NCBI GenBank assembly: GCA_965238275.1
Contig: OZ250186.1
Span: 672,001-736,000 of the forward strand
Source: Nitrosopumilus sp.
GTDB lineage: Archaea; Thermoproteota; Nitrososphaeria; Nitrososphaerales; Nitrosopumilaceae
Length of the DNA stretch: 64,000 bases
Direction: 5' to 3'
The notes beneath the pieces are model-generated. The model did no database searches. It worked only from the letters and a program-made list of their open reading frames with translations, and was not told where the DNA came from. Each line of letters starts with the position of its first letter. Positions within the stretch are counted from its first letter, which is position 1. Of the stretch, positions 1 through 64,000 are shown piece after piece. A program made the position numbers and the translations under genes.

Positions 1-2
1 CG

Positions 3-569
3 ATTCTGGGCACAAGCGGAATCGTCATTCCGTTTTCTACGGCATCATACGCTGCATCAATTCGGCAGAATCTGGATGTTGCAGTGGCCATGGGTAATGA
101 TACCGTGGTGTTGACGACTGGAGGACGAAGCGAGGAGATGGCAAAGAAGATAGTGAGTCTTCCCGAGCACTGTTTTATACAGATGGGCGACTTTTCCGGA
201 TACACCATACAACAGTGTGGCAGAAAGGGAATCAAAAAGGCATACATCGTGGGATTCATCGGAAAACTTGCAAAGATGGCAGCAGGAGTCAAGCAGACCC
301 ATGTCAAGGGATCCAAGGTGGACATGAGGTTTCTTGCGGGACTGGCAGAACAGTCCGGTGCCGATGCAGACACTGTCAGAGAGATAAGGAGGGCAAACAC
401 TGCAAGGCATGTCTCTGAGATTGTTCAGGGTAACGGAACCCGCGGGTTCTTTGATCTGATATGCAACCATACATACGAACACATGAGAAGGCACTGCAAC
501 GGTTCGGTTCCAATTGAGGTTGTGCTATTTGACTTTGACGGAAGCATTCTGGCCCAGTCAAGCCGGTAG
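3..569 (+). CDS. cbiD: Cobalt-precorrin-5B C1-methyltransferase CbiD, 5' end outside window
   Basis: Frame open from base 3: ILGTSGIVIPFSTASY...TTGGRSE...MGDF...GFIGKLAKMAAG, the CbiD C-terminal motifs; adjacent to other cbi genes. Confidence 0.93.
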   Translation: MLGTSGIVIPFSTASYAASIRQNLDVAVAMGNDTVVLTTGGRSEEMAKKIVSLPEHCFIQMGDFSGYTIQQCGRKGIKKAYIVGFIGKLAKMAAGVKQTHVKGSKVDMRFLAGLAEQSGADADTVREIRRANTARHVSEIVQGNGTRGFFDLICNHTYEHMRRHCNGSVPIEVVLFDFDGSILAQSSR

Positions 570-573
570 TGTT

Positions 574-620
574 GGTTCTGGTAAATCTTCATGATCTGAT
601 CACCGAAATCTGCCAGAGCC
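574..620. repeat. 47-bp imperfect palindrome (two abutted TIR-like halves)
   Basis: GGTTCTGGTAAATCTTCATGATC-T-GATCACCGAAATCTGCCAGAGCC. Confidence 0.85.
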
Positions 621-621
621 A

Positions 622-858
622 GAGGCCCTTGTCAACCCGTTTGGATCCTACTCGATAGGATACGTGGTTGGAATCCTGGTCCTACCGTTTGCGATTGGTT
701 GACTCCAGAAGGACATCCTGGTCGCAAACCTCGCCGTGGCGCTGATTTACAGCATGGTATCGTTTGTGAGGGCGTACTTGGGCGCGTGTTTGATAAACTT
801 GCCTGATGACAATTTCATAAAACTTGGCAGGAGACTTTGTGAGAAGATTGGGGCGTAA
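622..858 (+). pseudogene. 5'-truncated small membrane-protein gene fragment with in-frame stop
   Basis: EALVNPFGSYSIGYVVGILVLPFAIG*LQKDILVANLAVALIYSMVSFVRAYL...; two hydrophobic segments, TGA at 700-702, no start codon, begins immediately after the palindrome. Confidence 0.55.
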
Positions 859-872
859 CTTTCTTTTCAGAG

Positions 873-1124
873 ATGTGTAATAATGCAACTGGCATTAGTG
901 AAAAATACATGGAAGATGAAATAGAAACTGAACTAATGCATAAAAAACGGGAAAAAGGATTTGCTAAATTGGAAAAGGATTTAGATGATTTTAGAGAATA
1001 TTTCAACAGTACAAAAAATGCAGATGTGATATTGACGTATGCAAACATTATGAGGATGCAAGAAACAAAGTTTTTCATCTACCACATGATTCAAAAAATA
1101 ACACTAAATCAAATTCAGGATTAA
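873..1124 (+). CDS. Hypothetical protein, AT-rich
   Basis: 83-aa ORF in markedly AT-rich DNA; no recognisable motif. Confidence 0.45.
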   Translation: MCNNATGISEKYMEDEIETELMHKKREKGFAKLEKDLDDFREYFNSTKNADVILTYANIMRMQETKFFIYHMIQKITLNQIQD

Positions 1125-1129
1125 ATGAA

Positions 1130-1411
1130 ATGGGTATGTTTGATAACAATAATGAAATGCACATTACTGTATTTAGGTTAAAAAAAGGCATTATACCAGT
1201 TATAGTTAAGATTCCAAAAACTAATGCAAATGGCATTAAAATGAGATATAATAGTTTCATATTAAAAAAAGAAAAAAGATATTATTATACCTTGGATGTA
1301 TCCTGCAACTCTATTATTCCATATGCCTTGACAGTAACCGGAACTGGCGAGATTGATTGTGCCTACGCTGAGAATGCCGGCTGTGGAATTAAGATCACTT
1401 TTAAGATGTGA
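1130..1411 (+). CDS. Hypothetical protein, AT-rich
   Basis: 93-aa ORF 5 bp downstream of the previous one, same strand. Confidence 0.45.
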   Translation: MGMFDNNNEMHITVFRLKKGIIPVIVKIPKTNANGIKMRYNSFILKKEKRYYYTLDVSCNSIIPYALTVTGTGEIDCAYAENAGCGIKITFKM

Positions 1412-1477
1412 TTCTGATGTTTCTCAAGCATTTGAAACGAGTGTGACCAGATCCATTCCAAGTTTCTTTATGGACTG

Positions 1478-1524
1478 GATCCTGGTAAATTCTGGTGATC
1501 TGATCACTGAAATTTACCAGAGTT
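1478..1524. repeat. 47-bp imperfect palindrome, second copy
   Basis: GATCCTGGTAAATTCTGGTGATC-T-GATCACTGAAATTTACCAGAGTT. Confidence 0.85.
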
Positions 1525-1655
1525 GTAGTGTCTGCAAACCTGGTGGCTGATCGATTCTCCGTGGATGAATGCCGCAAGTATTCAAGGGACACACGCAAAA
1601 AATCTCAAAAGGACACAACGGTTCCCAACGTGACATGTACATGATCAGGACAAAA

Positions 1656-1779
1656 GACTATTCTTTTATCTTTAACGCGCCTGACGGGCATTCCTTGACT
1701 GTTCTTCTTATCTCCTCGACTATTCTTTTATCTTTAACGCGCCTGACGGGCATTCCTTGACTGTTCTTCTTATCTCCTC
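1656..1779. repeat. Exact 62-bp tandem duplication
   Basis: 1656-1717 is identical to 1718-1779; duplicates the 3' end of the ferredoxin-like gene. Confidence 0.95.
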
Positions 1780-1896
1780 AGGAGCACCATCCTGTATTAT
1801 GACAAATTTGTCATTCTGTTTTGTAAACACGGAGGGGAGATTCTTTACGCACTTGCCTGAATGAATACAGACGTTCTCATCCCAACTAACTTCCAT
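1720..1896 (-). CDS. Small divergent 4Fe-4S ferredoxin-like protein (YjdI/Fer4_19-like), 58 aa
   Basis: Manual translation: MEVSWDENVCIHSGKCVKNLPSVF...VKECPSGALKIKE; CIHSGxC and CPSGAL motifs; below ORF-track cutoff. Confidence 0.85.
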   Translation of the reverse strand: MEVSWDENVCIHSGKCVKNLPSVFTKQNDKFVIIQDGAPEEIRRTVKECPSGALKIKE

Positions 1897-2029
1897 GCGT
1901 CTGTTCTAGCATGCTGTTACAAAAACCTATTGTTGCATCCGGAATGATTCACCCTCCATACCCGGATTCTCCTGAAATGTAGCGTGACAATTGCAAAGAT
2001 ATTTTATCAAAGTAACCAATTCCTTGTTT

Positions 2030-3082
2030 ATGGAAAATGTGTCTGTTCTTGTCATTACCAAGAACGGGGTAAGAATGGGGGCAGACCTCAAGAAAATGTT
2101 CCCGGACTGGCATGTCCTTGCGCCTGAAAAACTCTCCAACGGAAGCGACGCAATAACCTGGTACCCTGAATCCACCACCCAGAAGATAGTCCAGTTGTTT
2201 CAGAACAGTGATGCGCTGGTCTGCATCTTCTCTCTGGGGGCCGTAATCAGACTGATCGCGCCGCACCTGAAGAGCAAGAAGACGGATCCGGCCGTGGTGG
2301 TAATTGATGATCAAGGGGGCTTTGTAATCAGCACGCTGTCCGGACACCTTGGAGGTGCCAACGAACTGACCCTGGAGATTGCAGACCGGATGGGGGCCAC
2401 GCCTGTCATCACCACTGCTGCAGACGTGAACAAGACGATATCCGTAGACCTGATAGGGAGGAATCTGGGATGGCAGATTGAGGATGACTCTGCTGTTACT
2501 AGGGTCAGCGCCCACATGGTAAACGGGGAGGCCATCGGCGTCTTTCAGGATGCCGGCAGCAGGGAATGGTACACAAAACTACCGCACAACGTCACCATGT
2601 ACCATGACATGAACTCCCTGAGGGGATCCGGCTCCAAAGGACACATTATAATCTCGGATCGGACAATTAGCGGCATGATGCCTGCGGATTCCGTGGTGTA
2701 CAGACCCCCGAGTCTGGTGGTGGGCGTGGGGCTGCACTGGGACACCCACAAGGATACCATCAAAGCCGGGATTGCAGACACCCTTGAGAGGTTCGGCCTC
2801 AGCCCAATCTCGGTATCAGGACTGGCATCGATAAGGAAGCCGCAGGACATACCCGGGCTGATACAGGCTGCACAGGAGATGGACGTACCGGTAGAGTATG
2901 TGGATCGGGAAGAACTGGCCCGAATCCAGACCCCGAACCCCTCAGACACTGTAAGGTCCTTTGAGGGAACTGCAAGCGTCTCAGAGGCTGCTGCCATGAT
3001 ATCTGCTAGCGGTAACCTGGTTGTAGAAAAACAGAAATTCCCACCGAATCTGACCATAGCCATAGCACGGAGAATGAATTGA
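2030..3082 (+). CDS. cbiG: Cobalt-precorrin-5A hydrolase CbiG
   Basis: DPAVVVID, SGHLGGAN, PVITTAAD, SVSEAAA motifs; ATG at 2030 preferred. Confidence 0.93.
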   Translation: MENVSVLVITKNGVRMGADLKKMFPDWHVLAPEKLSNGSDAITWYPESTTQKIVQLFQNSDALVCIFSLGAVIRLIAPHLKSKKTDPAVVVIDDQGGFVISTLSGHLGGANELTLEIADRMGATPVITTAADVNKTISVDLIGRNLGWQIEDDSAVTRVSAHMVNGEAIGVFQDAGSREWYTKLPHNVTMYHDMNSLRGSGSKGHIIISDRTISGMMPADSVVYRPPSLVVGVGLHWDTHKDTIKAGIADTLERFGLSPISVSGLASIRKPQDIPGLIQAAQEMDVPVEYVDREELARIQTPNPSDTVRSFEGTASVSEAAAMISASGNLVVEKQKFPPNLTIAIARRMN

Positions 3083-3831
3083 GGCGCGGACTGTTACTCA
3101 TAGACAGGGGAAGCCGGCAGAGGGAGGCATCTGAGGAACTTGAGACGATCTGCTCGGAGATAATGTCACGGGATCGATATGCCTTTGTCGATTTCTGCTT
3201 TCTGGAAGTTGAGCCGCCATACATAGAGGACGGAATTGCAAGATGTCTCAGGCAGGATATCGACTCGCTAACAATTGTGCCGTACTTTCTGTACCCCGGA
3301 AGAAAGGTCAAATGTGCCGTCACTGATGTCATGAAGTTTCAAAAGGATACGGAGGTAAAGTTTGTCGTTACAAAACCCATGAGCATGCACAAGACCCTGG
3401 TAAGCCTAGTCCGGAATAGGATAACTACCACCATGGAGGAGAACCACGTGACCCTTCCGGAGAAGGACGTGGATGTCATGCTTATTGGGCACGGAAGCAA
3501 AGACTCCAACGCGCGTCTGTCCTTGGATTACATTGTAAACGAATTGCAGGACTCGTACCGGAACGTAAGCCGGTGCTGGCTGGAGATAGAGCAGCCGGAC
3601 ATATTCCAAGGAGTCAAGAAATGCTCAGATGACAAGCCCCGGGTGCTGATGGTGGTGTTTTACTTTCTGCACGAGGGTGCACACGTAAAGACTGACATCA
3701 ACAACGATCTGATGCCTGCCCTTGCCGACTCTGGAATCAAGACATTCTACATAACAAAACATCTGGGTACCGACCCAAAGATGATCGACCTGATCATGGA
3801 GAGGGCAGGGGACGTGGAAAATGCAGACTGA
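3079..3831 (+). CDS. cbiX: Sirohydrochlorin cobaltochelatase, CbiX family (two domains)
   Basis: FLEVEPP, PYFLYPG, GHGS, YFLHEGAHV motifs. Confidence 0.88.
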   Translation: MRRGLLLIDRGSRQREASEELETICSEIMSRDRYAFVDFCFLEVEPPYIEDGIARCLRQDIDSLTIVPYFLYPGRKVKCAVTDVMKFQKDTEVKFVVTKPMSMHKTLVSLVRNRITTTMEENHVTLPEKDVDVMLIGHGSKDSNARLSLDYIVNELQDSYRNVSRCWLEIEQPDIFQGVKKCSDDKPRVLMVVFYFLHEGAHVKTDINNDLMPALADSGIKTFYITKHLGTDPKMIDLIMERAGDVENAD

Positions 3832-4456
3832 GAAAGGACAGTCCATAGAGGACGCAAGCATGCAGGTCATCGACGATGAGATCGGATCACATCACTACGA
3901 CGAGATGGAATGGCCCATCGTCAGGAGGGTGATTCATTCCACTGCAGATTTTGATTTTGCAGGAAAAAACAGGATAATCTTCTGCAACAACGCCATCCGG
4001 AGTGGTATGAATGCGCTGAGGAACGGCTGCAGCATAGTCGTGGATGTTAACGGCGTTCTGGGAGGCCTCAACAAACAGAACCTCAGGGAATTTGGCAACA
4101 AGACTGTCTGCAACATCTCGGATCCGGCCGTCATGGAGGCTGCAAAAAGGCAGGGAACGACGCGTTCCAGGGTCTCCATGCGAATGGCAGCCGGACAGAT
4201 CGATGGCGGTGTGGTGGTAGTTGGCAACGCACCTACTGCGCTGCAGGAGGTGGTTCAGATGACCGCGGAGGGCACGGCCAGCCCCGCACTGATAATAGGA
4301 ATTCCTGTGGGATTCATATGTGCTGCAGAATCAAAAGAGGAACTCTCAAAATCTGCAGCACCGCACATCACCAACCTAGGCCGGAAGGGCGGCAGCCCGT
4401 CGGCCTCTGCAATAACCAACGCACTCTTCAAACTGATCCGGGCAGAATCCCCCTGA
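3821..4456 (+). CDS. cbiC: Cobalt-precorrin-8 methylmutase
   Basis: RVIHSTAD, GNAPTAL, PVGF, GRKGGS motifs. Confidence 0.95.
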   Translation: MQTEKGQSIEDASMQVIDDEIGSHHYDEMEWPIVRRVIHSTADFDFAGKNRIIFCNNAIRSGMNALRNGCSIVVDVNGVLGGLNKQNLREFGNKTVCNISDPAVMEAAKRQGTTRSRVSMRMAAGQIDGGVVVVGNAPTALQEVVQMTAEGTASPALIIGIPVGFICAAESKEELSKSAAPHITNLGRKGGSPSASAITNALFKLIRAESP

Positions 4457-4464
4457 TTGGCACC

Positions 4465-5820
4465 CTACCCTTTTGAGTATCTGGCGCAGTTCCTGACAAA
4501 CGTCTCTGCGTAATCCGAGCTGTCAAAATACAGATGCCCGTATGAGGCAAGCGTGTCATACTCAATCATGCCGTCCCTGCTGCCGTCAATTCCCCTGCCG
4601 ACATCCATCTTGTATGCAAATCTGGAATCCTGTGAGACTGAGCCTATGCGGGAGTAGTGAAACTCGTGCCCGCGAAAGATGCTCGGTTCTGAAGATACGG
4701 GGGTGCCGGCAGCCATGTTCCCTCTGGTGTAGCCAAGTGTCATCTGTCCTGTCATCTCCGTCTCTGCATCAAATATGCCGACCATCCTGTGTCTTTTGCC
4801 ACCTGACGTGATCTGTCTTGTAAGATACATCAGTCCCCCGCATTCGGCATAGATTGGAAGGCCGTCCTCTGAAAGACGTTTGATGGTCTCCTGCATGGGA
4901 CGGTTCCCTGCAAGCCTGTCTCCAAGAACCTCTGGAAACCCGCCTCCGATGTAGAGCCCGTTGCAGTCAGGCGGCCCGGCATCTGTGACTGGACTGAAGA
5001 ACTCCAGCGATGCGCCGCAGCGCCGCAGCGCCTCTAGGTTGTCCTGATAGTAAAAGTTGAACGACGCGTCAAGGGCCACTGCTATCTTGGTCTTGGGCTC
5101 CTCGTATGCCGCCCTTGCCATGTCTGGCAGGGGGGCAGCACCATGTGCAATCTGTGCCATCCTGTCAATATCTAGGTGCTGTGACATGGTCTGCGCCACT
5201 TTGCTGATCTTGGCGTACAGGGCATCCCTGTCCAGCGTGGAGACAAGCCCCAGATGACGGGATTCCATTTCCAGCTCCGGATCCCTTGGAATGGTTCCAA
5301 GCACTGGAATGCCTGTCTCTTCCAATGCCGTTCTGCATGCCTGCCCGTGCCTGTCACTGCCAACCCTGTTGAGAATTACTCCTGCGATCCTAGACTCCTT
5401 GTGAAACACCTTAAAACCTGTGGCAGTTGCTGCAATGGAGCGGGCCGTCTTGGATGCATCCAGGATCAGAACCACCGGGGATCTGGTTATGGATGCTGCA
5501 TGATGGGTGCTTGCATAGTTTGAGTCCCCCCCAAAGCCGTCATAGTAGCCCATTACACCCTCGACTACGGATACATCCGATGCAGAGTTGCAGATGAAGC
5601 TCTCCAGCAGACGATCCTCGCCCATCAACCAGGCATCAAGGTTGCATGCGTCCTGCCCTGAGATGCTTGAGAGGTAGCCTGGGTCGATATAGTCGGGGCC
5701 CACCTTGAATGGCCTGACCGAGTAGCCCTTCCTCTGGAGCGCATAAATTATTGAGCATGTGACTGACGTCTTTCCGACCCCGCTGCTTGTGCCTGCCAGG
5801 ACGATTCTGGGAATTTTCAA
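4465..5820 (-). CDS. cbiA: Cobyrinate a,c-diamide synthase
   Basis: SGVGKT, FKVGPDYIDP, EGVMG, AECGGLMYL, GHEFHYS. Confidence 0.95.
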   Translation of the reverse strand: MKIPRIVLAGTSSGVGKTSVTCSIIYALQRKGYSVRPFKVGPDYIDPGYLSSISGQDACNLDAWLMGEDRLLESFICNSASDVSVVEGVMGYYDGFGGDSNYASTHHAASITRSPVVLILDASKTARSIAATATGFKVFHKESRIAGVILNRVGSDRHGQACRTALEETGIPVLGTIPRDPELEMESRHLGLVSTLDRDALYAKISKVAQTMSQHLDIDRMAQIAHGAAPLPDMARAAYEEPKTKIAVALDASFNFYYQDNLEALRRCGASLEFFSPVTDAGPPDCNGLYIGGGFPEVLGDRLAGNRPMQETIKRLSEDGLPIYAECGGLMYLTRQITSGGKRHRMVGIFDAETEMTGQMTLGYTRGNMAAGTPVSSEPSIFRGHEFHYSRIGSVSQDSRFAYKMDVGRGIDGSRDGMIEYDTLASYGHLYFDSSDYAETFVRNCARYSKG

Positions 5821-6175
5821 TCCGTGTGACTAGGTTCGTTTTTTATTTAAACCACATGAATGGCATCTCCCGCTTTTGCACAAATCCTCAAGATCATGGC
5901 ATGCTATGGGACAGGCGTTCCCTCGTTTGGATGCTGGTCATTCCCTGTCAGCAGTACATACAGATGATACAGAACCTGCACCAACGCCCATCAGAAATGT
6001 CTGCAGATACGGCATGGTGCCAGAAAAAAGATCATCCATACTGCAACAACGCAGGAATGATGCAGACGACTGGGCATATGGCAGATTCCCCCAACACCTG
6101 CATTCTGGATGGAACCATGGATGATGCAGCCCTGAATTCCCAATCTTTTTAGCAAGACCCATCAAGGGTGATATC

Positions 6176-6709
6176 ATGGAACCAAACGGCATAACCATAG
6201 TATACACCGGAAAGGGCAAGGGAAAGACAACTGCGGCACTGGGAATAGTGTTGCGGGCATCCGGATATGGAAAAAAAACCTGCATGATCCAGTTCATTAA
6301 GGGATCTTGGCATTATGGCGAGATCGATTCTGCCAAGAGGCTCAAGCCGGAGTTTGAGATGATCCGGGCAGGCAGCGGGTTTGTCGGTATTATAGATGAC
6401 AAGAGCCCCCGGGAGGTTCACGAGATGACTGCAAGACATGCAGTCCGGACCAGCAGGGAGAAGATCCAGTCTGGGGAATACGACATTGTCATACTTGATG
6501 AGATAAACTATGCCGTGAACCTCGGACTGGTCAGCCTTGAGGACGTTCTGGAATTAATCAGCACAAAGCCTGCACGGCTTGATCTGATACTGACGGGGAA
6601 TTATGCCCGGGACGAGGTTCTGGAGGTTGCGGATCTGGTTACCGAGATGAGGGAGATAAAGCATCCGTTTCAGCGCGGCATAAAGGCAAAAAAGGGAATC
6701 GATTTTTAA
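6176..6709 (+). CDS. cobO: Cob(I)alamin adenosyltransferase (CobO/BtuR type)
   Basis: YTGKGKGKTTAALG, QFIKG, LDEI, KHPF...GIDF. Confidence 0.95.
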   Translation: MEPNGITIVYTGKGKGKTTAALGIVLRASGYGKKTCMIQFIKGSWHYGEIDSAKRLKPEFEMIRAGSGFVGIIDDKSPREVHEMTARHAVRTSREKIQSGEYDIVILDEINYAVNLGLVSLEDVLELISTKPARLDLILTGNYARDEVLEVADLVTEMREIKHPFQRGIKAKKGIDF

Positions 6710-7105
6710 CGGGAGCCGCGTGATCCTCGGAAATCACATATGGGACTGCTGCCAATCCCATGCGGTTTGTCCTGTATGGGTGCGAAACCCGCTAGAGTGT
6801 CCTGATGCCTGCACCTGATGACTGCCCCGGTAGCGAATCCCAAAGAATTCTGCATAAAACAACGAATCAAACAACTGACAATGCAGCCATACCCGACAAC
6901 GTCACCATCAGACTGCAGCGCATAATCCTGAATAAAAGAGGATTAAATCTAGAGTGAGTTGATCACGTCTTCGAATCCGGAGCTTGGTTTTTCGATGAGG
7001 CTTGGCCTGTGGTCTTCAATCAGCCTGTCCACCATATCCCTCGTTTTGATGTAATATTTCTTCTTCAGGTCTACAAACCTAATTTCAACCAGCTTGTCAG
7101 AAACC

Positions 7106-8459
7106 AACTCTGTTTCCTAATTACGCTCGACACAGATACTCGTCTGTGCAATTCTGCCTACGTCGTCGTCTTGCCCCCTTCCCTTGCAGTCCTTGGGCCG
7201 GGCTTGTAGGCTTGCACGATCCTTGGCGTGCCGTACCCGTTGTCGATTGCAGTATCGATCATCTGGTTGTACAGCTGCACCTTTCCGTATATCTCGGCCT
7301 TGACGTTCTCCCACTTGCGCGCGCTTATGCACTCGCCCAACACCCGCTTGAACGTGGAAAATACAATCTCGACTGACCACCGGTCGTTGTACCCTGACTC
7401 CCTGCGCCACGCCTTCTGGAATTCCCTCTTTTGTTCGCGCGTGAGGCCTGCAAACTTGCGTTCTGCCGTCTTGTCCATGCAGTCCAGGTCCCCCAGCTGC
7501 CTGAATCCTGCCTCCTTGCGGGGCATGCACCCGTTCGCCTTTCCGGCAAAGTCGATGCGGACGGGAATCAGCGGCTCGATTCCCTGCTCGTCGCAGTACC
7601 TGCGGATCTTCTGGGTGTCGTACGCGCCGTCGGCTGCCGCCTTGGTGCCTGCAGAAGTGTCTGAGTTTGGTGATTTTTTTGCATTTGCAAGGGCCTGCCC
7701 CACCAGTTCCTCAAACTGCGGAGAGTCCCCGCACTTGTCGTCGGTTATGGCCACGGCGTAGATCTTTTTGGTTTTGGCATCCACCCCGACGTGCAGCTTT
7801 ATGAAGCCCCGCCTGGTCCCCCACTTTTCTGTCATCCAGTCGCCGCGGTTTGTGGGCTTGAGTCCAGTGGAGTCGAAGGCAAACAGCTTGATCTCGGCCC
7901 GGGTGCCGCCGTCTGAGAACCACGCAGAAGCCGTGCCGCTACCATCATCATTGTCTGCAACAGTGCAGCCAAGCTTGGTCATCCTCTTCTGGAACGCCGA
8001 GTACGTGGGCGCGTTTTCCTTGCCGACTATCGTCTCTGCCAGACCCTGGAGCTGCCTGTACCTTATGCCGGTGGCGTTTTTGAACAGGGATGCTGCTGCA
8101 AAGCACGCGTTTGAAAATACGTACGGGCGGCCTACCTTCCCGCAGTTTAGCTTCTCGACTCCCTGAGTCAGGATCTCCGGGCTTATCTGGAGCGTCCACA
8201 ACTGGCCGCGGTCTATGTACCTGCGGTCATCGTACTGGAACCGGCGTTCTTTGGATTTGAAAGATTTTTTAGCCTCATGCGTGCCCGTTTTGTCTGGAGA
8301 GGATGTGTTTTCAGTCATGGCGATAACCTGACTGTCTGCACACCTCTCTGATCAATACGGTTTTCTATTGAAGATGTTTGATATTATGTTCAAATTCAAC
8401 TGATCTGGCCTAATTCTGAACCTGTTGGGTGTGACTGGCGATAATTAGGAAACAGAGTT
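7106..8459 (-). mobile_element. IS5-family element (IS903/ISH1-like)
   Basis: Perfect 18-bp TIR AACTCTGTTTCCTAATTA; 8-bp TSD CAGAAACC at 7098-7105 and 8460-8467 (alternatively 10-bp TCAGAAACCA with a 17-bp TIR). Confidence 0.95.
7158..8318 (-). CDS. IS5-family DDE transposase
   Basis: DSTGLK...KLHVGVD, ADGAYD, YNDRWSVEIVFSTFKR (YREK-like). Confidence 0.93.
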   Translation of the reverse strand: MTENTSSPDKTGTHEAKKSFKSKERRFQYDDRRYIDRGQLWTLQISPEILTQGVEKLNCGKVGRPYVFSNACFAAASLFKNATGIRYRQLQGLAETIVGKENAPTYSAFQKRMTKLGCTVADNDDGSGTASAWFSDGGTRAEIKLFAFDSTGLKPTNRGDWMTEKWGTRRGFIKLHVGVDAKTKKIYAVAITDDKCGDSPQFEELVGQALANAKKSPNSDTSAGTKAAADGAYDTQKIRRYCDEQGIEPLIPVRIDFAGKANGCMPRKEAGFRQLGDLDCMDKTAERKFAGLTREQKREFQKAWRRESGYNDRWSVEIVFSTFKRVLGECISARKWENVKAEIYGKVQLYNQMIDTAIDNGYGTPRIVQAYKPGPRTAREGGKTTT

Positions 8460-8803
8460 CAGAAACCATCTGGGATAAATATACCGAAACCGTTGATGGT
8501 GATTTTCCAACAGCACCTACAATCTCCTTGAACCCCAACCCGCTGTTTTCTATTAATGCAAGCAGTATGTCCCGCGGAGTCTGTCTCCTTAATGTCCTGA
8601 TTACTCTGGACTCCTCTTCTGAAATCTGCGGCGGATAGAATCCTGTCCGTCTCGTGGTCCTCATGACCTTGACTACGCCGTTTTTTTCGAATTTTTTAAG
8701 ATAATGACTCAAAACTCCGTTTTTCAACCCGGACATCCTCATAATTTCCCTGAACTGAATTCCGGGATTGTTCTGGATAATCTCCATCAGCAGTAAATTC
8801 CTG

Positions 8804-9196
8804 TCAGTCATTTCTGAACACCCCCACTGCCAGCAGTCCCAGCGTACCAAATACCAACAGATGTCCTATCTCGCCTAGGGGCACATCTCCCAGATCATAA
8901 CTGTAGGGCCATGTTGCATCAACCAGCAAAACAACCTCTGCCCCAATAAAACATGCAAAGGCAATCGCACCTAGCATCAGCCTTTTTGTTTTTACCTTGC
9001 AGTATGCCAGACAGGCCAAGGCTGTAATGAACACTGCAAGAACCAATCCCCCAACGTGCAAAAGTATGTGGGCTATGTGGAATCCGTGCAAGAGATGGGG
9101 AATAATCACCGGCAGGGCCAGTACTGCAACAACTGCGGCAACTATGACTGAAAACAGTGTTGATTTCCTTTCAAATATGACCTGTGGTCTAAACAC
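8804..9196 (-). CDS. Hypothetical membrane protein (about 4 TM), translationally coupled to the wHTH regulator
   Basis: Four hydrophobic segments with His residues; ATGACTGA overlap with the downstream gene. Confidence 0.75.
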   Translation of the reverse strand: MFRPQVIFERKSTLFSVIVAAVVAVLALPVIIPHLLHGFHIAHILLHVGGLVLAVFITALACLAYCKVKTKRLMLGAIAFACFIGAEVVLLVDATWPYSYDLGDVPLGEIGHLLVFGTLGLLAVGVFRND

Positions 9197-9876
9197 AGCA
9201 AGAATCTAAATTTTTTATATTTAAATAAACTGGTTCAATTTTCGAACATGATTCATGATCTGTTCTGCGCCATAATCATTCAACTTGATCCTTCAAAATG
9301 TAATTGTTTTGTGACACAGGCCGTACAAACCCGCATCTGCCATCCGTTCAGGTGCCTGCCTGTGATTCCCTCCGACTGATGTCTCCGCATATACGGGGGT
9401 TTGCCCATCTCAGATCCTTTTTTGGTTTGTTGATCCCATGATATTTTATAGCATGTCCTGCACAGGATCTCCATATTCCTGCATCGTTTGTTCTGTCATT
9501 GGCAAGCGGAATCTTGTGATTTGCTGAAAGATCATCTTTCTTGTCGCACGTTTTACATCTGCATCAGCTGCCTTGGTATTGCCGTAAAGGAAGGCTCTCT
9601 TGCCATAACTTCTTATTATTTCTCTAACACCTGTGTGTTCTCCTGACATCTAATCATCCTGACACATGCAGGCTGGTAGGGACACCCTGGCATATCCCAC
9701 ACCCTAGCAAAAAGATCGCACCTGATATGGCCAGGCAGGCAATTTCAGTGCATGCAGGCAGCATAATGCAATACTGCATGGATTCCCGGTTACACCGCCT
9801 GTTCTGGACATGTCTGGTACGCAGGCTGAAATCCGGCTAGCAACATTAATTTACACACGGTGGATCTCTAGAAGAA

Positions 9877-10674
9877 ATGCCTGCCGAAACCCATGAACTT
9901 CCGGAACAAGGCGAGATAGTGCTTGCCACCGTTACCCGGGTGATGGACCACGGCGCATACGTAACGCTTGACGAATATGACGAGATTCAGGGATTCCTGC
10001 ACATCTCGGAGATCGCACCAGGATGGATCAGGGCCATAAACAGGTTTGTCCGGGACGGGGACAAGAAGGTGCTGCTTGTAAAGAAGGTCAATCCAAAACG
10101 GGGCGACATTGACCTGTCCCTAAAGCAGGTATCAAACGACCAGAGAAAGCAGAAGCTCAAGGAGGTCAAGAAGTTTGAGAAGGGAAGGACGCTGCTCCAG
10201 AATGTGCAGGAGAAGGCAGGTCTGACAGATGCCCAGGTTGAAAGTCTGGAGGACAAGATATACTCAAAGTTTGACTCTGTGTATGACGCATTTGTAAGGA
10301 TTGGAAGGAATGGGATAGGGGCAGTCAGCGATCTGGACATTACCGAGAGAACCGCAGGCGTCATAGGGGAGATCGCATCCAAGATGAAGCTGCCCTCAGT
10401 CGAGATCAGGGGCATCATGGAGATTACCAGCGAGAGACCCGACGGGGTGGAGATTATAAAAAAGACGCTGCTGGATGTACTGGGACGGGATCCTACCATC
10501 CGCATTACCTACCTGGGAGCCCCCAAGTACCGGCTCTCGATAGTCTCAGAGGACTTCAAATCCGCTGAAAAGTCCTTAAAACCGATAATAAACGAGATCC
10601 AGACCGGGATAACCAAAAAGAAGGGCATGTTCAAGTTTACCCGGGAAGAGTCAAAAAAGACGAGGGAGAACTAG
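9877..10674 (+). CDS. eif2a: Translation initiation factor aIF-2 alpha
   Basis: S1 domain LPEQGEIV...HISEIAPGWIR, GAPKYR; followed by nop10. Confidence 0.96.
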   Translation: MPAETHELPEQGEIVLATVTRVMDHGAYVTLDEYDEIQGFLHISEIAPGWIRAINRFVRDGDKKVLLVKKVNPKRGDIDLSLKQVSNDQRKQKLKEVKKFEKGRTLLQNVQEKAGLTDAQVESLEDKIYSKFDSVYDAFVRIGRNGIGAVSDLDITERTAGVIGEIASKMKLPSVEIRGIMEITSERPDGVEIIKKTLLDVLGRDPTIRITYLGAPKYRLSIVSEDFKSAEKSLKPIINEIQTGITKKKGMFKFTREESKKTREN

Positions 10675-10830
10675 ATGCGCTTCCAGATGAGGCGGTGTTC
10701 TGCATGCAACCGGTACACCCTGAAGGCAAGATGCCAGGAGTGCGACTCTGAGACTGTCTCTGTGCACCCGGCCAGGTTCTCGCCTGATGACAAATACATG
10801 CGATACAGGCTGCCTGAAAGATACGGCTAG
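10675..10830 (+). CDS. nop10: H/ACA RNP protein Nop10, 51 aa
   Basis: Manual translation [23 protein letters not shown]...[15 protein letters not shown]; conserved position after aIF2a. Confidence 0.93.
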
Positions 10831-12962
10831 GGGCTCTGCCCGTACTCGTCATTGACCTCGTATACGAATACCCCGATCACCGCAGTACCCCGTTTGTCTA
10901 CAAAACTCTGGGAGGCATAGGCCAGTCTGAGCGGGCCGTCCCCGTCGGCAGGATACTTTATGTTCTCGGCATAAATTGGAATCATTCCGTTTACAAACAC
11001 CGGCGACTGCTGCGCAGGATTGTTCGGGTTGATATACACTACGGGAGTAAACGGGAACATGTCTCCAAGGATGGTCTCGTTCCAGAAGTGATCCGTGCCG
11101 CTTACGCCGTCTGCATGCAGGTACTTGGAGAGGTCCTGGCCTGCTATCCGTATAAACCAGTGTCTCTTTGAATCATCGCCCCCGTAATTCAGGGTGTACA
11201 GCGGCTCTCCGGTGTCCGAGGGCAGCCTCTGCGCTGCCACAAAGACAAGTACATAGTCTGCCCCCATCTCCTGCAGGGCATTCCATGCCTGGTCAGGCGT
11301 ACTCAGAAACATCTTGGCGATGTTTTCAATCACGACAGTGCTTATGGTAGCGTTGTCAGCTATACTTGCCCTCTCCCCCACCGTGGATATCCAGTATCCG
11401 TAGTCCCACCATGACGCAATTACGGCATCCTCCGGCGTATTGGCTCTTATCCATTCCAGCGCACCCAGCCAGTCATTGGTGGCAATTGGAAAGTATGACG
11501 CACCATTGAGGATTGGGGGCGGCTGGCTCGTGGCTGCAAACACCTGTGAATCCCCCCCCGCATACACCATGGGAATTGTCAGAAGGATTATGATTCCTGC
11601 CACATACGGCAGCCTTATGCGGTTCCCCATGGGGCTCTCAATGTTCGGTCTCTTCCTGAAGAACTCCCTTGTCAGGACGGACAGCCCGATGGCGGCCAGG
11701 GCGATCACTCCCACGCCTGCAAAGACCTCCAGTCTGACAAAGGCGGAGCTGATGTATACTCCTGCCATCCCAAGTATCAGTACGAATGCCAGCATGTCGT
11801 GCCTGATCGGTACCGGATTTCCCGAACCGATATTCTTGAGTATGAGCCAGACTCCGGTGCCGGCAAATATCATCAGAACCGAATGAAACACAAACGACTG
11901 GGTGATTGTGGTGGTTGCATGTTCTGAGACCGAATCCACCAGGGGTTCTGTCGTGGTCAGGAACGGGTTGATGGCGTTGAGGTACCTGAAGGACGGGTTT
12001 GGTATAATCTCTACCTCTGCATTCACCGCCAGCAGGCCTGCCCCGACTATGACAAAGGCGGCCAGCAACAGCAGGCCGTTTCTGGTCTTGTGCCTGCCGC
12101 TTCTGGACTGGAGCATGATGCAGGAGACCAGGAATATAGTTGGAACAATCAGCGCGATTCCCTCCATGGAGACAGGAGACAGTCCCCGCGCGAATCCGAC
12201 TGAGGCCAGAAACGAGACGGCAGTGTATACCGGGATGGCCCATACAAGAAACCTGTGGTTGCTGCGCACAAACGGCAGTATTAGGATAAAGACCCCCACA
12301 GGTATTATGAAGAACTGGTTTCCGCCCCATGCTGACATGGCAAACGCCGTGAATATACCGCCTCCTACAATTCTGGCCATGCCCTCCATCCTGTTTCCTG
12401 CGCCTATTCCGCTTAGGAGGAGATAGATTCCTAATATGCCATAGAACAGTCCCAGGGGTTCGGACTTGAACCATCCCAGAGGACCCCTGACTATTATGGG
12501 CAGTGATACAGAGTAGAGTATGGCAGCAAAGAGCCCCGCAGTCGTTCCGCCTATGACCCTGACCAGGGCAAACAAAACCACCGCAGTCAGCGAGCCGATG
12601 ACTGCAGGAAAGACTATCGTAAAGTCGTAAAGGCTGGATCCTCCGCCAAACGCCTGGTAAGTTGCAGCCGCCGTCAGGTGGAGCATAACTTGGGACGTGT
12701 CTGATATGTCCCTGCCTGTGGGATGCCAGCTCAGATCATCGTGCCACTCGTAGTATTGGACGATTCCATTCTCTACCATGTACTGTGTGGCCCGGTAGTT
12801 GTAGAAGGGATCAAACTCGTTGAGCTCAAAGCCAAACTCTGCAGGCTGGGAACGAATAAGCATCGACATAGTAAATGACAGGGCAAGGACGCCGATTATC
12901 AGAAGATGGCTGTACCTTAGGTTAAAAGAGCCGACGGATATGAGAGATGGATTTGCTTTCAA
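10827..12962 (-). CDS. aglB: Oligosaccharyltransferase AglB (STT3 family)
   Basis: EFDPFY, VSEH, WWDYG, DNAT motifs; many TM segments. Confidence 0.95.
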
Positions 12963-12999
12963 TTACACTCTTTCTTACCCTTTGCATATTATTCTTTAC

Positions 13000-13458
13000 C
13001 TATCCTGGTGAGTATCTTCCTTCCAGTCTGGCCTCTGCAAGAATGTGACCGCGCATTGCATCCTCGATCTTGGCCTTGGTGGAGTCCTTCCCGCACTCCA
13101 GCATGGAATCCAGCGCATACAGTTTGAAGACATATGTGTGCTCCCTGTCCGGAGGGGCCGGACCGCCATACCCCGTGTTACCAAAGTCCGTCATGCCCTG
13201 AAGGCACCCGGGCGGGACAGAGTCCTCCCCAATTCCGGTGGTGGCAGGATCAATATTCCACACAACCCAGTGCACCCAGACCTTTCCTACTGCACCCATG
13301 GCATCCGGGTCGTCCATTATCAGCGCAAGGGATGCCGTTCCTGCTGGGATCTGACTTATCTCCAGCGGAGGGCTGTGGTTTCCATTCTTGTACCCGTATC
13401 TTCTTGGAATGACGCTGCCGTTCTCAAAGGCGGCACTTCTTATGGCAAGGTTTCCCAT
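13000..13458 (-). CDS. YbhB/YbcL (PEBP) family protein
   Basis: MDDPDA, WVHWVVWN, YGGPAPP...HTYVFKLYALD. Confidence 0.93.
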   Translation of the reverse strand: MGNLAIRSAAFENGSVIPRRYGYKNGNHSPPLEISQIPAGTASLALIMDDPDAMGAVGKVWVHWVVWNIDPATTGIGEDSVPPGCLQGMTDFGNTGYGGPAPPDREHTYVFKLYALDSMLECGKDSTKAKIEDAMRGHILAEARLEGRYSPG

Positions 13459-13492
13459 GAATGGATTTGTAAAGGCTCAAAGTTAAATTTTT

Positions 13493-13861
13493 CTAAGATT
13501 CCAGTATTATCATATTCCTTGAGAAGGACATTACCGTGCCTCCGCGCTCCTTTATCCCTCTCTTCAGACCCGCGTCCATCGTGGCAACAATTCCCCCGTG
13601 CCCTGAGACATACCTTAGAAGCTCCCTGTCGGCAAACGCACCCGTGATGGGAACCATCTTGAGATTCTTGGCATACTCTAGAGTTTCCAGAGCGTCCCTA
13701 CTCTTTGATGGATCCTCTGCCAGCCTGGACAGCTCAGTCTTTACCACATGGGGAACGACAAACGTTATTTCCCCTATCTCCACATCAAGCCTGTCGATGT
13801 TCTTGATACGCCGGGTTGCAAGATGAATCAAAAAGCTTGTATCACAGATGACCTCAACCAA
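13493..13861 (-). CDS. PIN-domain protein (Fcf1/Utp24-like)
   Basis: VICDTSFL, V..EL, AD..L, VATMD; canonical position after aIF2g. Confidence 0.88.
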   Translation of the reverse strand: MVEVICDTSFLIHLATRRIKNIDRLDVEIGEITFVVPHVVKTELSRLAEDPSKSRDALETLEYAKNLKMVPITGAFADRELLRYVSGHGGIVATMDAGLKRGIKERGGTVMSFSRNMIILES

Positions 13862-15116
13862 CTATTCCTGCACCAATCAGTCTCCATCTCTCGGCAATCC
13901 TTCTGCTGATAGCCACATACCCGCCCTCAAAGATGCAGGCAGGCCTTCCCAGTTCGACTTCAATGCTGTCTGAGACCATCTTGGAGACCTTGCCTAGTAC
14001 GGGAGCGGTTCCTATGTTCAGTCGGAGCATCTCGCCGGACTGTATGGGCTGCACCTTGACATCCTGCGTGGTTCCCACGGCTGAGTCAAACAGGTTTACA
14101 TCAAGCTTTAGCGTTGTGGAGTTATCCGGAATGGTGCCCGGCCTCCCAATGACTGAGCCGATAAAGGAGTCGCTTCTGGTCATGGACGGATCCAGTTTTG
14201 TCCCTATGGCGACTAGGCCGCCTGGCTTTACCGAATTGACGATTCCTGCTGCGGTTCCAAGCGATGTAATCTCAGTTGTCAGTGGTCGGTATGATTTTTT
14301 CTTCTCACTCATGATGCCGGGTTTTATCTCGATCTCGTCGCCCACGTTAAAGACTCCCTGGGTCAGGCTTCCGCCTACAACCCCACCCTTGATGTTCTTG
14401 AGTTTGGTACTGGGTCTGTTGACATCAAACGAGCGCAACACATGCATGACTGCATCCTTCTTCTCGTCCCTTGCAGGCGTCTTTATGGTGGACTCTATGC
14501 AACCGATCAGCGCATCAATGTTCAGTCCCGACTGAGCCGAGATTGGAACCACAGGTGCCCCTGCCGCATGTGTCCCCTCTACAAACTTTGAGATGTCACG
14601 ATAATTGTCAAGCGCCTCCTGGTATGAGAGCAGGTCCACCTTGTTTTGCACCATTACAATCTGCCGTATGTTAAGAGTCTGAAGTGCCAAAAGATGCTCC
14701 TTTGTCTGCGGTTTTGGAACCTTCTCGTTTGCTGCAACCAGTAGCAGCGCACCATCCATCAATGCAGAGCCGGACAGCATGTTTGCCATCAGGCTCTCGT
14801 GTCCGGGACTATCTACAAAACTCACCACCCTGGACAGCTGGCTCTCTCCTCCGCAGTTGTTGCACTTTGGGACAGTCGAGTATCCCAAGGGTTCCTCACA
14901 GCTGCTGCACTTGTAGAATGCCGCATCAGAATAGCCTACGCGGATAGTGATTCCGCGCTTGAGTTCTTGGCTGTGGACGCTGGTCCAGGAGCCTGTAAGT
15001 GCCTGGATGAGGGTCGTTTTTCCATGATCCACATGGCCTGCGGTTCCGATGTTTACGCATGGTTGATACCCGTATTTTTCAATGTACCATTCTGGCAGTG
15101 TCTCTCTCCAGTGCAT
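13854..15116 (-). CDS. eif2g: Translation initiation factor aIF-2 gamma
   Basis: GHVDHGKT, RGITI, DSPGHE, QNKVD, WRLIG. Confidence 0.97.
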   Translation of the reverse strand: MHWRETLPEWYIEKYGYQPCVNIGTAGHVDHGKTTLIQALTGSWTSVHSQELKRGITIRVGYSDAAFYKCSSCEEPLGYSTVPKCNNCGGESQLSRVVSFVDSPGHESLMANMLSGSALMDGALLLVAANEKVPKPQTKEHLLALQTLNIRQIVMVQNKVDLLSYQEALDNYRDISKFVEGTHAAGAPVVPISAQSGLNIDALIGCIESTIKTPARDEKKDAVMHVLRSFDVNRPSTKLKNIKGGVVGGSLTQGVFNVGDEIEIKPGIMSEKKKSYRPLTTEITSLGTAAGIVNSVKPGGLVAIGTKLDPSMTRSDSFIGSVIGRPGTIPDNSTTLKLDVNLFDSAVGTTQDVKVQPIQSGEMLRLNIGTAPVLGKVSKMVSDSIEVELGRPACIFEGGYVAISRRIAERWRLIGAGIVG

Positions 15117-15328
15117 AAAATAAGGTCTTCAGCCGGTATATGTTAAGTTATTCCTTTCAAGCGGTTCCTCTATTGTACCGAAATTAGGTCGTCCTAATTT
15201 TAGACGTACTGCAAAGGAATACTTTGTCCTTTATCGGTCAAGAAAACCGTTGATAAAACGCCTGACTGCAAAGACAATCAGATACGCAGTCACACAGTGC
15301 AGGAAAGGCCAAAAGACGTCCCAGATTG

Positions 15329-16762
15329 TGTGGGATCCCGAAAGTAGTTCGCCCCCCTCCAAGACTTGGAGGTACTTGCATGTTTGATGTTGCCGGTCGT
15401 TGCATAATTGTCTTACGTCGGATCCTGCGGCCCGGATCACGAATTTTCTTCATTTCCACTCCACGCATGAGATCTTTTCAAAAAATTATGCGCAGTATCC
15501 CCTGTAGATTGCACGAGGCCTGACCGTGTCGGATCGCTGCTATTCTGCGCGGTACTCTTGTCCTGTCTGGCCGTCCACTACCGTCTCCCCAGCCGGGGAC
15601 ATCTTTCTTTTAAACGCCTGCGCCGGTGTCTCAAGGTTGTCCCAGTCAAGGGACATGTGCGGTCGGTCGTGATTGTACCACTCCATGAAACGCTCCACTG
15701 GATCCTTTGATGGTGCGGCGCAAAACGGCCCGCCCACGTGAGAATTCTTTGACGCGCCGCGTCTGATCTTGGAAGATGATGCTGCTGCCTCGAAGCGGTG
15801 CAGCTTGCGTTGCATCTCCCCGTGCAGGCGTTCCAGCTTGCCGTTTGTCTGCGGATGCCTCACGCGGGCCAGGATGTGTTTGATGTCAAGCTCAACTAGC
15901 CTCTGCTCAAACTTGGAGGCTCCCTTCTTCTTGGCCTCTGACTCGGTGGCATAGAACTGGGTGCCGCGGTCCGTCAGGATTGACGCCGGCTTGCCGTGGT
16001 TTTTTATGGCCTCGTCAAGCACCTTCAGGGCGTTTTCGGTGGTCGCCTCCTGGAATACCCCAAAGCCAGTCACGAAGCGCGAGGCGTCGTCCTCGTAGCA
16101 CAAGAACCACCTGCCGTCGTCAAGCTGCTTGTAGTCGGTGTGCCACATCGAGTTGGAGTGCTCGCGCTCGTAGCGGATCCACTTGCGGCGCTGGCTCTTC
16201 TTTGGCTGTGTGTCTGCAAAACCGGCATCCTTCAATATTTTGTGCAGGGTGTTGTGCGGGATATGTATTCCGGCAAGCGACTTTATGATGCGCTCCAAGG
16301 ATGCTGCCCCTTGGACCTCGTTTGATGCCGCCGAGAGGACCGCAGAATGATCCCGTCGTCCGGGCGCGCACTTTTTGGGCCTGCCCATAGGGGCAGGATA
16401 TGCGATTTTGTCCTCGTCTCTGTACCTCTTCCACAGCTTTTGGATCCAGCGGACCGACACCCCCGTGCTTGCAGCAATCTCCTTGTTGCGCGTATTCTTG
16501 CGTTTCTCTCGTATGATCCATTCGACCTTGGCCTGATCCAGCTTTTTCATTACTCGCACTCTCCGTCTTCCTATATGACGCCACACCGCCGAACGTATTC
16601 TCTGACGGACCCACACACCACCGTTTCCAGTAATGGTCATGCTGACTGCACTTCCCATGGATTTCACGTGGGATGCCACGCCGTGGATGATGTCCTTCAT
16701 CGGGAATGTCCACCCGGGGCTCGAGTCTCATGTGGGGGGTGAACTACTTTTGGGACAATACA
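15329..16762 (-). mobile_element. IS481-family element B (1434 bp)
   Basis: TGT...ACA ends; 15-bp TSD AGACGTCCCAGATTG at 15314-15328 and 16763-16777. Confidence 0.95.
15540..16700 (-). CDS. IS481-family DDE transposase (true start probably MKKLDQ, 50 codons in)
   Basis: HTH, WHTDYK, TDRGTQF, HPQTNGKLER, YNHDRPHMSL. Confidence 0.93.
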   Translation of the reverse strand: MKDIIHGVASHVKSMGSAVSMTITGNGGVWVRQRIRSAVWRHIGRRRVRVMKKLDQAKVEWIIREKRKNTRNKEIAASTGVSVRWIQKLWKRYRDEDKIAYPAPMGRPKKCAPGRRDHSAVLSAASNEVQGAASLERIIKSLAGIHIPHNTLHKILKDAGFADTQPKKSQRRKWIRYEREHSNSMWHTDYKQLDDGRWFLCYEDDASRFVTGFGVFQEATTENALKVLDEAIKNHGKPASILTDRGTQFYATESEAKKKGASKFEQRLVELDIKHILARVRHPQTNGKLERLHGEMQRKLHRFEAAASSSKIRRGASKNSHVGGPFCAAPSKDPVERFMEWYNHDRPHMSLDWDNLETPAQAFKRKMSPAGETVVDGQTGQEYRAE

Positions 16763-17694
16763 AGACGTCCCAGATTGCCAAAGAGATAGGAGTCTCACAA
16801 AGGCACGTTCAGCGACTGTACGCCCGGTTCTGCAGGACAGAATCCCACCACGTTCCAATGCCAGCGGGAAGAAAGCCCATACGGGCCACCGAAGACGAGA
16901 TACGGCGGGTTCTGGACATGCACGCACGGGAACCGGTAGGCGTGCTGCGCACGGTAGGAAATCTCAAAACAGACTGCGATATAAGCTACAGACGGGCATA
17001 CAGGATCATGAAAGAGCATGGTTTGGTAACGCCCTCGGCTGCAAAGTCAAAGAAGAGAAAGTGGGTCCGTTTTGAGAGGAAATACTCGAACGCAATGTGG
17101 CATGTGGACTGGCACGTCATGAAGGATCCGCGCTTCAGGGGCCTCAACCTGATAACGTACCTGGATGACTCATCCAGATGCATAGCAGCAGCACAGATGT
17201 TCACCGAGGCCACCTCTGAGAACGCGGTGGCCGTGCTGCGAAAGGCGATCGAGACGTTTGGAACACCTGCCACCATACTGTCTGACAACGGCTCATGCTT
17301 TGTAGGCGCGGCAGGCAGGCACAAGAAAGGAAAAGATGGCCGGAGAAGGAAGGCAGCTGCAGGATCATGGCAGCCCACCGCCTTTGAGGCCGAGCTGCTG
17401 GACCGCGGAATTGAACTGATAAACACCCGGCCGTACCATCCACAGACCAACGGAAAGCTGGAGCGGTTCCACCGCAACATAGAGGAAGAGATTTACCATT
17501 ACGAGTCGCTGTCCGACTATGTCCAATACTATAATGAGCGAAGGCTGCACTTTTCACTTGACATGGCAAACCGTGAGACACCGCTCAGAGCGTTTTCCGC
17601 AAGAAAGGCCACAGATGAGATCAGAAAAGACAACCCCCAATGGATGGAGGTAGACACTGATGAGTAGGCGACATTATTTCGGTATACTACACTT

Positions 17695-18069
17695 TCAAGC
17701 GGTTCCTGCATCTGGGGCCTCTACCGGAAGTTCACCGTCAAGCCTGCAGTTAATTTGATAAATCTCCTCTGATATGGTGTTCCCACGCATTAGTTTTCTT
17801 ATCCTCTGGCCCGACTCTGCATCCTGAAGGCCGACTCCCTTGGAGAGCAGGACATGCTTTCTTGCCGCACCGTGAATGTCACTCCGCATCGGAACGCCTG
17901 ATTTGTCAGAACCGCCTGTAATCTTCAGCCTGCCGGGAAACCCCACAACTGACGCATCCGTCTCGTCACCCACCTGCAGGCCAAGCAGGGGGCTTGCATC
18001 GCTGTCCTTGAGCTCCTTTGAGACTGCCTTTCCTTTAGTGTCTGATATCGTTATCTTGAAGTTTACCAA
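17695..18069 (-). CDS. rps6e: 30S ribosomal protein S6e
   Basis: KITGGSDKSGVPM, RKLMRGN, QIN. Confidence 0.96.
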   Translation of the reverse strand: MVNFKITISDTKGKAVSKELKDSDASPLLGLQVGDETDASVVGFPGRLKITGGSDKSGVPMRSDIHGAARKHVLLSKGVGLQDAESGQRIRKLMRGNTISEEIYQINCRLDGELPVEAPDAGTA

Positions 18070-18123
18070 GCATTCCCAAAAAAAATTGCACGACTAATTA
18101 ATCTTTGGAACATTGTTCCGGAT

Positions 18124-19179
18124 TGTATTGTAACGAAATTATGTCCACCTATTCTTCGACGCACCCTGCATGACTTCATTAGGCTGCACCGATCAGGACG
18201 ACCAATGCCGACCAAACTTGATGATGCCAAAATCAAGTACGTCATCCGCGAGAAGAAGAAAGGGACATCCAACACAAAGATAGCAGACGGTGTGAGGATA
18301 AGCACCCGTCATGTGCGCCGCCTCTGGTCCCTGTACGAGGCGACAGGATCATTACCTGTCATCAAGAGCGCAGGCAGACCAGCTGCCAAGATATCCGATG
18401 AGGATGTCAGGCGGGTGCTGGATGCGTATGGGAACGAGGGTGCTGGTGTGGGACGTGTTGCCAAGGCACTGAGGCATCAAAACATAAGCGGGCGGACCGT
18501 ATACAAGGTGATGAAGGAACACGGGTTGGTGGAACCGTGCCCCACCAAATCAAAGAAACGCAAGTGGGTAAGGTACGAACGCCTTCACTCAAACTCCATG
18601 TGGCACACGGACTGGCACGTGATGAAAGACTACCGCATGAAGGATCTGAGCCTGATCACGTACTTGGACGACGCCTCAAGATGCGTGACAGGGTTTGGCC
18701 TGTTTGATGAGGCTACCGGCCAGAACGCCGTGCAGGTGCTCAGGCAGGCCGTCCAAGCATTTGGCGTCCCGTCATCCATCCTGTCCGATAACGGTTCGTG
18801 TTTTGTGGGAGTTCGAAGGGGCACGCCAAAGGGATCCTGGAGACCCACCATCTTTGAAAACGAGCTGTTGGATCTTGACATACACCTAATCAACTCCAGG
18901 CCATACCACCCCCAGACCAACGGCAAGCTAGAGCGGTTCCACCGAACCATTGAGGACGAGGTAGGACGGCACGACAGCTTGGAAGATTTCATCACATTCT
19001 ACAACGAGAGACGATTGCACTGGTCACTTGACATAGATAATTGCCAGACGCCTCTCAAGGCGTTCCATGACAAGGCAGCAGACGAATCCACAAGAGCTAC
19101 CAACCCAAACTGGATGGAGGCGGATGTCCATGGATAAACAGCCACCAAATGGGGGCGGACATAATTTCGTTACAATACA
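18124..19179 (+). mobile_element. IS481-family element C
   Basis: 23-bp perfect TIR TGTATTGTAACGAAATTATGTCC; TSD AACATTGTTCCGGAT at 18109-18123 and 19180-19194. Confidence 0.95.
18205..19137 (+). CDS. IS481-family DDE transposase
   Basis: WHTDW, SDNGSCF, YHPQTNGKLERF, YNERRLHWSL. Confidence 0.93.
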   Translation: MPTKLDDAKIKYVIREKKKGTSNTKIADGVRISTRHVRRLWSLYEATGSLPVIKSAGRPAAKISDEDVRRVLDAYGNEGAGVGRVAKALRHQNISGRTVYKVMKEHGLVEPCPTKSKKRKWVRYERLHSNSMWHTDWHVMKDYRMKDLSLITYLDDASRCVTGFGLFDEATGQNAVQVLRQAVQAFGVPSSILSDNGSCFVGVRRGTPKGSWRPTIFENELLDLDIHLINSRPYHPQTNGKLERFHRTIEDEVGRHDSLEDFITFYNERRLHWSLDIDNCQTPLKAFHDKAADESTRATNPNWMEADVHG

Positions 19180-19193
19180 AACATTGTTCCGGA

Positions 19194-20627
19194 TGTATTG
19201 TCCCAAAAGTAGTTCACCCCCCACATGAGACTCGAGCCCCGGGTGGACATTCCCGATGAAGGACATCATCCACGGCGTGGCATCCCACGTGAAATCCATG
19301 GGAAGTGCAGTCAGCATGACCATTACTGGAAACGGTGGTGTGTGGGTCCGTCAGAGAATACGTTCGGCGGTGTGGCGTCATATAGGAAGACGGAGAGTGC
19401 GAGTAATGAAAAAGCTGGATCAGGCCAAGGTCGAATGGATCATACGAGAGAAACGCAAGAATACGCGCAACAAGGAGATTGCTGCAAGCACGGGGGTGTC
19501 GGTCCGCTGGATCCAAAAGCTGTGGAAGAGGTACAGAGACGAGGACAAAATCGCATATCCTGCCCCTATGGGCAGGCCCAAAAAGTGCGCGCCCGGACGA
19601 CGGGATCATTCTGCGGTCCTCTCGGCGGCATCAAACGAGGTCCAAGGGGCAGCATCCTTGGAGCGCATCATAAAGTCGCTTGCCGGAATACATATCCCGC
19701 ACAACACCCTGCACAAAATATTGAAGGATGCCGGTTTTGCAGACACACAGCCAAAGAAGAGCCAGCGCCGCAAGTGGATCCGCTACGAGCGCGAGCACTC
19801 CAACTCGATGTGGCACACCGACTACAAGCAGCTTGACGACGGCAGGTGGTTCTTGTGCTACGAGGACGACGCCTCGCGCTTCGTGACTGGCTTTGGGGTA
19901 TTCCAGGAGGCGACCACCGAAAACGCCCTGAAGGTGCTTGACGAGGCCATAAAAAACCACGGCAAGCCGGCGTCAATCCTGACGGACCGCGGCACCCAGT
20001 TCTATGCCACCGAGTCAGAGGCCAAGAAGAAGGGAGCCTCCAAGTTTGAGCAGAGGCTAGTTGAGCTTGACATCAAACACATCCTGGCCCGCGTGAGGCA
20101 TCCGCAGACAAACGGCAAGCTGGAACGCCTGCACGGGGAGATGCAACGCAAGCTGCACCGCTTCGAGGCAGCAGCATCATCTTCCAAGATCAGACGCGGC
20201 GCGTCAAAGAATTCTCACGTGGGCGGGCCGTTTTGCGCCGCACCATCAAAGGATCCAGTGGAGCGTTTCATGGAGTGGTACAATCACGACCGACCGCACA
20301 TGTCCCTTGACTGGGACAACCTTGAGACACCGGCGCAGGCGTTTAAAAGAAAGATGTCCCCGGCTGGGGAGACGGTAGTGGACGGCCAGACAGGACAAGA
20401 GTACCGCGCAGAATAGCAGCGATCCGACACGGTCAGGCCTCGTGCAATCTACAGGGGATACTGCGCATAATTTTTTGAAAAGATCTCATGCGTGGAGTGG
20501 AAATGAAGAAAATTCGTGATCCGGGCCGCAGGATCCGACGTAAGACAATTATGCAACGACCGGCAACATCAAACATGCAAGTACCTCCAAGTCTTGGAGG
20601 GGGGCGAACTACTTTCGGGATCCCACA
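19194..20627 (+). mobile_element. IS481-family element D, inverted copy of B
   Basis: Same 1434-bp length and identical ORF translations as B; flanked by AACATTGTTCCGG at 19180 and 20628. Confidence 0.95.
19256..20416 (+). CDS. IS481-family DDE transposase, identical to 15540-16700
   Basis: Identical 386-aa translation. Confidence 0.93.
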   Translation: MKDIIHGVASHVKSMGSAVSMTITGNGGVWVRQRIRSAVWRHIGRRRVRVMKKLDQAKVEWIIREKRKNTRNKEIAASTGVSVRWIQKLWKRYRDEDKIAYPAPMGRPKKCAPGRRDHSAVLSAASNEVQGAASLERIIKSLAGIHIPHNTLHKILKDAGFADTQPKKSQRRKWIRYEREHSNSMWHTDYKQLDDGRWFLCYEDDASRFVTGFGVFQEATTENALKVLDEAIKNHGKPASILTDRGTQFYATESEAKKKGASKFEQRLVELDIKHILARVRHPQTNGKLERLHGEMQRKLHRFEAAASSSKIRRGASKNSHVGGPFCAAPSKDPVERFMEWYNHDRPHMSLDWDNLETPAQAFKRKMSPAGETVVDGQTGQEYRAE

Positions 20628-20715
20628 AACATTGTTCCGGTAAGTGGTTGGGTTTACGTCTAATTCCACAATGTTGCAGACATCGAACCTAAACAGTTAG
20701 GGGTTCTGCCCGAAC

Positions 20716-20889
20716 CTACAGTCCTGACCTGTCAGGAATATAGTCCGTGGCCATGTTCACTGCCTGGTCCTTCATGATCTCGATATAGTCGTCATACTCT
20801 GCCTCAAAGTTGCAGTGGGGGCAACTTACCTTCGTAATCTCGTCGTCTAGGACCGCGACTTTTTCGCACTCCGGACACCTTGCATCCAT
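20716..20889 (-). CDS. Small zinc-ribbon protein, 57 aa
   Basis: Manual translation MDARCPECEKVAVLDDEITKVSCPHCNFEAEYDDYIEIMKDQA...; two CxxC motifs; AT-rich TATA-like box upstream. Confidence 0.8.
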   Translation of the reverse strand: MDARCPECEKVAVLDDEITKVSCPHCNFEAEYDDYIEIMKDQAVNMATDYIPDRSGL

Positions 20890-20941
20890 ACCGTATCATG
20901 TTTCCCAAGATATTTAATCATACTTGACATAGACCCCGCAC

Positions 20942-21015
20942 GCGGAGTTAGTTTAGCCCGGTATGACGTCAGCTTCCCAAGCTGAAGGCCGCGGGTTCAA
21001 ATCCCGCACTCCGCA
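20942..21015 (+). tRNA. tRNA-Gly(CCC)
   Basis: Acceptor GCGGAGT/ACTCCGC, anticodon arm TCAGC-TTCCCAA-GCTGA, T-loop GTTCAAATC. Confidence 0.96.
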
Positions 21016-21969
21016 TCACAACTCCCTGATTGCCTGCTCGATGACTCCTCTGTCTGGTGCGCGCGGAAGATGCCTCAGATACCTCTTGAGATCATCCCTT
21101 GCCTTTGGGCCGTCCCCCTGCTGCTGCATCAGATAGGCCCTGTTCTTGTAGATTCTGGCCGATCTCTTCGGGTTGATTCCGATGGCCTTTGTATAGTATG
21201 ACCCTGCCTTTCCAAACTGTTTTGTCTTGAGGTAGTAATTTCCAAGACCGTTGCATGCAAGGTACGCCCTGTCGTTGATCTCCAGGCACCTCTGATAGAA
21301 CTTTACGCATTCAGGCAGGTTCTGCTCGTTCATCATTCCGCCAAGCATCTGTTGTGCAGTCGGGTTGTCCGGATCCTGCCTTGCAGCCTCCTTCAGCGAT
21401 GTCACTGCCCCGGCGCGGTCCCCCAGTATGGACTGCCTCTCTGCTTCCAGGCATAGCCGGTTTGACCTGCTGCCTGACTCGTTTTCGGGCCTTGCACCCG
21501 ACAGGACATCCGGCGGGGCCAGCAGAATCAGTAGCCGTCCGTCCTCGGACCACTCCTGTTCAAAGACACCCCGGGGTATTGCACCCTCCTGCTGTTCTCC
21601 CTCTGCAGTGCCTGTCTGGATGTAGTGTAGTATGCTCTCCTCGTCATAACCCGTAATTACTGAGGCGTGGTGGGTGATCTCCGGGATTCCCGGCAGGATG
21701 ACTATCGGGGGAATCCCCAGATCGATAACCCTCTTCAGTTCCCGCACTGATGAGCGTACCATCATGCATTCAAGGCCGTGCCGTTCTGCCATCTCTATTC
21801 CCTCAATCAGGACACTTCCATCAAACCCCTGGTATCTTTTTGCCGTCCTGGCTGCCTCTTCTATGGGCAGGTTGACATTCCAGTATCTCGACACTACGTT
21901 GATTGGCAGCGGAAGACAGATGTTCTCCCTGTCCACCAACGGCAGGATGAGCTCGTTGCTGTCTTCCAT
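21016..21969 (-). CDS. Peptidase C39-like domain plus TPR protein
   Basis: N-terminal ENICLP...HHASVITGYD; C-terminal TPR helices. Confidence 0.8.
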   Translation of the reverse strand: MEDSNELILPLVDRENICLPLPINVVSRYWNVNLPIEEAARTAKRYQGFDGSVLIEGIEMAERHGLECMMVRSSVRELKRVIDLGIPPIVILPGIPEITHHASVITGYDEESILHYIQTGTAEGEQQEGAIPRGVFEQEWSEDGRLLILLAPPDVLSGARPENESGSRSNRLCLEAERQSILGDRAGAVTSLKEAARQDPDNPTAQQMLGGMMNEQNLPECVKFYQRCLEINDRAYLACNGLGNYYLKTKQFGKAGSYYTKAIGINPKRSARIYKNRAYLMQQQGDGPKARDDLKRYLRHLPRAPDRGVIEQAIREL

Positions 21970-21999
21970 GGGACTGGTGAATCATACGAGTTATTAAAA

Positions 22000-22542
22000 T
22001 CATAGCAGACAGAATCTTCTTATGAGATCGCAGCCGTCTGTGCTCATCTCGGGATGGAACTGCGTTCCAAAGATGTCTCCCTTCTGGTGCATGATGATCT
22101 CATACCTGCCACCAGCAGACTCTGCAACCGGCACCAACGTTCCGGGCAGCCTGGATATCTCATACCCGTGACTCTCATAGACGTTCATGATGCCTTCTGA
22201 TATGGGATTCTCCATCGTGGTCATGACTGCCTGCCTGCCCTTCTGCAGTCTGTCTGTTCTCCTTATGGTTCCGCCCAGAGTCAGTGCCAGAATCTCTGCA
22301 CCATAACAGATTCCCAGCAGCTTTGCACCGCTCCCTATGGCATGTGTGATGACCCTTGAGTTGATCTCGTTGATACGCCTCTCGTTTCTCCTCCTTCCTG
22401 AGAGGATTACCGAGTCAAAATCTCCAAGGGAGTCCTGCCTGAGATCATACGGAGCCTGCGTCTGGAACCGAACCCCCGCATCCTCCAGCAGGCAGGTCAG
22501 ATTCTCTGTGTATATGGAGCCGTTGTCGACTACCAGTAGCAA
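22000..22542 (-). CDS. Class I glutamine amidotransferase (GMP synthase subunit A-like)
   Basis: VDNGS, LGICYG, ESHG, GTQFHPE. Confidence 0.9.
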   Translation of the reverse strand: MLLVVDNGSIYTENLTCLLEDAGVRFQTQAPYDLRQDSLGDFDSVILSGRRRNERRINEINSRVITHAIGSGAKLLGICYGAEILALTLGGTIRRTDRLQKGRQAVMTTMENPISEGIMNVYESHGYEISRLPGTLVPVAESAGGRYEIIMHQKGDIFGTQFHPEMSTDGCDLIRRFCLL

Positions 22543-25401
22543 CTAATTGCCTACCTCGATGGTGACAAAGTGCATCTCTGGTACGTCGTCCCTCACTATT
22601 ATGGTCCCGATATTGAAGTTGTTGTCGTCATCCCACACAAAGACCCGCTCGCTGCGCGGCGTGACAAAGTCGTCAATGAAGCCCAGCAGAAGCTCCTCTA
22701 CGTCTTCACGCTCGTCCTCTGTAAAGAAGAATATCTCTCCTTGGTTGAATTCAAGCGGAACCCGTATCGATGTCGGCTCTGCAACCATTATCTCGTTCTC
22801 CTCGAATACGGCCTTTATGATGTCGACTCTGGCGGCCCTGTCAAGCTCTATGAAGCCCTCGTCGGCTGCCACCGCGGTAGCAACTCCTGAGACCTTCTTG
22901 AGGTATGCCTCAAAGGCTTCTTGCTGGGTGTCGCCAAGTCCTACAAAGTATTCGCCGTTGAAGGCAGCGCCCACGGCTGCAATGGTTCCCAGCTGGGCTA
23001 CCACGCCTCCGGCTCCTGCCGTATACACCGGAATGAAGTAGATGTCCTGATCGCCTACCCGGTACAGGATGTTGTCACCAATTCTGGGGTTTCTCAGCAG
23101 CGTGTTTAGCTGCGCAAACTCGGGATCCCTGTCAAGTGCCTCCCGGACCGCAGTAGGACCGATCAGCTTGGTGGTGGAGTTGAGCGGAACCTCGTAGAAC
23201 TGCAGGTCTCCCAGGTTGGCAAGATCGTTTTCTACCACCATGTATCCTGCAAGGTTCCGGCCCTGCGAGCCCCTCAACTCAAGCGAGAGCAGTCCTAGGA
23301 ACTCTGTGCGCTCAAACCCTGGCGGCTTTGCCTCTACATAGTAAGTGTCAAGTCCGCGCGGAATCTCATAGAACTCGTTTGCCTGGATGAACGTATCGAT
23401 GCTGGTCACGTGATAGATGTTGTACATCTCAGTCTTCCAGTTGAAGAGCTCCGCCGGATACCTGATCTGCTCCTCAAGCCATGCAGGCATAGGCTGGAAC
23501 TGTTCTTCGTACTGTTCATAGAATATCTCTGTGAAAAAGTCATCACCGGTCTTGAGCAACTGGATGTTGCCATCGTACGAATCCACCAGGGCATATCCCA
23601 CAAGCCGCAGGTACGGATTGCCTACGGACCAGGGGACATTGTGGGTGTCAAATCCGATTATCAGCGGGATCAGCCAGTATGAGTTTGTTCCGTCAGTAAC
23701 AGGAAGCGAGTCCAGCTCCGTCCCAAACAGGTTGTAAAGGAAGTAAGGGTACAGCGTGGACATTCTGTCATTGACGTCCTTGTACCTCATGATATGCACC
23801 GCGTCAGCAGGATACGAAAGCAGGAAGTTTGGCTCAAATATCCAGCTTAGCGGAGGCGGAACATCCAGCCCTCCTATGCCAGAATAGAATGCGTTGCCCA
23901 GCTCGTCAGTCTCCGCGCCGCGGGACGTGGGGTATCCCGACCATTTCGTCTCAAACAGTCCGCCCTCCCCATAGTAGATCTCCCTCTGCTGGAAGAACTG
24001 GCTACTGTCGACAATCTGGCCTTCGGTTGCCTCAAGAGTGAGAAATCCGTTGGGAACGTGGGTGTATACGAGGTGCTCGTTATACCACAGGTTGTCTGCC
24101 GCCACCGATGAGGGTATGACGGGTTTCATCGACGCAGTCCAGTACAGCGTGTCGTTGAATCGAAGAATGTCGTTGTCCTCAAAGTCCACGTACGGGATGA
24201 GTCCTATCTCCGGCTTCAGCTTGGCAAATGCCGCCTGCCAGTCCCAGATCCGGATGACATCCAGTACGTCGCTGTTCTGTTCTACGTAGTTGTCTATGTT
24301 GTTGGGCGATACCGATGTAATCTGGACATCGTGGGTGTTCTCCTGGATATCGTTTAGTTGGCCAAGATACCTGTTCACTCCTATCTGCTGGGCCGTGTAC
24401 GGACCAAGATACTCTATCTTCTTTGCGTCTGCTATGCTGTCGTTTACTGTAATGACTACGAGGATGGCTATGGCAATCGCAACTGTGGTTAGGAATCTGA
24501 TGTATACGTCCCGCTTGAACATGTGCGTCAGCACGCGCGCCCGTATCCTGTCAATGATTGAAAAGACGATTAGTGCCGCCCCGATGAGCAGCGTCCCCCC
24601 GACGACATACTTTGTGTTGTAATCAATCTGGTCTACAAAGAAGGAGTTCATTCCCGCCCAGAGCACGGCAATCCCGGCAATCCCCTCGATAGTCGAGACA
24701 TAGTTGAGGTATCTTGGCTTTCCATCCACCGAGTCCCTGATGTATGATGTAATTACATCGATGATCCTGTGAACCCCGACGTAGAGGACTATGCGCAGGC
24801 CTGCTGCTGCAAGGACTGCTGGAATCAGTATCACCAGAGCCGGAATCATCGGCACCACATTCTCTACGGCATAACTTGGCTCCGTACCCGGGTTTACAAA
24901 CGGCAGCGCGAAGATCTCTGGAATGTTCTCTATTCCAAGCGTGTTCCCCTCAAAGAACGCGACTGCGGCAAACCCGAACATGATGTTTGAAAAGAACGCA
25001 CCAAACAGCAGAATCTTGGTGACCTGCCAGATGCCAAACTGCACCGGCGAGAGCTTGTACTCCTTGAACCTCGCTATGCTTGACGCAAGAGGCTGCTGTC
25101 CTCCCTTGCCAAGGTGCCCTATGGTGGTGTTGACTATATACCAGAAGATCGACGCCCTGCCTGCAACATTTACACGTACAAGGGCAATTGCGGCAAGAAT
25201 GATGGTGGAGACAAGCGTGTAGTAGAGCGGCTTGCTGAACTGCTCGCCAAACTCTGTAAAGTTCATCGACAGTATGACTGCCTGGTTTCCCACCATTGCA
25301 AAGATCGCAACTGCGATGATTGCTACTATGATCAGCCTGAGATACCTGCCAGTATCCGGTGGCGGGGTCTGCTTGTCTGTAGCGGCGCTATACAAAATCA
25401 A
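22543..25401 (-). CDS. UPF0182 family membrane protein
   Basis: N-terminal TM bundle; IRIWD, HLVYTH, IYYGE, PYLR, VDSYDG, IRYP motifs. Confidence 0.88.
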   Translation of the reverse strand: MILYSAATDKQTPPPDTGRYLRLIIVAIIAVAIFAMVGNQAVILSMNFTEFGEQFSKPLYYTLVSTIILAAIALVRVNVAGRASIFWYIVNTTIGHLGKGGQQPLASSIARFKEYKLSPVQFGIWQVTKILLFGAFFSNIMFGFAAVAFFEGNTLGIENIPEIFALPFVNPGTEPSYAVENVVPMIPALVILIPAVLAAAGLRIVLYVGVHRIIDVITSYIRDSVDGKPRYLNYVSTIEGIAGIAVLWAGMNSFFVDQIDYNTKYVVGGTLLIGAALIVFSIIDRIRARVLTHMFKRDVYIRFLTTVAIAIAILVVITVNDSIADAKKIEYLGPYTAQQIGVNRYLGQLNDIQENTHDVQITSVSPNNIDNYVEQNSDVLDVIRIWDWQAAFAKLKPEIGLIPYVDFEDNDILRFNDTLYWTASMKPVIPSSVAADNLWYNEHLVYTHVPNGFLTLEATEGQIVDSSQFFQQREIYYGEGGLFETKWSGYPTSRGAETDELGNAFYSGIGGLDVPPPLSWIFEPNFLLSYPADAVHIMRYKDVNDRMSTLYPYFLYNLFGTELDSLPVTDGTNSYWLIPLIIGFDTHNVPWSVGNPYLRLVGYALVDSYDGNIQLLKTGDDFFTEIFYEQYEEQFQPMPAWLEEQIRYPAELFNWKTEMYNIYHVTSIDTFIQANEFYEIPRGLDTYYVEAKPPGFERTEFLGLLSLELRGSQGRNLAGYMVVENDLANLGDLQFYEVPLNSTTKLIGPTAVREALDRDPEFAQLNTLLRNPRIGDNILYRVGDQDIYFIPVYTAGAGGVVAQLGTIAAVGAAFNGEYFVGLGDTQQEAFEAYLKKVSGVATAVAADEGFIELDRAARVDIIKAVFEENEIMVAEPTSIRVPLEFNQGEIFFFTEDEREDVEELLLGFIDDFVTPRSERVFVWDDDNNFNIGTIIVRDDVPEMHFVTIEVGN

Positions 25402-25476
25402 CCTCTATTGCCGCATGGTAAATTAATGTCTTACCAGCGTCGTGTGGAGTGGTGGCATATGTGCCCTGCCTGACAT

Positions 25477-26595
25477 TCATCCCGCACTTGCCACTCCCTT
25501 GCATATCATATATACTGCAGCGTACATGGGGACGCTCACCTTCTCATTGGGGTACGGGCCAAACCATCTGTTGCGCAGCTGGAACCGCACCGGGCAGTCT
25601 GCCCGAACCTCCGTCGTATCGTCATCAAGAAGGGACGCTGCAGTGTACGGGTTGAACTCTGCCGGATTCCTGCAGCGGATCTTTACAAGCCCGCTCTTGC
25701 TGTTGATGGAGCCGGGCAGTCTGAAGATCCTGTGGATGTCAGTTGTTACGTTGGGATCTATTCTGACCCCGATCCTGCCTGAGGCGTCTCCAAGAACCCC
25801 CTGGAATGAGGCGGGGCCGCCTGCAAACAGTCCCTTGATGGTCTTGACCCTTGCAGATTTTGAGCCGATTACGGATCTTGCAAATCTCCCGCGCCATCCC
25901 TTCTCATCCATGCCTGGAAAATCCTTCTGGTCAGGCTTGTTCCTCATACCAAACGATCTGGGGATCGCCCCCTTGAACATAATATAGTCTGCAAGCTCTA
26001 CCCGCTCTCTGGATCCTGCCTTCTGAAACTGCGAGCCGTGCACATGGACATGAAACCCCTCGTTTCCAGAAAAATAGATCCGGATACCGCTTCTCTCCAC
26101 ACCAAGATCGTCTGTCAGTACCCGGCACAGTCTGTCAACCTGCCCCCCTGCCCCCCCAATACACTTCCTGCACGGCAGGGACTTTGCCTTCAGCCTCTTG
26201 GAACCGCATGCAGTGCAGTCCTGCCCCTGCCCGGCCCTGCCGCACTCTGTGCATACTGATACCGTGTGCTCCTTCCTGCACGGCAGGCCGAGATCCTTGG
26301 CATCGATGTCAAAGATCAGCTCTGCCTCCTTCCAGATCTTCTCGGGCATGGGCAGGTTGGGAAAGTGGTAGCATGCATTTGAGCAGTAGACGTCCGACGG
26401 CACGTTCTGCAGGAGCAGGAGGCGCAGCTCCCCGTCGTTCCTTACTGATATGTGACGGATCATGCCAGAATCAAACTTCTGGTACCCAAACTCCCTTTCA
26501 GGCGCACGCTCCGGCGTCTCAACCAGTCCTGAGTGCTCAAAGTAGTACCTCTTGAAGGCCCCCTTCAGGATCTCCATGTCTGCCTCGTGCATCAT
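25477..26595 (-). CDS. priS: DNA primase small subunit
   Basis: REFGY, ELIFDIDAKD, FSGNEGFHVH, IDPNVTTDIHRIFRLPGS. Confidence 0.95.
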   Translation of the reverse strand: MMHEADMEILKGAFKRYYFEHSGLVETPERAPEREFGYQKFDSGMIRHISVRNDGELRLLLLQNVPSDVYCSNACYHFPNLPMPEKIWKEAELIFDIDAKDLGLPCRKEHTVSVCTECGRAGQGQDCTACGSKRLKAKSLPCRKCIGGAGGQVDRLCRVLTDDLGVERSGIRIYFSGNEGFHVHVHGSQFQKAGSRERVELADYIMFKGAIPRSFGMRNKPDQKDFPGMDEKGWRGRFARSVIGSKSARVKTIKGLFAGGPASFQGVLGDASGRIGVRIDPNVTTDIHRIFRLPGSINSKSGLVKIRCRNPAEFNPYTAASLLDDDTTEVRADCPVRFQLRNRWFGPYPNEKVSVPMYAAVYMICKGVASAG

Positions 26596-28442
26596 CTTCT
26601 CTTACCAAACTGCATGGGGTTGATGATGTTGTCGCACTCGGGTGTGGCAAAGCATAGATCCTGCGTCCTGATCTTGTCACATGACGGACAGGCGTACTGC
26701 GTGCCGCCGCCGCCGCTTCCTGCAAGGTGGTTCAGTTGGTATGTTGTTATCTTCTCGTTGTAGTCCGGGGCGTTCTTGAACAGCGGTGCGATCTGCTTGA
26801 CTGACTGACCCCTTGCCAGCAGGAACGTGGCCAGCATGAAGCGCCCCGAGTGTGGAAGATTCTCCCCCTTCTCCAGCACATCTATTGCATGTTTTATACA
26901 CGGAGGATACTCCCCGGTATCGACTGTGGGAACCACAAACTGCCTTGAGATCTCGACCAACTTCTCCTTGTATCCTTCAAAACCCGGAATCATCTCCGGG
27001 GTCTTGGCCTCTGTAATCTTTGTGGTGATGTGCTGTACCAGCTCGTGCCTGATCAACCTCACTGTTTCATGGGAGGTAATGTGGACTCCGCCGTCCCAGA
27101 CCCGCCTGTTGATAAGCTTCCACTCCCTTTCATGAAAGTGGACCGAATACCGTATGTAGTCTGATACGGGAATTACATAGTAGTTATCCCCTCTTCTGAC
27201 CTGGATTGAGAAGAGCTCGTAGAGTATTCTTGTTGCCAGTCTCTGTCTTGAATCATCCGTGCCGGCCAGATCGCCTTCAAGATACTTTTCTGCGCGTCTT
27301 GCCTCTCCCAGCGCAAACCTCCTGACCATGCTCTGGCTGCCGCACAGCTTTAGCATGATGATTGCCAGAAGGAACGAAAAGACCTCAGTCGGCAGTGCTG
27401 CCTCGTCTGACAGATTCTCTGACCTGTAGACCCCGCCCCCGACGCCGGTCCTGACCCTCTCAAAAGATTTCTTCATTATGTGTGCAAGATCCGGATCTGT
27501 GCCAAACTCCTCAGGCGTGAACTTTTTGTCCCTGAGATATTGTCCGGCATCTGCCAGAAACGGATACTTGGCCATCTCTTTCTCCCCCAATGCATGCATG
27601 CCTGTCTGCGCCACACCACCCGTGCTGTTCTGGGGGCCGATCCCTCTTCTGACAAACCTGATAATCTGGCTGATGGCGCCGTCCCCGTAGTCCTTCATTA
27701 TTCCCTGATTCCTAAACGATTCAGGATCAAGCGCTCCTGCAGAATCCGTCTCCAACCTCTCAAGTAGCCCGTCCCGCAGCCTCTCACACATCTCACGTGT
27801 CGTCTTACCGGAGGCGGCCCGCTTTTGGAGATCTAGGCCTGCCTGGTCAGGTCCGCTGTTGTGAACCAGCATGTGTCGCAAGCATCTTATTGCCTCGGCC
27901 GTCTCTTCATCCAGTATGCGCGCGGTTCTGTCCTCCCCTGCCGCAAGCCATATGTTTGTGATGAAACCGCTAATGTCGTTACCTGCCCTTGCCTTCTTTG
28001 CGTCATCGGCAAACGGGAGCAGGGCTGACAGCTCCCTGCCTGCCCTCATCCTTAACAGCTCCCTGGACAGGCTCTTGCGTCTCTGGTCTTCGGCGCCGTG
28101 CGCAGCATCCTGTGCATGAATCGGCCTGCCTGACGGATCAGCCTTCTGTGTTGTGCCTGCCTGCCTGCACTCCAAGACATCTCCGGTAAGAACAGTCATC
28201 CACTGTGTCCACATCAGGGCCATCTCCGTGGCCTTCTCCTCGGCCCTGCCCATGGTCGTGATGCCATCTGCGCTCCCCAGCATGATCCTAAACCCGGTAA
28301 TGCCGTGCGGCTCCTCTTCGTCCCTGACAAACTCGATAATATCGTCGTCTGCAATGTCATCAGTAATGATCCTCCCAGACAGATCAAATGCAGTCTCCCA
28401 TGTCTCTGGCATCACATCCGCTGTACTGTGGGGTTCTGGCAT
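26592..28442 (-). CDS. priL: DNA primase large subunit with 281-aa N-terminal extension (PriL core 26592-27599)
   Basis: Core: AKYPFL, WKLINR, YPPCI, LPHSGRF, YACPSC...C...C Fe-S domain; the upstream in-frame region is unrelated to PriL. Confidence 0.9.
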   Translation of the reverse strand: MPEPHSTADVMPETWETAFDLSGRIITDDIADDDIIEFVRDEEEPHGITGFRIMLGSADGITTMGRAEEKATEMALMWTQWMTVLTGDVLECRQAGTTQKADPSGRPIHAQDAAHGAEDQRRKSLSRELLRMRAGRELSALLPFADDAKKARAGNDISGFITNIWLAAGEDRTARILDEETAEAIRCLRHMLVHNSGPDQAGLDLQKRAASGKTTREMCERLRDGLLERLETDSAGALDPESFRNQGIMKDYGDGAISQIIRFVRRGIGPQNSTGGVAQTGMHALGEKEMAKYPFLADAGQYLRDKKFTPEEFGTDPDLAHIMKKSFERVRTGVGGGVYRSENLSDEAALPTEVFSFLLAIIMLKLCGSQSMVRRFALGEARRAEKYLEGDLAGTDDSRQRLATRILYELFSIQVRRGDNYYVIPVSDYIRYSVHFHEREWKLINRRVWDGGVHITSHETVRLIRHELVQHITTKITEAKTPEMIPGFEGYKEKLVEISRQFVVPTVDTGEYPPCIKHAIDVLEKGENLPHSGRFMLATFLLARGQSVKQIAPLFKNAPDYNEKITTYQLNHLAGSGGGGTQYACPSCDKIRTQDLCFATPECDNIINPMQFGKRR

Positions 28443-28578
28443 CTACCCTACATTGGAACTATCATCTAAAAGAAGTATCTCTTCTGAAGGCATGGTTCCG
28501 CACCGGCCAGGCTGAACCTGCTGGATGCAGGCACGTTCTGGACACGGGTTTAAATTATGTTCAAGGCAGCCTGAAGAC

Positions 28579-29418
28579 ATGCAGGTAGGATGCCATGTCT
28601 CAATATCTGGTTCCATTGACATGGCAGTAGACAACGCAGTCCGGAGAGAGTGCTCTGCCTTTCAGATATTTACCCGAAACCCGAGGGGCTGGCACGCAAA
28701 ACCCCTGACGGATCAGGACATTTCCAGATTCAGGTCAAAAATGGAGGCAAGCCGGATAGACAGGTTTGCGACATGCGCGCACATGCCGTACCTGCCAAAT
28801 CTTGCGACCCCCAAGGACGACGGCCTTGCAAGGTCAGTAAAGACCCTGATTGGCGAGGCCGGGCGGTGCGCACAGCTTGGAATACCATACCTTGTGACAC
28901 ACCTTGGAAGCCATCTGGGCACAGGCGAGGAAGCCGGGATGCGGAGGCTGGTAAGCGGCCTGAGCGAGGCCGGACGTACCGACCATGATGTCATGATACT
29001 CCTGGAGAACACCGCAGGCCAGAAGAACTCCGTGGGGTCTGACTTTGAACAGCTCGGGGAGCTCTTCGGACAGCTGAAACCTGCTGAAAGGTTCGGGGTA
29101 TGCCTTGACACGTGCCATGCATTTGTGGCAGGTTATGACCTTCGGACAGAAGAGAACGTAGAGAAGACCTTTGAAGAGTTTGATCGGCATGTGGGGTTGG
29201 AGCATCTGAAGATCATCCACCTGAACGATGCCAAGGGAGAGATGGGATGCAATCTTGACAGGCACTACCATCTGGGCCTGGGAGGCATCGGGGAGGACGG
29301 GATATCTGCCGTGGTACGGCTTGCCAACAGGAGAAAGATCCCGATTATTCTGGAGACGCCCATTGACGATGTCCGGGACGACTTTGCAAACATCAGAAAA
29401 GCAAAGGAGCTTGCGTAG
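28579..29418 (+). CDS. nfo: Endonuclease IV
   Basis: GCHVS, HMPYLPN, LENTAG, CLDTCH, HLND, DRH, ILETP. Confidence 0.95.
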   Translation: MQVGCHVSISGSIDMAVDNAVRRECSAFQIFTRNPRGWHAKPLTDQDISRFRSKMEASRIDRFATCAHMPYLPNLATPKDDGLARSVKTLIGEAGRCAQLGIPYLVTHLGSHLGTGEEAGMRRLVSGLSEAGRTDHDVMILLENTAGQKNSVGSDFEQLGELFGQLKPAERFGVCLDTCHAFVAGYDLRTEENVEKTFEEFDRHVGLEHLKIIHLNDAKGEMGCNLDRHYHLGLGGIGEDGISAVVRLANRRKIPIILETPIDDVRDDFANIRKAKELA

Positions 29419-29448
29419 GAATTTATTCAACGGCAGAGCCCCCAAGAC

Positions 29449-30906
29449 ATGAATTACGACGCAGTCATGAAGCTGGCCCTTGAGCGCGGGTTCTACTTTC
29501 CAAGCTGCGAGGTGTACGGGGATGCGCCTGCCGGATTCTGGGAGTATGGCCCTTCCGGCGTCGGCCTGAAGAACAAGTTTCTCGAACTGTGGAGGAGAGA
29601 GCTTGTCAGGAGGGACGGAATGCTTGAGATTGACGGATCCCAGATAATGTCAAGGTCAGTCTTTGAGGCATCAGGACACCTTGGAAACTTTGCCGATCCC
29701 ATAACGCGATGCACCAAGTGCGGCTCCACGTTCAGGGCCGACAAGATGATTGCAGATGCCGCACAGATCGAGATTCCCGAGAGTGCAGACCTTGAGGAGT
29801 TTGACGGGGCTATACTGCAAAACAACATAACGTGCCCAAGATGCAAGGGCGCACTTGCCAAGACAAGAAACTTTAACATGATGTTCGGGGTGGGCATTGG
29901 CCCTGACGCCGAGGAGGCATACCTGAGGCCTGAGACGTGCCAGTCAATCTTTGTTGATTTTCCCAGACTCTACAAGACCATGAGGGGAAGACTGCCGCTG
30001 GGAGTGGCACAGGTGGGAAAGAGTTTCAGAAACGAGATAGCCCCAAGACAGAGCCTGCTCCGTCTTCGGGAGTTCTATCAGGCAGAGATCGAGGTGTTCT
30101 GCAATCCGTCAAGACTGGATGACGTGGACGGATTCGGCCAGGTACAGGACACCGTGCTCCGGATTCAGACTGACTCTGAGCCGGTCTCTATGACATGCCA
30201 GGAGGCAGTAGACTCGGGAATGATTCCAAACAGGCTTGTCGCATACTATCTGGGATTGCTGACTGAGTTCTATGAAAAGACAGGCATTAACATCAAAAGA
30301 AGCAGGTTCAGAAGACTGGGCCCAAAGGAGAAGGCGTTCTATGCAGAGACGGCATTTGACTTTGAGGTGGAGACTGCAACGGGGTGGCTGGAGCTGGTGG
30401 CATGCAACTACAGATCCGACTACGACCTGTCATGCCATGCCAAAAAGAGCAAGGAGAAGTTTGAGGTAATGGATGGCACCGAGAAGGTGCTGCCGCACGT
30501 CTTTGAGATATCCATGGGAATCGACAGAAGCCTGTACACCATACTGGAGCACAGCCTCAACGAGGATGCAGAACACGAAAGGACGGTCCTGTCACTGCGA
30601 CCGTACCTGTCCCCGGTACATGTGGGGGTACTGTCCCTTGTCAAGAAGGACGGGCTAAAAGAGAAGACAGACGAGATCTACCTTCAAATCAAGAGGAGGT
30701 GCGATGCGTTTCTGGATCACTCCGGGGCGATAGGGAGAAGGTACAGGCGCCTTGACGAGGTAGGTTCCCCGTTTGCCATAACCGTCGATCATCAGACCCT
30801 GGAGGATGACACAGTTACAATCAGGGAGAGGGACAGCATGCAGCAGACAAGAATCGGCCTTCAGGAACTTGATGCAGTCATTGCAGACTCCATAGCATAC
30901 CCGTAG
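29449..30906 (+). CDS. glyS: Glycine--tRNA ligase (alpha2 type)
   Basis: LRPETCQ, FRNEIAPR..LLRLREF.QAEIE, IGRRYRR.DE.G. Confidence 0.95.
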   Translation: MNYDAVMKLALERGFYFPSCEVYGDAPAGFWEYGPSGVGLKNKFLELWRRELVRRDGMLEIDGSQIMSRSVFEASGHLGNFADPITRCTKCGSTFRADKMIADAAQIEIPESADLEEFDGAILQNNITCPRCKGALAKTRNFNMMFGVGIGPDAEEAYLRPETCQSIFVDFPRLYKTMRGRLPLGVAQVGKSFRNEIAPRQSLLRLREFYQAEIEVFCNPSRLDDVDGFGQVQDTVLRIQTDSEPVSMTCQEAVDSGMIPNRLVAYYLGLLTEFYEKTGINIKRSRFRRLGPKEKAFYAETAFDFEVETATGWLELVACNYRSDYDLSCHAKKSKEKFEVMDGTEKVLPHVFEISMGIDRSLYTILEHSLNEDAEHERTVLSLRPYLSPVHVGVLSLVKKDGLKEKTDEIYLQIKRRCDAFLDHSGAIGRRYRRLDEVGSPFAITVDHQTLEDDTVTIRERDSMQQTRIGLQELDAVIADSIAYP

Positions 30907-30969
30907 CCGTACGTGCTGGAACCGTCCATCTTCATGGAATGCACCTCATGTGAGAATGCATGGTCCGGC

Positions 30970-32904
30970 TCAGGCCACCTTCTGATACGCCTCAGATTCC
31001 CCATAACCGACATCCTTGATCTGGCTCTTTCCTGCAGGAAGCGCGCGCACAAAGTCGTCAATGCTGATACCCCTTGTAATGTCCTCTTCCAGTCTGGTAA
31101 ACTCGATCCTGATCCTCTTTGCAGCCTCGGCCATCTCTTGACCGTGCGGCTCGATTATTGCATAGCAGACTGAATACCTCTTGATTGGTTCTGTCGGACC
31201 GCACGCCAGGGCGTGACCGTCCCCCTGTGGGATTATCCCGACTGCCAGCTTGAGGGTCTGCGGCTTGATAAAGTTCCTCTGTCCCTCGATGGTAAAGGAT
31301 CCCCTTGGCAGAAACTGTCCGGTGGGTGCCGACTTCTTTACCTGGTGCGGCATCACCCAGTATGCGCTCATCCCGTACATGCCCTCCCTCCAGGCCCTGC
31401 TGAAGCAGACTGTTGCATGTGCGACCTCGTTCATGCTGTCTGCCGGGGTGCCTGCTGCATCCTTTAGTATGAAGAACGGGGATCCGTTTACCTCTGCATG
31501 AAATATCCTGTCATTGTTCTGCATCTGTTTTCTTACCACCGCAGAGTTTGAGGCAACATCCCTTCCGCCCACTGCAAGCAGTCCGTCTGATGTGGGAAAC
31601 CACCTGTAACGCTCATACCAGCTCTTTCTCCTGATCTCCGAGGCCGTGACTGCACCCTTTTCTGATTCGCTTCTGTTCTGGAGATTGTCGATCTTCTGTC
31701 TTGTCTTGACCATGATCCTCTCGATTGACGGAACGGCTCTTGACTGGTGCTTTGCCTCGTCAAACAGGACGGATGCAATCGAGTGCAGCGGTGATTCGGG
31801 GTTTATCATGATCTTCTGGTCTGCAACTACCACCTGTGGGATCCCCTTCTCGCTTCCAAGCTCTGCATCATTCCCGGACAGGATCTGCCGGGCCCTGTCA
31901 TCCCGGATTGTGGTGATCCCCTGCGAGATCATTCCGAGCATGGAGTTTGCCACCGCCGTTATCGTCTTGGATCTCTCCTTTACGGTGTCGACTGCCTTCT
32001 CCTGCTCCTCAAGCTGCGTATGCAGCTCCTTGATCTTCTTTTCGGAGCCGCCTGACTGGATAGTTCTTCCCTCCCTTAGGAGCGACTCTGTAAAGACGGC
32101 ATCAAGCCCCCCGATGAAGTCATCGACTGGCTTGCATGACTCGTCTAGGGGATCCAGCGTGACTGGGAGGACCTCTGCCTGCTCGTCTCCCACTATTACG
32201 GGGTTGTGTCTTCCAGAGATCACGTCTGAGACAATCCCCTTGGTTGTCTCAAACACGCCCCTGATCTGCTCCGGGCTCAACTGGGTGCCTGCAGCCTTTG
32301 AGTCGATCTTGGCAATACCGAATATGCCTTCTACATACCTTCTTGGCAGCCCCAGTGTCCTTCCAAGCCATTTTGCAGCACCAAGTTCGGTCGTTCCAAG
32401 CCCGTCAAAGTCGGACCCTGTAATGTTGAATATGTCCAGACTGTTCTGCGGAGGCGGAACATACTCCAGCCCCACGCCAAGCTTCCTGTGCCTGACGTCG
32501 ATGGAGTGCTGTAGCGCAAGAATCTTCATCTGGCTGTTGCAGAGTATGATGTTGCCGTCGCCGAAGAACTCGCCTACCAGGACGAACTCCTTTTCAAATC
32601 CCTCAAAGACAAGATAGGCCACCCTCTCTGAGCCGATCTGCCGTATCTGCTTGAGCTTGAGCCGCAGCAGATCGCTGCGCAGCCTCCTTTGCAGCCGGTT
32701 CTCTGCAATCTGCTCTATTCTTACCGAGGTCAGCCAGATGCCTGACGTGGAGATCATCATGAAGATATCACTCTTCTCCGTGTGATGCATCTTGAAGAGT
32801 ATGCTGTCCCGGTTTATTCCATAAATATTACTGACGTAGTAGTCCCTGACCTCTTCAGATATCCTGTCCACAAGGTACCGCAGTTCAATTCCAGCCAGAG
32901 CCAT
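30970..32904 (-). CDS. rqcH: Ribosome quality-control factor RqcH/Rqc2 (NFACT family)
   Basis: EFFGDGNIIL, WYERYRWF, GGRD..SN, FHAE..GSP, P.GQFLP.GSF.I.G. Confidence 0.92.
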   Translation of the reverse strand: MALAGIELRYLVDRISEEVRDYYVSNIYGINRDSILFKMHHTEKSDIFMMISTSGIWLTSVRIEQIAENRLQRRLRSDLLRLKLKQIRQIGSERVAYLVFEGFEKEFVLVGEFFGDGNIILCNSQMKILALQHSIDVRHRKLGVGLEYVPPPQNSLDIFNITGSDFDGLGTTELGAAKWLGRTLGLPRRYVEGIFGIAKIDSKAAGTQLSPEQIRGVFETTKGIVSDVISGRHNPVIVGDEQAEVLPVTLDPLDESCKPVDDFIGGLDAVFTESLLREGRTIQSGGSEKKIKELHTQLEEQEKAVDTVKERSKTITAVANSMLGMISQGITTIRDDRARQILSGNDAELGSEKGIPQVVVADQKIMINPESPLHSIASVLFDEAKHQSRAVPSIERIMVKTRQKIDNLQNRSESEKGAVTASEIRRKSWYERYRWFPTSDGLLAVGGRDVASNSAVVRKQMQNNDRIFHAEVNGSPFFILKDAAGTPADSMNEVAHATVCFSRAWREGMYGMSAYWVMPHQVKKSAPTGQFLPRGSFTIEGQRNFIKPQTLKLAVGIIPQGDGHALACGPTEPIKRYSVCYAIIEPHGQEMAEAAKRIRIEFTRLEEDITRGISIDDFVRALPAGKSQIKDVGYGESEAYQKVA

Positions 32905-33112
32905 CGGGTTGTCACTGGGTATCCGGGTTTATACTTTTACTGTTTGTTGCATTTATCTGGAGTCACGAACCCCCATCACCCGGACGCGCATCTGGAGTAT
33001 GGGATTGAATTCTGGAGATCCTATGCATGAATTTATCCAGATAACTGCCCAATTCCCTTCATAAGCAAGGCTTTTATTCCAGAGGAAAAGTTGCAAATCT
33101 AGTGAATAATTA

Positions 33113-33358
33113 GTGTCCCAACCGAGCGGCTCAAAAAGACCTCTAACAACTCTTCAAAAAAGTACGAAAAAGAGGGTAACAGTAAGACTCAAGAATGAAG
33201 TCGAATACAAGGGGAAGATGGACAATGTTGATTCGTATATGAATTTGATTATGACTGATGCAGAGGAGCTACACGACGGTAGAGCCATTGCAAATTATGG
33301 CAGAGTGATTGTCAGGGGCAACAATGTCCTGTTTATCAAACTAGAAAATGAGCTCTAG
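33113..33358 (+). CDS. Sm/Lsm-like RNA-binding protein
   Basis: VRLKN..EY.G....D.YMNL...DAEE, VRGNNV. Confidence 0.93.
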   Translation: MSQPSGSKRPLTTLQKSTKKRVTVRLKNEVEYKGKMDNVDSYMNLIMTDAEELHDGRAIANYGRVIVRGNNVLFIKLENEL

Positions 33359-33370
33359 TTAGGCGATTTC

Positions 33371-34537
33371 ATGGCCAACGGTTTTCTGTTTACATCCGAA
33401 TCCGTAACAGAGGGGCATCCAGACAAGCTGTGCGACAACATCTCTGATGCATTCTTAGACGAGTATCTCAAACAGGACAGGGACTCGCGGGTGGCAGTCG
33501 AGACGATGGTGACTACTGATTTTGTGGCAGTCTCCGGCGAGGTAACATCCAAGGCTGACCTTGACAGGAAGGCACAGGAGGAACTGATAAGAAAGACGAT
33601 CAAGGAGATAGGATACGACAACAGGGATCTGATGTTTGATGCCGATACATGCCAGGTAAACCTGAGGCTGCACTCGCAAAGTCCGGATATCAGTCAGGGC
33701 GTGACTGCCACTCAGGACAGAGAACAGGGTGCAGGTGATCAGGGATTGATGTTTGGTTATGCGACAGACGAGACTGAGGAGATGATGCCCATGCCTATTC
33801 TGCTTGCGCACAGGCTGACTCAAAAACTCTCTGAGGTCAGAAAGAATGGAACCCTGCCATGGGTCAGGCCAGACGGCAAGTCGCAGGTATCTGTACGATA
33901 CGAGGACGGCAGGCCTGCTGAGATTGAGACGGTTGTGATCTCAACCCAGCACAGCCCGGAGATATCCCATGATATGATTACTTCTGAGATCACAGAGAAG
34001 GTAATCCGGCCTGTTCTAGGCGCGCGCTGGCGTGACGGCATTAAGATCCATATCAACCCTGCCGGAAAGTTTGTAATCGGAGGGCCCCACGGGGACGCCG
34101 GACTGACCGGAAGAAAGATCATCGTTGATACGTATGGCGGATTCGGCAGGCACGGCGGCGGAGCCTTTTCCGGGAAGGATCCCTCCAAGGTGGACAGATC
34201 CGCCTGCTACATGTGCAGGTATATAGCAAAGAATCTTGTTGCTGCAGGACTGGCCAGTCGGTGCGAGGTGCAGCTTGCATATGCAATCGGAGTGGCAGAG
34301 CCGGTATCCCTGTATGTAAACACGTTTGGAACAAACACAATTTCTGAAAAACAGATTGAGAGTCTGGTCAGGGAGAACTTTGACATGAAGCCGTCGGGAA
34401 TAATCTCGGAGCTGGACCTGAAGAGGCCGATATACAAAAAGACGGCATCATACGGGCATTTTGGAAGGGACGAGCCGGAGTTCTCATGGGAGAGAACCAA
34501 CAAAGCCGAAACCCTAAGAAGGTCTGCCGGACTCTAG
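33371..34537 (+). CDS. metK: S-adenosylmethionine synthetase (bacterial/eukaryal type)
   Basis: [35 protein letters not shown]. Confidence 0.97.
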
Positions 34538-35386
34538 AACCCCCGTCACCGATCGGAACCTCATCTTGGATACCCTTTGCAGTCTGGAATGATCCCCACA
34601 GAAGCCGCCTGCCAGTATGCCCAGATCGTCAACCCCAAAATACGTTCTCGGGTTAACTATTGCGGTGTGGTATGCCTCCTCCAGACTTATCCTCCTGATC
34701 TTCGTGTGGGCTCCTCCTCCTCCTCCTGCAAGGCACCTGGCATACTGCTCAAGGGTGACTGATTCGGGGCCTACAAGATCAAGTATCCTGTTTCTGAATC
34801 CAGGATATGTGACGGATCGAAGTATCACCTCTGAGACATCGTCTATGTGAACCGGCTGCATGGCATATCTGTCCGATCCAGGAATCTCAATTGTTCCATT
34901 TCCCATCTGCCTTCTGAAATGCCTTGTAAGGGAATCGCCTCTTCCCACTATGTACGAGGGCCGGAAGATGGTATGGTCCAGTCCCGACCCCGCAACGACC
35001 CTTTCGGCCTTGAATTTTGAGATAAAGTATGCCAGAGGCGTGCCTGCAGAGGCGCCCAGGCCGCTGACGTAAATGATCTTCTTAATTCGGGCACTCTTGC
35101 ACAGATCCACGGCATTATGCGCCGATTCTACGTTTACTGCATCATAGCCTGTCCTGACAGACTGCCTGCCGATCCCTACAAGATGAACCAGCGCATCTGC
35201 ATCGGCAGCCTCTGAGACTGCACGTCTTTCGGTATAGTCCCCTGATACGACTCCAGTCTCGCCATGGAATGTCTTGATGCTGTCCCTTGATATTGAGACC
35301 AGCCGCCGGTTGCCTCCTGCAAGGTACCTTCTGAGATTCCGCGCAACATAGCCGCTTGCCCCGGTAACCACCAGCTTCAGACCCAT
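34514..35386 (-). CDS. NAD-dependent epimerase/dehydratase (atypical SDR)
   Basis: [21 protein letters not shown]. Confidence 0.88.
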
Positions 35387-35450
35387 GGAGATACCGAGCC
35401 TCTTCTGACTTTAAGTCTATTTGGGGTAAACCGTTCCCGGCCCCTGCTGC

Positions 35451-36050
35451 TCATTCCGGCTTGGTAGCTGACACTATTGTTACCGGATTCCGTGCAAGCA
35501 TCATGGTGCCCGTGCTGGTCCTTCTGCTCTTGGAGATTGTAACCTGCGTGATGTCGACAGAATCAAACTCCAGCACGTCAAGCACCCGCAGTACGGCATA
35601 AAGCGTCTCGATCAGTATGGTTCCGATGACGATCCTTCCCCCGCCCTTGAGTCTCTTGTGGCACAGCTCCACTATAGCAGCAGTATCCCCACCCGTTCCG
35701 CCTATGAATACTGCATCTGCAGTGTCCATGTCCGGAATCCTCTCCTTGGCGTCCCCGTGAACCTGCAGGACGTTTGAGAGTCCGAACCTGCTGGCATTCC
35801 TTCCTGTCAGTTCTATTGCGTTGATGTCGCGGTCCACTGCAAGCACCCTGCCTGACTCCCCTATCTGGATGGCGGCCTCGACTGAGATTGAACCGCTTCC
35901 GCAACCGATGTCATAGACTGTCTGTCCTGGACGGAGCCTGGCCTTGCTGATCTGGATTACCCTTACCTCCTCCTTTGTTATCGGCACCTTCTCGGTGCGC
36001 TCAAACATCCCGTCTGGAATCCCGGGAGTCCTAAAGTCCCACATGTTCAC
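35451..36050 (-). CDS. cbiT: Cobalt-precorrin-6B C15-methyltransferase (decarboxylating)
   Basis: PITKEEVR, DIGCGSGSISVE, FIGG, ARNPV. Confidence 0.93.
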   Translation of the reverse strand: MNMWDFRTPGIPDGMFERTEKVPITKEEVRVIQISKARLRPGQTVYDIGCGSGSISVEAAIQIGESGRVLAVDRDINAIELTGRNASRFGLSNVLQVHGDAKERIPDMDTADAVFIGGTGGDTAAIVELCHKRLKGGGRIVIGTILIETLYAVLRVLDVLEFDSVDITQVTISKSRRTSTGTMMLARNPVTIVSATKPE

Positions 36051-36058
36051 TCTTCAGG

Positions 36059-36538
36059 CTAGACGTTGATCCCACTGGAGACGCTTCCCGCATTGGCTAA
36101 TGTATGGGTGACTATCCATGTAAACAGATACAAAAAGACATAGCTTCCGATTGCCTGCGTGACGACCTTCTTCCTGTCAGACGAGGCCAGTTGCATCTTC
36201 ATGTTCTTTGCAACCACTATAGTTGCAAGAAATATGATGATCATGAATCCGATTGAGGCCCACCTCTTGTCCTCCCCTTCTATATCCTCAAAGATGAATG
36301 TCGCGGCAACTCCTGCAATTACGGCAAGGCTTACCCGCAGCCAGTAGAGAAAGTTGAGTTTTCTGGTGTTCTCGCTGCTCCTGATCCCTTCCATCTTGGG
36401 CTCGCCTGAAGGTGCCGACGGCAGGGAGGTCCCGGAATCCTCCGCATTCGGGGTGGCATCCCCAGACGCACCGGATGGCACCTTCTTGCTGCCAGGATCA
36501 GACGTTGGTTGAGATCTCTTTTTTTTGAATCGTGCCAA
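36059..36538 (-). CDS. Hypothetical membrane protein (3 TM)
   Basis: Low-complexity N-terminus followed by three hydrophobic segments; TTTAAA box upstream. Confidence 0.75.
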   Translation of the reverse strand: MARFKKKRSQPTSDPGSKKVPSGASGDATPNAEDSGTSLPSAPSGEPKMEGIRSSENTRKLNFLYWLRVSLAVIAGVAATFIFEDIEGEDKRWASIGFMIIIFLATIVVAKNMKMQLASSDRKKVVTQAIGSYVFLYLFTWIVTHTLANAGSVSSGINV

Positions 36539-36706
36539 GTAAATTTCTAGCGTGTCTTCATCAAACCTTGTTTAAAATCTTTGGTAATTTTGGCTCTGTT
36601 CAATTATGGTGATCTGTAGCATTTGCTGTTCAAAAGAGGCATTCCTAAAATCTCGGAACGATTCTGGATTTTGCAGTCACTGCGACGATGCTTATGATTG
36701 CGACAG

Positions 36707-38147
36707 CTATAGCGGCGAGCGAAAGTTCGTGCAAACAGATCTCTCTGTAGCGTGTCCTGATGCTCTTTCCGGCGCTCTGTCAGACCTTCCAATATTGTCG
36801 TCGTTGTCGGGTCCAAGCCGACCTGTCGAATTGTTCATTCCAGAACCATCCGATCCGTGATCCTCGCGCCTTGTGACGACCTCGACACCCGCAATGGTGT
36901 CTCCACGATTCCCGTGGGCTTGGCCGCCAGTCTCCTCCGTATGGAGACAGTCATTATCCAGAATGTTTTTTGCCGCGTTCTTGTCGGCATGGTGGCACCA
37001 TCCGCATGAGACGCAGACAAATGATTCGCCGTTCCTGGATTTCTTGTCCACTACCCCGCAGGCAGCGCATCTCTGGCTTGTATGTGCGTGTTCCACGCGT
37101 CTTGAAATTCCGCCTTTCTTTTTCATCTGCCATTCAACCTGGCTCCGAAACTCGCCCATTCTGGAATAGGCCATCTCGCGGTTCAACCCCGTCTTTGAAG
37201 CGGCCCCGTTGGATCTCCTCATCCTGGTCAAATCCAGGTCTTCCAAGAACAATACGGACAGTCCTTTTGTTATCCGCCTGGCAATGTCGGCCTCGTTGTG
37301 TTTTTGCCTGTTTGATATCTTTTTCAATTCATGCGTTATCCTGCGGCCGATCTCTTTCCATCTTCTGGAGCCTGGCTGGCATCTTGATCTAAATGATTTC
37401 AGCTGATCAATCCTGTCGCCGTCATGCCTCTTGCAGCCTCCGGGGACACTGCAGTTTTTCATTCCCGTCCTCGTCTGCGACTGCCGCAAGGTGCCTGACT
37501 CCAAGATCCAGCCCTGCCTTGCATCCGCGGCCACCGCCTGTCGCAGGTTCGGGGTCTGGGACTTCTATCTGCAAATGCAGTTTGAATTCGCGATCACCAT
37601 CCTTGGTCTTACGCGTGACCTTGCCTGTGGTGTCAATCATCTGGAATGACACGAGCCTGCCTTCCGGAGCCTTCGTGCGTGGCCTTGCTTCCCCGAGTCC
37701 GGGCAGAAATACGGTGCCGTCGTCCCGCAGTTTTGGCTTTGCGCGTGAATTCAGCGAGCGCAGCCTGGTTGTTTTCCTGCCGCGCCTCATCAGGCTGGAC
37801 GGCTCGGTCCACCGATTGTGCTTGTACGTCTTCTTTTTCCCCAGCTTGATCTGTCTCTTGCGCCAGATGCGCTTGTTGTGCTTGAGCCGGTTTGCCTTGC
37901 GGAATTTGACTGCCGCCTGGAAAGCCTGTTTTGAGGCGGCCTCATGCATGTGGACGCTGCTGGCCAGGTTGAATTCCCTGCGCCATCCTGTTATCAGGTT
38001 GTTGACATCAAACTGTGTGATCCGTGAGTGTGCAAGTTTCATCATGATTGTCATGTCGTAAATGATGTCTGTTTCCCGGGAGCATTTCACGATCTTGCGT
38101 GACAGTTCCCGAGATTGTGTTATCTTGATGATTTTACTGACAATCAT
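36707..38147 (-). pseudogene. tnpB: TnpB RNA-guided nuclease, single +1 frameshift near 37455-37460 (about 479 aa if repaired)
   Basis: RuvC-I GLDLG in ORF 37422-38147; RuvC-II FLEDL, TSQRCAAC...CVSC zinc finger and RuvC-III HADKNAAKNI in ORF 36707-37534. Confidence 0.9.
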
Positions 38148-38215
38148 ACCTGTAGTTGGGATTTATTTTCTTAAAAAGGATCTCAAAAAATTGCACGAAC
38201 TTTCGCTTTTCACTA
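36710..38215 (-). mobile_element. TIR-bounded TnpB element with TA duplication at CTAG (IS630-like ends)
   Basis: TAGCGGCGAGCGAAAGTTCGTGCAA vs (rc) TAGTGAAAAGCGAAAGTTCGTGCAA, 21/25 with inner 17 bp perfect; junctions C-TA[element]TA-G. Confidence 0.9.
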
Positions 38216-38370
38216 TAGTACCATCATGGCAATCGTGCAGAACTCAAGTACGACGTTTTCCCATGCGACTTCCTCGCCAATTGGTCCTGTGAACTCGGTA
38301 TCTGGGAGACCGAAACCGTTGAAGGTAACAGTAACCTCTACCGGATCTGCGGAGGCCAGCGGTGCTGTGG

Positions 38371-38570
38371 GGCTCTGGTAAATTCTAGTGGGCTGATCAC
38401 CAAAATTTACCACCAAGGTGCTAGGATGACTTGTCTCACTTTTGAACAGGCCCGTAGAAGGTACCACACTTTTGAACACCGTGATGAAACATGGTAAGAT
38501 TGAATCTGGAGAAGATCCAAAAACACACTTTTGAAGTGAACGGCAGAGATCACCAGAATTTAACAGAGCC
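38371..38570. mobile_element. 200-bp MITE, copy 1
   Basis: Ends GGCTCTGGTAAATTCTAGTG and CACCAGAATTTAACAGAGCC; 4 differences from 41117-41316; internal CACTTTTGAA x3. Confidence 0.88.
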
Positions 38571-38682
38571 TACGGGACCGCGTTTGCCTGGATGGGACTC
38601 GTGCCACTGCGACGTGTTTTGCGCAGTCTTTGTACCTGCTGCGAATGGTCATACACGTTGCTCCGACCATGCAAAAAATTCG

Positions 38683-38771
38683 GGCAGTAATCATGAAGAA
38701 TCAGCATTTATCCCTTGATCCATGCTCATCGATACTCTTACCCTTCGATGTATTCTTGGCTGATTACTGCC
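38683..38771. repeat. 89-bp miniature inverted-repeat element
   Basis: GGCAGTAATCAtgAAGAAT ... ATTCTTggcTGATTACTGCC; no TSD seen. Confidence 0.55.
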
Positions 38772-39215
38772 TTGATTAGTTAACGTCGTTGTGAAATAAA
38801 AGTATATTTTAGGAATAGTGAACGCCTGTTTGATTTTTCCATTGTTTCTGAATGATTCAAAAGCGGGGGGAGGCTGTTGGAAATTATGGGTCCCTTCCGT
38901 ACCCTGCATGCGTGCGGTTCGGGTCCGGCTTGGCGATCCAGAAGCGGGGATTGGGAAGTCAAGTCAGTTCGCCTGGCTGCGATTCTGACTGCGGAGTTTC
39001 AGCCGCAATCGGATCCGGCACAGTACGCAAAAACCTGACTGGGTAGGCGTTCACGGTCACTGCGATGTGACAGCTCTGGGGCAGGGGCATCTGATATCTG
39101 CCAGGAGGCAGGACTGCCGGTGGCAGCTGCCTTGAAACGAATGCAGGCAGTTCGGGAAAATTCCAAATCCGAAGGGGCGTCAAATCATTTAATGTATGAA
39201 CGCCACTAAAAAATA

Positions 39216-39902
39216 GTGCAAAAGGATAGGCTGTCTGAATGGTTTGTGCCCAAGTTCGGCTCTAGGAATTTTCGGCTATCAATAGGAATCCTGTTTCTGC
39301 CCTACACCGGAATGGTGGTATCCTTTACCGTGTGGGGCTCCCTCTCGGTGGACTTCAGTCTTGACAGGCTGGCGTCAGCCTGCCTGCTCTATTTCCTTGC
39401 AATTGGGATATCCGCACACTGTCTTGACGCACTAGGAAGCAAAAAAAAGCCTTGGGGACGCATATCGCCATCAAAGCTCTGGCTAGTATCGACGGTTTCC
39501 CTGACTGCCTCCCTTTCCATCGGGCTGTACTATGCATTTTTGGATTCCTGGCTGCTGTTCCCGATAGGGGCCATCGAGGTGTTCTTTCTTTTGGCGTATA
39601 ACCTGGAGCTGTTTCGCGGCAAATTCCACAACAACACGTCGTTCGTCATATCCTGGGGGGTCCTGCCAGTTTTTGCCGGCGCCTCAATCCAGTCAAACGC
39701 CGTATCAGTCGAGACCGTAGTGCTTTCCGCGATTGCGGGACTTGCAAGCTATGTCCTCATAACCACGTCCAGAAAATACAAGGAGCTGAAGCGTCAGAAC
39801 GTAGGCCGCGGGTCGTACTACAGAAAGGAGGCAGTTCTCAAGGTGACAAGCCTGGCGGTGATATCTGGCACGGCCTGCTTTTTCATCTTACGGTATCTTT
39901 AA
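39216..39902 (+). CDS. Multi-TM membrane protein, possibly UbiA prenyltransferase-like
   Basis: About 8 hydrophobic segments, HCLDALG after TM2, LAYN motif; family call tentative. Confidence 0.6.
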   Translation: MQKDRLSEWFVPKFGSRNFRLSIGILFLPYTGMVVSFTVWGSLSVDFSLDRLASACLLYFLAIGISAHCLDALGSKKKPWGRISPSKLWLVSTVSLTASLSIGLYYAFLDSWLLFPIGAIEVFFLLAYNLELFRGKFHNNTSFVISWGVLPVFAGASIQSNAVSVETVVLSAIAGLASYVLITTSRKYKELKRQNVGRGSYYRKEAVLKVTSLAVISGTACFFILRYL

Positions 39903-39911
39903 TTCATGTAA

Positions 39912-40364
39912 ATGGGATACCATTGTATGAAGTCAGGTTCCGATATACTTCTGGCCAGGATACTGGACGCCCCCGTGGGCCAGGTGGTCACCGTCCTGGG
40001 GGAGGTCCTTGACTGTGCCGTCCAGCTGCAGGTGGTGGAGCAGAACGCCGTTGCGCCCAATCAGTTCGTAAGGAAGGTCGCGATTACCGCGCGCGGGCTG
40101 CCTGTCATAAAGGCAAGCGTGAAATTTGACTCCGCCGTGCTGCCTGAGTCCGTCATGGGCGAGCTTCTGAGGAAGAAGCGCGGCATCGGGACCATTCTCA
40201 ACGTCAATGGCATCGCCGCAACCAGAAGGATCCTGTCCCTGGACCTGCATCCGGGTCAGGGCATAACCTTGAGGGAGTACGAACTCGTTCACGGCGGGGC
40301 CGTGTGGTTTACCATATTTGAGGAGATAAACCTAGACAGTCTTGGTTCCGACAAGCACGGCTGA
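39912..40364 (+). CDS. Chorismate pyruvate-lyase (UbiC/DUF98)-like protein
   Basis: L.VVEQ, R.V.I, GIG.IL, REY, I.EE pattern of the chorismate-lyase/UTRA fold. Confidence 0.6.
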   Translation: MGYHCMKSGSDILLARILDAPVGQVVTVLGEVLDCAVQLQVVEQNAVAPNQFVRKVAITARGLPVIKASVKFDSAVLPESVMGELLRKKRGIGTILNVNGIAATRRILSLDLHPGQGITLREYELVHGGAVWFTIFEEINLDSLGSDKHG

Positions 40365-41015
40365 GGAGCCCCACGTCAGATCCTGCCTGCGGGTTTCCAG
40401 TCCGTGATCTTCCATGGCCTCCTCGTACTCCTGCACCCAGTTTGAGGCCCTTATCAGGCGGGGCAGGTCGGCGAAGACCTGTCTCCAGCTTGGGGTGAAA
40501 AGGCCCGCGAGATTCAGCAGCCTGAAATAAAAATCCCACATTCTGCGCACCGGGCCGGCCTTCGGATATGTGAAGTCATGCAGAATTATCTTCCCGCCGG
40601 CATCGAGGTGGTCAAGGCAGCTCCTGATCAGGGTATCCGGCGTGCAGTATTTTGGCAGGTATGACGCAGTGATGCAGGAGAACTTTTCCCCGAGGCTGAG
40701 CTTTTCGGCATCCTGGTTTACAAAGGAGATGTTCCGGTGCGGGGCCGACTTCTCCATGGCCTTCTCAAGGTACCCCTGGGTAACGTCGACGCCCACTATC
40801 TCCGCGCCCGGCAGCATTTTTGCAATCTGTCTCGTAAGGATGCCCGTACCGCAGGCAAGATCCAACACGTTTTTTTCATCAGACAGGTGCTCCAGAATCT
40901 TACGTTTCCAAAGGCCGTCCTTGCCAAAGGTGGTCCAGCTGACTATCCTGTCATACGAGCTGGCGTTGCTGTTAAAAAATTTCGGGACCATGCACTTCGG
41001 ACTCTCTTCGGCCAT
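40332..41015 (-). CDS. Class I SAM methyltransferase, UbiE/MenG-like
   Basis: F...A..YD.....TFG.D..WKR, VLDLACGTG, DAEKL. Confidence 0.85.
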   Translation of the reverse strand: MAEESPKCMVPKFFNSNASSYDRIVSWTTFGKDGLWKRKILEHLSDEKNVLDLACGTGILTRQIAKMLPGAEIVGVDVTQGYLEKAMEKSAPHRNISFVNQDAEKLSLGEKFSCITASYLPKYCTPDTLIRSCLDHLDAGGKIILHDFTYPKAGPVRRMWDFYFRLLNLAGLFTPSWRQVFADLPRLIRASNWVQEYEEAMEDHGLETRRQDLTWGSSAVLVGTKTV

Positions 41016-41116
41016 GCTTACTGCCGGTTTTTTTGTCTAAAGTAGTTTGTGAGTAGGCAGCCTCCCTTAACGACTAGGGTCCGCGGGGCCGCCTTGGGGG
41101 AGGGGGATGCCTGACG

Positions 41117-41316
41117 AGCTCTGGTAAATTCTAGTGATCTGATCACCAAAATTTACCACCAAGGTGCTAGGATGACTTATCTCACTTTTGAACAGGCCCG
41201 TAGAAGGTACCACACTTTTGAACACCGTGATGAAACATGGTAAGATTGAATCTGGAGAAGATCCAAAAACACACTTTTGAAGTGAACGGCAGAGATCACC
41301 AGAATTTAACAGAGCC
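41117..41316. mobile_element. 200-bp MITE, copy 2 (direct repeat of 38371-38570)
   Basis: 196/200 identical to copy 1. Confidence 0.88.
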
Positions 41317-41546
41317 AGAAGATCCAGAAAGCTCACTTTAGAACAGTAAATCCCTCAGATCACCATATTTGAACAGAACCGTAATTTTCAGTCACGAGCC
41401 GCATCATGTACCCCACACGGCATGCATCCGGGTGCTGCATGGACGGTCAATGCCTTCCGTGCAACGGTCCTGCGGTGCCGCCGTCTGAATGCGCTTCTGA
41501 CATGAATACCTGCACCGTTTAAATCATCAGACATACTTTCCAGAAC

Positions 41547-41765
41547 GTGCCTGACATGCCCGACAGAAGCCTTCTCAAAAAGGGCTCGCTTGTTGCAATA
41601 GAGACAAAGAGGAATCAGAAGACAGGAAACCTGACGTATGGTGCGATAGAATCCATTCTGACTTCAAGCCGATTCCACCCGCACGGGATAAAAGTCAGAC
41701 TGCAGGACGGGCAGGTCGGACGCGTCAAGCAGATGATTGGTTCCATGCCTGGGGATCCGGACTGA
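41547..41765 (+). CDS. YwbE family protein
   Basis: Q.TG.LT.G....ILTSS.FHPHGIKVRL.DGQVGRV. Confidence 0.9.
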   Translation: MPDMPDRSLLKKGSLVAIETKRNQKTGNLTYGAIESILTSSRFHPHGIKVRLQDGQVGRVKQMIGSMPGDPD

Positions 41766-41937
41766 TCAGGTTCCCTGGATGTCATCAGATGGCCGGCCTC
41801 TGAACCACCATTACTGCATTTCTGGCGTTCTTTGTTACCAGCACGGCCATAATGCATGCCACACCAATGGAATCTTCGCCTTCCGGACTCGCCGTGACAG
41901 AAACCCTAAATTTTCTGCATGTGTTCTGATAGTTGAA

Positions 41938-42597
41938 TTGATTCCCACCGGCCTCCAAAAAATTGACAGGTTTCTGTCCGGTGGAATCCCGGACGGTGTA
42001 ATTACCGATATCTTTGGGGAGAACGGGACAGGCAAGACACAGATGCTGCTCCAGCTTGCAGCCGGCTCGATCATGGACGGGGGGCGCGTTCTATACCTGG
42101 ATACAACAGGCGGATTCAGACCCGAGCGCATCTTAAACATCCGGAATATTCGGGACTCGGTTCCGGATGTTCTTGACAGGATTACCGTGTCCCGCATAAT
42201 CAACACATCCGAGCAGGTAAGGGCGGTTCAAAACCTAAGGGGCGGTACATTCTCGCTGATCGTAATTGACAACATTACTGATCTCTTCTCCTACGAGTAC
42301 AAGGAGAAGGTACATGAGAAGAACATCCTGTTCATGAGGCACATGCATGAACTGTCCCGGTTTTCCACAGAATCCAGAATCCCGGTGGTTGTTACAAACA
42401 TGATCAGAATGTTTCAGGATCGCGAGGTTGAAAACATGAAGGCCGCCATTGATCCATTCACGCACATCAAGATTCATCTGAGCAGGAGGAGGAGGGCCCA
42501 ATCGGGTTTCCGGGGAAGGATCTGGTGGGCCATGGCAGGCATGGACTTCTCCTACATGATTCACGCATCAGGCATATCCGAGGACGGTTCTGTATGA
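41938..42597 (+). CDS. RadB/Rad51-like RecA-superfamily ATPase
   Basis: IPTG...ID..L.GG, GENGTGKT, YLDT.GGFRPERI, IVID; TTG start at 41938 inferred. Confidence 0.85.
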   Translation: MIPTGLQKIDRFLSGGIPDGVITDIFGENGTGKTQMLLQLAAGSIMDGGRVLYLDTTGGFRPERILNIRNIRDSVPDVLDRITVSRIINTSEQVRAVQNLRGGTFSLIVIDNITDLFSYEYKEKVHEKNILFMRHMHELSRFSTESRIPVVVTNMIRMFQDREVENMKAAIDPFTHIKIHLSRRRRAQSGFRGRIWWAMAGMDFSYMIHASGISEDGSV

Positions 42598-42669
42598 CGC
42601 GGCAGAACCAAACGATTGCCCAAAAGGCATTCTCGCTAGATATTTAACAGTTGGAGTCATAGCCTATGA

Positions 42670-42789
42670 ATGGCAGGAATATTTGACTCAATCCCAATAA
42701 TCACCGTAGCCATGTTTATCATCGGCTTGGTTGGCGTAGTTGCTTATGAAAGAACACGATCAAACACGGCAGACAAACCAGACTCTTAG
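42670..42789 (+). CDS. Putative 39-aa single-TM small protein
   Basis: MAGIFDSIPIITVAMFIIGLVGVVAYERTRSNTADKPDS; ATATTTAA box about 25 bp upstream. Confidence 0.5.
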   Translation: MAGIFDSIPIITVAMFIIGLVGVVAYERTRSNTADKPDS

Positions 42790-45481
42790 ATCCCTGTTTG
42801 AAAAATTCGGTTTTTCCAACCTGACTGAGATTCAGAAAAAGGCATCTCCGACAGTCCTGCAGAAGCGGGACTGTCTGATCATTGCCCCGACAGGCTCGGG
42901 CAAGACCGAGTGCTCTGCAATCCCAATCTTCTCCCTTCTCAGGGGCTGCCGGGCAGACGGACGAATCAAGGCACTCTACATAACCCCACTCCGCGCGCTG
43001 AATCGCGACGTATTCCGAAGAATCACAAGATATGCCAACGAATCGGGCCTGTCCATAGCGATCAGGCACGGCGACACCTCCCGGGGGGACAGGAAGCGAA
43101 TCACCGAGAACCCGCCTGACATCCTCATCACAACACCTGAGACACTGGTCATTCTTCTGACACAGCCAAAGGTGCTTGACGCACTATCCGAACTGGAATG
43201 GGTCATAGTCGACGAGGTTCACGAGCTGCTTGCAAGCGAGAGGGGCGCCCAGCTCTCGCTGAGTATCGAGCGGCTGGAATTCAATTCCCGGTACTCCCTT
43301 ACAAGGGTGGGGCTGTCTGCCACAGTGGGCAACCCCATGCATGCTGCAAAGTTTCTGGTAGGCACCAAGCGAAAGTGCCGGATAGTAAGGGACACGTCGG
43401 TGAGGCGGTACGATGTGGATATAAGATATGTGGAAGGCACCATCACTGACGTCGCAGAGGAGATCATACGGTACATCCAGAAGATGGAACTTGACTCGCC
43501 GATACTCCTCTTTACCAACACGCGGGGCGAGGCGGAATTTCTGGCCTCAATTCTCAAGGAGAAATCCTCGATGAGGATAGATCTGCACCACGGTTCCCTG
43601 TCCCGGGAGGTCCGGGAGGACACTGAGGAGTCCCTTCGCCAGGGAGGGCACCACATCGTGGTGTGTACCTCGTCACTGGAACTGGGACTGGATATAGGCT
43701 CAGTCGAACTGGTAGTCCATTACGGCTCCCCAAGACAGGTATCAAAGTTTGTCCAGCGGATAGGGCGCAGCAGACACAACAGGGCAGAGTCGGCCCAGGG
43801 CCTGATAATTACAAACAATCCCGACGACGAGTTTGAGGCAAGAGCCATACTTGAGCGCATACAGGAGGGTTCGATCGAGGAACAGAAGATTCATTCAGAC
43901 TCCCTTGACGTCCTGGCACACCATCTGGTCGGGCTTGCCATGCAGCTTGGCGAGGTCACTGTGGAACAAGCATACACGCTGGTCACAAAGGCCTACCCGT
44001 TCCGGAACCTGCATCTGAGTGATCTGGGAGGCGTGCTTGATCTGCTTGACTCCAACTTCATCCTTCTCTTTGACCGGAACCGTATGTCCTTTAGGAAGAA
44101 GGGTGGCTCCTTCCGGTACTACTTTGAGAATCTCTCGACCATCCCGGATATCCTAAAGTTCAAGGTCTTTGACAGCGTGGGCAAGAGAATCATAGGCTCG
44201 CTGGACCAGAGGTTTGTAGGCGACTTTGGAGACACGGGCAACATCTTTGTGCTCAAGGGGTCGCAGTGGAAGATACTCAACGTGGATGAAAAGTCGTTTT
44301 CCGTCAACGTCGAACCGTTTCGGGGCGGCGGGATCACCGTCCCATACTGGGAGGGAGAGAACATTCCAATAGACTACAGGACGGCAGAAAAGGTGGCAGG
44401 ATTCCGCACCCGGGTCAGGCATGGCTCCGCCAAGCTCTCAAGCAGAGTGATCCGGGATCTGGACTTTGAGATGCCTGAAGGCAACCACCTTACAGTAGAA
44501 TCAAACAGGATCCAGGGATCCATAGTGATTCACTCCTGCCTTGGAACAAGGATCAACTCGACCCTGTCTACGCTCCTCTCCTCCATGCTCTCTGCAGTGC
44601 TGGGATCCACAGTCGACTCCCGCTCAGACGGCTACAGGATAGCCCTGTCGTCCCGATCCAGAATATCCCGGGATGTGTTCCTTGGAGTCCTGAATGACGA
44701 CTATGACCTCTACTCCGTGGTGGGGGCGTCCCTGACTGGAACGCACAACGTCAACTGGAGGACATGGTGCGTTGCCAAAAAATTCGGAATAGTGGGGCGC
44801 GGAGCCATCTATGAACGCAAGTCTGCCAGATTCCTCTACGAGCGGTACTCCAAGACCGTGCTTGTCGACGAGGCGCTCCGCGAACTGTTCCATGACAAGT
44901 ACGACTTGGACGGAACAGAAGAGATCCTCAAGGGGATCCGCCGGGGGGAGACTCGGGTGGAGTGGCTTGAAGTCGACAAATTCTCCAAGCTGGCAGAGCC
45001 CATTCTGGACCACACCTCAAAGTACTATGCCTCACCTGCAAGCCTTGACAAGGGAATCATTGATCTTGTCAAGGCAAGGCTGAACAAGACAAGGCACCGA
45101 CTGCTCTGCGCGCGGTGCGGAAGATGGGAGAAGGTCGTCGAGACCCATCAGGTGAGCGGCCCCTTGGCATGCCCATACTGCAAGTGCAGGCAGATCACCA
45201 CCACGTTCTACTCTGACTATGACCTGCAAAAGATCATCCAAAAGAAGCACGGAGGAAAAAGCCTGTCTGCGCAAGAACAGCACAAGTTTGAGCGCGCCTG
45301 GAAGGTCTCCTCGCTGGTGGAGAATTTTGGCAAGACTGCAATCGTTGTAATGTCCGGGTACGGGGTGGGTGCAGACACTGCGGCCAGGATTCTGAGGAAC
45401 ATGGTGGATGAGGAGTACCTCTTCAAACAGATCTACGAGGCAGAAAGGCAGTATGTCGTGACCCGGGGATTCTGGGACTAG
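42740..45481 (+). CDS. lhr: Lhr-like SF2 helicase with C-terminal zinc ribbon
   Basis: APTGSGKT, PLRALNRD, DEVH, SAT, HHGSLS, LELGLD, QRIGRSRH. Confidence 0.92.
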   Translation: MLMKEHDQTRQTNQTLRSLFEKFGFSNLTEIQKKASPTVLQKRDCLIIAPTGSGKTECSAIPIFSLLRGCRADGRIKALYITPLRALNRDVFRRITRYANESGLSIAIRHGDTSRGDRKRITENPPDILITTPETLVILLTQPKVLDALSELEWVIVDEVHELLASERGAQLSLSIERLEFNSRYSLTRVGLSATVGNPMHAAKFLVGTKRKCRIVRDTSVRRYDVDIRYVEGTITDVAEEIIRYIQKMELDSPILLFTNTRGEAEFLASILKEKSSMRIDLHHGSLSREVREDTEESLRQGGHHIVVCTSSLELGLDIGSVELVVHYGSPRQVSKFVQRIGRSRHNRAESAQGLIITNNPDDEFEARAILERIQEGSIEEQKIHSDSLDVLAHHLVGLAMQLGEVTVEQAYTLVTKAYPFRNLHLSDLGGVLDLLDSNFILLFDRNRMSFRKKGGSFRYYFENLSTIPDILKFKVFDSVGKRIIGSLDQRFVGDFGDTGNIFVLKGSQWKILNVDEKSFSVNVEPFRGGGITVPYWEGENIPIDYRTAEKVAGFRTRVRHGSAKLSSRVIRDLDFEMPEGNHLTVESNRIQGSIVIHSCLGTRINSTLSTLLSSMLSAVLGSTVDSRSDGYRIALSSRSRISRDVFLGVLNDDYDLYSVVGASLTGTHNVNWRTWCVAKKFGIVGRGAIYERKSARFLYERYSKTVLVDEALRELFHDKYDLDGTEEILKGIRRGETRVEWLEVDKFSKLAEPILDHTSKYYASPASLDKGIIDLVKARLNKTRHRLLCARCGRWEKVVETHQVSGPLACPYCKCRQITTTFYSDYDLQKIIQKKHGGKSLSAQEQHKFERAWKVSSLVENFGKTAIVVMSGYGVGADTAARILRNMVDEEYLFKQIYEAERQYVVTRGFWD

Positions 45482-46899
45482 TCTTCCTGAAATTTGTCCT
45501 TGGGCTGGTTCTTCTTCCTTATTTGGGAAAACGCAGTCAGGGACAGCTCGACACCGCCCTCAAATCCCGCCCTTGCGTTGACTCCGGTGATATGTATGAT
45601 GTCCCCAAGCTGGCATCCGTCAAGAAGTGCTGCCTGATCCCTCCATCCCTTCACTGAGATGGGACCGGTATCATCCTCCACATACATCTCCGAGAGTGCG
45701 ACCAGATCTCCGGACTTTGTCTGGACCTCGCGCCTCTCGCCGGCCTTTAGGACTATGGCCTCGATACAGTAGATCCTGTCCGGCTTTATCTGGTTTATCT
45801 TTGTCCTGACTTCTGACAGCGACGGGATGGTGCCGTCATCATCCATCTTTCTTACAAACGAGTTCCCGTCAAGCGTTACAGAGCTGCCATACACCTTTGA
45901 GGGCATGAACTCCACCACATCACCCTCGACACACGCGCCTGTCATGCTTGCAGAATCCGTTATGCTGTATATCGCCCTGCCCGAACCCGTCCCGAGTATC
46001 AGGCTTCTGCCTCCGTCGGTCCTGATTATGGACAGGATTCTTACAACAACGGGCTTTATGTCCCCGCCCTTGATCTCAATTACGGTCGCATCATCGCCAT
46101 GGATCTCCATTCCCTGATTTCCATTCTTGATCCTTATTCCGAGCAGCCTTGCCTCAGAAGACTCCTCGATCATGTCTGGAATGCTGGATTCGTCCTTTCC
46201 CCAGAGGACTACCGGCATTGCAGCTCCGCTCTTTCCCCTGAGCCTCATCTTGAGTGCCTTGCCTGGCTGGCCCCTAGAGTTGGTAAACTCCATGCCAAAC
46301 ACCCTTCCTTCAATGACTCCCCTTACCACCACATCCTTCTGTCCCTCCTGCAGTTCGTCTACATCCTTTGTAATGGAGTCTATGGACGGAATCGTGCTTT
46401 GTGCGTCTGCCGGCTCAATACTGGAGCCAGACCCTACATTGATTGTAGGGGCGCCTGTCATATCCGATTTTACGTATGCCTTTATTATCCTGACCAAATC
46501 CCCTGGTCTGAGATCCTCGATTCCTGGAAGCATTGCCTTTTCATCCCACATCTTTACGCTTGCCGTTGTGTCTGCATCATACACTGTCATGGTTCTGAGG
46601 TGGAACGGCGAGCCGTCCTTTCTTGAAAACTGTTTTGCAGGCGAGATGTTCAGAACCTTTGCCTCAAGCGTGATCTCCTTTGCACCTGCATACAGGTCCT
46701 TCAACTCCATCTCTATCTTTTGCGGCGTTGCAAGATCCAGTCCCATCTCAGAGGCAATCAGGAACAGTGCCCCGCTGTCAGTCAGGTATCCTGCACCAAT
46801 CTTGTCCTTCTTTATCCTTATCCTGTCCATGATGTCATCTGATGTCAGTTCAGGTTTGAGCTCAAGCAACTTGCTGAGAAGATCATCATACTCTGTCAA
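45478..46899 (-). CDS. Replication protein A / multi-OB-fold ssDNA-binding protein
   Basis: Several OB folds (F.RKDG..., D.T..V..W, EDDTG.I..KGW); TTG start at 46899 inferred. Confidence 0.85.
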   Translation of the reverse strand: MTEYDDLLSKLLELKPELTSDDIMDRIRIKKDKIGAGYLTDSGALFLIASEMGLDLATPQKIEMELKDLYAGAKEITLEAKVLNISPAKQFSRKDGSPFHLRTMTVYDADTTASVKMWDEKAMLPGIEDLRPGDLVRIIKAYVKSDMTGAPTINVGSGSSIEPADAQSTIPSIDSITKDVDELQEGQKDVVVRGVIEGRVFGMEFTNSRGQPGKALKMRLRGKSGAAMPVVLWGKDESSIPDMIEESSEARLLGIRIKNGNQGMEIHGDDATVIEIKGGDIKPVVVRILSIIRTDGGRSLILGTGSGRAIYSITDSASMTGACVEGDVVEFMPSKVYGSSVTLDGNSFVRKMDDDGTIPSLSEVRTKINQIKPDRIYCIEAIVLKAGERREVQTKSGDLVALSEMYVEDDTGPISVKGWRDQAALLDGCQLGDIIHITGVNARAGFEGGVELSLTAFSQIRKKNQPKDKFQED

Positions 46900-47104
46900 G
46901 CCATTACGTGGTAACCCCGTTCCATTAATAAGAATTTCATTATGGCCGGTTCGGGTATGGATATGGGAATCTGCAGGTGCACATGCGGTAGACGCAACCT
47001 GTGCTGCAGGACGGTCGTATCCTGCACCATCATATCCCAAGGCACGCACAGCCTGCCGTGGCTGCAAGAATTGACTAAATAAGCGGCGGCATGATGATCC
47101 CTGC

Positions 47105-48043
47105 ATGATGTCCATTGACGTAAGACACCTCTCAAAGTCGTACGGCTCAGTCAGGGCAGTGGACGACATTACACTTTCAGTCAGACAGGGCCAGGTGTTT
47201 GGATTTCTGGGACCCAACGGGGCAGGAAAGTCAACCTCCATCAAGCTTCTCACCACCCTCATTCCCCCCTCAAGCGGTTCGCTTTCCATACTGGGCGTGG
47301 ATGCAATAAGGGATCCCCTCAGGGTGCGTCACAGGATAGGAGTTGTGCTGCAACAGCCAAGCTACGAGTCGACGCTCTCAGTTGAGAAGGCACTTGACAA
47401 GTACGGGATGATGTGGAACGTACCCAAGAGAGAGCGCCGGATCAGGACAGAACAACTGTTGAAGGATTTTGATCTTGTAGAAATCAGAAAGAAGCGAAAC
47501 GAGGATCTCTCCATAGGACAGCGGAGAAGGGTCCAGGTGGCCCGCGAGTTCATGCACGACATGGATCTTCTGTTTCTGGACGAGCCTACTGCCGGACTGG
47601 ATCCCGGTGCCAGGCGGAACCTGTTGGACTACCTAAAGAACAAGGTGCGTGACGGGCTGACAATATTCTACACCACACACATACTGACTGAGGCCGAGTA
47701 TCTCTGTGATGAGATTGCAATAATCGATCATGGGAGGATACTTACTGTTGACACTCCTGATGCGCTAAAGAACAGATTTGGCAAGGAGAAGACCATCAAG
47801 ATCCATCTCTTAAAGAGGATGCCAGAGGTATCCCCGCTGCTCTCCAAAATACCGGACTGCAGGATTAGTCTTGAGAGCGGGACTGACATCATAATATATT
47901 CAAGACAGTCGGAGCTGGTGCTGCAGCAGGTATTGAAGATACTCAGCGACAACCATATCACAGTAGATGATCTCTCGGCGGTTCCGACAAACCTTGAGGA
48001 GATATTTCTAAAGATGGTGGGGAAGAATGCACCCGATAATTAG
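47105..48043 (+). CDS. ABC-2 exporter ATP-binding subunit
   Basis: GPNGAGKS, LSIGQ, LFLDEPT, TTH. Confidence 0.95.
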   Translation: MMSIDVRHLSKSYGSVRAVDDITLSVRQGQVFGFLGPNGAGKSTSIKLLTTLIPPSSGSLSILGVDAIRDPLRVRHRIGVVLQQPSYESTLSVEKALDKYGMMWNVPKRERRIRTEQLLKDFDLVEIRKKRNEDLSIGQRRRVQVAREFMHDMDLLFLDEPTAGLDPGARRNLLDYLKNKVRDGLTIFYTTHILTEAEYLCDEIAIIDHGRILTVDTPDALKNRFGKEKTIKIHLLKRMPEVSPLLSKIPDCRISLESGTDIIIYSRQSELVLQQVLKILSDNHITVDDLSAVPTNLEEIFLKMVGKNAPDN

Positions 48044-48788
48044 GCTTGTCAACCGGAACCTCACAGTATCCCTCAATCCGGGGTTCTTGATATGGCAGGT
48101 CATATTCCCGTTGATCTACATCTTTGTTGCAGGATTTGCCTATGCCCAGCTAATCCCCGAGGTCCAGTACGGCTCAAAGAGTCTGAGCTATCCGGCGTTT
48201 CTGGCATCAGGAATGATCGGGTTCAACATCATGAATAGCACGCTCATATCAGGCATACTCATCTGGAACGACAGACGGGACGGGATGTTTGAGCAGATAA
48301 TGTCCGGACCGTTCACCAGAAACCACTACATACTTGGCAACATATGCACGATAGGCATAATCGGCCTGATTAGCGCAGCCATGATAGCCCTGGTCGGGTT
48401 CCCCGTATTCGTCGGATCCATAGAGTTCTCACTGATTACCATCCCGCTGATAGTGTTTGGTGCGGTTGCAGGCTCCGTACTGTTTGGATCGCTGGCATCG
48501 ATAATCTCTACAAGAATGCGCTCAAGCGAGGGATTTAACGTGATAATCAACACCGTCTTTCTGTTCTTTGCGTTTGTCAGCACGGCATTTTATCCTGCAG
48601 AGGGGGTACCCGAGCCGCTGCGTACGGCATTCTACCTGAACCCACTGACCTATCTTGTAGACGTGATCAGGGCCGGAATCTTTGGAACCGTTACCGAGTT
48701 TGTCATTGTTGAGATTGCAGTTCTTGCTGGTCTGGCATCTGCGCTGTTCATAGTTGCATCCAGACTCCTCACAAGACTGGACTTTTAA
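48027..48788 (+). CDS. ABC-2 exporter permease
   Basis: 6 TM segments, STAFYP, NPLTY. Confidence 0.93.
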   Translation: MHPIIRLVNRNLTVSLNPGFLIWQVIFPLIYIFVAGFAYAQLIPEVQYGSKSLSYPAFLASGMIGFNIMNSTLISGILIWNDRRDGMFEQIMSGPFTRNHYILGNICTIGIIGLISAAMIALVGFPVFVGSIEFSLITIPLIVFGAVAGSVLFGSLASIISTRMRSSEGFNVIINTVFLFFAFVSTAFYPAEGVPEPLRTAFYLNPLTYLVDVIRAGIFGTVTEFVIVEIAVLAGLASALFIVASRLLTRLDF

Positions 48789-48874
48789 TATCCTGCCGGC
48801 CTCCGGTACAGCCAGTTTACGCATCAGGTACTGTCATGATGTCCATGGATGCCAGACCATGTTTTGGAGCAGTG

Positions 48875-48916
48875 CACCACCACCACCACCACCACCACCA
48901 CCACCACCACCACCAC
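48875..48916. repeat. (CAC)14 microsatellite
   Basis: Fourteen perfect trinucleotide units, intergenic. Confidence 0.95.
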
Positions 48917-48985
48917 CCCGGCATGTCGGTTTCAAGTCATCAAGCTTGAAGTTTTTGGATGCAAGGTACTGCAGCCTCGGGTGTA

Positions 48986-49058
48986 TAGCCCGGCCCAGAT
49001 TCGAACTGGGGTCGAGGGCTCCAAAGGCCCCCATGCTTGACCACTACACTACCGGGCT
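48986..49058 (-). tRNA. tRNA-Gln(TTG)
   Basis: rc AGCCCGG...GGGGC-CTTTGGA-GCCCT...GTTCGAATC...CCGGGCTA. Confidence 0.95.
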
Positions 49059-49292
49059 GCAAGATCGAGCACGTCTGTTCCCTTAATGAACTTTCTATGT
49101 GGTGTATCATCCAGAAAGTAGCACATCCCATGCTGGAAACGCGCAGGATCCTGGATTCATTCCTTAATTGCCTGCCTGTACGTCCAAAGAACCGCGTATG
49201 CCAGGGGGCAGAAGTGCAGGCCTGCGTACTCGAATCCTGCAGTATACGAGTACGGTCAATAAGTTTTTTTGTTCTGCCATGTCTGTACTTGC

Positions 49293-50432
49293 ATGGGGAC
49301 AGTCAAAGTAGTGGTGTATGGTCTCAGTACGGAAGGATATGCTATTGCATGCCAGATGGCGATCAGGGGCGCAAATGTCTGCATAATAGACGAGTCCACC
49401 ACCTCTGCAATCCAGATCTCAGCAGAGATTGCAAGAACCTATCCTGATGTATCCTCCTTCAAGGAGGACGAACCCATTCTGCCGATGGAACCTATCAATA
49501 CGGCCATCTCACATGCACAATACCTCTTCTTTACCCCACTGATCCGGCAGACTGGGCAGGACATCAGAATCGAGATCAGTTCCAAGTTCAAGGACGCAAC
49601 CGCCCCGCTGAAGAAGAACAGCTCGGTAGTATTTTCACTCCCAGCCAGACTTGGTGGCAACAGCGAAACCATCACACTGCTTGAGCATGTGACGGGCTTT
49701 GAGGTGGGAAAGAGCATCTCATACTTTTATTATCCACTGAACGACCAGAGCAGGCAGCCCAGATTTATTGGATCCTTCAACGGAAAGAATGACGAGGTTC
49801 TGTCCGGCCTGCTTGCAAGCGGCAAAAAGGAGAAGAAGTTTGTCACAATCACATCCTCTGAGAACTTTCATGCAATCGACGTCCTGACAGGATTCTCGAA
49901 TCTCTGCAGTATTCTGGAGACTTGCAGACACGTACCTGACGAGACTACGAGGAATAACATGGCATCTGACGGTTTTGAGGATATGTTTCTAGACGGGATG
50001 GTCAGCGGCCTGTTTGATCTCAAGATACTGACCTCGTCCCTTGAGAGGACAAACACGCTGATGTATCTGATTAACGGAGGAGTCAAGGGCATTGATGGCT
50101 ACATCAAGCGACTGACTGATGAGATTCGTGCCATACTAAAGAAGAACGAGATCAAGGCAAGCCGGACCAAGGTGGTGCTGTGCTGGGCACTTGACCGGTA
50201 TGCAATGCGCGGAGACAAGATTGAGATACGTCACACGCTGGCATCCCGACTCAGGGACTATATAGGCGATGTTGAAATGCGTGGAGAACATGACTTTGAC
50301 ATGTACCACACAGACAAGACTACCATCTTTGTAGTGTGCACCAAGTCTGATCTTGAAAACACCCGCAAGATCGGAGGGGACTCGGCCCTGATGATTGTAA
50401 AGGCCAATCCGATGTGCGATGTAATTCAATAA
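49293..50432 (+). CDS. Hypothetical protein resembling a degenerate nucleotide-sugar dehydrogenase
   Basis: Rossmann-like start KVVVYGLSTEGYAIA; domain spacing like UDP-sugar dehydrogenases, catalytic motif not evident. Confidence 0.6.
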   Translation: MGTVKVVVYGLSTEGYAIACQMAIRGANVCIIDESTTSAIQISAEIARTYPDVSSFKEDEPILPMEPINTAISHAQYLFFTPLIRQTGQDIRIEISSKFKDATAPLKKNSSVVFSLPARLGGNSETITLLEHVTGFEVGKSISYFYYPLNDQSRQPRFIGSFNGKNDEVLSGLLASGKKEKKFVTITSSENFHAIDVLTGFSNLCSILETCRHVPDETTRNNMASDGFEDMFLDGMVSGLFDLKILTSSLERTNTLMYLINGGVKGIDGYIKRLTDEIRAILKKNEIKASRTKVVLCWALDRYAMRGDKIEIRHTLASRLRDYIGDVEMRGEHDFDMYHTDKTTIFVVCTKSDLENTRKIGGDSALMIVKANPMCDVIQ

Positions 50433-50463
50433 GCGTATAAATTAGATTGGCTGGCATTCTGAC

Positions 50464-51381
50464 TTGATATTGTCCAGAACCAATCCAGACGAAACTCCCG
50501 CAGACGAGCCATCAGAGGCGCCACCCGGGGAACCATCAGAGGCGCCACCCGGGGAACCATCAGAGGCGCCACCCGGGGAACCATCAGAGGCGCCACCCGG
50601 GGAACCATCAGAGGCGCCACCCGGGGAACCATCAGAGGCGCCACCCGGGGAACCATCAGAGGCGCCACCCGGGGAACCATCAGAGGCGCCACCCGGGGAA
50701 CCATCAGAGGCGCCACCCGGGGAACCATCAGAGGCGCCACCCGGGGAACCATCAGAGGCGCCACCCGGGGAACCATCAGAGGCGCCACCCGGGGAACCAT
50801 CAGAAGCGCCACCCGGGGAACCATCAGAGGCGCCACCCGGGGAACCATCAGAGGCGCCACCCGGGGAACCATCAGAGGCGCCACCCGGGGAACCATCAGA
50901 GGCGCCACCCGGGGATGTGGCAGAGCCTGAACCCGATATGCTGGATCTGGAGAGGGCCAAAACTGCCGAGTATGAGGAGAAGCTGAAGCGGGCACTTGCA
51001 GACTATGAGAACCTGTCCAGAAAGATGCAGTCTGACATAAAGGGCGGCATCCGTGCAAAGATAGACGAATTCGTACTGGATCTTCTCAAGATACATGACG
51101 ACTTTGTCAGGGCCATCACCGTCTTTGCAGAAAACGGGGTCAAGACAGACGGTCTTGACTCCATCCTGAAAAACATGGACTCGATGCTCAAAAAGTATGA
51201 GGTATCTCCGATTGATGCACTCGGGGAGATCTTTGATCCAAATCTTCACGAGGCAGTATCCGTGGTGGATGATCCCGATCTGGATGATGGCACCATCGTC
51301 AGAGAGATTCGGAAAGGATATATTTCTCACAACTTGGCAGTAAGACCGTCGCTGGTGGAAATTTCAAAGAGGAGTATGTAA
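50464..51381 (+). CDS. grpE: Nucleotide exchange factor GrpE with N-terminal repeat tract
   Basis: [21 protein letters not shown]...VRPS.V; upstream of dnaK. Confidence 0.95.
50506..50913 (+). repeat. 17 x 24-bp tandem repeat (EPSEAPPG)
   Basis: Unit GAACCATCAGAGGCGCCACCCGGG; only two synonymous variants. Confidence 0.97.
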
Positions 51382-51382
51382 A

Positions 51383-53413
51383 ATGGCTAAAATAATAGGT
51401 ATTGATTTGGGAACCAGTAACTCTGCTGCCTCTGTTGTAATGGGTGGAAAACCCACAATCATACCTGCAGCAGAGGGTGTGACTGTCGGAGGAAAGGCAT
51501 TTCCATCCGTTGTGGCGTTTTCCAAGACCGGCGATCTGCTGATAGGAGAGCCTGCAAGAAGACAGGCTGTGACAAACCCAGACTCCACCATAATTGCCGC
51601 CAAGAGAAAGATGGGTTCTGATCACACGTTTCGGATTCTGGACAAGGAGTACAAGCCCCAGCAGATCTCCGCATTCATCCTGCAAAAGATAAAAAAAGAC
51701 GCCGAGGCGTTCATCGGGGAAACAGTAGAGAAGGTTGTGATTACAGTTCCTGCATACTTTGATGACAACCAGCGTCAGGCGACCAAGGATGCCGGAACGA
51801 TTGCCGGCCTTGACGTAGTCCGGATTATCAACGAGCCGACTGCAGCATCCCTGGCCTTTGGACTGGACAAGGCAAAGGAGGACATGAAGATTCTTGTGTT
51901 TGATTTTGGAGGAGGCACGCTGGATGTTACTGTAATGGAGATGGGCGGCGGTGTCTTTGAGGTGATGAGCACATCCGGGGATACCCAGCTTGGCGGCACC
52001 GACATGGATCAGACCATAATTAATTACATTGTAGATGAGTTCAGAAAGAAGGAGGGCGTTGATCTGTCTGCAGACACGACTGCAGTGACCCGAATCAGGG
52101 AGGCCTCTGAGAAGGCCAAGATTGAGCTGTCGACTGTAATGGAGACTGACATCAACCTGCCGTTCATCTCACACGACCCCTCATCAGGGGCAAAGAACCT
52201 CGAACTGAGGGTTACCCGGGCCAAGCTTGATGATCTCATCTCCCCAATTGTAGAGCGGTGCAAGCCGTCGATACTCAAGGCGCTTGAGGATGCAAAACTT
52301 ACCGCCTCTGACATAAACAAGATTGTCATGGTAGGCGGCCCCACACGAATGCCCATAGTAAGGCGGTTTGTCAGCGATGTAATCGGAAAGGATGCAGAAT
52401 CCGGCGTTGACCCGATGGAGGCAGTAGCAATGGGCGCTGCAATCCAGGCAGGAATAATTGCAGGCGACGTTACCAGCGATATAGTTCTCCTTGATGTCAC
52501 CCCTCTGACACTGGGAATTGAGACCCTTGGGGGAGTCAGAGAACCGCTTATTGAGAGAAACACCACCATCCCAACATCCAAAGGCAAGGTGTTTACCACT
52601 GCAGCAGACAACCAGACGGCCGTGACCATCCATGTGGTTCAGGGCGAACGCCCAATGGCAACTGACAACGTCTCACTGGGAAGTTTCAACCTGACTGATC
52701 TTCCGCCTGCTCCAAGGGGAGTACCGCAGATTGAAGTCAAGTTTGATATCGACGCAAACGGAATAATCAACGTCACTGCAAAGGATCTTGGAACGCAAAA
52801 GGAGGCCAAGATCACCATCGAGTCCTCCTCAAAACTCTCCAAGGACGATATTGAGAGACTAAAGAAGGATGCAGAGAAGTTCTCCGAGGAGGACAAGAAG
52901 AAGAAAGAGAGCATTGATCTCAAAAATGAGGCGGAGAGCTACATCTACACCACTGAGAAGCTGGTCAACCACGATCTCAAGGACAAGATTACCCAGGAAC
53001 AGGGAATTAAGATTACTGATGCCGTCAGGGAGGTCAAGGAGGCCCTGAACAAGGATGCCTCGGAGCTAAAGCCCAAACTTGATGCATTGCAGGCGCTTGT
53101 TACCGAAGTGACAGTGGAACTTTACAAGAATGCAGCCCCTCCTCCAGGCGGGGAGGGGGCAGGTCCCGGAGACCAGGGCACATCGGGACCAAACCCTGAG
53201 GACTCTGGCACATCGGGACCAAACCCTGAGGACTCTGGCACATCGGGACCAAACCCTGAGGACTCTGGCACATCGGGACCAAACCCTGAGGACTCTGGCA
53301 CATCGGGACCAAACCCTGAGGACTCTGGCACATCGGGACCAAACCCTGAGGACTCTGGCACATCGGGACCAAACCCCGGAGACTCACAGGAGTCTGACAC
53401 TGCAAAATCCTAG
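51383..53413 (+). CDS. dnaK: Chaperone DnaK
   Basis: [27 protein letters not shown]. Confidence 0.98.
53177..53386 (+). repeat. 7 x 30-bp tandem repeat ([10 protein letters not shown]), last copy variant
   Basis: Unit GGCACATCGGGACCAAACCCTGAGGACTCT, six exact copies plus one diverged. Confidence 0.97.
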
Positions 53414-53459
53414 ACTGCAAAACTCTAAAATTTATACTGAATCACCAAAATGATGAGTC

Positions 53460-54542
53460 ATGGCTGCAAAACGCGATTACTATGAGGTTCTGGGAGTCTC
53501 AAAGGAGTCCACCCCAGACGAGGTTAAAAAACAGTACAGAAAACTTGCATTAAAGTTTCATCCGGATCGCAACAAATCCTCGGAGGCAGTAGAACACTTC
53601 AAGGAGATCTCCGAGGCATATGCAATCCTGTCTGATGCCGAAAAGAGGCAGATTTATGATCAACACGGTCACGCAGGAGTGGACGGACGATACAGCAGCG
53701 AGGATATCTTCCGGGGCGCACGCGGCAACTTTAGTGATGTCTTTGGCAGCAGCGGTGGCGGATTTGATTCCATCTTCGAGTCCCTCTTTGGAGGCGGCCG
53801 CAGATCCGGCTTTGGTCGGCACAAGGGATCGGATCTTCTCTACGAGACCTCAATCACCCTAGAGGATGTCCTTAATGGCAAGGAGGTCAGGATTGATCTG
53901 CAAAAGCAGGTTCAGTGTGGCACCTGCAGGGGCTCTGGATGCAAACCCGGTACTTCCAGAAAGCAGTGTGCAGGTTGTGGCGGCCACGGACAGGTGCGCC
54001 AGACCCGCAACGTCGGGTTTGCCTCGTTTGTCACGGCCATGCCATGTAACACCTGCAGGGGCAGGGGCTCGATAATCCAGACCCCATGCAGCCAGTGCAA
54101 GGGGAATGGAAAGAGCCGTGGCAAAAAAGAGGTCAAGTTTGCAATTCCCCCCGGAATCGAGTCCGGCGACTACAACGTGCCCGGAGAGGGAGACGAGATT
54201 CCCGACGGCCCCGACGGCGATCTGATAGTCCGGGTCCGGGTACAGCCGCACCCCCACTTCAAGCGCGACGGCAGGGAAATCTATTACGATCAGGATGTCT
54301 CGATGGTTGACGCGGCACTCGGGTGCGAGGTAATCGTCCCGACATTGCAAGGCACCGAGAGGATCAAGGTCAACTCTGGCAGCCAACCAAACATCATAAT
54401 CAGGCTGCGGGGCAAGGGCGTGCCGCACATAGGATCCAGGGGGAGGGGGGATCAACACGTGCGTATCGTGATAAACATACCCAAAAAACTCAACAAGCAC
54501 CAGAAGAATCTTCTGCACGAGTTTAAGCAGACCGGTGATTGA
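53460..54542 (+). CDS. dnaJ: Chaperone DnaJ
   Basis: J domain HPD, G/F region, four CxxCxGxG motifs. Confidence 0.97.
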
Positions 54543-54549
54543 TGGATAA

Positions 54550-55095
54550 ATGAGGATTGCACTGGATTTAGACGGTGTGCTTGCCGATGTGATACTGCCG
54601 TGGATAGCCTATAACAACACAATCAGGCCCCCGATAACAAAACACGACATAACTGACTGGATGTTCTGGAAGAGACTGAAAATTAAACCCGAGCAGTTTT
54701 ATACAGAGCTTGGAATGTGCTGGAAGGACTGGAGATCCATCCCTGCCACCGAGGAAGGCCTGCCAGATACTACAAGGCGCCTCTCCGAACTGGGACAGGT
54801 GGATATTGTCACTGCACGGGAGCCATTCACCGACTCTTTTGTAAGGGAATGGCTGGCCCATCACGGGATAGCGTACGACGGGTACGTATCTGTGGCTGCA
54901 GGGACGATGAAGGCTGACCTGAATTATGATGTCTTCATTGACGACTCTCCTCTGAATGCACAGGAGTTCGTCCGGCGCGGCAGATCCGTCATACTGTATG
55001 CCCAACCGTGGAACAGTCACATCCAGGGAGGGATTCCCCGGGTTGCAGACCTGAAAGAGGCCGTCCGGAGAGTCAGTCTTTTGAAAACTTCCTGA
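54550..55095 (+). CDS. HAD-family 5'(3')-nucleotidase-like protein
   Basis: DLDGVLAD, IVTAR, FIDDS. Confidence 0.88.
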   Translation: MRIALDLDGVLADVILPWIAYNNTIRPPITKHDITDWMFWKRLKIKPEQFYTELGMCWKDWRSIPATEEGLPDTTRRLSELGQVDIVTAREPFTDSFVREWLAHHGIAYDGYVSVAAGTMKADLNYDVFIDDSPLNAQEFVRRGRSVILYAQPWNSHIQGGIPRVADLKEAVRRVSLLKTS

Positions 55096-55237
55096 TGTTT
55101 ATCCTGTGGCCTTCCCTGACGTGTATGGAGTGGGATGTCTTTATCACTTCCCCAATCTTGTCATCGCTGTAAAACTTGATGTTGTAGCGTCCCAGTATCT
55201 TCTTGCAGCTGCTGCAGTAGATCTCCCTGAACTCCAT
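55073..55237 (-). CDS. Small CxxC/His metal-binding protein, 54 aa
   Basis: Manual translation MEFREIYCSSCKKILGRYNIKFYSDDKIGEVIKTSHSIHVREGHRINIRKFSKD; TTTATTATA box upstream. Confidence 0.7.
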   Translation of the reverse strand: MEFREIYCSSCKKILGRYNIKFYSDDKIGEVIKTSHSIHVREGHRINIRKFSKD

Positions 55238-55300
55238 CTGCCATCCTGACACGCCTGTCGTATAATAAAGAACTTATTCAGGATGTCAGGAAGTCATGTT

Positions 55301-55385
55301 GCGGGAGTCGCCCAGCCTGGTCAACGGCGTAAGGTTCAGGTCCTTATCTCTCAGGAGTTCGTGGGTTCAAATCCCATCTCCCGCA
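55301..55385 (+). tRNA. tRNA-Leu(CAG)
   Basis: GCGGGAG/CTCCCGC acceptor, TAAGG-TTCAGGT-CCTTA anticodon arm, long variable arm, GTTCAAATC. Confidence 0.95.
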
Positions 55386-55426
55386 CTACAATCAAACGGA
55401 AACACTTGTTATCTTCAAGGCGCCAC

Positions 55427-55600
55427 ATGCTGCAGGACATGACAAGGCAGATTCCCAGGACGCTGCAGGACAGCGAGTCTGTGCGGCAGTTCCTCAAGGG
55501 GTTTCACGCCGAGGCCACGAGGGAGACGTACTGCAAAAAAAACTCCTCCAGTTCAGACTTCTGCCAGATGAGCCCCGACGAACTGCTCGCAGAGACGCCG
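55427..55600 (+). pseudogene. Probable N-terminal remnant of a tyrosine integrase
   Basis: SESVRQFLKGFHAEATRETYCKK...DFCQMSPDELL resembles an integrase core-binding N-terminus; lies directly after a tRNA; no catalytic domain. Confidence 0.55.
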
Positions 55601-55906
55601 TCAAGAAAGTCCAATACGGCCTTGACTAACCTGATTGGCCACTCCGGCATCCCATGCGTCTTCAGATAGGCATGTTTTACGTATCAAGACTGAATATCTA
55701 TGCGTGGGCCGGTGCTTTTGATCAGGCTGACCAAATGTTGCAGTGTTTAAGATGCGCTCTGGCAGCTCTTGACGGAGGGAAGGGGGGGGGGCAATAGTCG
55801 AACCGGATGCCGCGTCCCCTCGTTTCAGAGTTGATCTTTCCCGTCAGGAGTTTTTGGGTTATGCCGGGACGATAAATCATATGATAAAATCTCTGGATTT
55901 GGCATT

Positions 55907-56221
55907 CTATTCGGCCAATTTTTTGGCATTCTCATATCCTTTTTCAATCCACTTCATGGCATCGGCCATTGTGGTCAGTTTTGAATCAATTTCAATCCAT
56001 CCCATCTTTGCGCCATGAGAAAACGGTTTGATTGCTCTTGATTTTATAGCAGTTTCCTGCTGATCTTTGGAAAGCCTAACGATGACTTGCTGGTTATTCT
56101 TATTGCTGAATCCAACAAAAAATTTCCTTTCTATTGAAAAACACTGGTAACCAAACATCGGCCTAGTTGTTACATGCTTCATTGATTCAACTTTCTCTTT
56201 TATTGGATCGTAACTATTCAA
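55907..56221 (-). CDS. TfoX N-terminal domain-like protein
   Basis: TTRPMFGY..F....K.F, W.EI, ..WI..GY pattern; AT-rich. Confidence 0.7.
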   Translation of the reverse strand: MNSYDPIKEKVESMKHVTTRPMFGYQCFSIERKFFVGFSNKNNQQVIVRLSKDQQETAIKSRAIKPFSHGAKMGWIEIDSKLTTMADAMKWIEKGYENAKKLAE

Positions 56222-56476
56222 TGATATTCTCTCTCGATTTGTAAATTGAGATGAGTATTATGTCTGCCGTTTAGCGACAGTTCTGGCATTTCTTGGCTGC
56301 CAATACTTCCTGTCGGATGGCTATCCTGAGGGGCCAGCACGTCTGTTCCTGCAGCTGCTTCCAAGTGTCACAAAACGGTGCTCCCGTTCCCGGATCTGTT
56401 TTTTTCGAATTTGGGCCGCCGGTTCTGGCCTCAAACTGTCAGTGAGGACAGCAGGGTTGTACTACTGCAGAAACTT

Positions 56477-58710
56477 GTAAGAGGTCGCCTTTGCGAAGCG
56501 ATTTCGTGCCTGATCTGCCCCGATTAATTACCAACTGAGCTACGTTTTGGGCCGTAAATGCCCATTTGATTGGCATTATTCAGGATTTTTTCCGGGCGGG
56601 GTGAGGTTCGACTGAGCTGCGTTTTGGCCGATTCGGTGATCGGACTTGCGAAGTGGACCTTTTTTGGTGCTGCCGGGGCGGTGCGTTGTGCCCGAATCTG
56701 GCGGAGGGCCGGTACGGCGGCCTGATACGTGTCAGGCAACCGGTGCGACGGGAGTCGCGCAGGACATGCAGGGCAGCCATGGATGGATTTTGCAGGATTT
56801 ATGCAGTTGTTGCTGCCGCTGCTGCTGTTGCCGGTATCCTTTCGACGATACCTCGCATGTAGTCTACCAAAAAGTCGTGCGGGTTGACGCCGCGCATCCT
56901 GCACGTCTCGCGGATGCTGGCCAGGACGGCGTGGTTGTATGCGCCGGCAAGGCTCTTGCTGCCGCCTGAGACATTCCGGGATGCGACGCTGGGCCGCAGG
57001 GGGCGCTCGGCGTCGTTGTTATGGCACTTTGTGTTGAGGCGGATGAATGGGAACAGGTGGGTGATCTCGCGCCGCAGCCGCTTGACAAACCGCTTGCAGT
57101 GGGGTTCGGTGTAGCTGCCAGACATCAGGCGCCTCATCCGGGCCAGGAGGTTGCGCACCTTGAGGTTTCGCGCGGCCTTGTCGTCGTTTGGGTTGAGTCC
57201 CTTCTCTGCGTGCCAGGAATCGATGATTATCCCCTTTAGGGCCTTAGCAAACTTTTTGAATTCGGGTCCCGGGTTTTTCATGGTCAGGGTGCGGATGATC
57301 TCGCGGAGGTAGTGGTAGTGGCACTTTTGGTGGGTCCTGCCGATGCGGTTCCACGCAGCGTGTGAATCAGAGGTGACGTGGCCTGCGTACCCTCCAAGCA
57401 GGGTCTCCAGCACGTCTCCTCCCCGGCGCTTGTCCACGTAAAAGACAGTCGAGTCGGAGCCGACTAGTATCCACAGCCAGTACAGCATCCCGGCTACCCT
57501 CCAGCTGGTCTCGTCCCCGAAGACATGCTCTGAGAAGAATATCTCCTCGAGCATCTCCTCGTAGAGCGGGTGGAGGGATCCGGTCACGGCATCCACGTGG
57601 CCGATGACAGTCGACTTTGCAAGGTTTGTGTGGTGGATTATGTTGATCAGCTTGCGGATGATTTCGTAGGGAATGCCGTACATCCTCATCGTCGTCTCAA
57701 GGCACGTCAGGCTGGCGCCGAACCGTCCCCCGGGGACGATCCCTGGGATCTCGGGGGCAAACTGCCTGCCGCATTCCCTGCAGTACCTGCGAATAATGGT
57801 ATACTGGATGCCGGTCAGCTTCCCGTCGATAATCTCCTCGACTACCCGGATGGTCACCTCGGTGGGCTCCTTCGAGAGGGCGTGGCCGTGCGGACAGGCT
57901 TGCATGTCGACTAGCTTTTTTTCGGATATCGGGGGAGGATCACGGCCTGTTCGCAGGCAGACGACCTTCCTGAACGGATTCGGCGCAGGCCCGGGCGACT
58001 CTTGGAGCCGCTTCTTGGAGCGGTGAGTCTTGATGTCCAGGTTCTCGGCTGCCAGCGCCGAGTTGGCCGCGTGCGCCTCTTTTAGCTGAGAGGCATGCTC
58101 TGATGCCTGCCGTTCCAGGCGGGCTATCCTGTCCATGACTGCCTGCGAGACGTCGCATCCCTGCAGCAGGGCGGCGTTTTCTGCACGCAGTTTCTCTACC
58201 TCTGTCCTCAAATTCTCTATCTCTGAGTCCTTTTGTTCTATCTCGACGTCCTTTTGCACGCTCTCTTCTTCCAGCAGTTTGATCCGGGCATCCATCTCCG
58301 TCAGCATCACGCGATCCTCGGAGAAGGCCTCTGCCTCCTCCTTCAGCTGCTCGACGTCTTTTCTCAGCGCCATGCTCTCCTCGTCCTTGGATTTGAGCAT
58401 GTCAAGGACGGATTCGAAGAGAGACTTGGTGTCGGTTACGGAGTTCCAGTCAATCTTTTCCAGGTCGATTACAGGCACCATGCCATAACACAGGAAGGCA
58501 TGATCCATAAAGATTTTGGACACGCAGCGTCTGCCGGAAAATACGGTGCAAAATATCCTGCAGGAAATGCCTTGATCTGAAGACCACCATGTTGCAGACC
58601 ATGCTGATAACGTGCAATTAATCGGGTATTTATGGCCGAAAACGTAGCTCAGTTGGTAATTAATCGGGTCAGATCAGGCACAAAATCGCTTCGCAAAGGC
58701 GACCTCTTAC
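56477..58710 (-). mobile_element. IS66-family element (single-ORF, ISBst12-like) with about 87-bp TIRs
   Basis: GTAA...TTAC ends, 82/87 TIR identity, 8-bp TSD AGAAACTT at 56469-56476 and 58711-58718. Confidence 0.95.
56799..58523 (-). CDS. IS66-family DDE transposase
   Basis: Coiled coil, zinc finger, GDETSW, TSDSH, QKCHYHYLR, NNDAERPLR. Confidence 0.92.
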   Translation of the reverse strand: MSKIFMDHAFLCYGMVPVIDLEKIDWNSVTDTKSLFESVLDMLKSKDEESMALRKDVEQLKEEAEAFSEDRVMLTEMDARIKLLEEESVQKDVEIEQKDSEIENLRTEVEKLRAENAALLQGCDVSQAVMDRIARLERQASEHASQLKEAHAANSALAAENLDIKTHRSKKRLQESPGPAPNPFRKVVCLRTGRDPPPISEKKLVDMQACPHGHALSKEPTEVTIRVVEEIIDGKLTGIQYTIIRRYCRECGRQFAPEIPGIVPGGRFGASLTCLETTMRMYGIPYEIIRKLINIIHHTNLAKSTVIGHVDAVTGSLHPLYEEMLEEIFFSEHVFGDETSWRVAGMLYWLWILVGSDSTVFYVDKRRGGDVLETLLGGYAGHVTSDSHAAWNRIGRTHQKCHYHYLREIIRTLTMKNPGPEFKKFAKALKGIIIDSWHAEKGLNPNDDKAARNLKVRNLLARMRRLMSGSYTEPHCKRFVKRLRREITHLFPFIRLNTKCHNNDAERPLRPSVASRNVSGGSKSLAGAYNHAVLASIRETCRMRGVNPHDFLVDYMRGIVERIPATAAAAATTA

Positions 58711-58763
58711 AGAAACTTGCAGTTTTTTTGGCTGGGTGATCGGATCATTCTGGAAGACACATA

Positions 58764-59144
58764 TCACTCGGTAAGGGTAGAGAGCAACTTGCATATGGTG
58801 GCGTGAGTTTTTCTGTCTACCTTTCCTATGCATTTCGCTATGATCCTTTTCTCCACGCTGAATATCTTGTCAACCCTTGCATTACTGTCAACAACTAGCC
58901 TTCCGTCTTCCATATTCCTGTTTGTAACCGGCACGCCATATTCTGACGGCCTTGGGTTTGACGTGAGCGGTACGGCCACTACGTCATCTGATTTCCTGTT
59001 GTATCCGTTGTTTGATACGACGATTGCCGGCCTAGCCTTCTTCCGCTGCAGATCGGAAAATGGAAATGGCAGTATGACAACGCAGCGCTGCTGGATCACG
59101 TTTTTAGATACCTGTTCCATACCTCGTCCTCCTCGTTGTCCCAT
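58764..59144 (-). CDS. PemK/MazF-family toxin
   Basis: PFPFSD...K.RPAIVVSN..YN, VPLTS; start may be MEQVS. Confidence 0.92.
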   Translation of the reverse strand: MGQRGGRGMEQVSKNVIQQRCVVILPFPFSDLQRKKARPAIVVSNNGYNRKSDDVVAVPLTSNPRPSEYGVPVTNRNMEDGRLVVDSNARVDKIFSVEKRIIAKCIGKVDRKTHATICKLLSTLTE

Positions 59145-59365
59145 ACCTTCTTCAGCGAGTATTCAGAGTGCCGTACCACGTCGTCAAAGCCGTCTTCAAT
59201 CAATTGCGATATGTCGGATGCCTTGCTGATCAGGAGTTTTTTGTCTTTCAGGACTAGCACCAGTCTCGAACCCTTCTTAACGGCAAGCTGCACCCTAATG
59301 TCCCGCGGTATCGAGATCTGGCCCTTCTCTGAAACGGTTACGATCCTCATTATCGGTTCTGACAC
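59096..59365 (-). CDS. AbrB/MazE-family antitoxin
   Basis: VSEKGQISIPRDIR..L; C-terminal WDNEEDEVW; overlaps the toxin gene. Confidence 0.9.
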   Translation of the reverse strand: MSEPIMRIVTVSEKGQISIPRDIRVQLAVKKGSRLVLVLKDKKLLISKASDISQLIEDGFDDVVRHSEYSLKKVWDNEEDEVWNRYLKT

Positions 59366-59499
59366 ACGTCATGTAAGATTTTTCTTACTTATAAATACGG
59401 TCTGGCGTGCCGGGCACAGCTTCGTGCATGTGGCATGCACCAGTCAAGTCAAATTCCCTGCACCAGCCAGTTATCAGGTTGTTGACGTCAAACTGCGTG

Positions 59500-60633
59500 T
59501 GTGGAATACGAAAAGTAGTTCCTCCCTTACTCCACATGATACTCCTCCCCTGTCTGCTCATCTATTACTATCTCTCCTTTTGGTGGCATCTTGCGCACAA
59601 ACGCCTGGGCTGGCGTCTCCTCCCCGTCAGGGCCAAGTGACATGTGCGGTCTGTCGTAATTGTACCACTGCATGAAGAGGTCCACCGGGTCGCTCTTGCG
59701 CATCATTATCGCCTCAAATTCGGGCAGCTTCCGCTGGATCTCCCCGTGCAGCCTCTCCAGCTTGCCGTTGGTCTGAGGATGCCTCACGCCTGCCAGGATC
59801 TGCTTGATGCCAAGCTCTGCCAGTCTCTTTTCAAACTCGGATGCGCCCTTTTTCTTTGCCTCTGATGCGGTGGCGTAGAACTGGGATCCGCGGTCAGTCA
59901 TTATGGATGCAGGCTTGCCGTGGTTCCTTATCGCCTCGTCCAATACCGACAGGGCGTTTTCTGCAGTTGCACGCTCAAACGTGCCGTACGCAGTCACGAA
60001 CCGCGAGGCATCGTCCTCGTAGCACAGGAACCACCTGCCGTCATCAAGCAGCTTGTAGTCGGTGTGCCACATCGAGTTGGAATAGGTGCGCTCAAAGCGG
60101 ATCCACTTGCGGCGCTTGCTCTTGTTGGGCTGTCTGGCAGCCAGATCCTCGTCACGCAATACCATGTGTATGCGGTTGTATGGAATATTTATTCCGGTGA
60201 CGTCCCTTATGCGCCCGTGCAGGCGCACGGCCCCGACGTGGTCGTTGCCCTTGGCGCACAGTACCGCGGAGTGTTCCTTCCTGCCGGGAAGGCCGCATGC
60301 GGGCCTGCCCATGTGCATCGGATACGCCACGCTGCTGCGTTCCTGTCCCTTGTACCTGGAATACAGCTTCCTTATCCACCGCGGCGACACACCCATTGCC
60401 TTGGAGATGCATAAATTGGTGGATCCCTTGTCCCTCTCCGAAAGTATCCACCTTACCTTCGATTCGTCCAGCTTTTTCATGATGCGTACTCTCCGTGTTC
60501 CTATATGCCGCCACCGATTGGAGTACATCGTTCTTGCCCACACACCCTTGCTTCCACTCAACACCAAGCTGATCTTGCTTCCAAACACGCCGGCTCCATT
60601 GGGTAGGGGAGGAACTACTTTTTGTACAACGTA
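59500..60633 (-). mobile_element. IS481-family element E
   Basis: TIR core AAAAGTAGTTCCTCCC; 15-bp TSD ACGTCAAACTGCGTG at 59485-59499 and 60634-60648. Confidence 0.93.
59527..60588 (-). CDS. IS481-family DDE transposase, relative of B/D (start probably 60480)
   Basis: WHTDYK, TDRGSQF, HPQTNGKLER, YNYDRPHMSL. Confidence 0.93.
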   Translation of the reverse strand: MFGSKISLVLSGSKGVWARTMYSNRWRHIGTRRVRIMKKLDESKVRWILSERDKGSTNLCISKAMGVSPRWIRKLYSRYKGQERSSVAYPMHMGRPACGLPGRKEHSAVLCAKGNDHVGAVRLHGRIRDVTGINIPYNRIHMVLRDEDLAARQPNKSKRRKWIRFERTYSNSMWHTDYKLLDDGRWFLCYEDDASRFVTAYGTFERATAENALSVLDEAIRNHGKPASIMTDRGSQFYATASEAKKKGASEFEKRLAELGIKQILAGVRHPQTNGKLERLHGEIQRKLPEFEAIMMRKSDPVDLFMQWYNYDRPHMSLGPDGEETPAQAFVRKMPPKGEIVIDEQTGEEYHVE

Positions 60634-61135
60634 ACGTCAAACTGCGTGATCCTTGGATGTGCAAGTTTCATCATGATCGTCATGTCGTAAACAATATCTG
60701 TTTCCCGGGAGCACTTCACGATCCTGCGTGACAGTTCCTGTGATTGTGTTATGCTGATGCTTTTGCTGACAATCATGTATACGAACAGAACTTGTTTTCT
60801 TAAAAAAGGACGCATTAATTGCAGGAACATACTCTTAACTATAGTTTCAAACAGAATGAGATCTGTTGGAGACGCATAGAAAACTTATGGTACTTGGAGC
60901 CGTCCTGCTGGCCGGAACCCTGATACTGGACCATTACGACTATGAGATTCCCGGAATACAGGTCAGCTACGCGTATGTAACCGGACTTGGGATGCTGGCA
61001 TGTTTTGCAGGCAGCCTGGTCATGTTTACAAAAGATAAGATATGACACAAGCATCCTTGCGCATGTGCTCCCATGAATGGAACGAGACTGCAATGCTTGA
61101 GTGAAGGTTATAAGCAATTACCCGATCTTGCGATC

Positions 61136-61501
61136 ATGCCAGGCAATGAGATTGCGGTTCCCAAGGAGATAAGGGAGTTCATGCCTGAAGGCGCAGAGGA
61201 GACCATCCTGGGCCAGAAGAACGGCGCACGCAGGCAGTACCGGTACGGCAACCTGCACATAAGGGAGTATGATGACAAGTTTCTGGTTCACGCCGACGGG
61301 GTTGATCCCAGGAGAGATCCCATAGGACATCTGGTGACTGATGCCCCGGAGGTTCTGGCAGGTCTGGCATGTGCAATATTTTCCGGCTCCCTGACTGCAG
61401 GGAACAGGAGGCCGTCCCTTGCCTCAAGACTGGCACTGTCTGCTGTTTCGGGGTATCTGGGATATGTTGCAGCCAAAAAAATCAAGGATCGTATGGGGTA
61501 G
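61136..61501 (+). CDS. Hypothetical protein with C-terminal hydrophobic segments
   Basis: QYRYGNLHIREYDD...H.D.VDP..DP.GHL..DAPE; co-oriented with the next gene. Confidence 0.75.
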   Translation: MPGNEIAVPKEIREFMPEGAEETILGQKNGARRQYRYGNLHIREYDDKFLVHADGVDPRRDPIGHLVTDAPEVLAGLACAIFSGSLTAGNRRPSLASRLALSAVSGYLGYVAAKKIKDRMG

Positions 61502-61506
61502 ATGCC

Positions 61507-63051
61507 ATGTCCACACTCAGAACCGTCCGGGTACTAGTCAGACTTCTTCCCTCAATCATCGCGCTGCGCAGGGACAGGAAGAGATGGGTCAAAAAGGAAG
61601 ACAGGGTTGATCAAGCAAAGTTTCAAAGGCATGCTCGAAAGATGCTTGATACATTCATCTCGCTTGGGCCTGTATACATAAAACTGGGACAGTGGCTCTC
61701 ATCAAGAGCAGACATACTGCCCCAACCGTATCTTGTGGAGCTTGCAAAACTGCAGGACAGCGTCCCTGCAGCCCCGTTTGATCTGGTAAGGCCGGTAATC
61801 GAGAGGGATCTGGGACCCATATCAGAGAGATTCGATGAGATAGATACCAGCCCAATATCCGGCGCATCGCTGGGTCAGGTCTATCTGGGAACATCCTCCG
61901 GCAGGCAGATGGCCATCAAGGTAAAGAGGCCCGGCATCGAGAAAGTCGTGGCCCTGGACATAAGGGTTCTGAAGAAGGTGCTTCCGCTGGCACTTAGGTT
62001 TGTAGATCCGGCCCTGCGGTATTCTGCAAAGGCCATGCTGGCCCAGTTCATAGAGACCATTCACGAGGAGATGGACTACACCCGCGAGTCGGCTAACCTC
62101 AAGAGGATCAAACACGACATGAGGGGTAACAAAAAGGTCGTGGTTCCGTCCGTATACGACGATCTCTCCTCAAAGAACGTCCTTACAATGGAGTATGTCC
62201 CCGGAATCAAGATAACAAACATTGAATCGCTCGAAGAGAAGGGAATCGACAGGAAGGCACTGGTCATTGATGTCCACAAGGTCTTCTTTACGATGCTTTT
62301 ACGGTACTCTGTGTTCCATGCAGACCCCCACCCGGGAAACATCTCGGTGACTGATGATGGCAGGCTGATTCTGTACGACTATGGGATGGTGGGAAGGCTT
62401 GACAACGAGACCCGGCTCAGGCTGGTCCGGCTGTATCTTGCCCTGGTGGAGAAGGATCCTGCAAGAACCGTCAATGCGATGGACGATCTTGGCATGCTGA
62501 CTCCGGAATCCAACAGGATGGTGATAGAGAAGGGAATCGGGATGACCATTGGCGCAATGCATGGCAAAAAGCCTGATGACATGGAGGTGGAGAGTTTGAT
62601 GGAACTTGCAAACAGGACCATGAGCAAGTTTCCGTTCGTATTGCCAAAGAACTTGGCCCTGTACATGAGGATGGCGTCGATCATTGAGGGAATCTACAAG
62701 ACGCACAAGGTTGACTTTAAATTTGTCAAGGTGGTCCGGGAGATACTCCAGGAGGAGAGGCTGATCAAGGACGCATACATAGAGGAGCTCAAGTACTCCT
62801 TTGAGAGGCTTGCAAAGTCCATCGACGCCACCATATCTGTCGCACCCGAACTCAAGAGGTTTTTGGACGAGAACCGGTCATTACAGTACGGCCCAAGATC
62901 CCGAACCGACAGACTGATTCCAAGCAGCATACTCTCGGCTGCAATATTTCTCGGCTCTGCTGTAATATACACGACTGATGCCACGATTGGCGCTGCCGGC
63001 ATGATATCATCGCTGATACTGATGGGCGTATTTGTAGCGTTTAGAAGGTAA
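61507..63051 (+). CDS. ABC1/AarF/UbiB-family atypical kinase
   Basis: YIKLGQ, ASLGQVY, IKVKRP, FHADPHPGN, YDYGM. Confidence 0.93.
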   Translation: MSTLRTVRVLVRLLPSIIALRRDRKRWVKKEDRVDQAKFQRHARKMLDTFISLGPVYIKLGQWLSSRADILPQPYLVELAKLQDSVPAAPFDLVRPVIERDLGPISERFDEIDTSPISGASLGQVYLGTSSGRQMAIKVKRPGIEKVVALDIRVLKKVLPLALRFVDPALRYSAKAMLAQFIETIHEEMDYTRESANLKRIKHDMRGNKKVVVPSVYDDLSSKNVLTMEYVPGIKITNIESLEEKGIDRKALVIDVHKVFFTMLLRYSVFHADPHPGNISVTDDGRLILYDYGMVGRLDNETRLRLVRLYLALVEKDPARTVNAMDDLGMLTPESNRMVIEKGIGMTIGAMHGKKPDDMEVESLMELANRTMSKFPFVLPKNLALYMRMASIIEGIYKTHKVDFKFVKVVREILQEERLIKDAYIEELKYSFERLAKSIDATISVAPELKRFLDENRSLQYGPRSRTDRLIPSSILSAAIFLGSAVIYTTDATIGAAGMISSLILMGVFVAFRR

Positions 63052-63432
63052 CTACTCTATGGTGATGTCGGTTCCGTCCTTCCGGATGGGAATTGTAACT
63101 GTCAGGATCCCGTCTGCGTATCTTGCAGACGTGACTGCCTCCTCTGCCGGGTGAACCGGAAGTCTTACCCTCTTGTCAATTATGTCCGGCCGCTGGTTGC
63201 AGATCATGTCGTGTTCCTTTTTTGCATCCCTGCTGGCCTTGATGCCAAGAATCCTTCCCCTCAATGACAGCTTGATGTCCTTCTTTTCAAATCCCGGCAT
63301 GTCTGCCTGCAGTACCAGCACGTCCCCGTCCAGATGCATGTCCACCGGCGGCAGGACAAACTCGTAAAACTCCTTTGACTTGTTTCCAATCTCCCTCATC
63401 ATCTCTCTTGCCATCGATCCGGCCAATCCCAT
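63052..63432 (-). CDS. Small heat-shock protein Hsp20
   Basis: PPVDM, ADMPG, A.Y.DGILTV.IP. Confidence 0.92.
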   Translation of the reverse strand: MGLAGSMAREMMREIGNKSKEFYEFVLPPVDMHLDGDVLVLQADMPGFEKKDIKLSLRGRILGIKASRDAKKEHDMICNQRPDIIDKRVRLPVHPAEEAVTSARYADGILTVTIPIRKDGTDITIE

Positions 63433-63542
63433 TTTCTATTGTATCCAATTTTTACTTATAAAGCTTGATGGATTCAAAACTAGGCCGCCCCCAAAACCAG
63501 ACGGGGGATTAATTAATACGGGATTGACTATCGTCTATACTC

Positions 63543-64000
63543 ATGATTGTTGTAATCGAGGGCGGGGATCAGGCAGGCAAGATGACCCAGTCTGCCATGC
63601 TCAAGCAGACCCTTACTGCACGTGGAGATAAAGTACAACAGTTTGACTTTCCGGATTATACCACCCCGGTAGGACATGAGATCAGGCGATACCTGGAGAG
63701 GAAACAAGAGTACGCACCACAGGTAATCCACTGCCTTCTAGCTGCAAACAGATGGGAGAAATTTCATGACATTGAGGAGGCCCAGAGGAACAACGACTTT
63801 TTGATAATGAACAGGTACTACCACTCCAACATCGTGTACGGCACTACCAACGGGGTGAACCGCCGGTGGCTTGAGAATCTTGACTCCGGGCTGCCCAAGG
63901 CAGACATCGTCATTCTGCTGGACATTGCAGCAGAAGAGTCGTTCCGCAGGAAGAGCCTTGATCGTGACAGGTTTGAAGGGAATGTGGAGTTTGTCAGGCA
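63543..64000 (+). CDS. tmk: Thymidylate kinase, 3' end outside window
   Basis: Manual translation MIVVIEGGDQAGK.TQ, FPDY.TP.G, ANRWE, NRYYHSNIVYG. Confidence 0.92.
   Translation, partial: MIVVIEGGDQAGKMTQSAMLKQTLTARGDKVQQFDFPDYTTPVGHEIRRYLERKQEYAPQVIHCLLAANRWEKFHDIEEAQRNNDFLIMNRYYHSNIVYGTTNGVNRRWLENLDSGLPKADIVILLDIAAEESFRRKSLDRDRFEGNVEFVR

Follow-up and report, generated by a model that had tools for sequence, protein, structure and literature searches.

The window analysed here is a 64-kb stretch of chromosomal DNA from Nitrosopumilus sp., an ammonia-oxidising archaeon. At an AT-rich intergenic position, with a lineage-specific membrane-protein gene (36059-36538) on one side and a radB-like gene (41737-42597) on the other, it carries a 4789-bp segment (36592-41380) bounded by TIRs, whose parts are listed in Table 1. 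The outer 25-bp TIRs agree at every position except 3 and 13 (23/25), and the complementarity of the outer ends (GGCTCTGTTCAATT and GGTTCTGTTCAAAT) reaches 51 nt at 82%. Both borders are flanked by the same 8 bp, GTAATTTT, of which these are the only two copies on either strand of the window; a random 8-mer would match at two given positions with p = 1.6e-5. A degenerate TIR pattern allowing up to three mismatches recovers six sites in the window (0.00 expected from 100 shuffles), and the subterminal motif CACTTTTGAAC occurs eight times (1.27 expected), each time within one of the two arms or two MITEs.

Table 1. Coordinates of the segment's components and of two context features elsewhere in the window.
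Feature	Position	Strand	Remarks
Target-site duplication, left copy GTAATTTT	36584-36591	.	Single copy at the homologous place in L001
Left arm	36592-36644	+	Outer TIR (36592-36616) and subterminal sequence with one CTCTTTTGAAC motif (36628-36638)
PEFG-CTERM fragment, C-terminal 20 codons and stop (36645-36647)	36645-36707	-	P0241 residues 85-104; C-terminus of P0244
Nested TnpB element, 1506 bp	36710-38215	-	25-28-nt TIRs; flanked by TA (36708-09 and 38216-17)
PEFG-CTERM gene tail, retained N-terminal part	38216-38370	-	Cut exactly at the MITE1 end
MITE1, 200 bp	38371-38570	+	Own TIRs; three CACTTTTGAA[C/G] motifs; no target duplication
645 bp 5' of the first cargo gene	38571-39215	.	No recognisable coding content; 7 ORFs of 55-75 aa
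Cargo gene 1, UbiA-like polytopic membrane protein, 228 aa, intact	39216-39902	+	Pfam UbiA
Cargo gene 2, DUF98/chorismate-lyase fold, 150 aa, intact	39912-40364	+	Predicted structure
Cargo gene 3, UbiE/COQ5-type class I SAM methyltransferase, 227 aa, intact	40332-41015	-	Pfam Ubie_methyltran
Upstream region of the methyltransferase gene, 101 bp	41016-41116	.	
MITE2, 200 bp	41117-41316	+	Direct repeat of MITE1; no target duplication
Right arm, 64 bp	41317-41380	+	Outer TIR (41356-41380); one CACTTTAGAAC motif
Target-site duplication, right copy GTAATTTT	41381-41388	.	
Context: IS5-family IS, not part of the element	7106-8459	-	18-bp perfect TIRs (AACTCTGTTTCCTAATTA); 8-bp duplication CAGAAACC; 386-aa transposase (NF033579, 193 bits)
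Context: isolated 47-bp hairpin of two MITE-type ends, outside the element	1478-1524	+	

The two arms are closer in sequence to each other than to the ends of the inner MITEs. The right arm aligns with the final 64 bp of the MITE and begins directly after the end of MITE2. MITE1 and MITE2 are themselves 98% identical (196/200, differing at positions 1, 21, 22 and 63) and, in direct orientation, bracket a 2.5-kb three-gene block. Their 8-bp flanks differ (tgctgtgg/tacgggac for MITE1, gcctgacg/agaagatc for MITE2), and neither copy therefore has a duplication of its own. No DDE transposase domain was detected in the six main and nine minor ORFs of the element, which yielded solely TnpB domains; the one mobile-element gene inside is a frameshifted tnpB within a separately bounded nested element. 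The original prediction, made from the letters of the window, had proposed the 25-bp TIRs with their flanking 8-bp duplication, the 64-bp right arm, the missing DDE gene, inner MITEs devoid of duplications and a PEFG gene truncated by one of them, and we located every listed feature where it had been placed.

Gene content and the nested TnpB element

The gene tail comprises 71 codons, equals the last 71-72 residues of full-length relatives and aligns with residues 362-433 of a PEFG-CTERM protein of 433 aa in another genome. Its assignment to PEFG-CTERM, as first proposed, holds for the full-length relatives (P0244 scores 49.3 bits with TIGR04296), whereas in the fragment the motif has decayed to LEFC and the score of the fragment alone, 18.3 bits, lies below the 25-bit cut-off. 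The ORF P0241, from another genome, encodes the same chimera of MITE left end and gene tail (81/84 identical) without interruption and scores 38.3 bits. Comparison with this uninterrupted copy indicates the borders of the TnpB element, whose tnpB is split by a frameshift into two ORFs (37422-38147 and 36707-37534). The TnpB element arrived after the MITE::gene-tail junction had formed.

Beyond MITE1, the stretch 5' of the first cargo gene has no Pfam family in its seven ORFs and no match among 80 related loci. The first cargo protein falls below the cut-off for Pfam UbiA (E 7e-6), and its Atlas cluster is named "putative UbiA family prenyltransferase". It has 2229 homologues; the 120 matches listed are 227-231 aa long and 73-96% identical, and the named ones among them belong to Nitrosopumilus or Nitrosarchaeum. 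The second cargo protein, for which 41 representatives were found, has no family match in Pfam or NCBIfam. Its AlphaFold2 model (pLDDT 91) gave 2nwi (AF1396, DUF98) as the best Foldseek match (TM 0.75, E 1e-9), and the chorismate lyase 1g1b was also matched. The third matches Pfam Ubie_methyltran with 62.5 bits over positions 8-233 of 233, and it does not reach the cut-offs of the NCBIfam UbiE/MenG models. The three genes plausibly form a putative aromatic-prenyl/quinone-type module. Taken with the gene tail, the conservation of the UbiA-like member among the listed Nitrosopumilaceae homologues supports the view that the cargo is host-type DNA.

The empty site in a sister genome

The flanks of the segment are ~95% identical in the sister genome L001 (OZ244651.1), which aligns to window positions 29727-36591 (94.8%, 6884 columns) and 41383-49151 (94.6%, 7774 columns). 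Collinearity runs to the base just before the left end and resumes inside the right repeat, with no element sequence between. At the homologous spot L001 has an unrelated IS481-like/IS630-like insertion of its own (L001 positions 6875-9650), whose flanking duplication, AATTTTTAGTCACA, is 14 bp long (6861-6874 and 9651-9664). Once this insertion is conceptually removed, L001 reads ...TCTTTGGTAATTTTTAGTCAC..., which differs from the predicted empty site by a single C/T change: the flanks are contiguous and hold a single GTAATTTT-type copy. The segment is therefore an insertion whose empty site can be reconstructed, the very check that the original prediction had proposed.

The wider neighbourhood was compared at 80 related loci (within 10 kb of a radB-like gene), drawn from a scanned collection that excludes the window's own genome. 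None of the 80 encodes any of the three cargo proteins, contains the TIR pattern or gives a sequence match to the element. In contrast to the cargo, the epimerase is present in 67 of 80 and Lhr in 65 of 80, and the epimerase lies upstream of radB in 60 of the 61 loci that have at least 5 kb of upstream sequence. The three genes are not ancestral at this locus. Relatives without an empty site and with these genes in place would have spoken against a transposon, and we find the reverse on both counts.

The opposite polarity would make the segment ancestral and have it deleted in L001, for example during the IS481-like insertion, with the matching 8-mers as coincidence. An insertion is indeed present at this spot in L001, and adjacent deletions are among the effects that IS elements can have. 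Such a deletion, however, would have to end at the exact TIR tips, where the L001 flanks stop and resume around a single GTAATTTT-type copy. It would also have to accommodate the cargo-free state of all 80 related loci and the small chance of the 8-mer match given above, for a sequence with no other copy in the window. Moreover, the L001 insertion retains both copies of its 14-bp duplication intact, which speaks against a concomitant deletion. This polarity is strongly disfavoured, and we give it almost no weight.

We consider it similarly very improbable that the segment is a recent foreign island, introduced by virus or plasmid integration and only incidentally ending in MITE sequences. Mobile elements abound in the lineage, as shown by the IS5, IS481-like, IS66, IS630-like and TnpB elements in the window and L001. 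At the site itself, however, there is no integrase, att-like structure or tRNA, and the segment ends in TIRs flanked by a target duplication. The G+C content, 0.46-0.57, is similar to that of the surroundings (~0.52), and the closest relatives of the UbiA-like protein among the matches listed are 96% and 88% identical, inside or close to the 90-98% range of the flank proteins between window and L001.

Proposed assembly and mobilization of the element

Taken together, we think it probable that 36592-41380 is a non-autonomous, TIR-bounded, host-gene-carrying transposon that was moved in trans. Both outer arms fall into a single sub-type of a MITE family whose ends have GG tips, a CTGTT core, G at position 7 and subterminal CACTTTTGAAC repeats. 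These arms may have been recognised as a pair of ends by a DDE transposase whose gene lies elsewhere in the genome and which would have moved all the intervening DNA, duplicating 8 bp of target upon insertion. The interior is a mosaic, in which the 71-codon tail, from the gene of a PEFG-CTERM surface protein, is followed by two MITEs of a second sub-type around the 2.5-kb block. This block contains three intact, conserved Nitrosopumilaceae genes together with their upstream regions, and would derive from a donor locus by either relocation or duplication. The TnpB element entered the gene tail later. Since neither inner MITE has a duplication and one of them abuts a truncated gene, we infer that MITE copies had earlier undergone recombination, cointegrate resolution or adjacent deletion.

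The outer ends being arms of 53 and 64 bp, with the right arm starting at the MITE2 end, the interior may also have entered a short element in situ. Under such a stepwise assembly, there would have been no transposition of the 4.8 kb as a whole. Instead, a ~0.5-kb element (left arm, gene tail, one MITE and right arm) would have transposed and made the GTAATTTT duplication, and a circle with one MITE and the three-gene block would have integrated by recombination at the resident MITE. The expected product is MITE-cargo-MITE in direct orientation without new duplications, which is the arrangement of the near-identical MITE1 and MITE2 and a pattern made by IS26-type translocatable units, as described in the available text of PMC7986276. 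The MITE1::gene-tail part moreover occurs in another genome, as P0241. However, the cargo-free intermediate is hypothetical, and this route differs from the transposition of the whole segment solely in the order of events. We regard it as unlikely. Because the short precursor already holds a captured gene fragment, the element would even then be a cargo-bearing non-autonomous transposon.

Of the broader interpretation first proposed, the insertion with its empty site, the transposase-less organisation and the host-type, non-ancestral cargo stand. A recurrent, accreting "system" does not follow from the present data, which hold this one instance of the cargo element, one protein-level trace elsewhere of the same MITE::gene-tail junction (P0241), and a TIR pattern that recurs at none of the related loci.

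Candidate transposase families

Of the families first suggested (IS6, IS1595, IS1 or IS5), no single one is singled out, and the ends together with the 8-bp duplication appear to suit IS6-like and IS5/IS903-like elements about equally. The IS6-type transposase corresponds to Pfam DDE_Tnp_IS240, and no IS6-type transposase was matched among the 68 window ORFs scanned. The ends themselves have the GG tips, G at position 7, and cTGTt and caaa motifs that, with an 8-bp duplication, characterize IS6/IS26-like elements in section 18 of PMC7986276 and the available text of PMC6807381.

On the IS5/IS903 side, 12 of the first 15 bases of the left end are identical to the IS903B ends (GGCTTTGTTGAATAA..., plasmid record). 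The duplication here is 8 bp, unlike the 9 bp made by IS903, and the resident IS5-family IS likewise makes 8 bp. This IS (Table 1), the only one in the window with an 8-bp duplication, has the CTCTGTT core in common with the element ends, but its tips read AAC instead of GGC and the subterminal motif is absent from it. An autonomous partner with matching ends was not found within the 64-kb window. The ISPna2 group of IS1595 (ISfinder) has GGCnnTG ends and an 8-bp duplication, a rule that the GGCTCTG end and 8 bp of the element would presumably suit; the 68 window ORFs yielded no IS1595-type transposase domain.

Comparison with known systems

Pack-MULEs of plants have Mutator-type long TIRs, 9-10-bp duplications, a MULE transposase partner and mostly captured fragments. 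Like them, the element is transposase-less, TIR-bounded and contains captured host DNA, including a gene fragment. Unlike them, it has 25-bp TIRs, an 8-bp duplication and three intact genes, resides in an archaeal host and shows no Mutator-type domain in the scanned ORFs. We reject kinship, and the label "Pack-MULE-like" of the original prediction is retained as an analogy only. Transposase-less gene-carrying elements are already known in bacteria, as MIC231, MITE/TIME composites and IS26 pseudo-compound transposons, and since these are closer prokaryotic precedents, the novelty of the element is lower than first implied.

The mobile insertion cassettes of Bacillus cereus (MIC231) consist of one or more passenger CDS between two IS-type inverted repeats, with a target duplication and no transposase; according to the available text of PMC6199540, they measure about 0.7-3 kb, have IS231 ends, and their trans-mobilisation by the cognate IS transposase has been demonstrated experimentally. 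The element described here likewise has TIRs at both ends, passenger CDS, no transposase of its own and a target duplication, supplemented by the empty site of a relative, and a similar mobilization in trans is proposed for it. It differs in its size (4.8 kb, or 3.3 kb minus the TnpB element), its archaeal host and its interior of complete MITEs and a gene fragment, and its movement in trans is inferred.

In Pseudomonas, miniature elements mobilise intervening DNA as TIME-driven mosaic non-autonomous transposons (PMC4133298, available text), and MITE pairs likewise mobilise the integrons or resistance genes between them (PMC10969869, available text). The lack of a transposase, the composite-transposon look, the AT-rich target and the short duplication are shared with these. 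In the same texts, however, such composites have Tn3-family ends, 5-6-bp duplications and complete miniature elements at both borders. Unlike those of the TIME-COMP type, both borders here are incomplete MITEs, arms of 53 and 64 bp and of one sub-type; the complete MITEs, which are of the other sub-type, occupy internal positions as direct repeats, and 8 bp of target are duplicated.

The pseudo-compound transposons and translocatable units of IS26/IS6, as presented in the available text of PMC7986276 and PMC6807381, share with the element the end motifs, the 8-bp duplication and direct repeats around a cargo without duplications of their own. In the Nitrosopumilus element, by contrast, these repeats are 200-bp MITEs rather than ISs and lie internally, and the element terminates in an inverted pair of arms that belong to another sub-type.

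Ends and target-site duplication

The element, a transposase-less cargo transposon between a membrane-protein gene and a radB-like gene, has GGCTCTGTTCAATTATGGTGATCTG as its left tip and the reverse complement of GGTTCTGTTCAAATATGGTGATCTG as its right tip. These outer terminal inverted repeats (TIRs) are identical at 23 of 25 positions and show complementarity out to 51 nt at 82% (inverted pair I1). The 8-bp sequence GTAATTTT is found immediately outside both TIRs and nowhere else in the 64-kb window on either strand, where the chance that two given positions share an 8-mer is 1.6e-5. Scanning the window with a degenerate pattern for the element end (GGYTCTGKTMAAWTHTRGTGATC, up to 3 mismatches tolerated) reveals six sites, against 0.00 expected from shuffles: both outer ends, both ends of the inner miniature element MITE2, the right end of its counterpart MITE1, and a lone site at 1478. 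The left end of MITE1 fails the pattern at the 3-mismatch limit.

None of the ORFs of the element (6 main and 9 minor examined) contains a DDE domain, and Rfam, applied to the whole window, returned three tRNAs only, none of them inside or next to the element. The feature is real, and the original prediction had correctly described its TIRs, target-site duplication, interior order and lack of a DDE gene.

An empty site in a sister lineage

A genome scan with the radB-like flank protein as query, keeping 10-kb flanks, provided 80 loci for comparison. One of these, the sister-genome locus L001 on contig OZ244651.1, is collinear with window positions 29727-36591 (94.8%) and 41383-49151 (94.6%), with the similarity running through the left GTAATTTT to its final base and picking up again within the right copy. 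Between the two collinear stretches, L001 carries 2776 bp of its own sequence, namely an IS481-like element that encodes an rve domain and matches the copy at window 59500-60634 at 97% identity; nested in this IS481-like element is an IS630-like one (DDE_3 domain). A 14-bp duplication, AATTTTTAGTCACA, surrounds this whole insert (L001 6861-6874 and 9651-9664). Without the insert and one duplication copy, L001 reads ...AAAATCTTTGGTAATTTTTAGTCACAAACC...; without the element, the window reads ...AAAATCTTTGGTAATTTTCAGTCACGAGCC...; and the empty-site sequence of the element is ...TCTTTGGTAATTTTCAGTCAC.... The empty site that had been predicted is present in the sister lineage once the insert of L001 is conceptually removed. 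We find a TIR-bounded, transposase-less segment with an 8-bp duplication at a site that lacks it in the sister genome.

The three cargo proteins had no tblastn match in any of the 80 radB-like loci, blastn of the entire element against the same loci gave zero matches, and the TIR pattern matched 0 of 80. The alternative that the three genes are ancestral at this locus and the duplication a coincidence was rejected on the L001 comparison together with the absence of the cargo from all 80 loci. The cargo trio is not ancestral at the radB-like locus.

Of the proteins encoded left of the site, the CbiT-like methyltransferase and the small membrane protein were matched in L001 only (1 of 80 loci each); the epimerase matches 67 of the 80 loci and Lhr 65. 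The epimerase lies upstream of radB in 60 of the 61 loci having at least 5 kb there, at a median distance of 1515 bp; the distance is longer in L001 (4350 bp) and in the window (6351 bp). We note that 59 of the 60 relatives with this arrangement have the epimerase in the orientation opposite to that of the window and L001, that the SAM-synthetase gene is likewise reversed wherever present among 12 loci inspected, and that the window and L001 share the inserted CbiT-like methyltransferase and 159-aa membrane protein (region 33371-36538). The insertion site lies within a lineage-specific rearranged region.

The unrelated elements of the two genomes have overlapping targets (window 36584-36591; L001 6861-6874) within about 16 bp of AT-rich intergenic sequence, which suggests an insertion hot spot upstream of the radB-like gene. 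The two genomes differ further in a 1.29-kb insertion of L001 (17374-18664), which has inverted ends (CAGTTAAGTCAAATGTGC...), adjoins the tRNA gene of window 48986-49058 and is absent from the window, and in the copy number of a 24-bp tandem repeat array (50561-50848; Pfam PT-type repeat) within the GrpE gene, in the part encoding its N-terminal region.

Interior organization

Features of the element and its borders, in window coordinates
Feature	Position	Strand	Length	Description
Left duplication copy	36584-36591		8 bp	GTAATTTT
Element	36592-41380		4789 bp	between the two duplication copies
Left arm			53 bp	leftmost interior part
Gene tail		-		interrupted by the nested TnpB element
Nested TnpB element	36710-38215		1506 bp	bounds set with P0241 as uninterrupted reference
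MITE1	38371-38570		200 bp	inner miniature element
Spacer	after MITE1		645 bp	no recognisable coding content
Cargo gene 1	39216-39902	+		UbiA-like; Pfam match under cut-off
Cargo gene 2	39912-40364	+		no sequence-based family
Cargo gene 3	40332-41015	-		UbiE/COQ5-type methyltransferase
MITE2	41117-41316		200 bp	101 bp past cargo gene 3
Right arm			64 bp	rightmost interior part
Right duplication copy	41381-41388		8 bp	GTAATTTT

MITE1 and MITE2 are direct repeats with 4 mismatches in 200 positions, every one of them in the left third, and their 8-bp flanks are unrelated to one another. The last 64 bp of the MITE align to the right arm, and the outer arms resemble each other more closely than they do the inner MITE ends. 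The motif CACTTTTGAAC occurs eight times in the window versus 1.27 expected (at least 8 copies in 0 of 100 shuffles), and all eight copies fall within the two arms and two MITEs; we infer that it is a family-specific subterminal site. Pfam assigned no family to seven small ORFs of the spacer or to two other minor ORFs.

With the nested element omitted, the gene tail reads ...TFNGFGLPDTEFTGPIGEE...LEFCTIAMM...AVAIISIVAVTAKSRIVPRF-stop. The 49 residues encoded by 38222-38368, searched against longer proteins, gave 4 matches among 40 candidates. Three of the four are proteins of 400-433 aa with a clear PEFG-CTERM domain (TIGR04296, 47.7-49.3 bits versus a cut-off of 25), among them the full-length relative P0244 on a 2,459,686-bp contig, and the tail corresponds to the C-terminal 71-72 residues of these relatives at 78% identity. 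The window fragment reaches 18.3 bits for the same model (cut-off 25), a low score due to decay of the motif to LEFC.

The fourth match, P0241, a 104-aa protein on a 2,325,306-bp contig, represents the same chimeric ORF that is found at window 38216-38479: residues 1-33 come from the left part of MITE1 and are followed by the gene tail. Consequently, the MITE1::gene-tail junction is present in a second genome. Since P0241, identical to the window ORF at 81 of 84 positions, is uninterrupted, the TnpB element of the window arrived later. The nested element has inverted ends of 25-28 nt (pair I4) starting with TAG, with TA on either side, and its tnpB is divided between two overlapping ORFs, which cover TnpB model positions 79-222 and 239-387. 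The TA at the 36708-38217 borders is presumably a duplication around it. Its architecture resembles the IS630/Tc1 type more closely than IS200/IS605. A second, truncated copy with the same ...CTA/TA ending persists as a remnant at 59452-59499 and 60634-60845; within it sits the IS481-like IS at 59500-60634 (353-aa rve transposase), with a 15-bp duplication, ACGTCAAACTGCGTG.

Cargo genes

For the UbiA-like protein 2229 homologues were found; among the 120 listed, lengths range from 227 to 231 aa and identities from 73 to 96%, and those named belong to Nitrosopumilus or Nitrosarchaeum. In comparable genomes the radB-like flank protein is approximately 60-65% identical, and the UbiA-like protein, on its listed homologues, is therefore the more conserved of the two. 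The two nearest cluster representatives in that listing share 96% and 88% identity with the UbiA-like protein, values within or near the 90-98% identity of flank proteins between the window and L001. An origin of the cargo within its own lineage, rather than a distant import, would fit these identities.

The cluster name of the UbiA-like protein in the Atlas is 'putative UbiA family prenyltransferase'; its structure model (pLDDT 44.7 from an 18-row alignment) is too poor for use. The 150-aa product of cargo gene 2, with 41 representatives in 1.84 billion, yields a confident model (pLDDT 91) whose best matches are AF1396, a DUF98 protein (TM 0.75, E 1e-9), and chorismate lyase. Taken from these annotations, the trio suggests a putative aromatic-prenyl/quinone-type module.

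Candidate transposase families

No transposase matching the element ends was found among the window ORFs scanned. Pfam analysis of 68 window ORFs reveals transposases of IS5 type, rve type (four) and IS66 type, and none of IS6 or IS1595 type. Three families are possible: IS6-like, IS5/IS903-like and IS1595 (ISPna2 group). The element ends have GG tips, a G at position 7, a CTGTT core and CAAT/CAAA, with a duplication of 8 bp. Compared against the published motif description, these are the end features and duplication length of IS6/IS26 and many archaeal 'IS6' members (PMC7986276; PMC6807381). In the IS6 family, the direct repeats around a cargo as a rule lack their own duplications. Similarly, the element end is identical to the IS903B end, taken from a plasmid record, at 12 of 15 positions. 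The resident IS5-family element at 7106-8459 (NF033579), a complete IS, shares the 8-bp duplication and has a CTCTGTT core as in the element ends. As the partner itself it was rejected, since its AAC tips differ and it holds none of the eight subterminal motif copies; it serves as a family-level lead only. The ISPna2 group of IS1595 has GGCnnTG ends and an 8-bp duplication, a rule that the element ends would fit.

We note that the window contains at least six transposase genes in 64 kb (including the rve type), unusually many for a Nitrosopumilaceae genome. An IS66-family transposase of 574 aa lies at 56799-58523. An rve-type (IS481-like) IS is present as two 100% identical, inverted 1434-bp copies (15329-16762 and 19194-20627), separated by 2.4 kb in which a third rve ORF lies together with the gene for ribosomal protein S6e; the pair could serve as an inversion substrate or form a composite-like arrangement that encloses a housekeeping gene. 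Between cbiD and cbiG, the low-G+C stretch 1001-2000 (0.38) holds a 47-bp hairpin formed by two MITE-type ends (1478-1524), two small AT-rich ORFs assigned to no family, and a stretch of about 60 bp that is duplicated in tandem (1660-1780).

A proposed route of assembly and movement

To account for this organization, we consider it most likely that a DDE transposase encoded elsewhere in the genome bound the two outer arms, perhaps also making contact via the subterminal motif CACTTTTGAAC, and moved the segment as one. The interior would have been built before this movement through events at the MITE copies: the copies may have recombined with one another, a MITE+cargo circle may have integrated, or an adjacent deletion may have taken place. 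Each of these would explain both the inner MITEs without duplications and the gene cut exactly at a MITE end. The main rival, which we hold less probable, is stepwise assembly, in which a short element with the order arm, gene tail, MITE, arm came first and the three-gene block was gained later at the resident MITE; it differs from prior assembly of the interior solely in the sequence of steps.

As noted, the 2.33-Mb genome that encodes P0241 shares the MITE::gene-tail junction. A broader proposal, which we put forward tentatively and consider rather doubtful, is that this MITE family may act as a gene shuttle in an IS-rich ammonia-oxidising archaeal lineage. Its ends could bracket and relocate conserved, probably indispensable host genes (the UbiA-like/DUF98/UbiE-type trio), such that part of core metabolism would ride on a transposase-less transposon, with the composite persisting in more than one genome and growing by recombination at internal MITEs. 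It would then be an archaeal counterpart of mobile insertion cassettes (MICs) and IS26 pseudo-compound transposons, made from MITEs rather than ISs.

Relation to known systems

Nitrosopumilaceae genomes are usually described as small, streamlined and poor in mobile elements; the window reveals a lineage of this family with many IS types. It also provides a base-resolved case in which three intact, conserved host genes were put at a new chromosomal site by a transposase-less element, and so documents that MITEs can underlie the movement of genes in archaea. Its ends, subterminal motif, 8-bp duplication and empty site are all defined, a starting point for tracing the partner transposase and for asking whether such movement reshapes archaeal gene order in this family.

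Nitrosopumilaceae are not among the archaeal MITE hosts named in the available part of a MITE review (PMC10969869). We found no archaeal cargo-carrying MITE or MIC in the literature searched (including PMC13343696), the partial coverage of which leaves absence unproven. SMN1 of Sulfolobus, considered as a large non-autonomous precedent, is described as a 320-bp MITE (PMC3718332) and was set aside.

The principle is not new, and equivalent logic is already established in bacteria. Miniature elements of Pseudomonas have been shown experimentally to mobilise intervening DNA (PMC4133298), and the MITE review describes such mobilisation for resistance genes and integrons (PMC10969869). A MIC, by its definition, consists of two inverted repeats without a transposase around at least one coding sequence and is mobilised in trans (PMC6199540). 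All of these structural traits are found in the element, with partner IS and trans-mobilisation putative here. In sum, this ammonia-oxidising archaeon harbours a non-autonomous cargo transposon that belongs to a kind already known from bacteria and whose cargo consists of conserved host genes.

Follow-up and report, generated by a model that had tools for sequence, protein, structure and literature searches.

A transposase-less, inverted-repeat-bounded TnpB element of IS630 type in a Nitrosopumilus genome, most likely moved in trans

A tnpB gene that is enclosed by terminal inverted repeats (TIRs), flanked by TA on both sides and accompanied by no transposase gene raises the question of which enzyme moves it and what the nuclease does for the element. 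Such a gene lies in the stretch of Nitrosopumilus sp. DNA analysed here (contig OZ250186.1, positions 672,001 to 736,000; 64,000 nucleotides, hereafter the window). The benefit commonly ascribed to TnpB is that it restores transposons whose excision leaves no scar, as in IS605 and IS607. The help that it may give to cut-and-paste DDE transposons is debated, and such pairings are rare in prokaryotes, according to the accessible text of a 2026 review (PMC13565253).

The element occupies window positions 36710-38215 (1506 bp), starts with TAG, ends with CTA and has TA on both sides. The repeat finder and the reading of the sequence agree on inverted-repeat arms at 36707-36734 and 38191-38218, which are 28 nt long with 86% complementarity when the flanking C-TA is included; the TIRs of the element proper are 25 bp, with the inner 17 bp perfect, as the first-pass annotation had described them. 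"Left end" here means the end that lies 5' of tnpB, and the features are as follows, from the upstream to the downstream part of the interrupted host gene.

38218..38479, minus strand: upstream part of the interrupted PEFG-CTERM gene (...LEFCTIAMMVL), from the ORF list, homologues and the family model
38218..38218, minus strand: target base C, directly preceding the duplicated TA at the tnpB-proximal (LE) end, candidate TAM base, from the LE-end census and empty-site homologues
38216..38217, no strand: TA target-site duplication, LE side, from the single TA/TG in uninterrupted homologues
38191..38215, minus strand: left-end 25-bp TIR, tnpB-strand start TAGTGAAAAGCGAAAGTTCGTGCAA, resembling the ends of autonomous IS630 group B
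37422..38147, minus strand: tnpB N-terminal part, 241 codons up to the frameshift, from the ORF list and comparison with the intact copy in L002
36707..37534, minus strand: tnpB C-terminal part in the shifted frame, with RuvC-II E, zinc finger, RuvC-III D and a tail overlapping the structured RNA, from the ORF list, family models and alignments
36714..36948, minus strand: omegaRNA-like structured RNA, helices 4-12 of the consensus, overlapping the tnpB 3' end and taking in part of the right repeat, from RNAalifold covariation
36710..36734, minus strand: right-end 25-bp TIR, outside-in TAGCGGCGAGCGAAAGTTCGTGCAA, with a 21/25 match to one end of the IS630 element at G000 1873255
36708..36709, no strand: TA target-site duplication, RE side, from the end census and uninterrupted homologues
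36645..36707, minus strand: downstream part of the interrupted PEFG-CTERM gene (AVAIISIVAVTAKSRIVPRF plus stop), from uninterrupted homologues

The first-pass annotation had held that restoration of the PEFG-CTERM frame fixes the boundaries independently. The boundaries stand, but the frame argument by itself does not, because the excision of either 1508 nt or 1511 nt keeps the frame in the window copy, and homologues with an empty site were therefore needed to settle the matter. The tail of the interrupted gene is uninterrupted in 10 homologues (8 in relatives and 2 paralogues), which read ...GxTAC-T(A/G)-GCTGT... with a single dinucleotide and with the C present; one of the 10 matches the TIGR04296 PEFG-CTERM model. 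Since the same ends recur in about 22 copies and the uninterrupted homologues carry one dinucleotide, the boundaries of the window element are far beyond chance. Contigs that join 36707 to 38301/2 with unknown letters between (one in each of two sequencing runs, X1 and X2) were read as a diverged uninterrupted homologue and not as proof of excision.

The census of ends in the source genome gave TA at 19/20 left ends and 23/24 right ends, and the exceptional non-TA copy (L020) is flanked by TG at either end. The copy at G000 883621-891002, which gives a second site for comparison, is inserted in repeated sequence, two uninterrupted paralogues of which have exactly two bases at the junction. The TA is thus a true 2-bp target duplication, as follows from the 10 uninterrupted homologues, the empty paralogues of the second site and the TG/TG copy, the last of which also implies that the dinucleotide comes from the target. 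It means that the duplication part of the earlier claim, an IS630-like TA duplication at CTAG, was borne out. TA is also the target given for IS630 in the review text cited above (PMC13565253).

The sole gene of the window element is tnpB, on the minus strand and split over two frames, and no transposase is present, in line with the first-pass annotation. Compared with the intact copy in L002, the window copy lacks 2 nt near 37451/2, which causes the frameshift, and shows in addition an in-frame 3-nt difference in the alignment. The distal frame continues across the right repeat, and its stop TAG is made of the duplicated TA and the flanking G (36707-36709), so the earlier reading of a stop inside the target was right. 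The family models were run on an intact copy (P0001), the window copy being frameshifted. P0001 passes NCBIfam NF040570 guided_TnpB with 123.3 bits (cut-off 100) and is matched by the Pfam models OrfB_IS605 (PF01385, 45.8 bits, cut-off 30.5) and Cas12f1-like_TNB (PF07282, 60 bits, cut-off 26.3). By phmmer alignment to solved TnpB and Cas12f chains, GLDLG, FLEDLD and HADKNAA of P0001 align with the catalytic motifs, with D/E/D at the canonical places. In alignment A1, D215, D390 and the residues C362/C365/C380/C383 of the four-cysteine finger (CxxC...CxxC) are invariant, and E304 is nearly so. Family models and alignment to solved TnpBs therefore agree with the claim of a TnpB with canonical RuvC residues and a zinc finger. 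Because its tnpB is frameshifted and it sits in a disrupted PEFG-CTERM gene, the window copy is a dead passenger.

The genome is a single contig of 2.217 Mb, 99.9% complete, and contains about 22 copies of the element, of which 17 are full-length and in one piece, 4 have small internal insertions and 1 is split by a 5.9-kb nested insertion, in addition to several fragments. All copies have the same ends, the start codon lies 69 nt from the left end, and an intact ORF (at least 479 aa) is found in 14 of 21 copies. Identity to the nearest copy is 83-98.9%, no two copies are identical, and the closest are one pair at 99.8%. Relatives with the same TA and TIR ends were found in two further Nitrosopumilus genomes, G017 and G319, which makes three TnpB subfamilies with 46-75% amino acid identity. 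G017 has two of them (about 56% and 46% protein identity) in elements of 1483-1500 bp with TA and 25-bp repeats of the same type; 16 complete loci were counted there, and L056 was left out as truncated. The G319 copy is 75% identical and contains stops, with the same ends. Thus, the boundaries made of TIR and TA are kept in the homologues of G017 and G319, so that the check which the first-pass annotation had proposed did not refute its reading. Complete elements compared across the three genomes number 33, with a length of 1483-1670 bp.

The TnpB clade is narrow. It occurs in 2/61 genomes of the genus (the source genome and G017), and G319 was met in a sample of 301 genomes drawn from the class. 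A search of 5.8 billion proteins gave about 23 homologues with at least 45% identity, and among 1.84 billion representatives 31 proteins reach E <= 1e-30, a figure for clade size only that does not include genomic context. Scans with alignment A1 found no relatives in a viral contig collection or in the JGI metagenome collection. In two metatranscriptome libraries, both from the same study, other copies of the family are represented by contigs of 1404 and 1574 nt. All four sequencing runs examined consisted of contigs, and these two are not evidence of transcription, ends or strand.

Which enzyme moves the element was approached through the transposases of the same genome. The 99.9%-complete, one-contig genome gave 0 matches to Y1_Tnp (PF01797), for which the control responded, and 0 matches to Resolvase (PF00239, the serine TnpA), for which the control genomes responded. 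The IS630-type DDE_3 domain, in turn, has 34 matches, which belong to several groups with different ends. One of these, group B, consists of 3 TA-flanked copies of 1.10-1.11 kb, 2 of them with intact 337-aa ORFs, and its transposase scores 175.5 bits with NCBIfam NF033545 transpos_IS630 (cut-off 100) and has Pfam DDE_3 and HTH domains. The ends of group B are TAGTGGCGATCAAAAGTTCTTGCAA and TAGTGACGCGCAAAAGTTTTGACAA, and TAGTGGCGATCAAAAGTTCTTGCAA matches the right end of the TnpB element at 21/25; this end belongs to the element at G000 1873255-1874346, which encodes a transpos_IS630 protein. A genome search for an IS630 transposase with the same ends, as the first-pass annotation had recommended, therefore led to a TA-flanked candidate. 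In addition, the repeats of the TnpB elements in G017 and G319 track the IS630 ends of their own genomes. Close group-B transposases (at least 63% identity) were found in 3/3 clade-bearing genomes and in 0/59 other genus genomes searched; the co-occurrence of group B and the TnpB clade is suggestive, and the genomes are kin, so it is not statistical proof.

These results can be set against the explanation that the element is an ordinary IS200/IS605 (IS1341-type) or IS607-type element moved by a Y1 or serine TnpA, its TIRs and TA being coincidental or its own. The models closest to this explanation match the protein below threshold (NCBIfam IS607_TnpB 89.5 bits, cut-off 350; IS200_TnpB 58.4 bits, cut-off 425), and a serine recombinase also leads to identical dinucleotides at both junctions, which counts in its favour. 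Against it are the lack of any Y1_Tnp or Resolvase match in the complete genome, the ends, which are inverted repeats common to DDE-encoding IS630 elements, and the copy flanked by TG/TG, whose dinucleotide must come from the target. Moreover, folding of the single-stranded ends gave no hairpin signal on three of the four strands (z -0.7, -1.0 and +0.55; right-end bottom strand z = -2.06). Movement by a Y1 or serine enzyme is therefore most improbable. With no Y1 or serine TnpA, group-B ends at 21/25 and a TA duplication, mobilisation in trans, as claimed from the outset, is the most likely course. That the element is a transposase-less, TIR-bounded IS630-type TnpB element is well supported by sequence comparison. 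No DDE transposase of its own was found, tnpB being the sole gene in the 1483-1670-bp elements, and for this reason it is filed as a non-autonomous derivative and not as IS630 proper.

The 3' part of the element was analysed for a guide-RNA scaffold with an alignment of the 3'-terminal 300 nt from 12 elements, which represent the three subfamilies; alignment columns 78-359 were mapped to the window coordinates given above. The RNAalifold consensus has 60 pairs, 23 of them with compensatory changes. Pairing extends to 97.6% of cells, against 33-46% when the partners are slid, and the observed values were not reached in any of 500 column shuffles (0/500). Helix 12 pairs with bases inside the right repeat, and the structure ends 6 nt from the element end. 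This putative RNA, which covariation supports, sits where an omegaRNA scaffold should be and is best described as omegaRNA-like. An Rfam scan of 36500-38400 gave nothing relevant, only SECIS_1 at E = 0.42, below threshold.

The position of this RNA bears on a second explanation, raised by the first-pass annotation itself, by which the element is a chimera: a classical TnpB-only element would have inserted in an IS630-derived MITE, so that its true ends lie inside the repeats and its guide is fixed MITE sequence. No direct support for it was found. A TnpB-free pair of these repeats, which the same annotation had named as speaking against its own reading, was looked for in the genome, and 0 short pairs were present among 48 end-like matches. 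The start codon at 69 nt from the left end and boundaries that are identical in three subfamilies down to 46% protein identity also argue against a chimera. A hidden inner end is further argued against by the covarying RNA, because it pairs into the right repeat and stops only 6 nt short of the element end. We thus consider the chimera very unlikely, and the repeats are taken here as the ends of the TnpB element itself.

By comparing the flanks of the two ends, a strong asymmetry of the target was observed. A C precedes TA at 20/20 left ends in the source genome, 16/16 in G017 and 1/1 in G319 (37/37 in total), whereas at right ends it is found at 10/24, 7/16 and 0/1, respectively (17/41 in total). 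Position -3 thus differs between left and right with a Fisher p = 2e-9, and the autonomous group-B elements, which have C at 8/14 ends, differ from the tnpB left ends with p = 1.7e-4; the p-values overstate independence, since copies within a genome are related, though all flanks differ. The 33 complete copies divide into 15 with C-TA-G and 18 with the C on the left only; in no copy is it on the right only or missing from both sides. CTAG as a general target, the other part of the earlier claim, was accordingly not supported in that form. The flanks point to an asymmetric target, C-TA-N, in which the C invariably lies 5' of tnpB, and not to a palindromic CTAG. The C belongs to the target DNA and not to the element, as the empty sites of both sets have it too. 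At position -5, T is found in 16/20 left ends and 13/24 right ends of the source genome, and A in 10/16 left ends of G017.

Such a pattern could come from an asymmetric target choice by the IS630 transposase complex, with TnpB taking no part in site shaping and having another role or none. It would fit this explanation that positions 4-8 are not the same in the two repeats of any subfamily (the outer 8 bp are unequal) and that the T bias at position -5 in the source genome occurs at both ends. IS630-type enzymes also prefer particular bases around TA. However, the group-B repeats are unequal as well, and yet their C occurs at just over half of the ends; in the one-C group-B elements (n=4), it lies on the 3' side of the transposase gene in 3 and on the 5' side in 1, and thus on either side. 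Furthermore, the C asymmetry holds in three TnpB subfamilies with different outer repeats. We regard target choice by the transposase complex alone as rather unlikely. A TAM requirement of TnpB is preferred for the orientation rule, because a symmetric transposase cannot easily produce it, and the left-side C pattern looks like a TAM filter on the strength of one invariant base and a weak position -5.

We hypothesize that the element is a non-autonomous member of the IS630 lineage in which the transposase gene was replaced by a tnpB/omegaRNA module, and that it is maintained in three steps; this is a good deal likelier than any of the alternatives above and, in our judgement, probably correct. 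In the first step, the 337-aa group-B DDE transposase, a candidate, would bind the 25-bp repeats, excise the element and paste it into TA, which is duplicated, as the end similarity (21/25), the duplication and the co-occurrence lead us to infer. In the second step, transcription of tnpB would start at the left end, the omegaRNA scaffold would be made up of the final ~235 nt with the right repeat, and read-through into the flank would provide the guide; covariation is the basis for the RNA structure, and the remainder is our reconstruction. In the third step, which we infer from the flank census, the C that lies 5' of the left end, and probably also the TA in between, would be part of the TAM of TnpB. 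After excision, the site that has closed again (...C-TA-flank) would be cut and the element restored from the sister chromosome. Copies that land without a C on the left could not be restored and would be lost, which would account for the invariance of the C at the left end and not at the right. Whether a homing nuclease brings any gain in such a cycle is debated in the accessible review text, as the cut-and-paste enzyme already leaves a double-strand break (PMC13565253).

The pairing of TnpB with IS630 transposases is not new in itself. In the accessible text of Altae-Tran et al. (2023, PNAS, PMC10691335), the DDE-6 branch is described as encoding TnpB together with an IS630 transposase and a separate HTH protein between symmetric ends, inverted repeats are reported in all six DDE-associated TnpB branches, and solo TnpBs with ends that match transposase-bearing elements imply mobilisation in trans; DDE-6 members come from bacteria and Klosneuvirinae giant viruses. 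The IS630-TnpB association with symmetric ends is repeated in the 2026 review (PMC13565253). The archaeal elements are like DDE-6, so far as the branch is described there (PMC10691335), in that TnpB lies inside IS630-type symmetric ends with the tnpB 3' end within 250 bp of the element end. They are unlike it in having neither a transposase nor an HTH gene (0/33) and in the autonomous 1.1-kb partner, which is without TnpB. The host here is also an archaeon, and the comparison is by branch description. In the literature searched on TnpB with IS630, DDE transposases, terminal inverted repeats, archaea and Nitrosopumil*, and on Fanzor with IS630, neither the archaeal family nor a one-sided target bias was found described. 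Thus, the IS630-TnpB pairing with symmetric ends was already published in 2023, and what appears to be new is the archaeal, cargo-only, non-autonomous form.

Two other groups share part of this arrangement. With the IS1341 group, the element has in common a single tnpB without transposase, many copies and an omegaRNA at the 3' end; those elements, on the other hand, have asymmetric ends with subterminal hairpins, no duplication and dependence on a Y1 TnpA, whereas the archaeal element ends in inverted repeats and duplicates 2 bp of its target, and a Y1 enzyme was not found in its genome. The non-autonomous (MITE-like) IS630 derivatives have the same features of autonomous-IS630-type ends, TA duplication and a missing transposase gene, but the element carries a 1.4-kb cargo of tnpB and guide-RNA scaffold and is not a short non-coding remnant.

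For Fanzor1 in TA-duplicating transposons, the review text assigns the 5' duplication to the TAM and the 3' duplication to the RNA scaffold (PMC13565253). The likeness to Fanzor1 on Tc1/mariner would be that of an RNA-guided RuvC nuclease on a TA-duplicating DDE cut-and-paste transposon, and by this analogy the invariant left C-TA would fit. The protein here is unlike Fanzor1 in being prokaryotic, with ordinary TnpB size and domain order and canonical RuvC residues.

More tentatively, and with somewhat more doubt than belief, a canonical archaeal TnpB may have become an obligate IS630 cargo independently of the bacterial and giant-virus branch, with the nuclease as a retention filter that keeps C-TA insertions. 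If true, the guide-RNA nuclease and not the transposase would set the observed insertion-site spectrum, and the family would be to prokaryotes what the Fanzor1/mariner arrangement is to eukaryotes. In that case, natural populations would also provide evidence that TnpB homing benefits DDE transposons. The family extends the IS630-TnpB pairing to ammonia-oxidising archaea. As a compact, multicopy natural system with intact nuclease genes, a guide-RNA scaffold, a separate candidate transposase and a one-sided bias, it makes the retention hypothesis testable.

A second, related TnpB family (T1130-type) in these archaea sits in a different kind of inverted-repeat element. Its repeats were seen by eye and in relatives, and a crude inverted-repeat search round the other TnpB genes of the genome gave pairs at chance level only. 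The place of this second family in another inverted-repeat element suggests that TnpB passes from one DDE transposon to another with greater ease than has been assumed.

A heavy mobile-element load was observed in the whole genome of the same organism (G000) for its size of 2.2 Mb. The 34 DDE_3 matches comprise at least four IS630 groups with ends that differ among groups, and some of these groups are apparently flanked by at least 4 bp and not by TA. The TnpB zinc-ribbon matches also number 34 and represent at least six families, despite which no Y1 or serine TnpA was found in the whole genome.

The intact copy of the group-B IS630 element, the candidate mobiliser of the TnpB element, lies outside the window and is embedded in a (TAG)n microsatellite (G000 1873220-1873255), so that its flanks read GTAG-TA...TA-GTAG. 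A solitary group-B-like end was identified 260 bp upstream of it, at G000 1872989. Group B is expanded in the related genome G319: at least nine copies show 89-91% identity, and about 27 share 60-68% protein identity with the query. The studied clade's TnpB element was seen there only once, in degenerate form.

A second TnpB family, with 28-39% identity to P0001 (the TnpB protein from an intact copy of the studied element) and with ORFs ending in ...VYYCI, was represented by the following loci:

G000 1130185-1131612, copy outside the window
L058, L061, L064 and L065, extracted loci of record OZ242221.1
L109, L110 and L113, extracted loci

This family is also bounded by inverted repeats, of a type that differs from that of the studied element (GGGAATTATATAC...). 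Direct duplications of 8 bp flank it at three loci of the 'Cenarchaeum sp.' record (TTTAGCTT, CGTAACCG and TGATCAAC), and the flanking duplication was not clear in G000, G179 and G210. The 8-bp duplications, together with the other type of inverted repeat, suggest that TnpB in this archaeal family has one more candidate carrier of DDE type.

One copy of the studied element, at G000 883621-891002 (outside the window), is split by an insertion of 5.9 kb that carries an IS630 element (888673-890105) from another group. The split copy had itself inserted into conserved sequence upstream of a third TnpB family, which has these copies:

G000 171813-172913
G000 576515-577735

In the window, two fragments at 59452-59499 and 60634-60776, spaced 1.1 kb apart, share 88-90% identity with the tnpB 5' part of the element family and enclose one ORF:

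59527-60588, minus strand, 353 aa, resembling an integrase-core (rve-type) transposase

The ORF reads like a putative transposase of this type, and the whole arrangement looks like an old copy of the TnpB element interrupted by another insertion sequence.

At position -5, which lies 2 nt before the invariant C of the left (tnpB 5') end, T was present in 16 of the 20 left ends of the element family of G000 itself, and A in 10 of the 16 left ends of the families of G017, another related genome (8/10 within the 46% subfamily). At the right ends, the corresponding counts were 13 of 24 for T and 4 of 16 for A. Although the numbers are small, position -5 may represent an extension of the TAM that is diverging.
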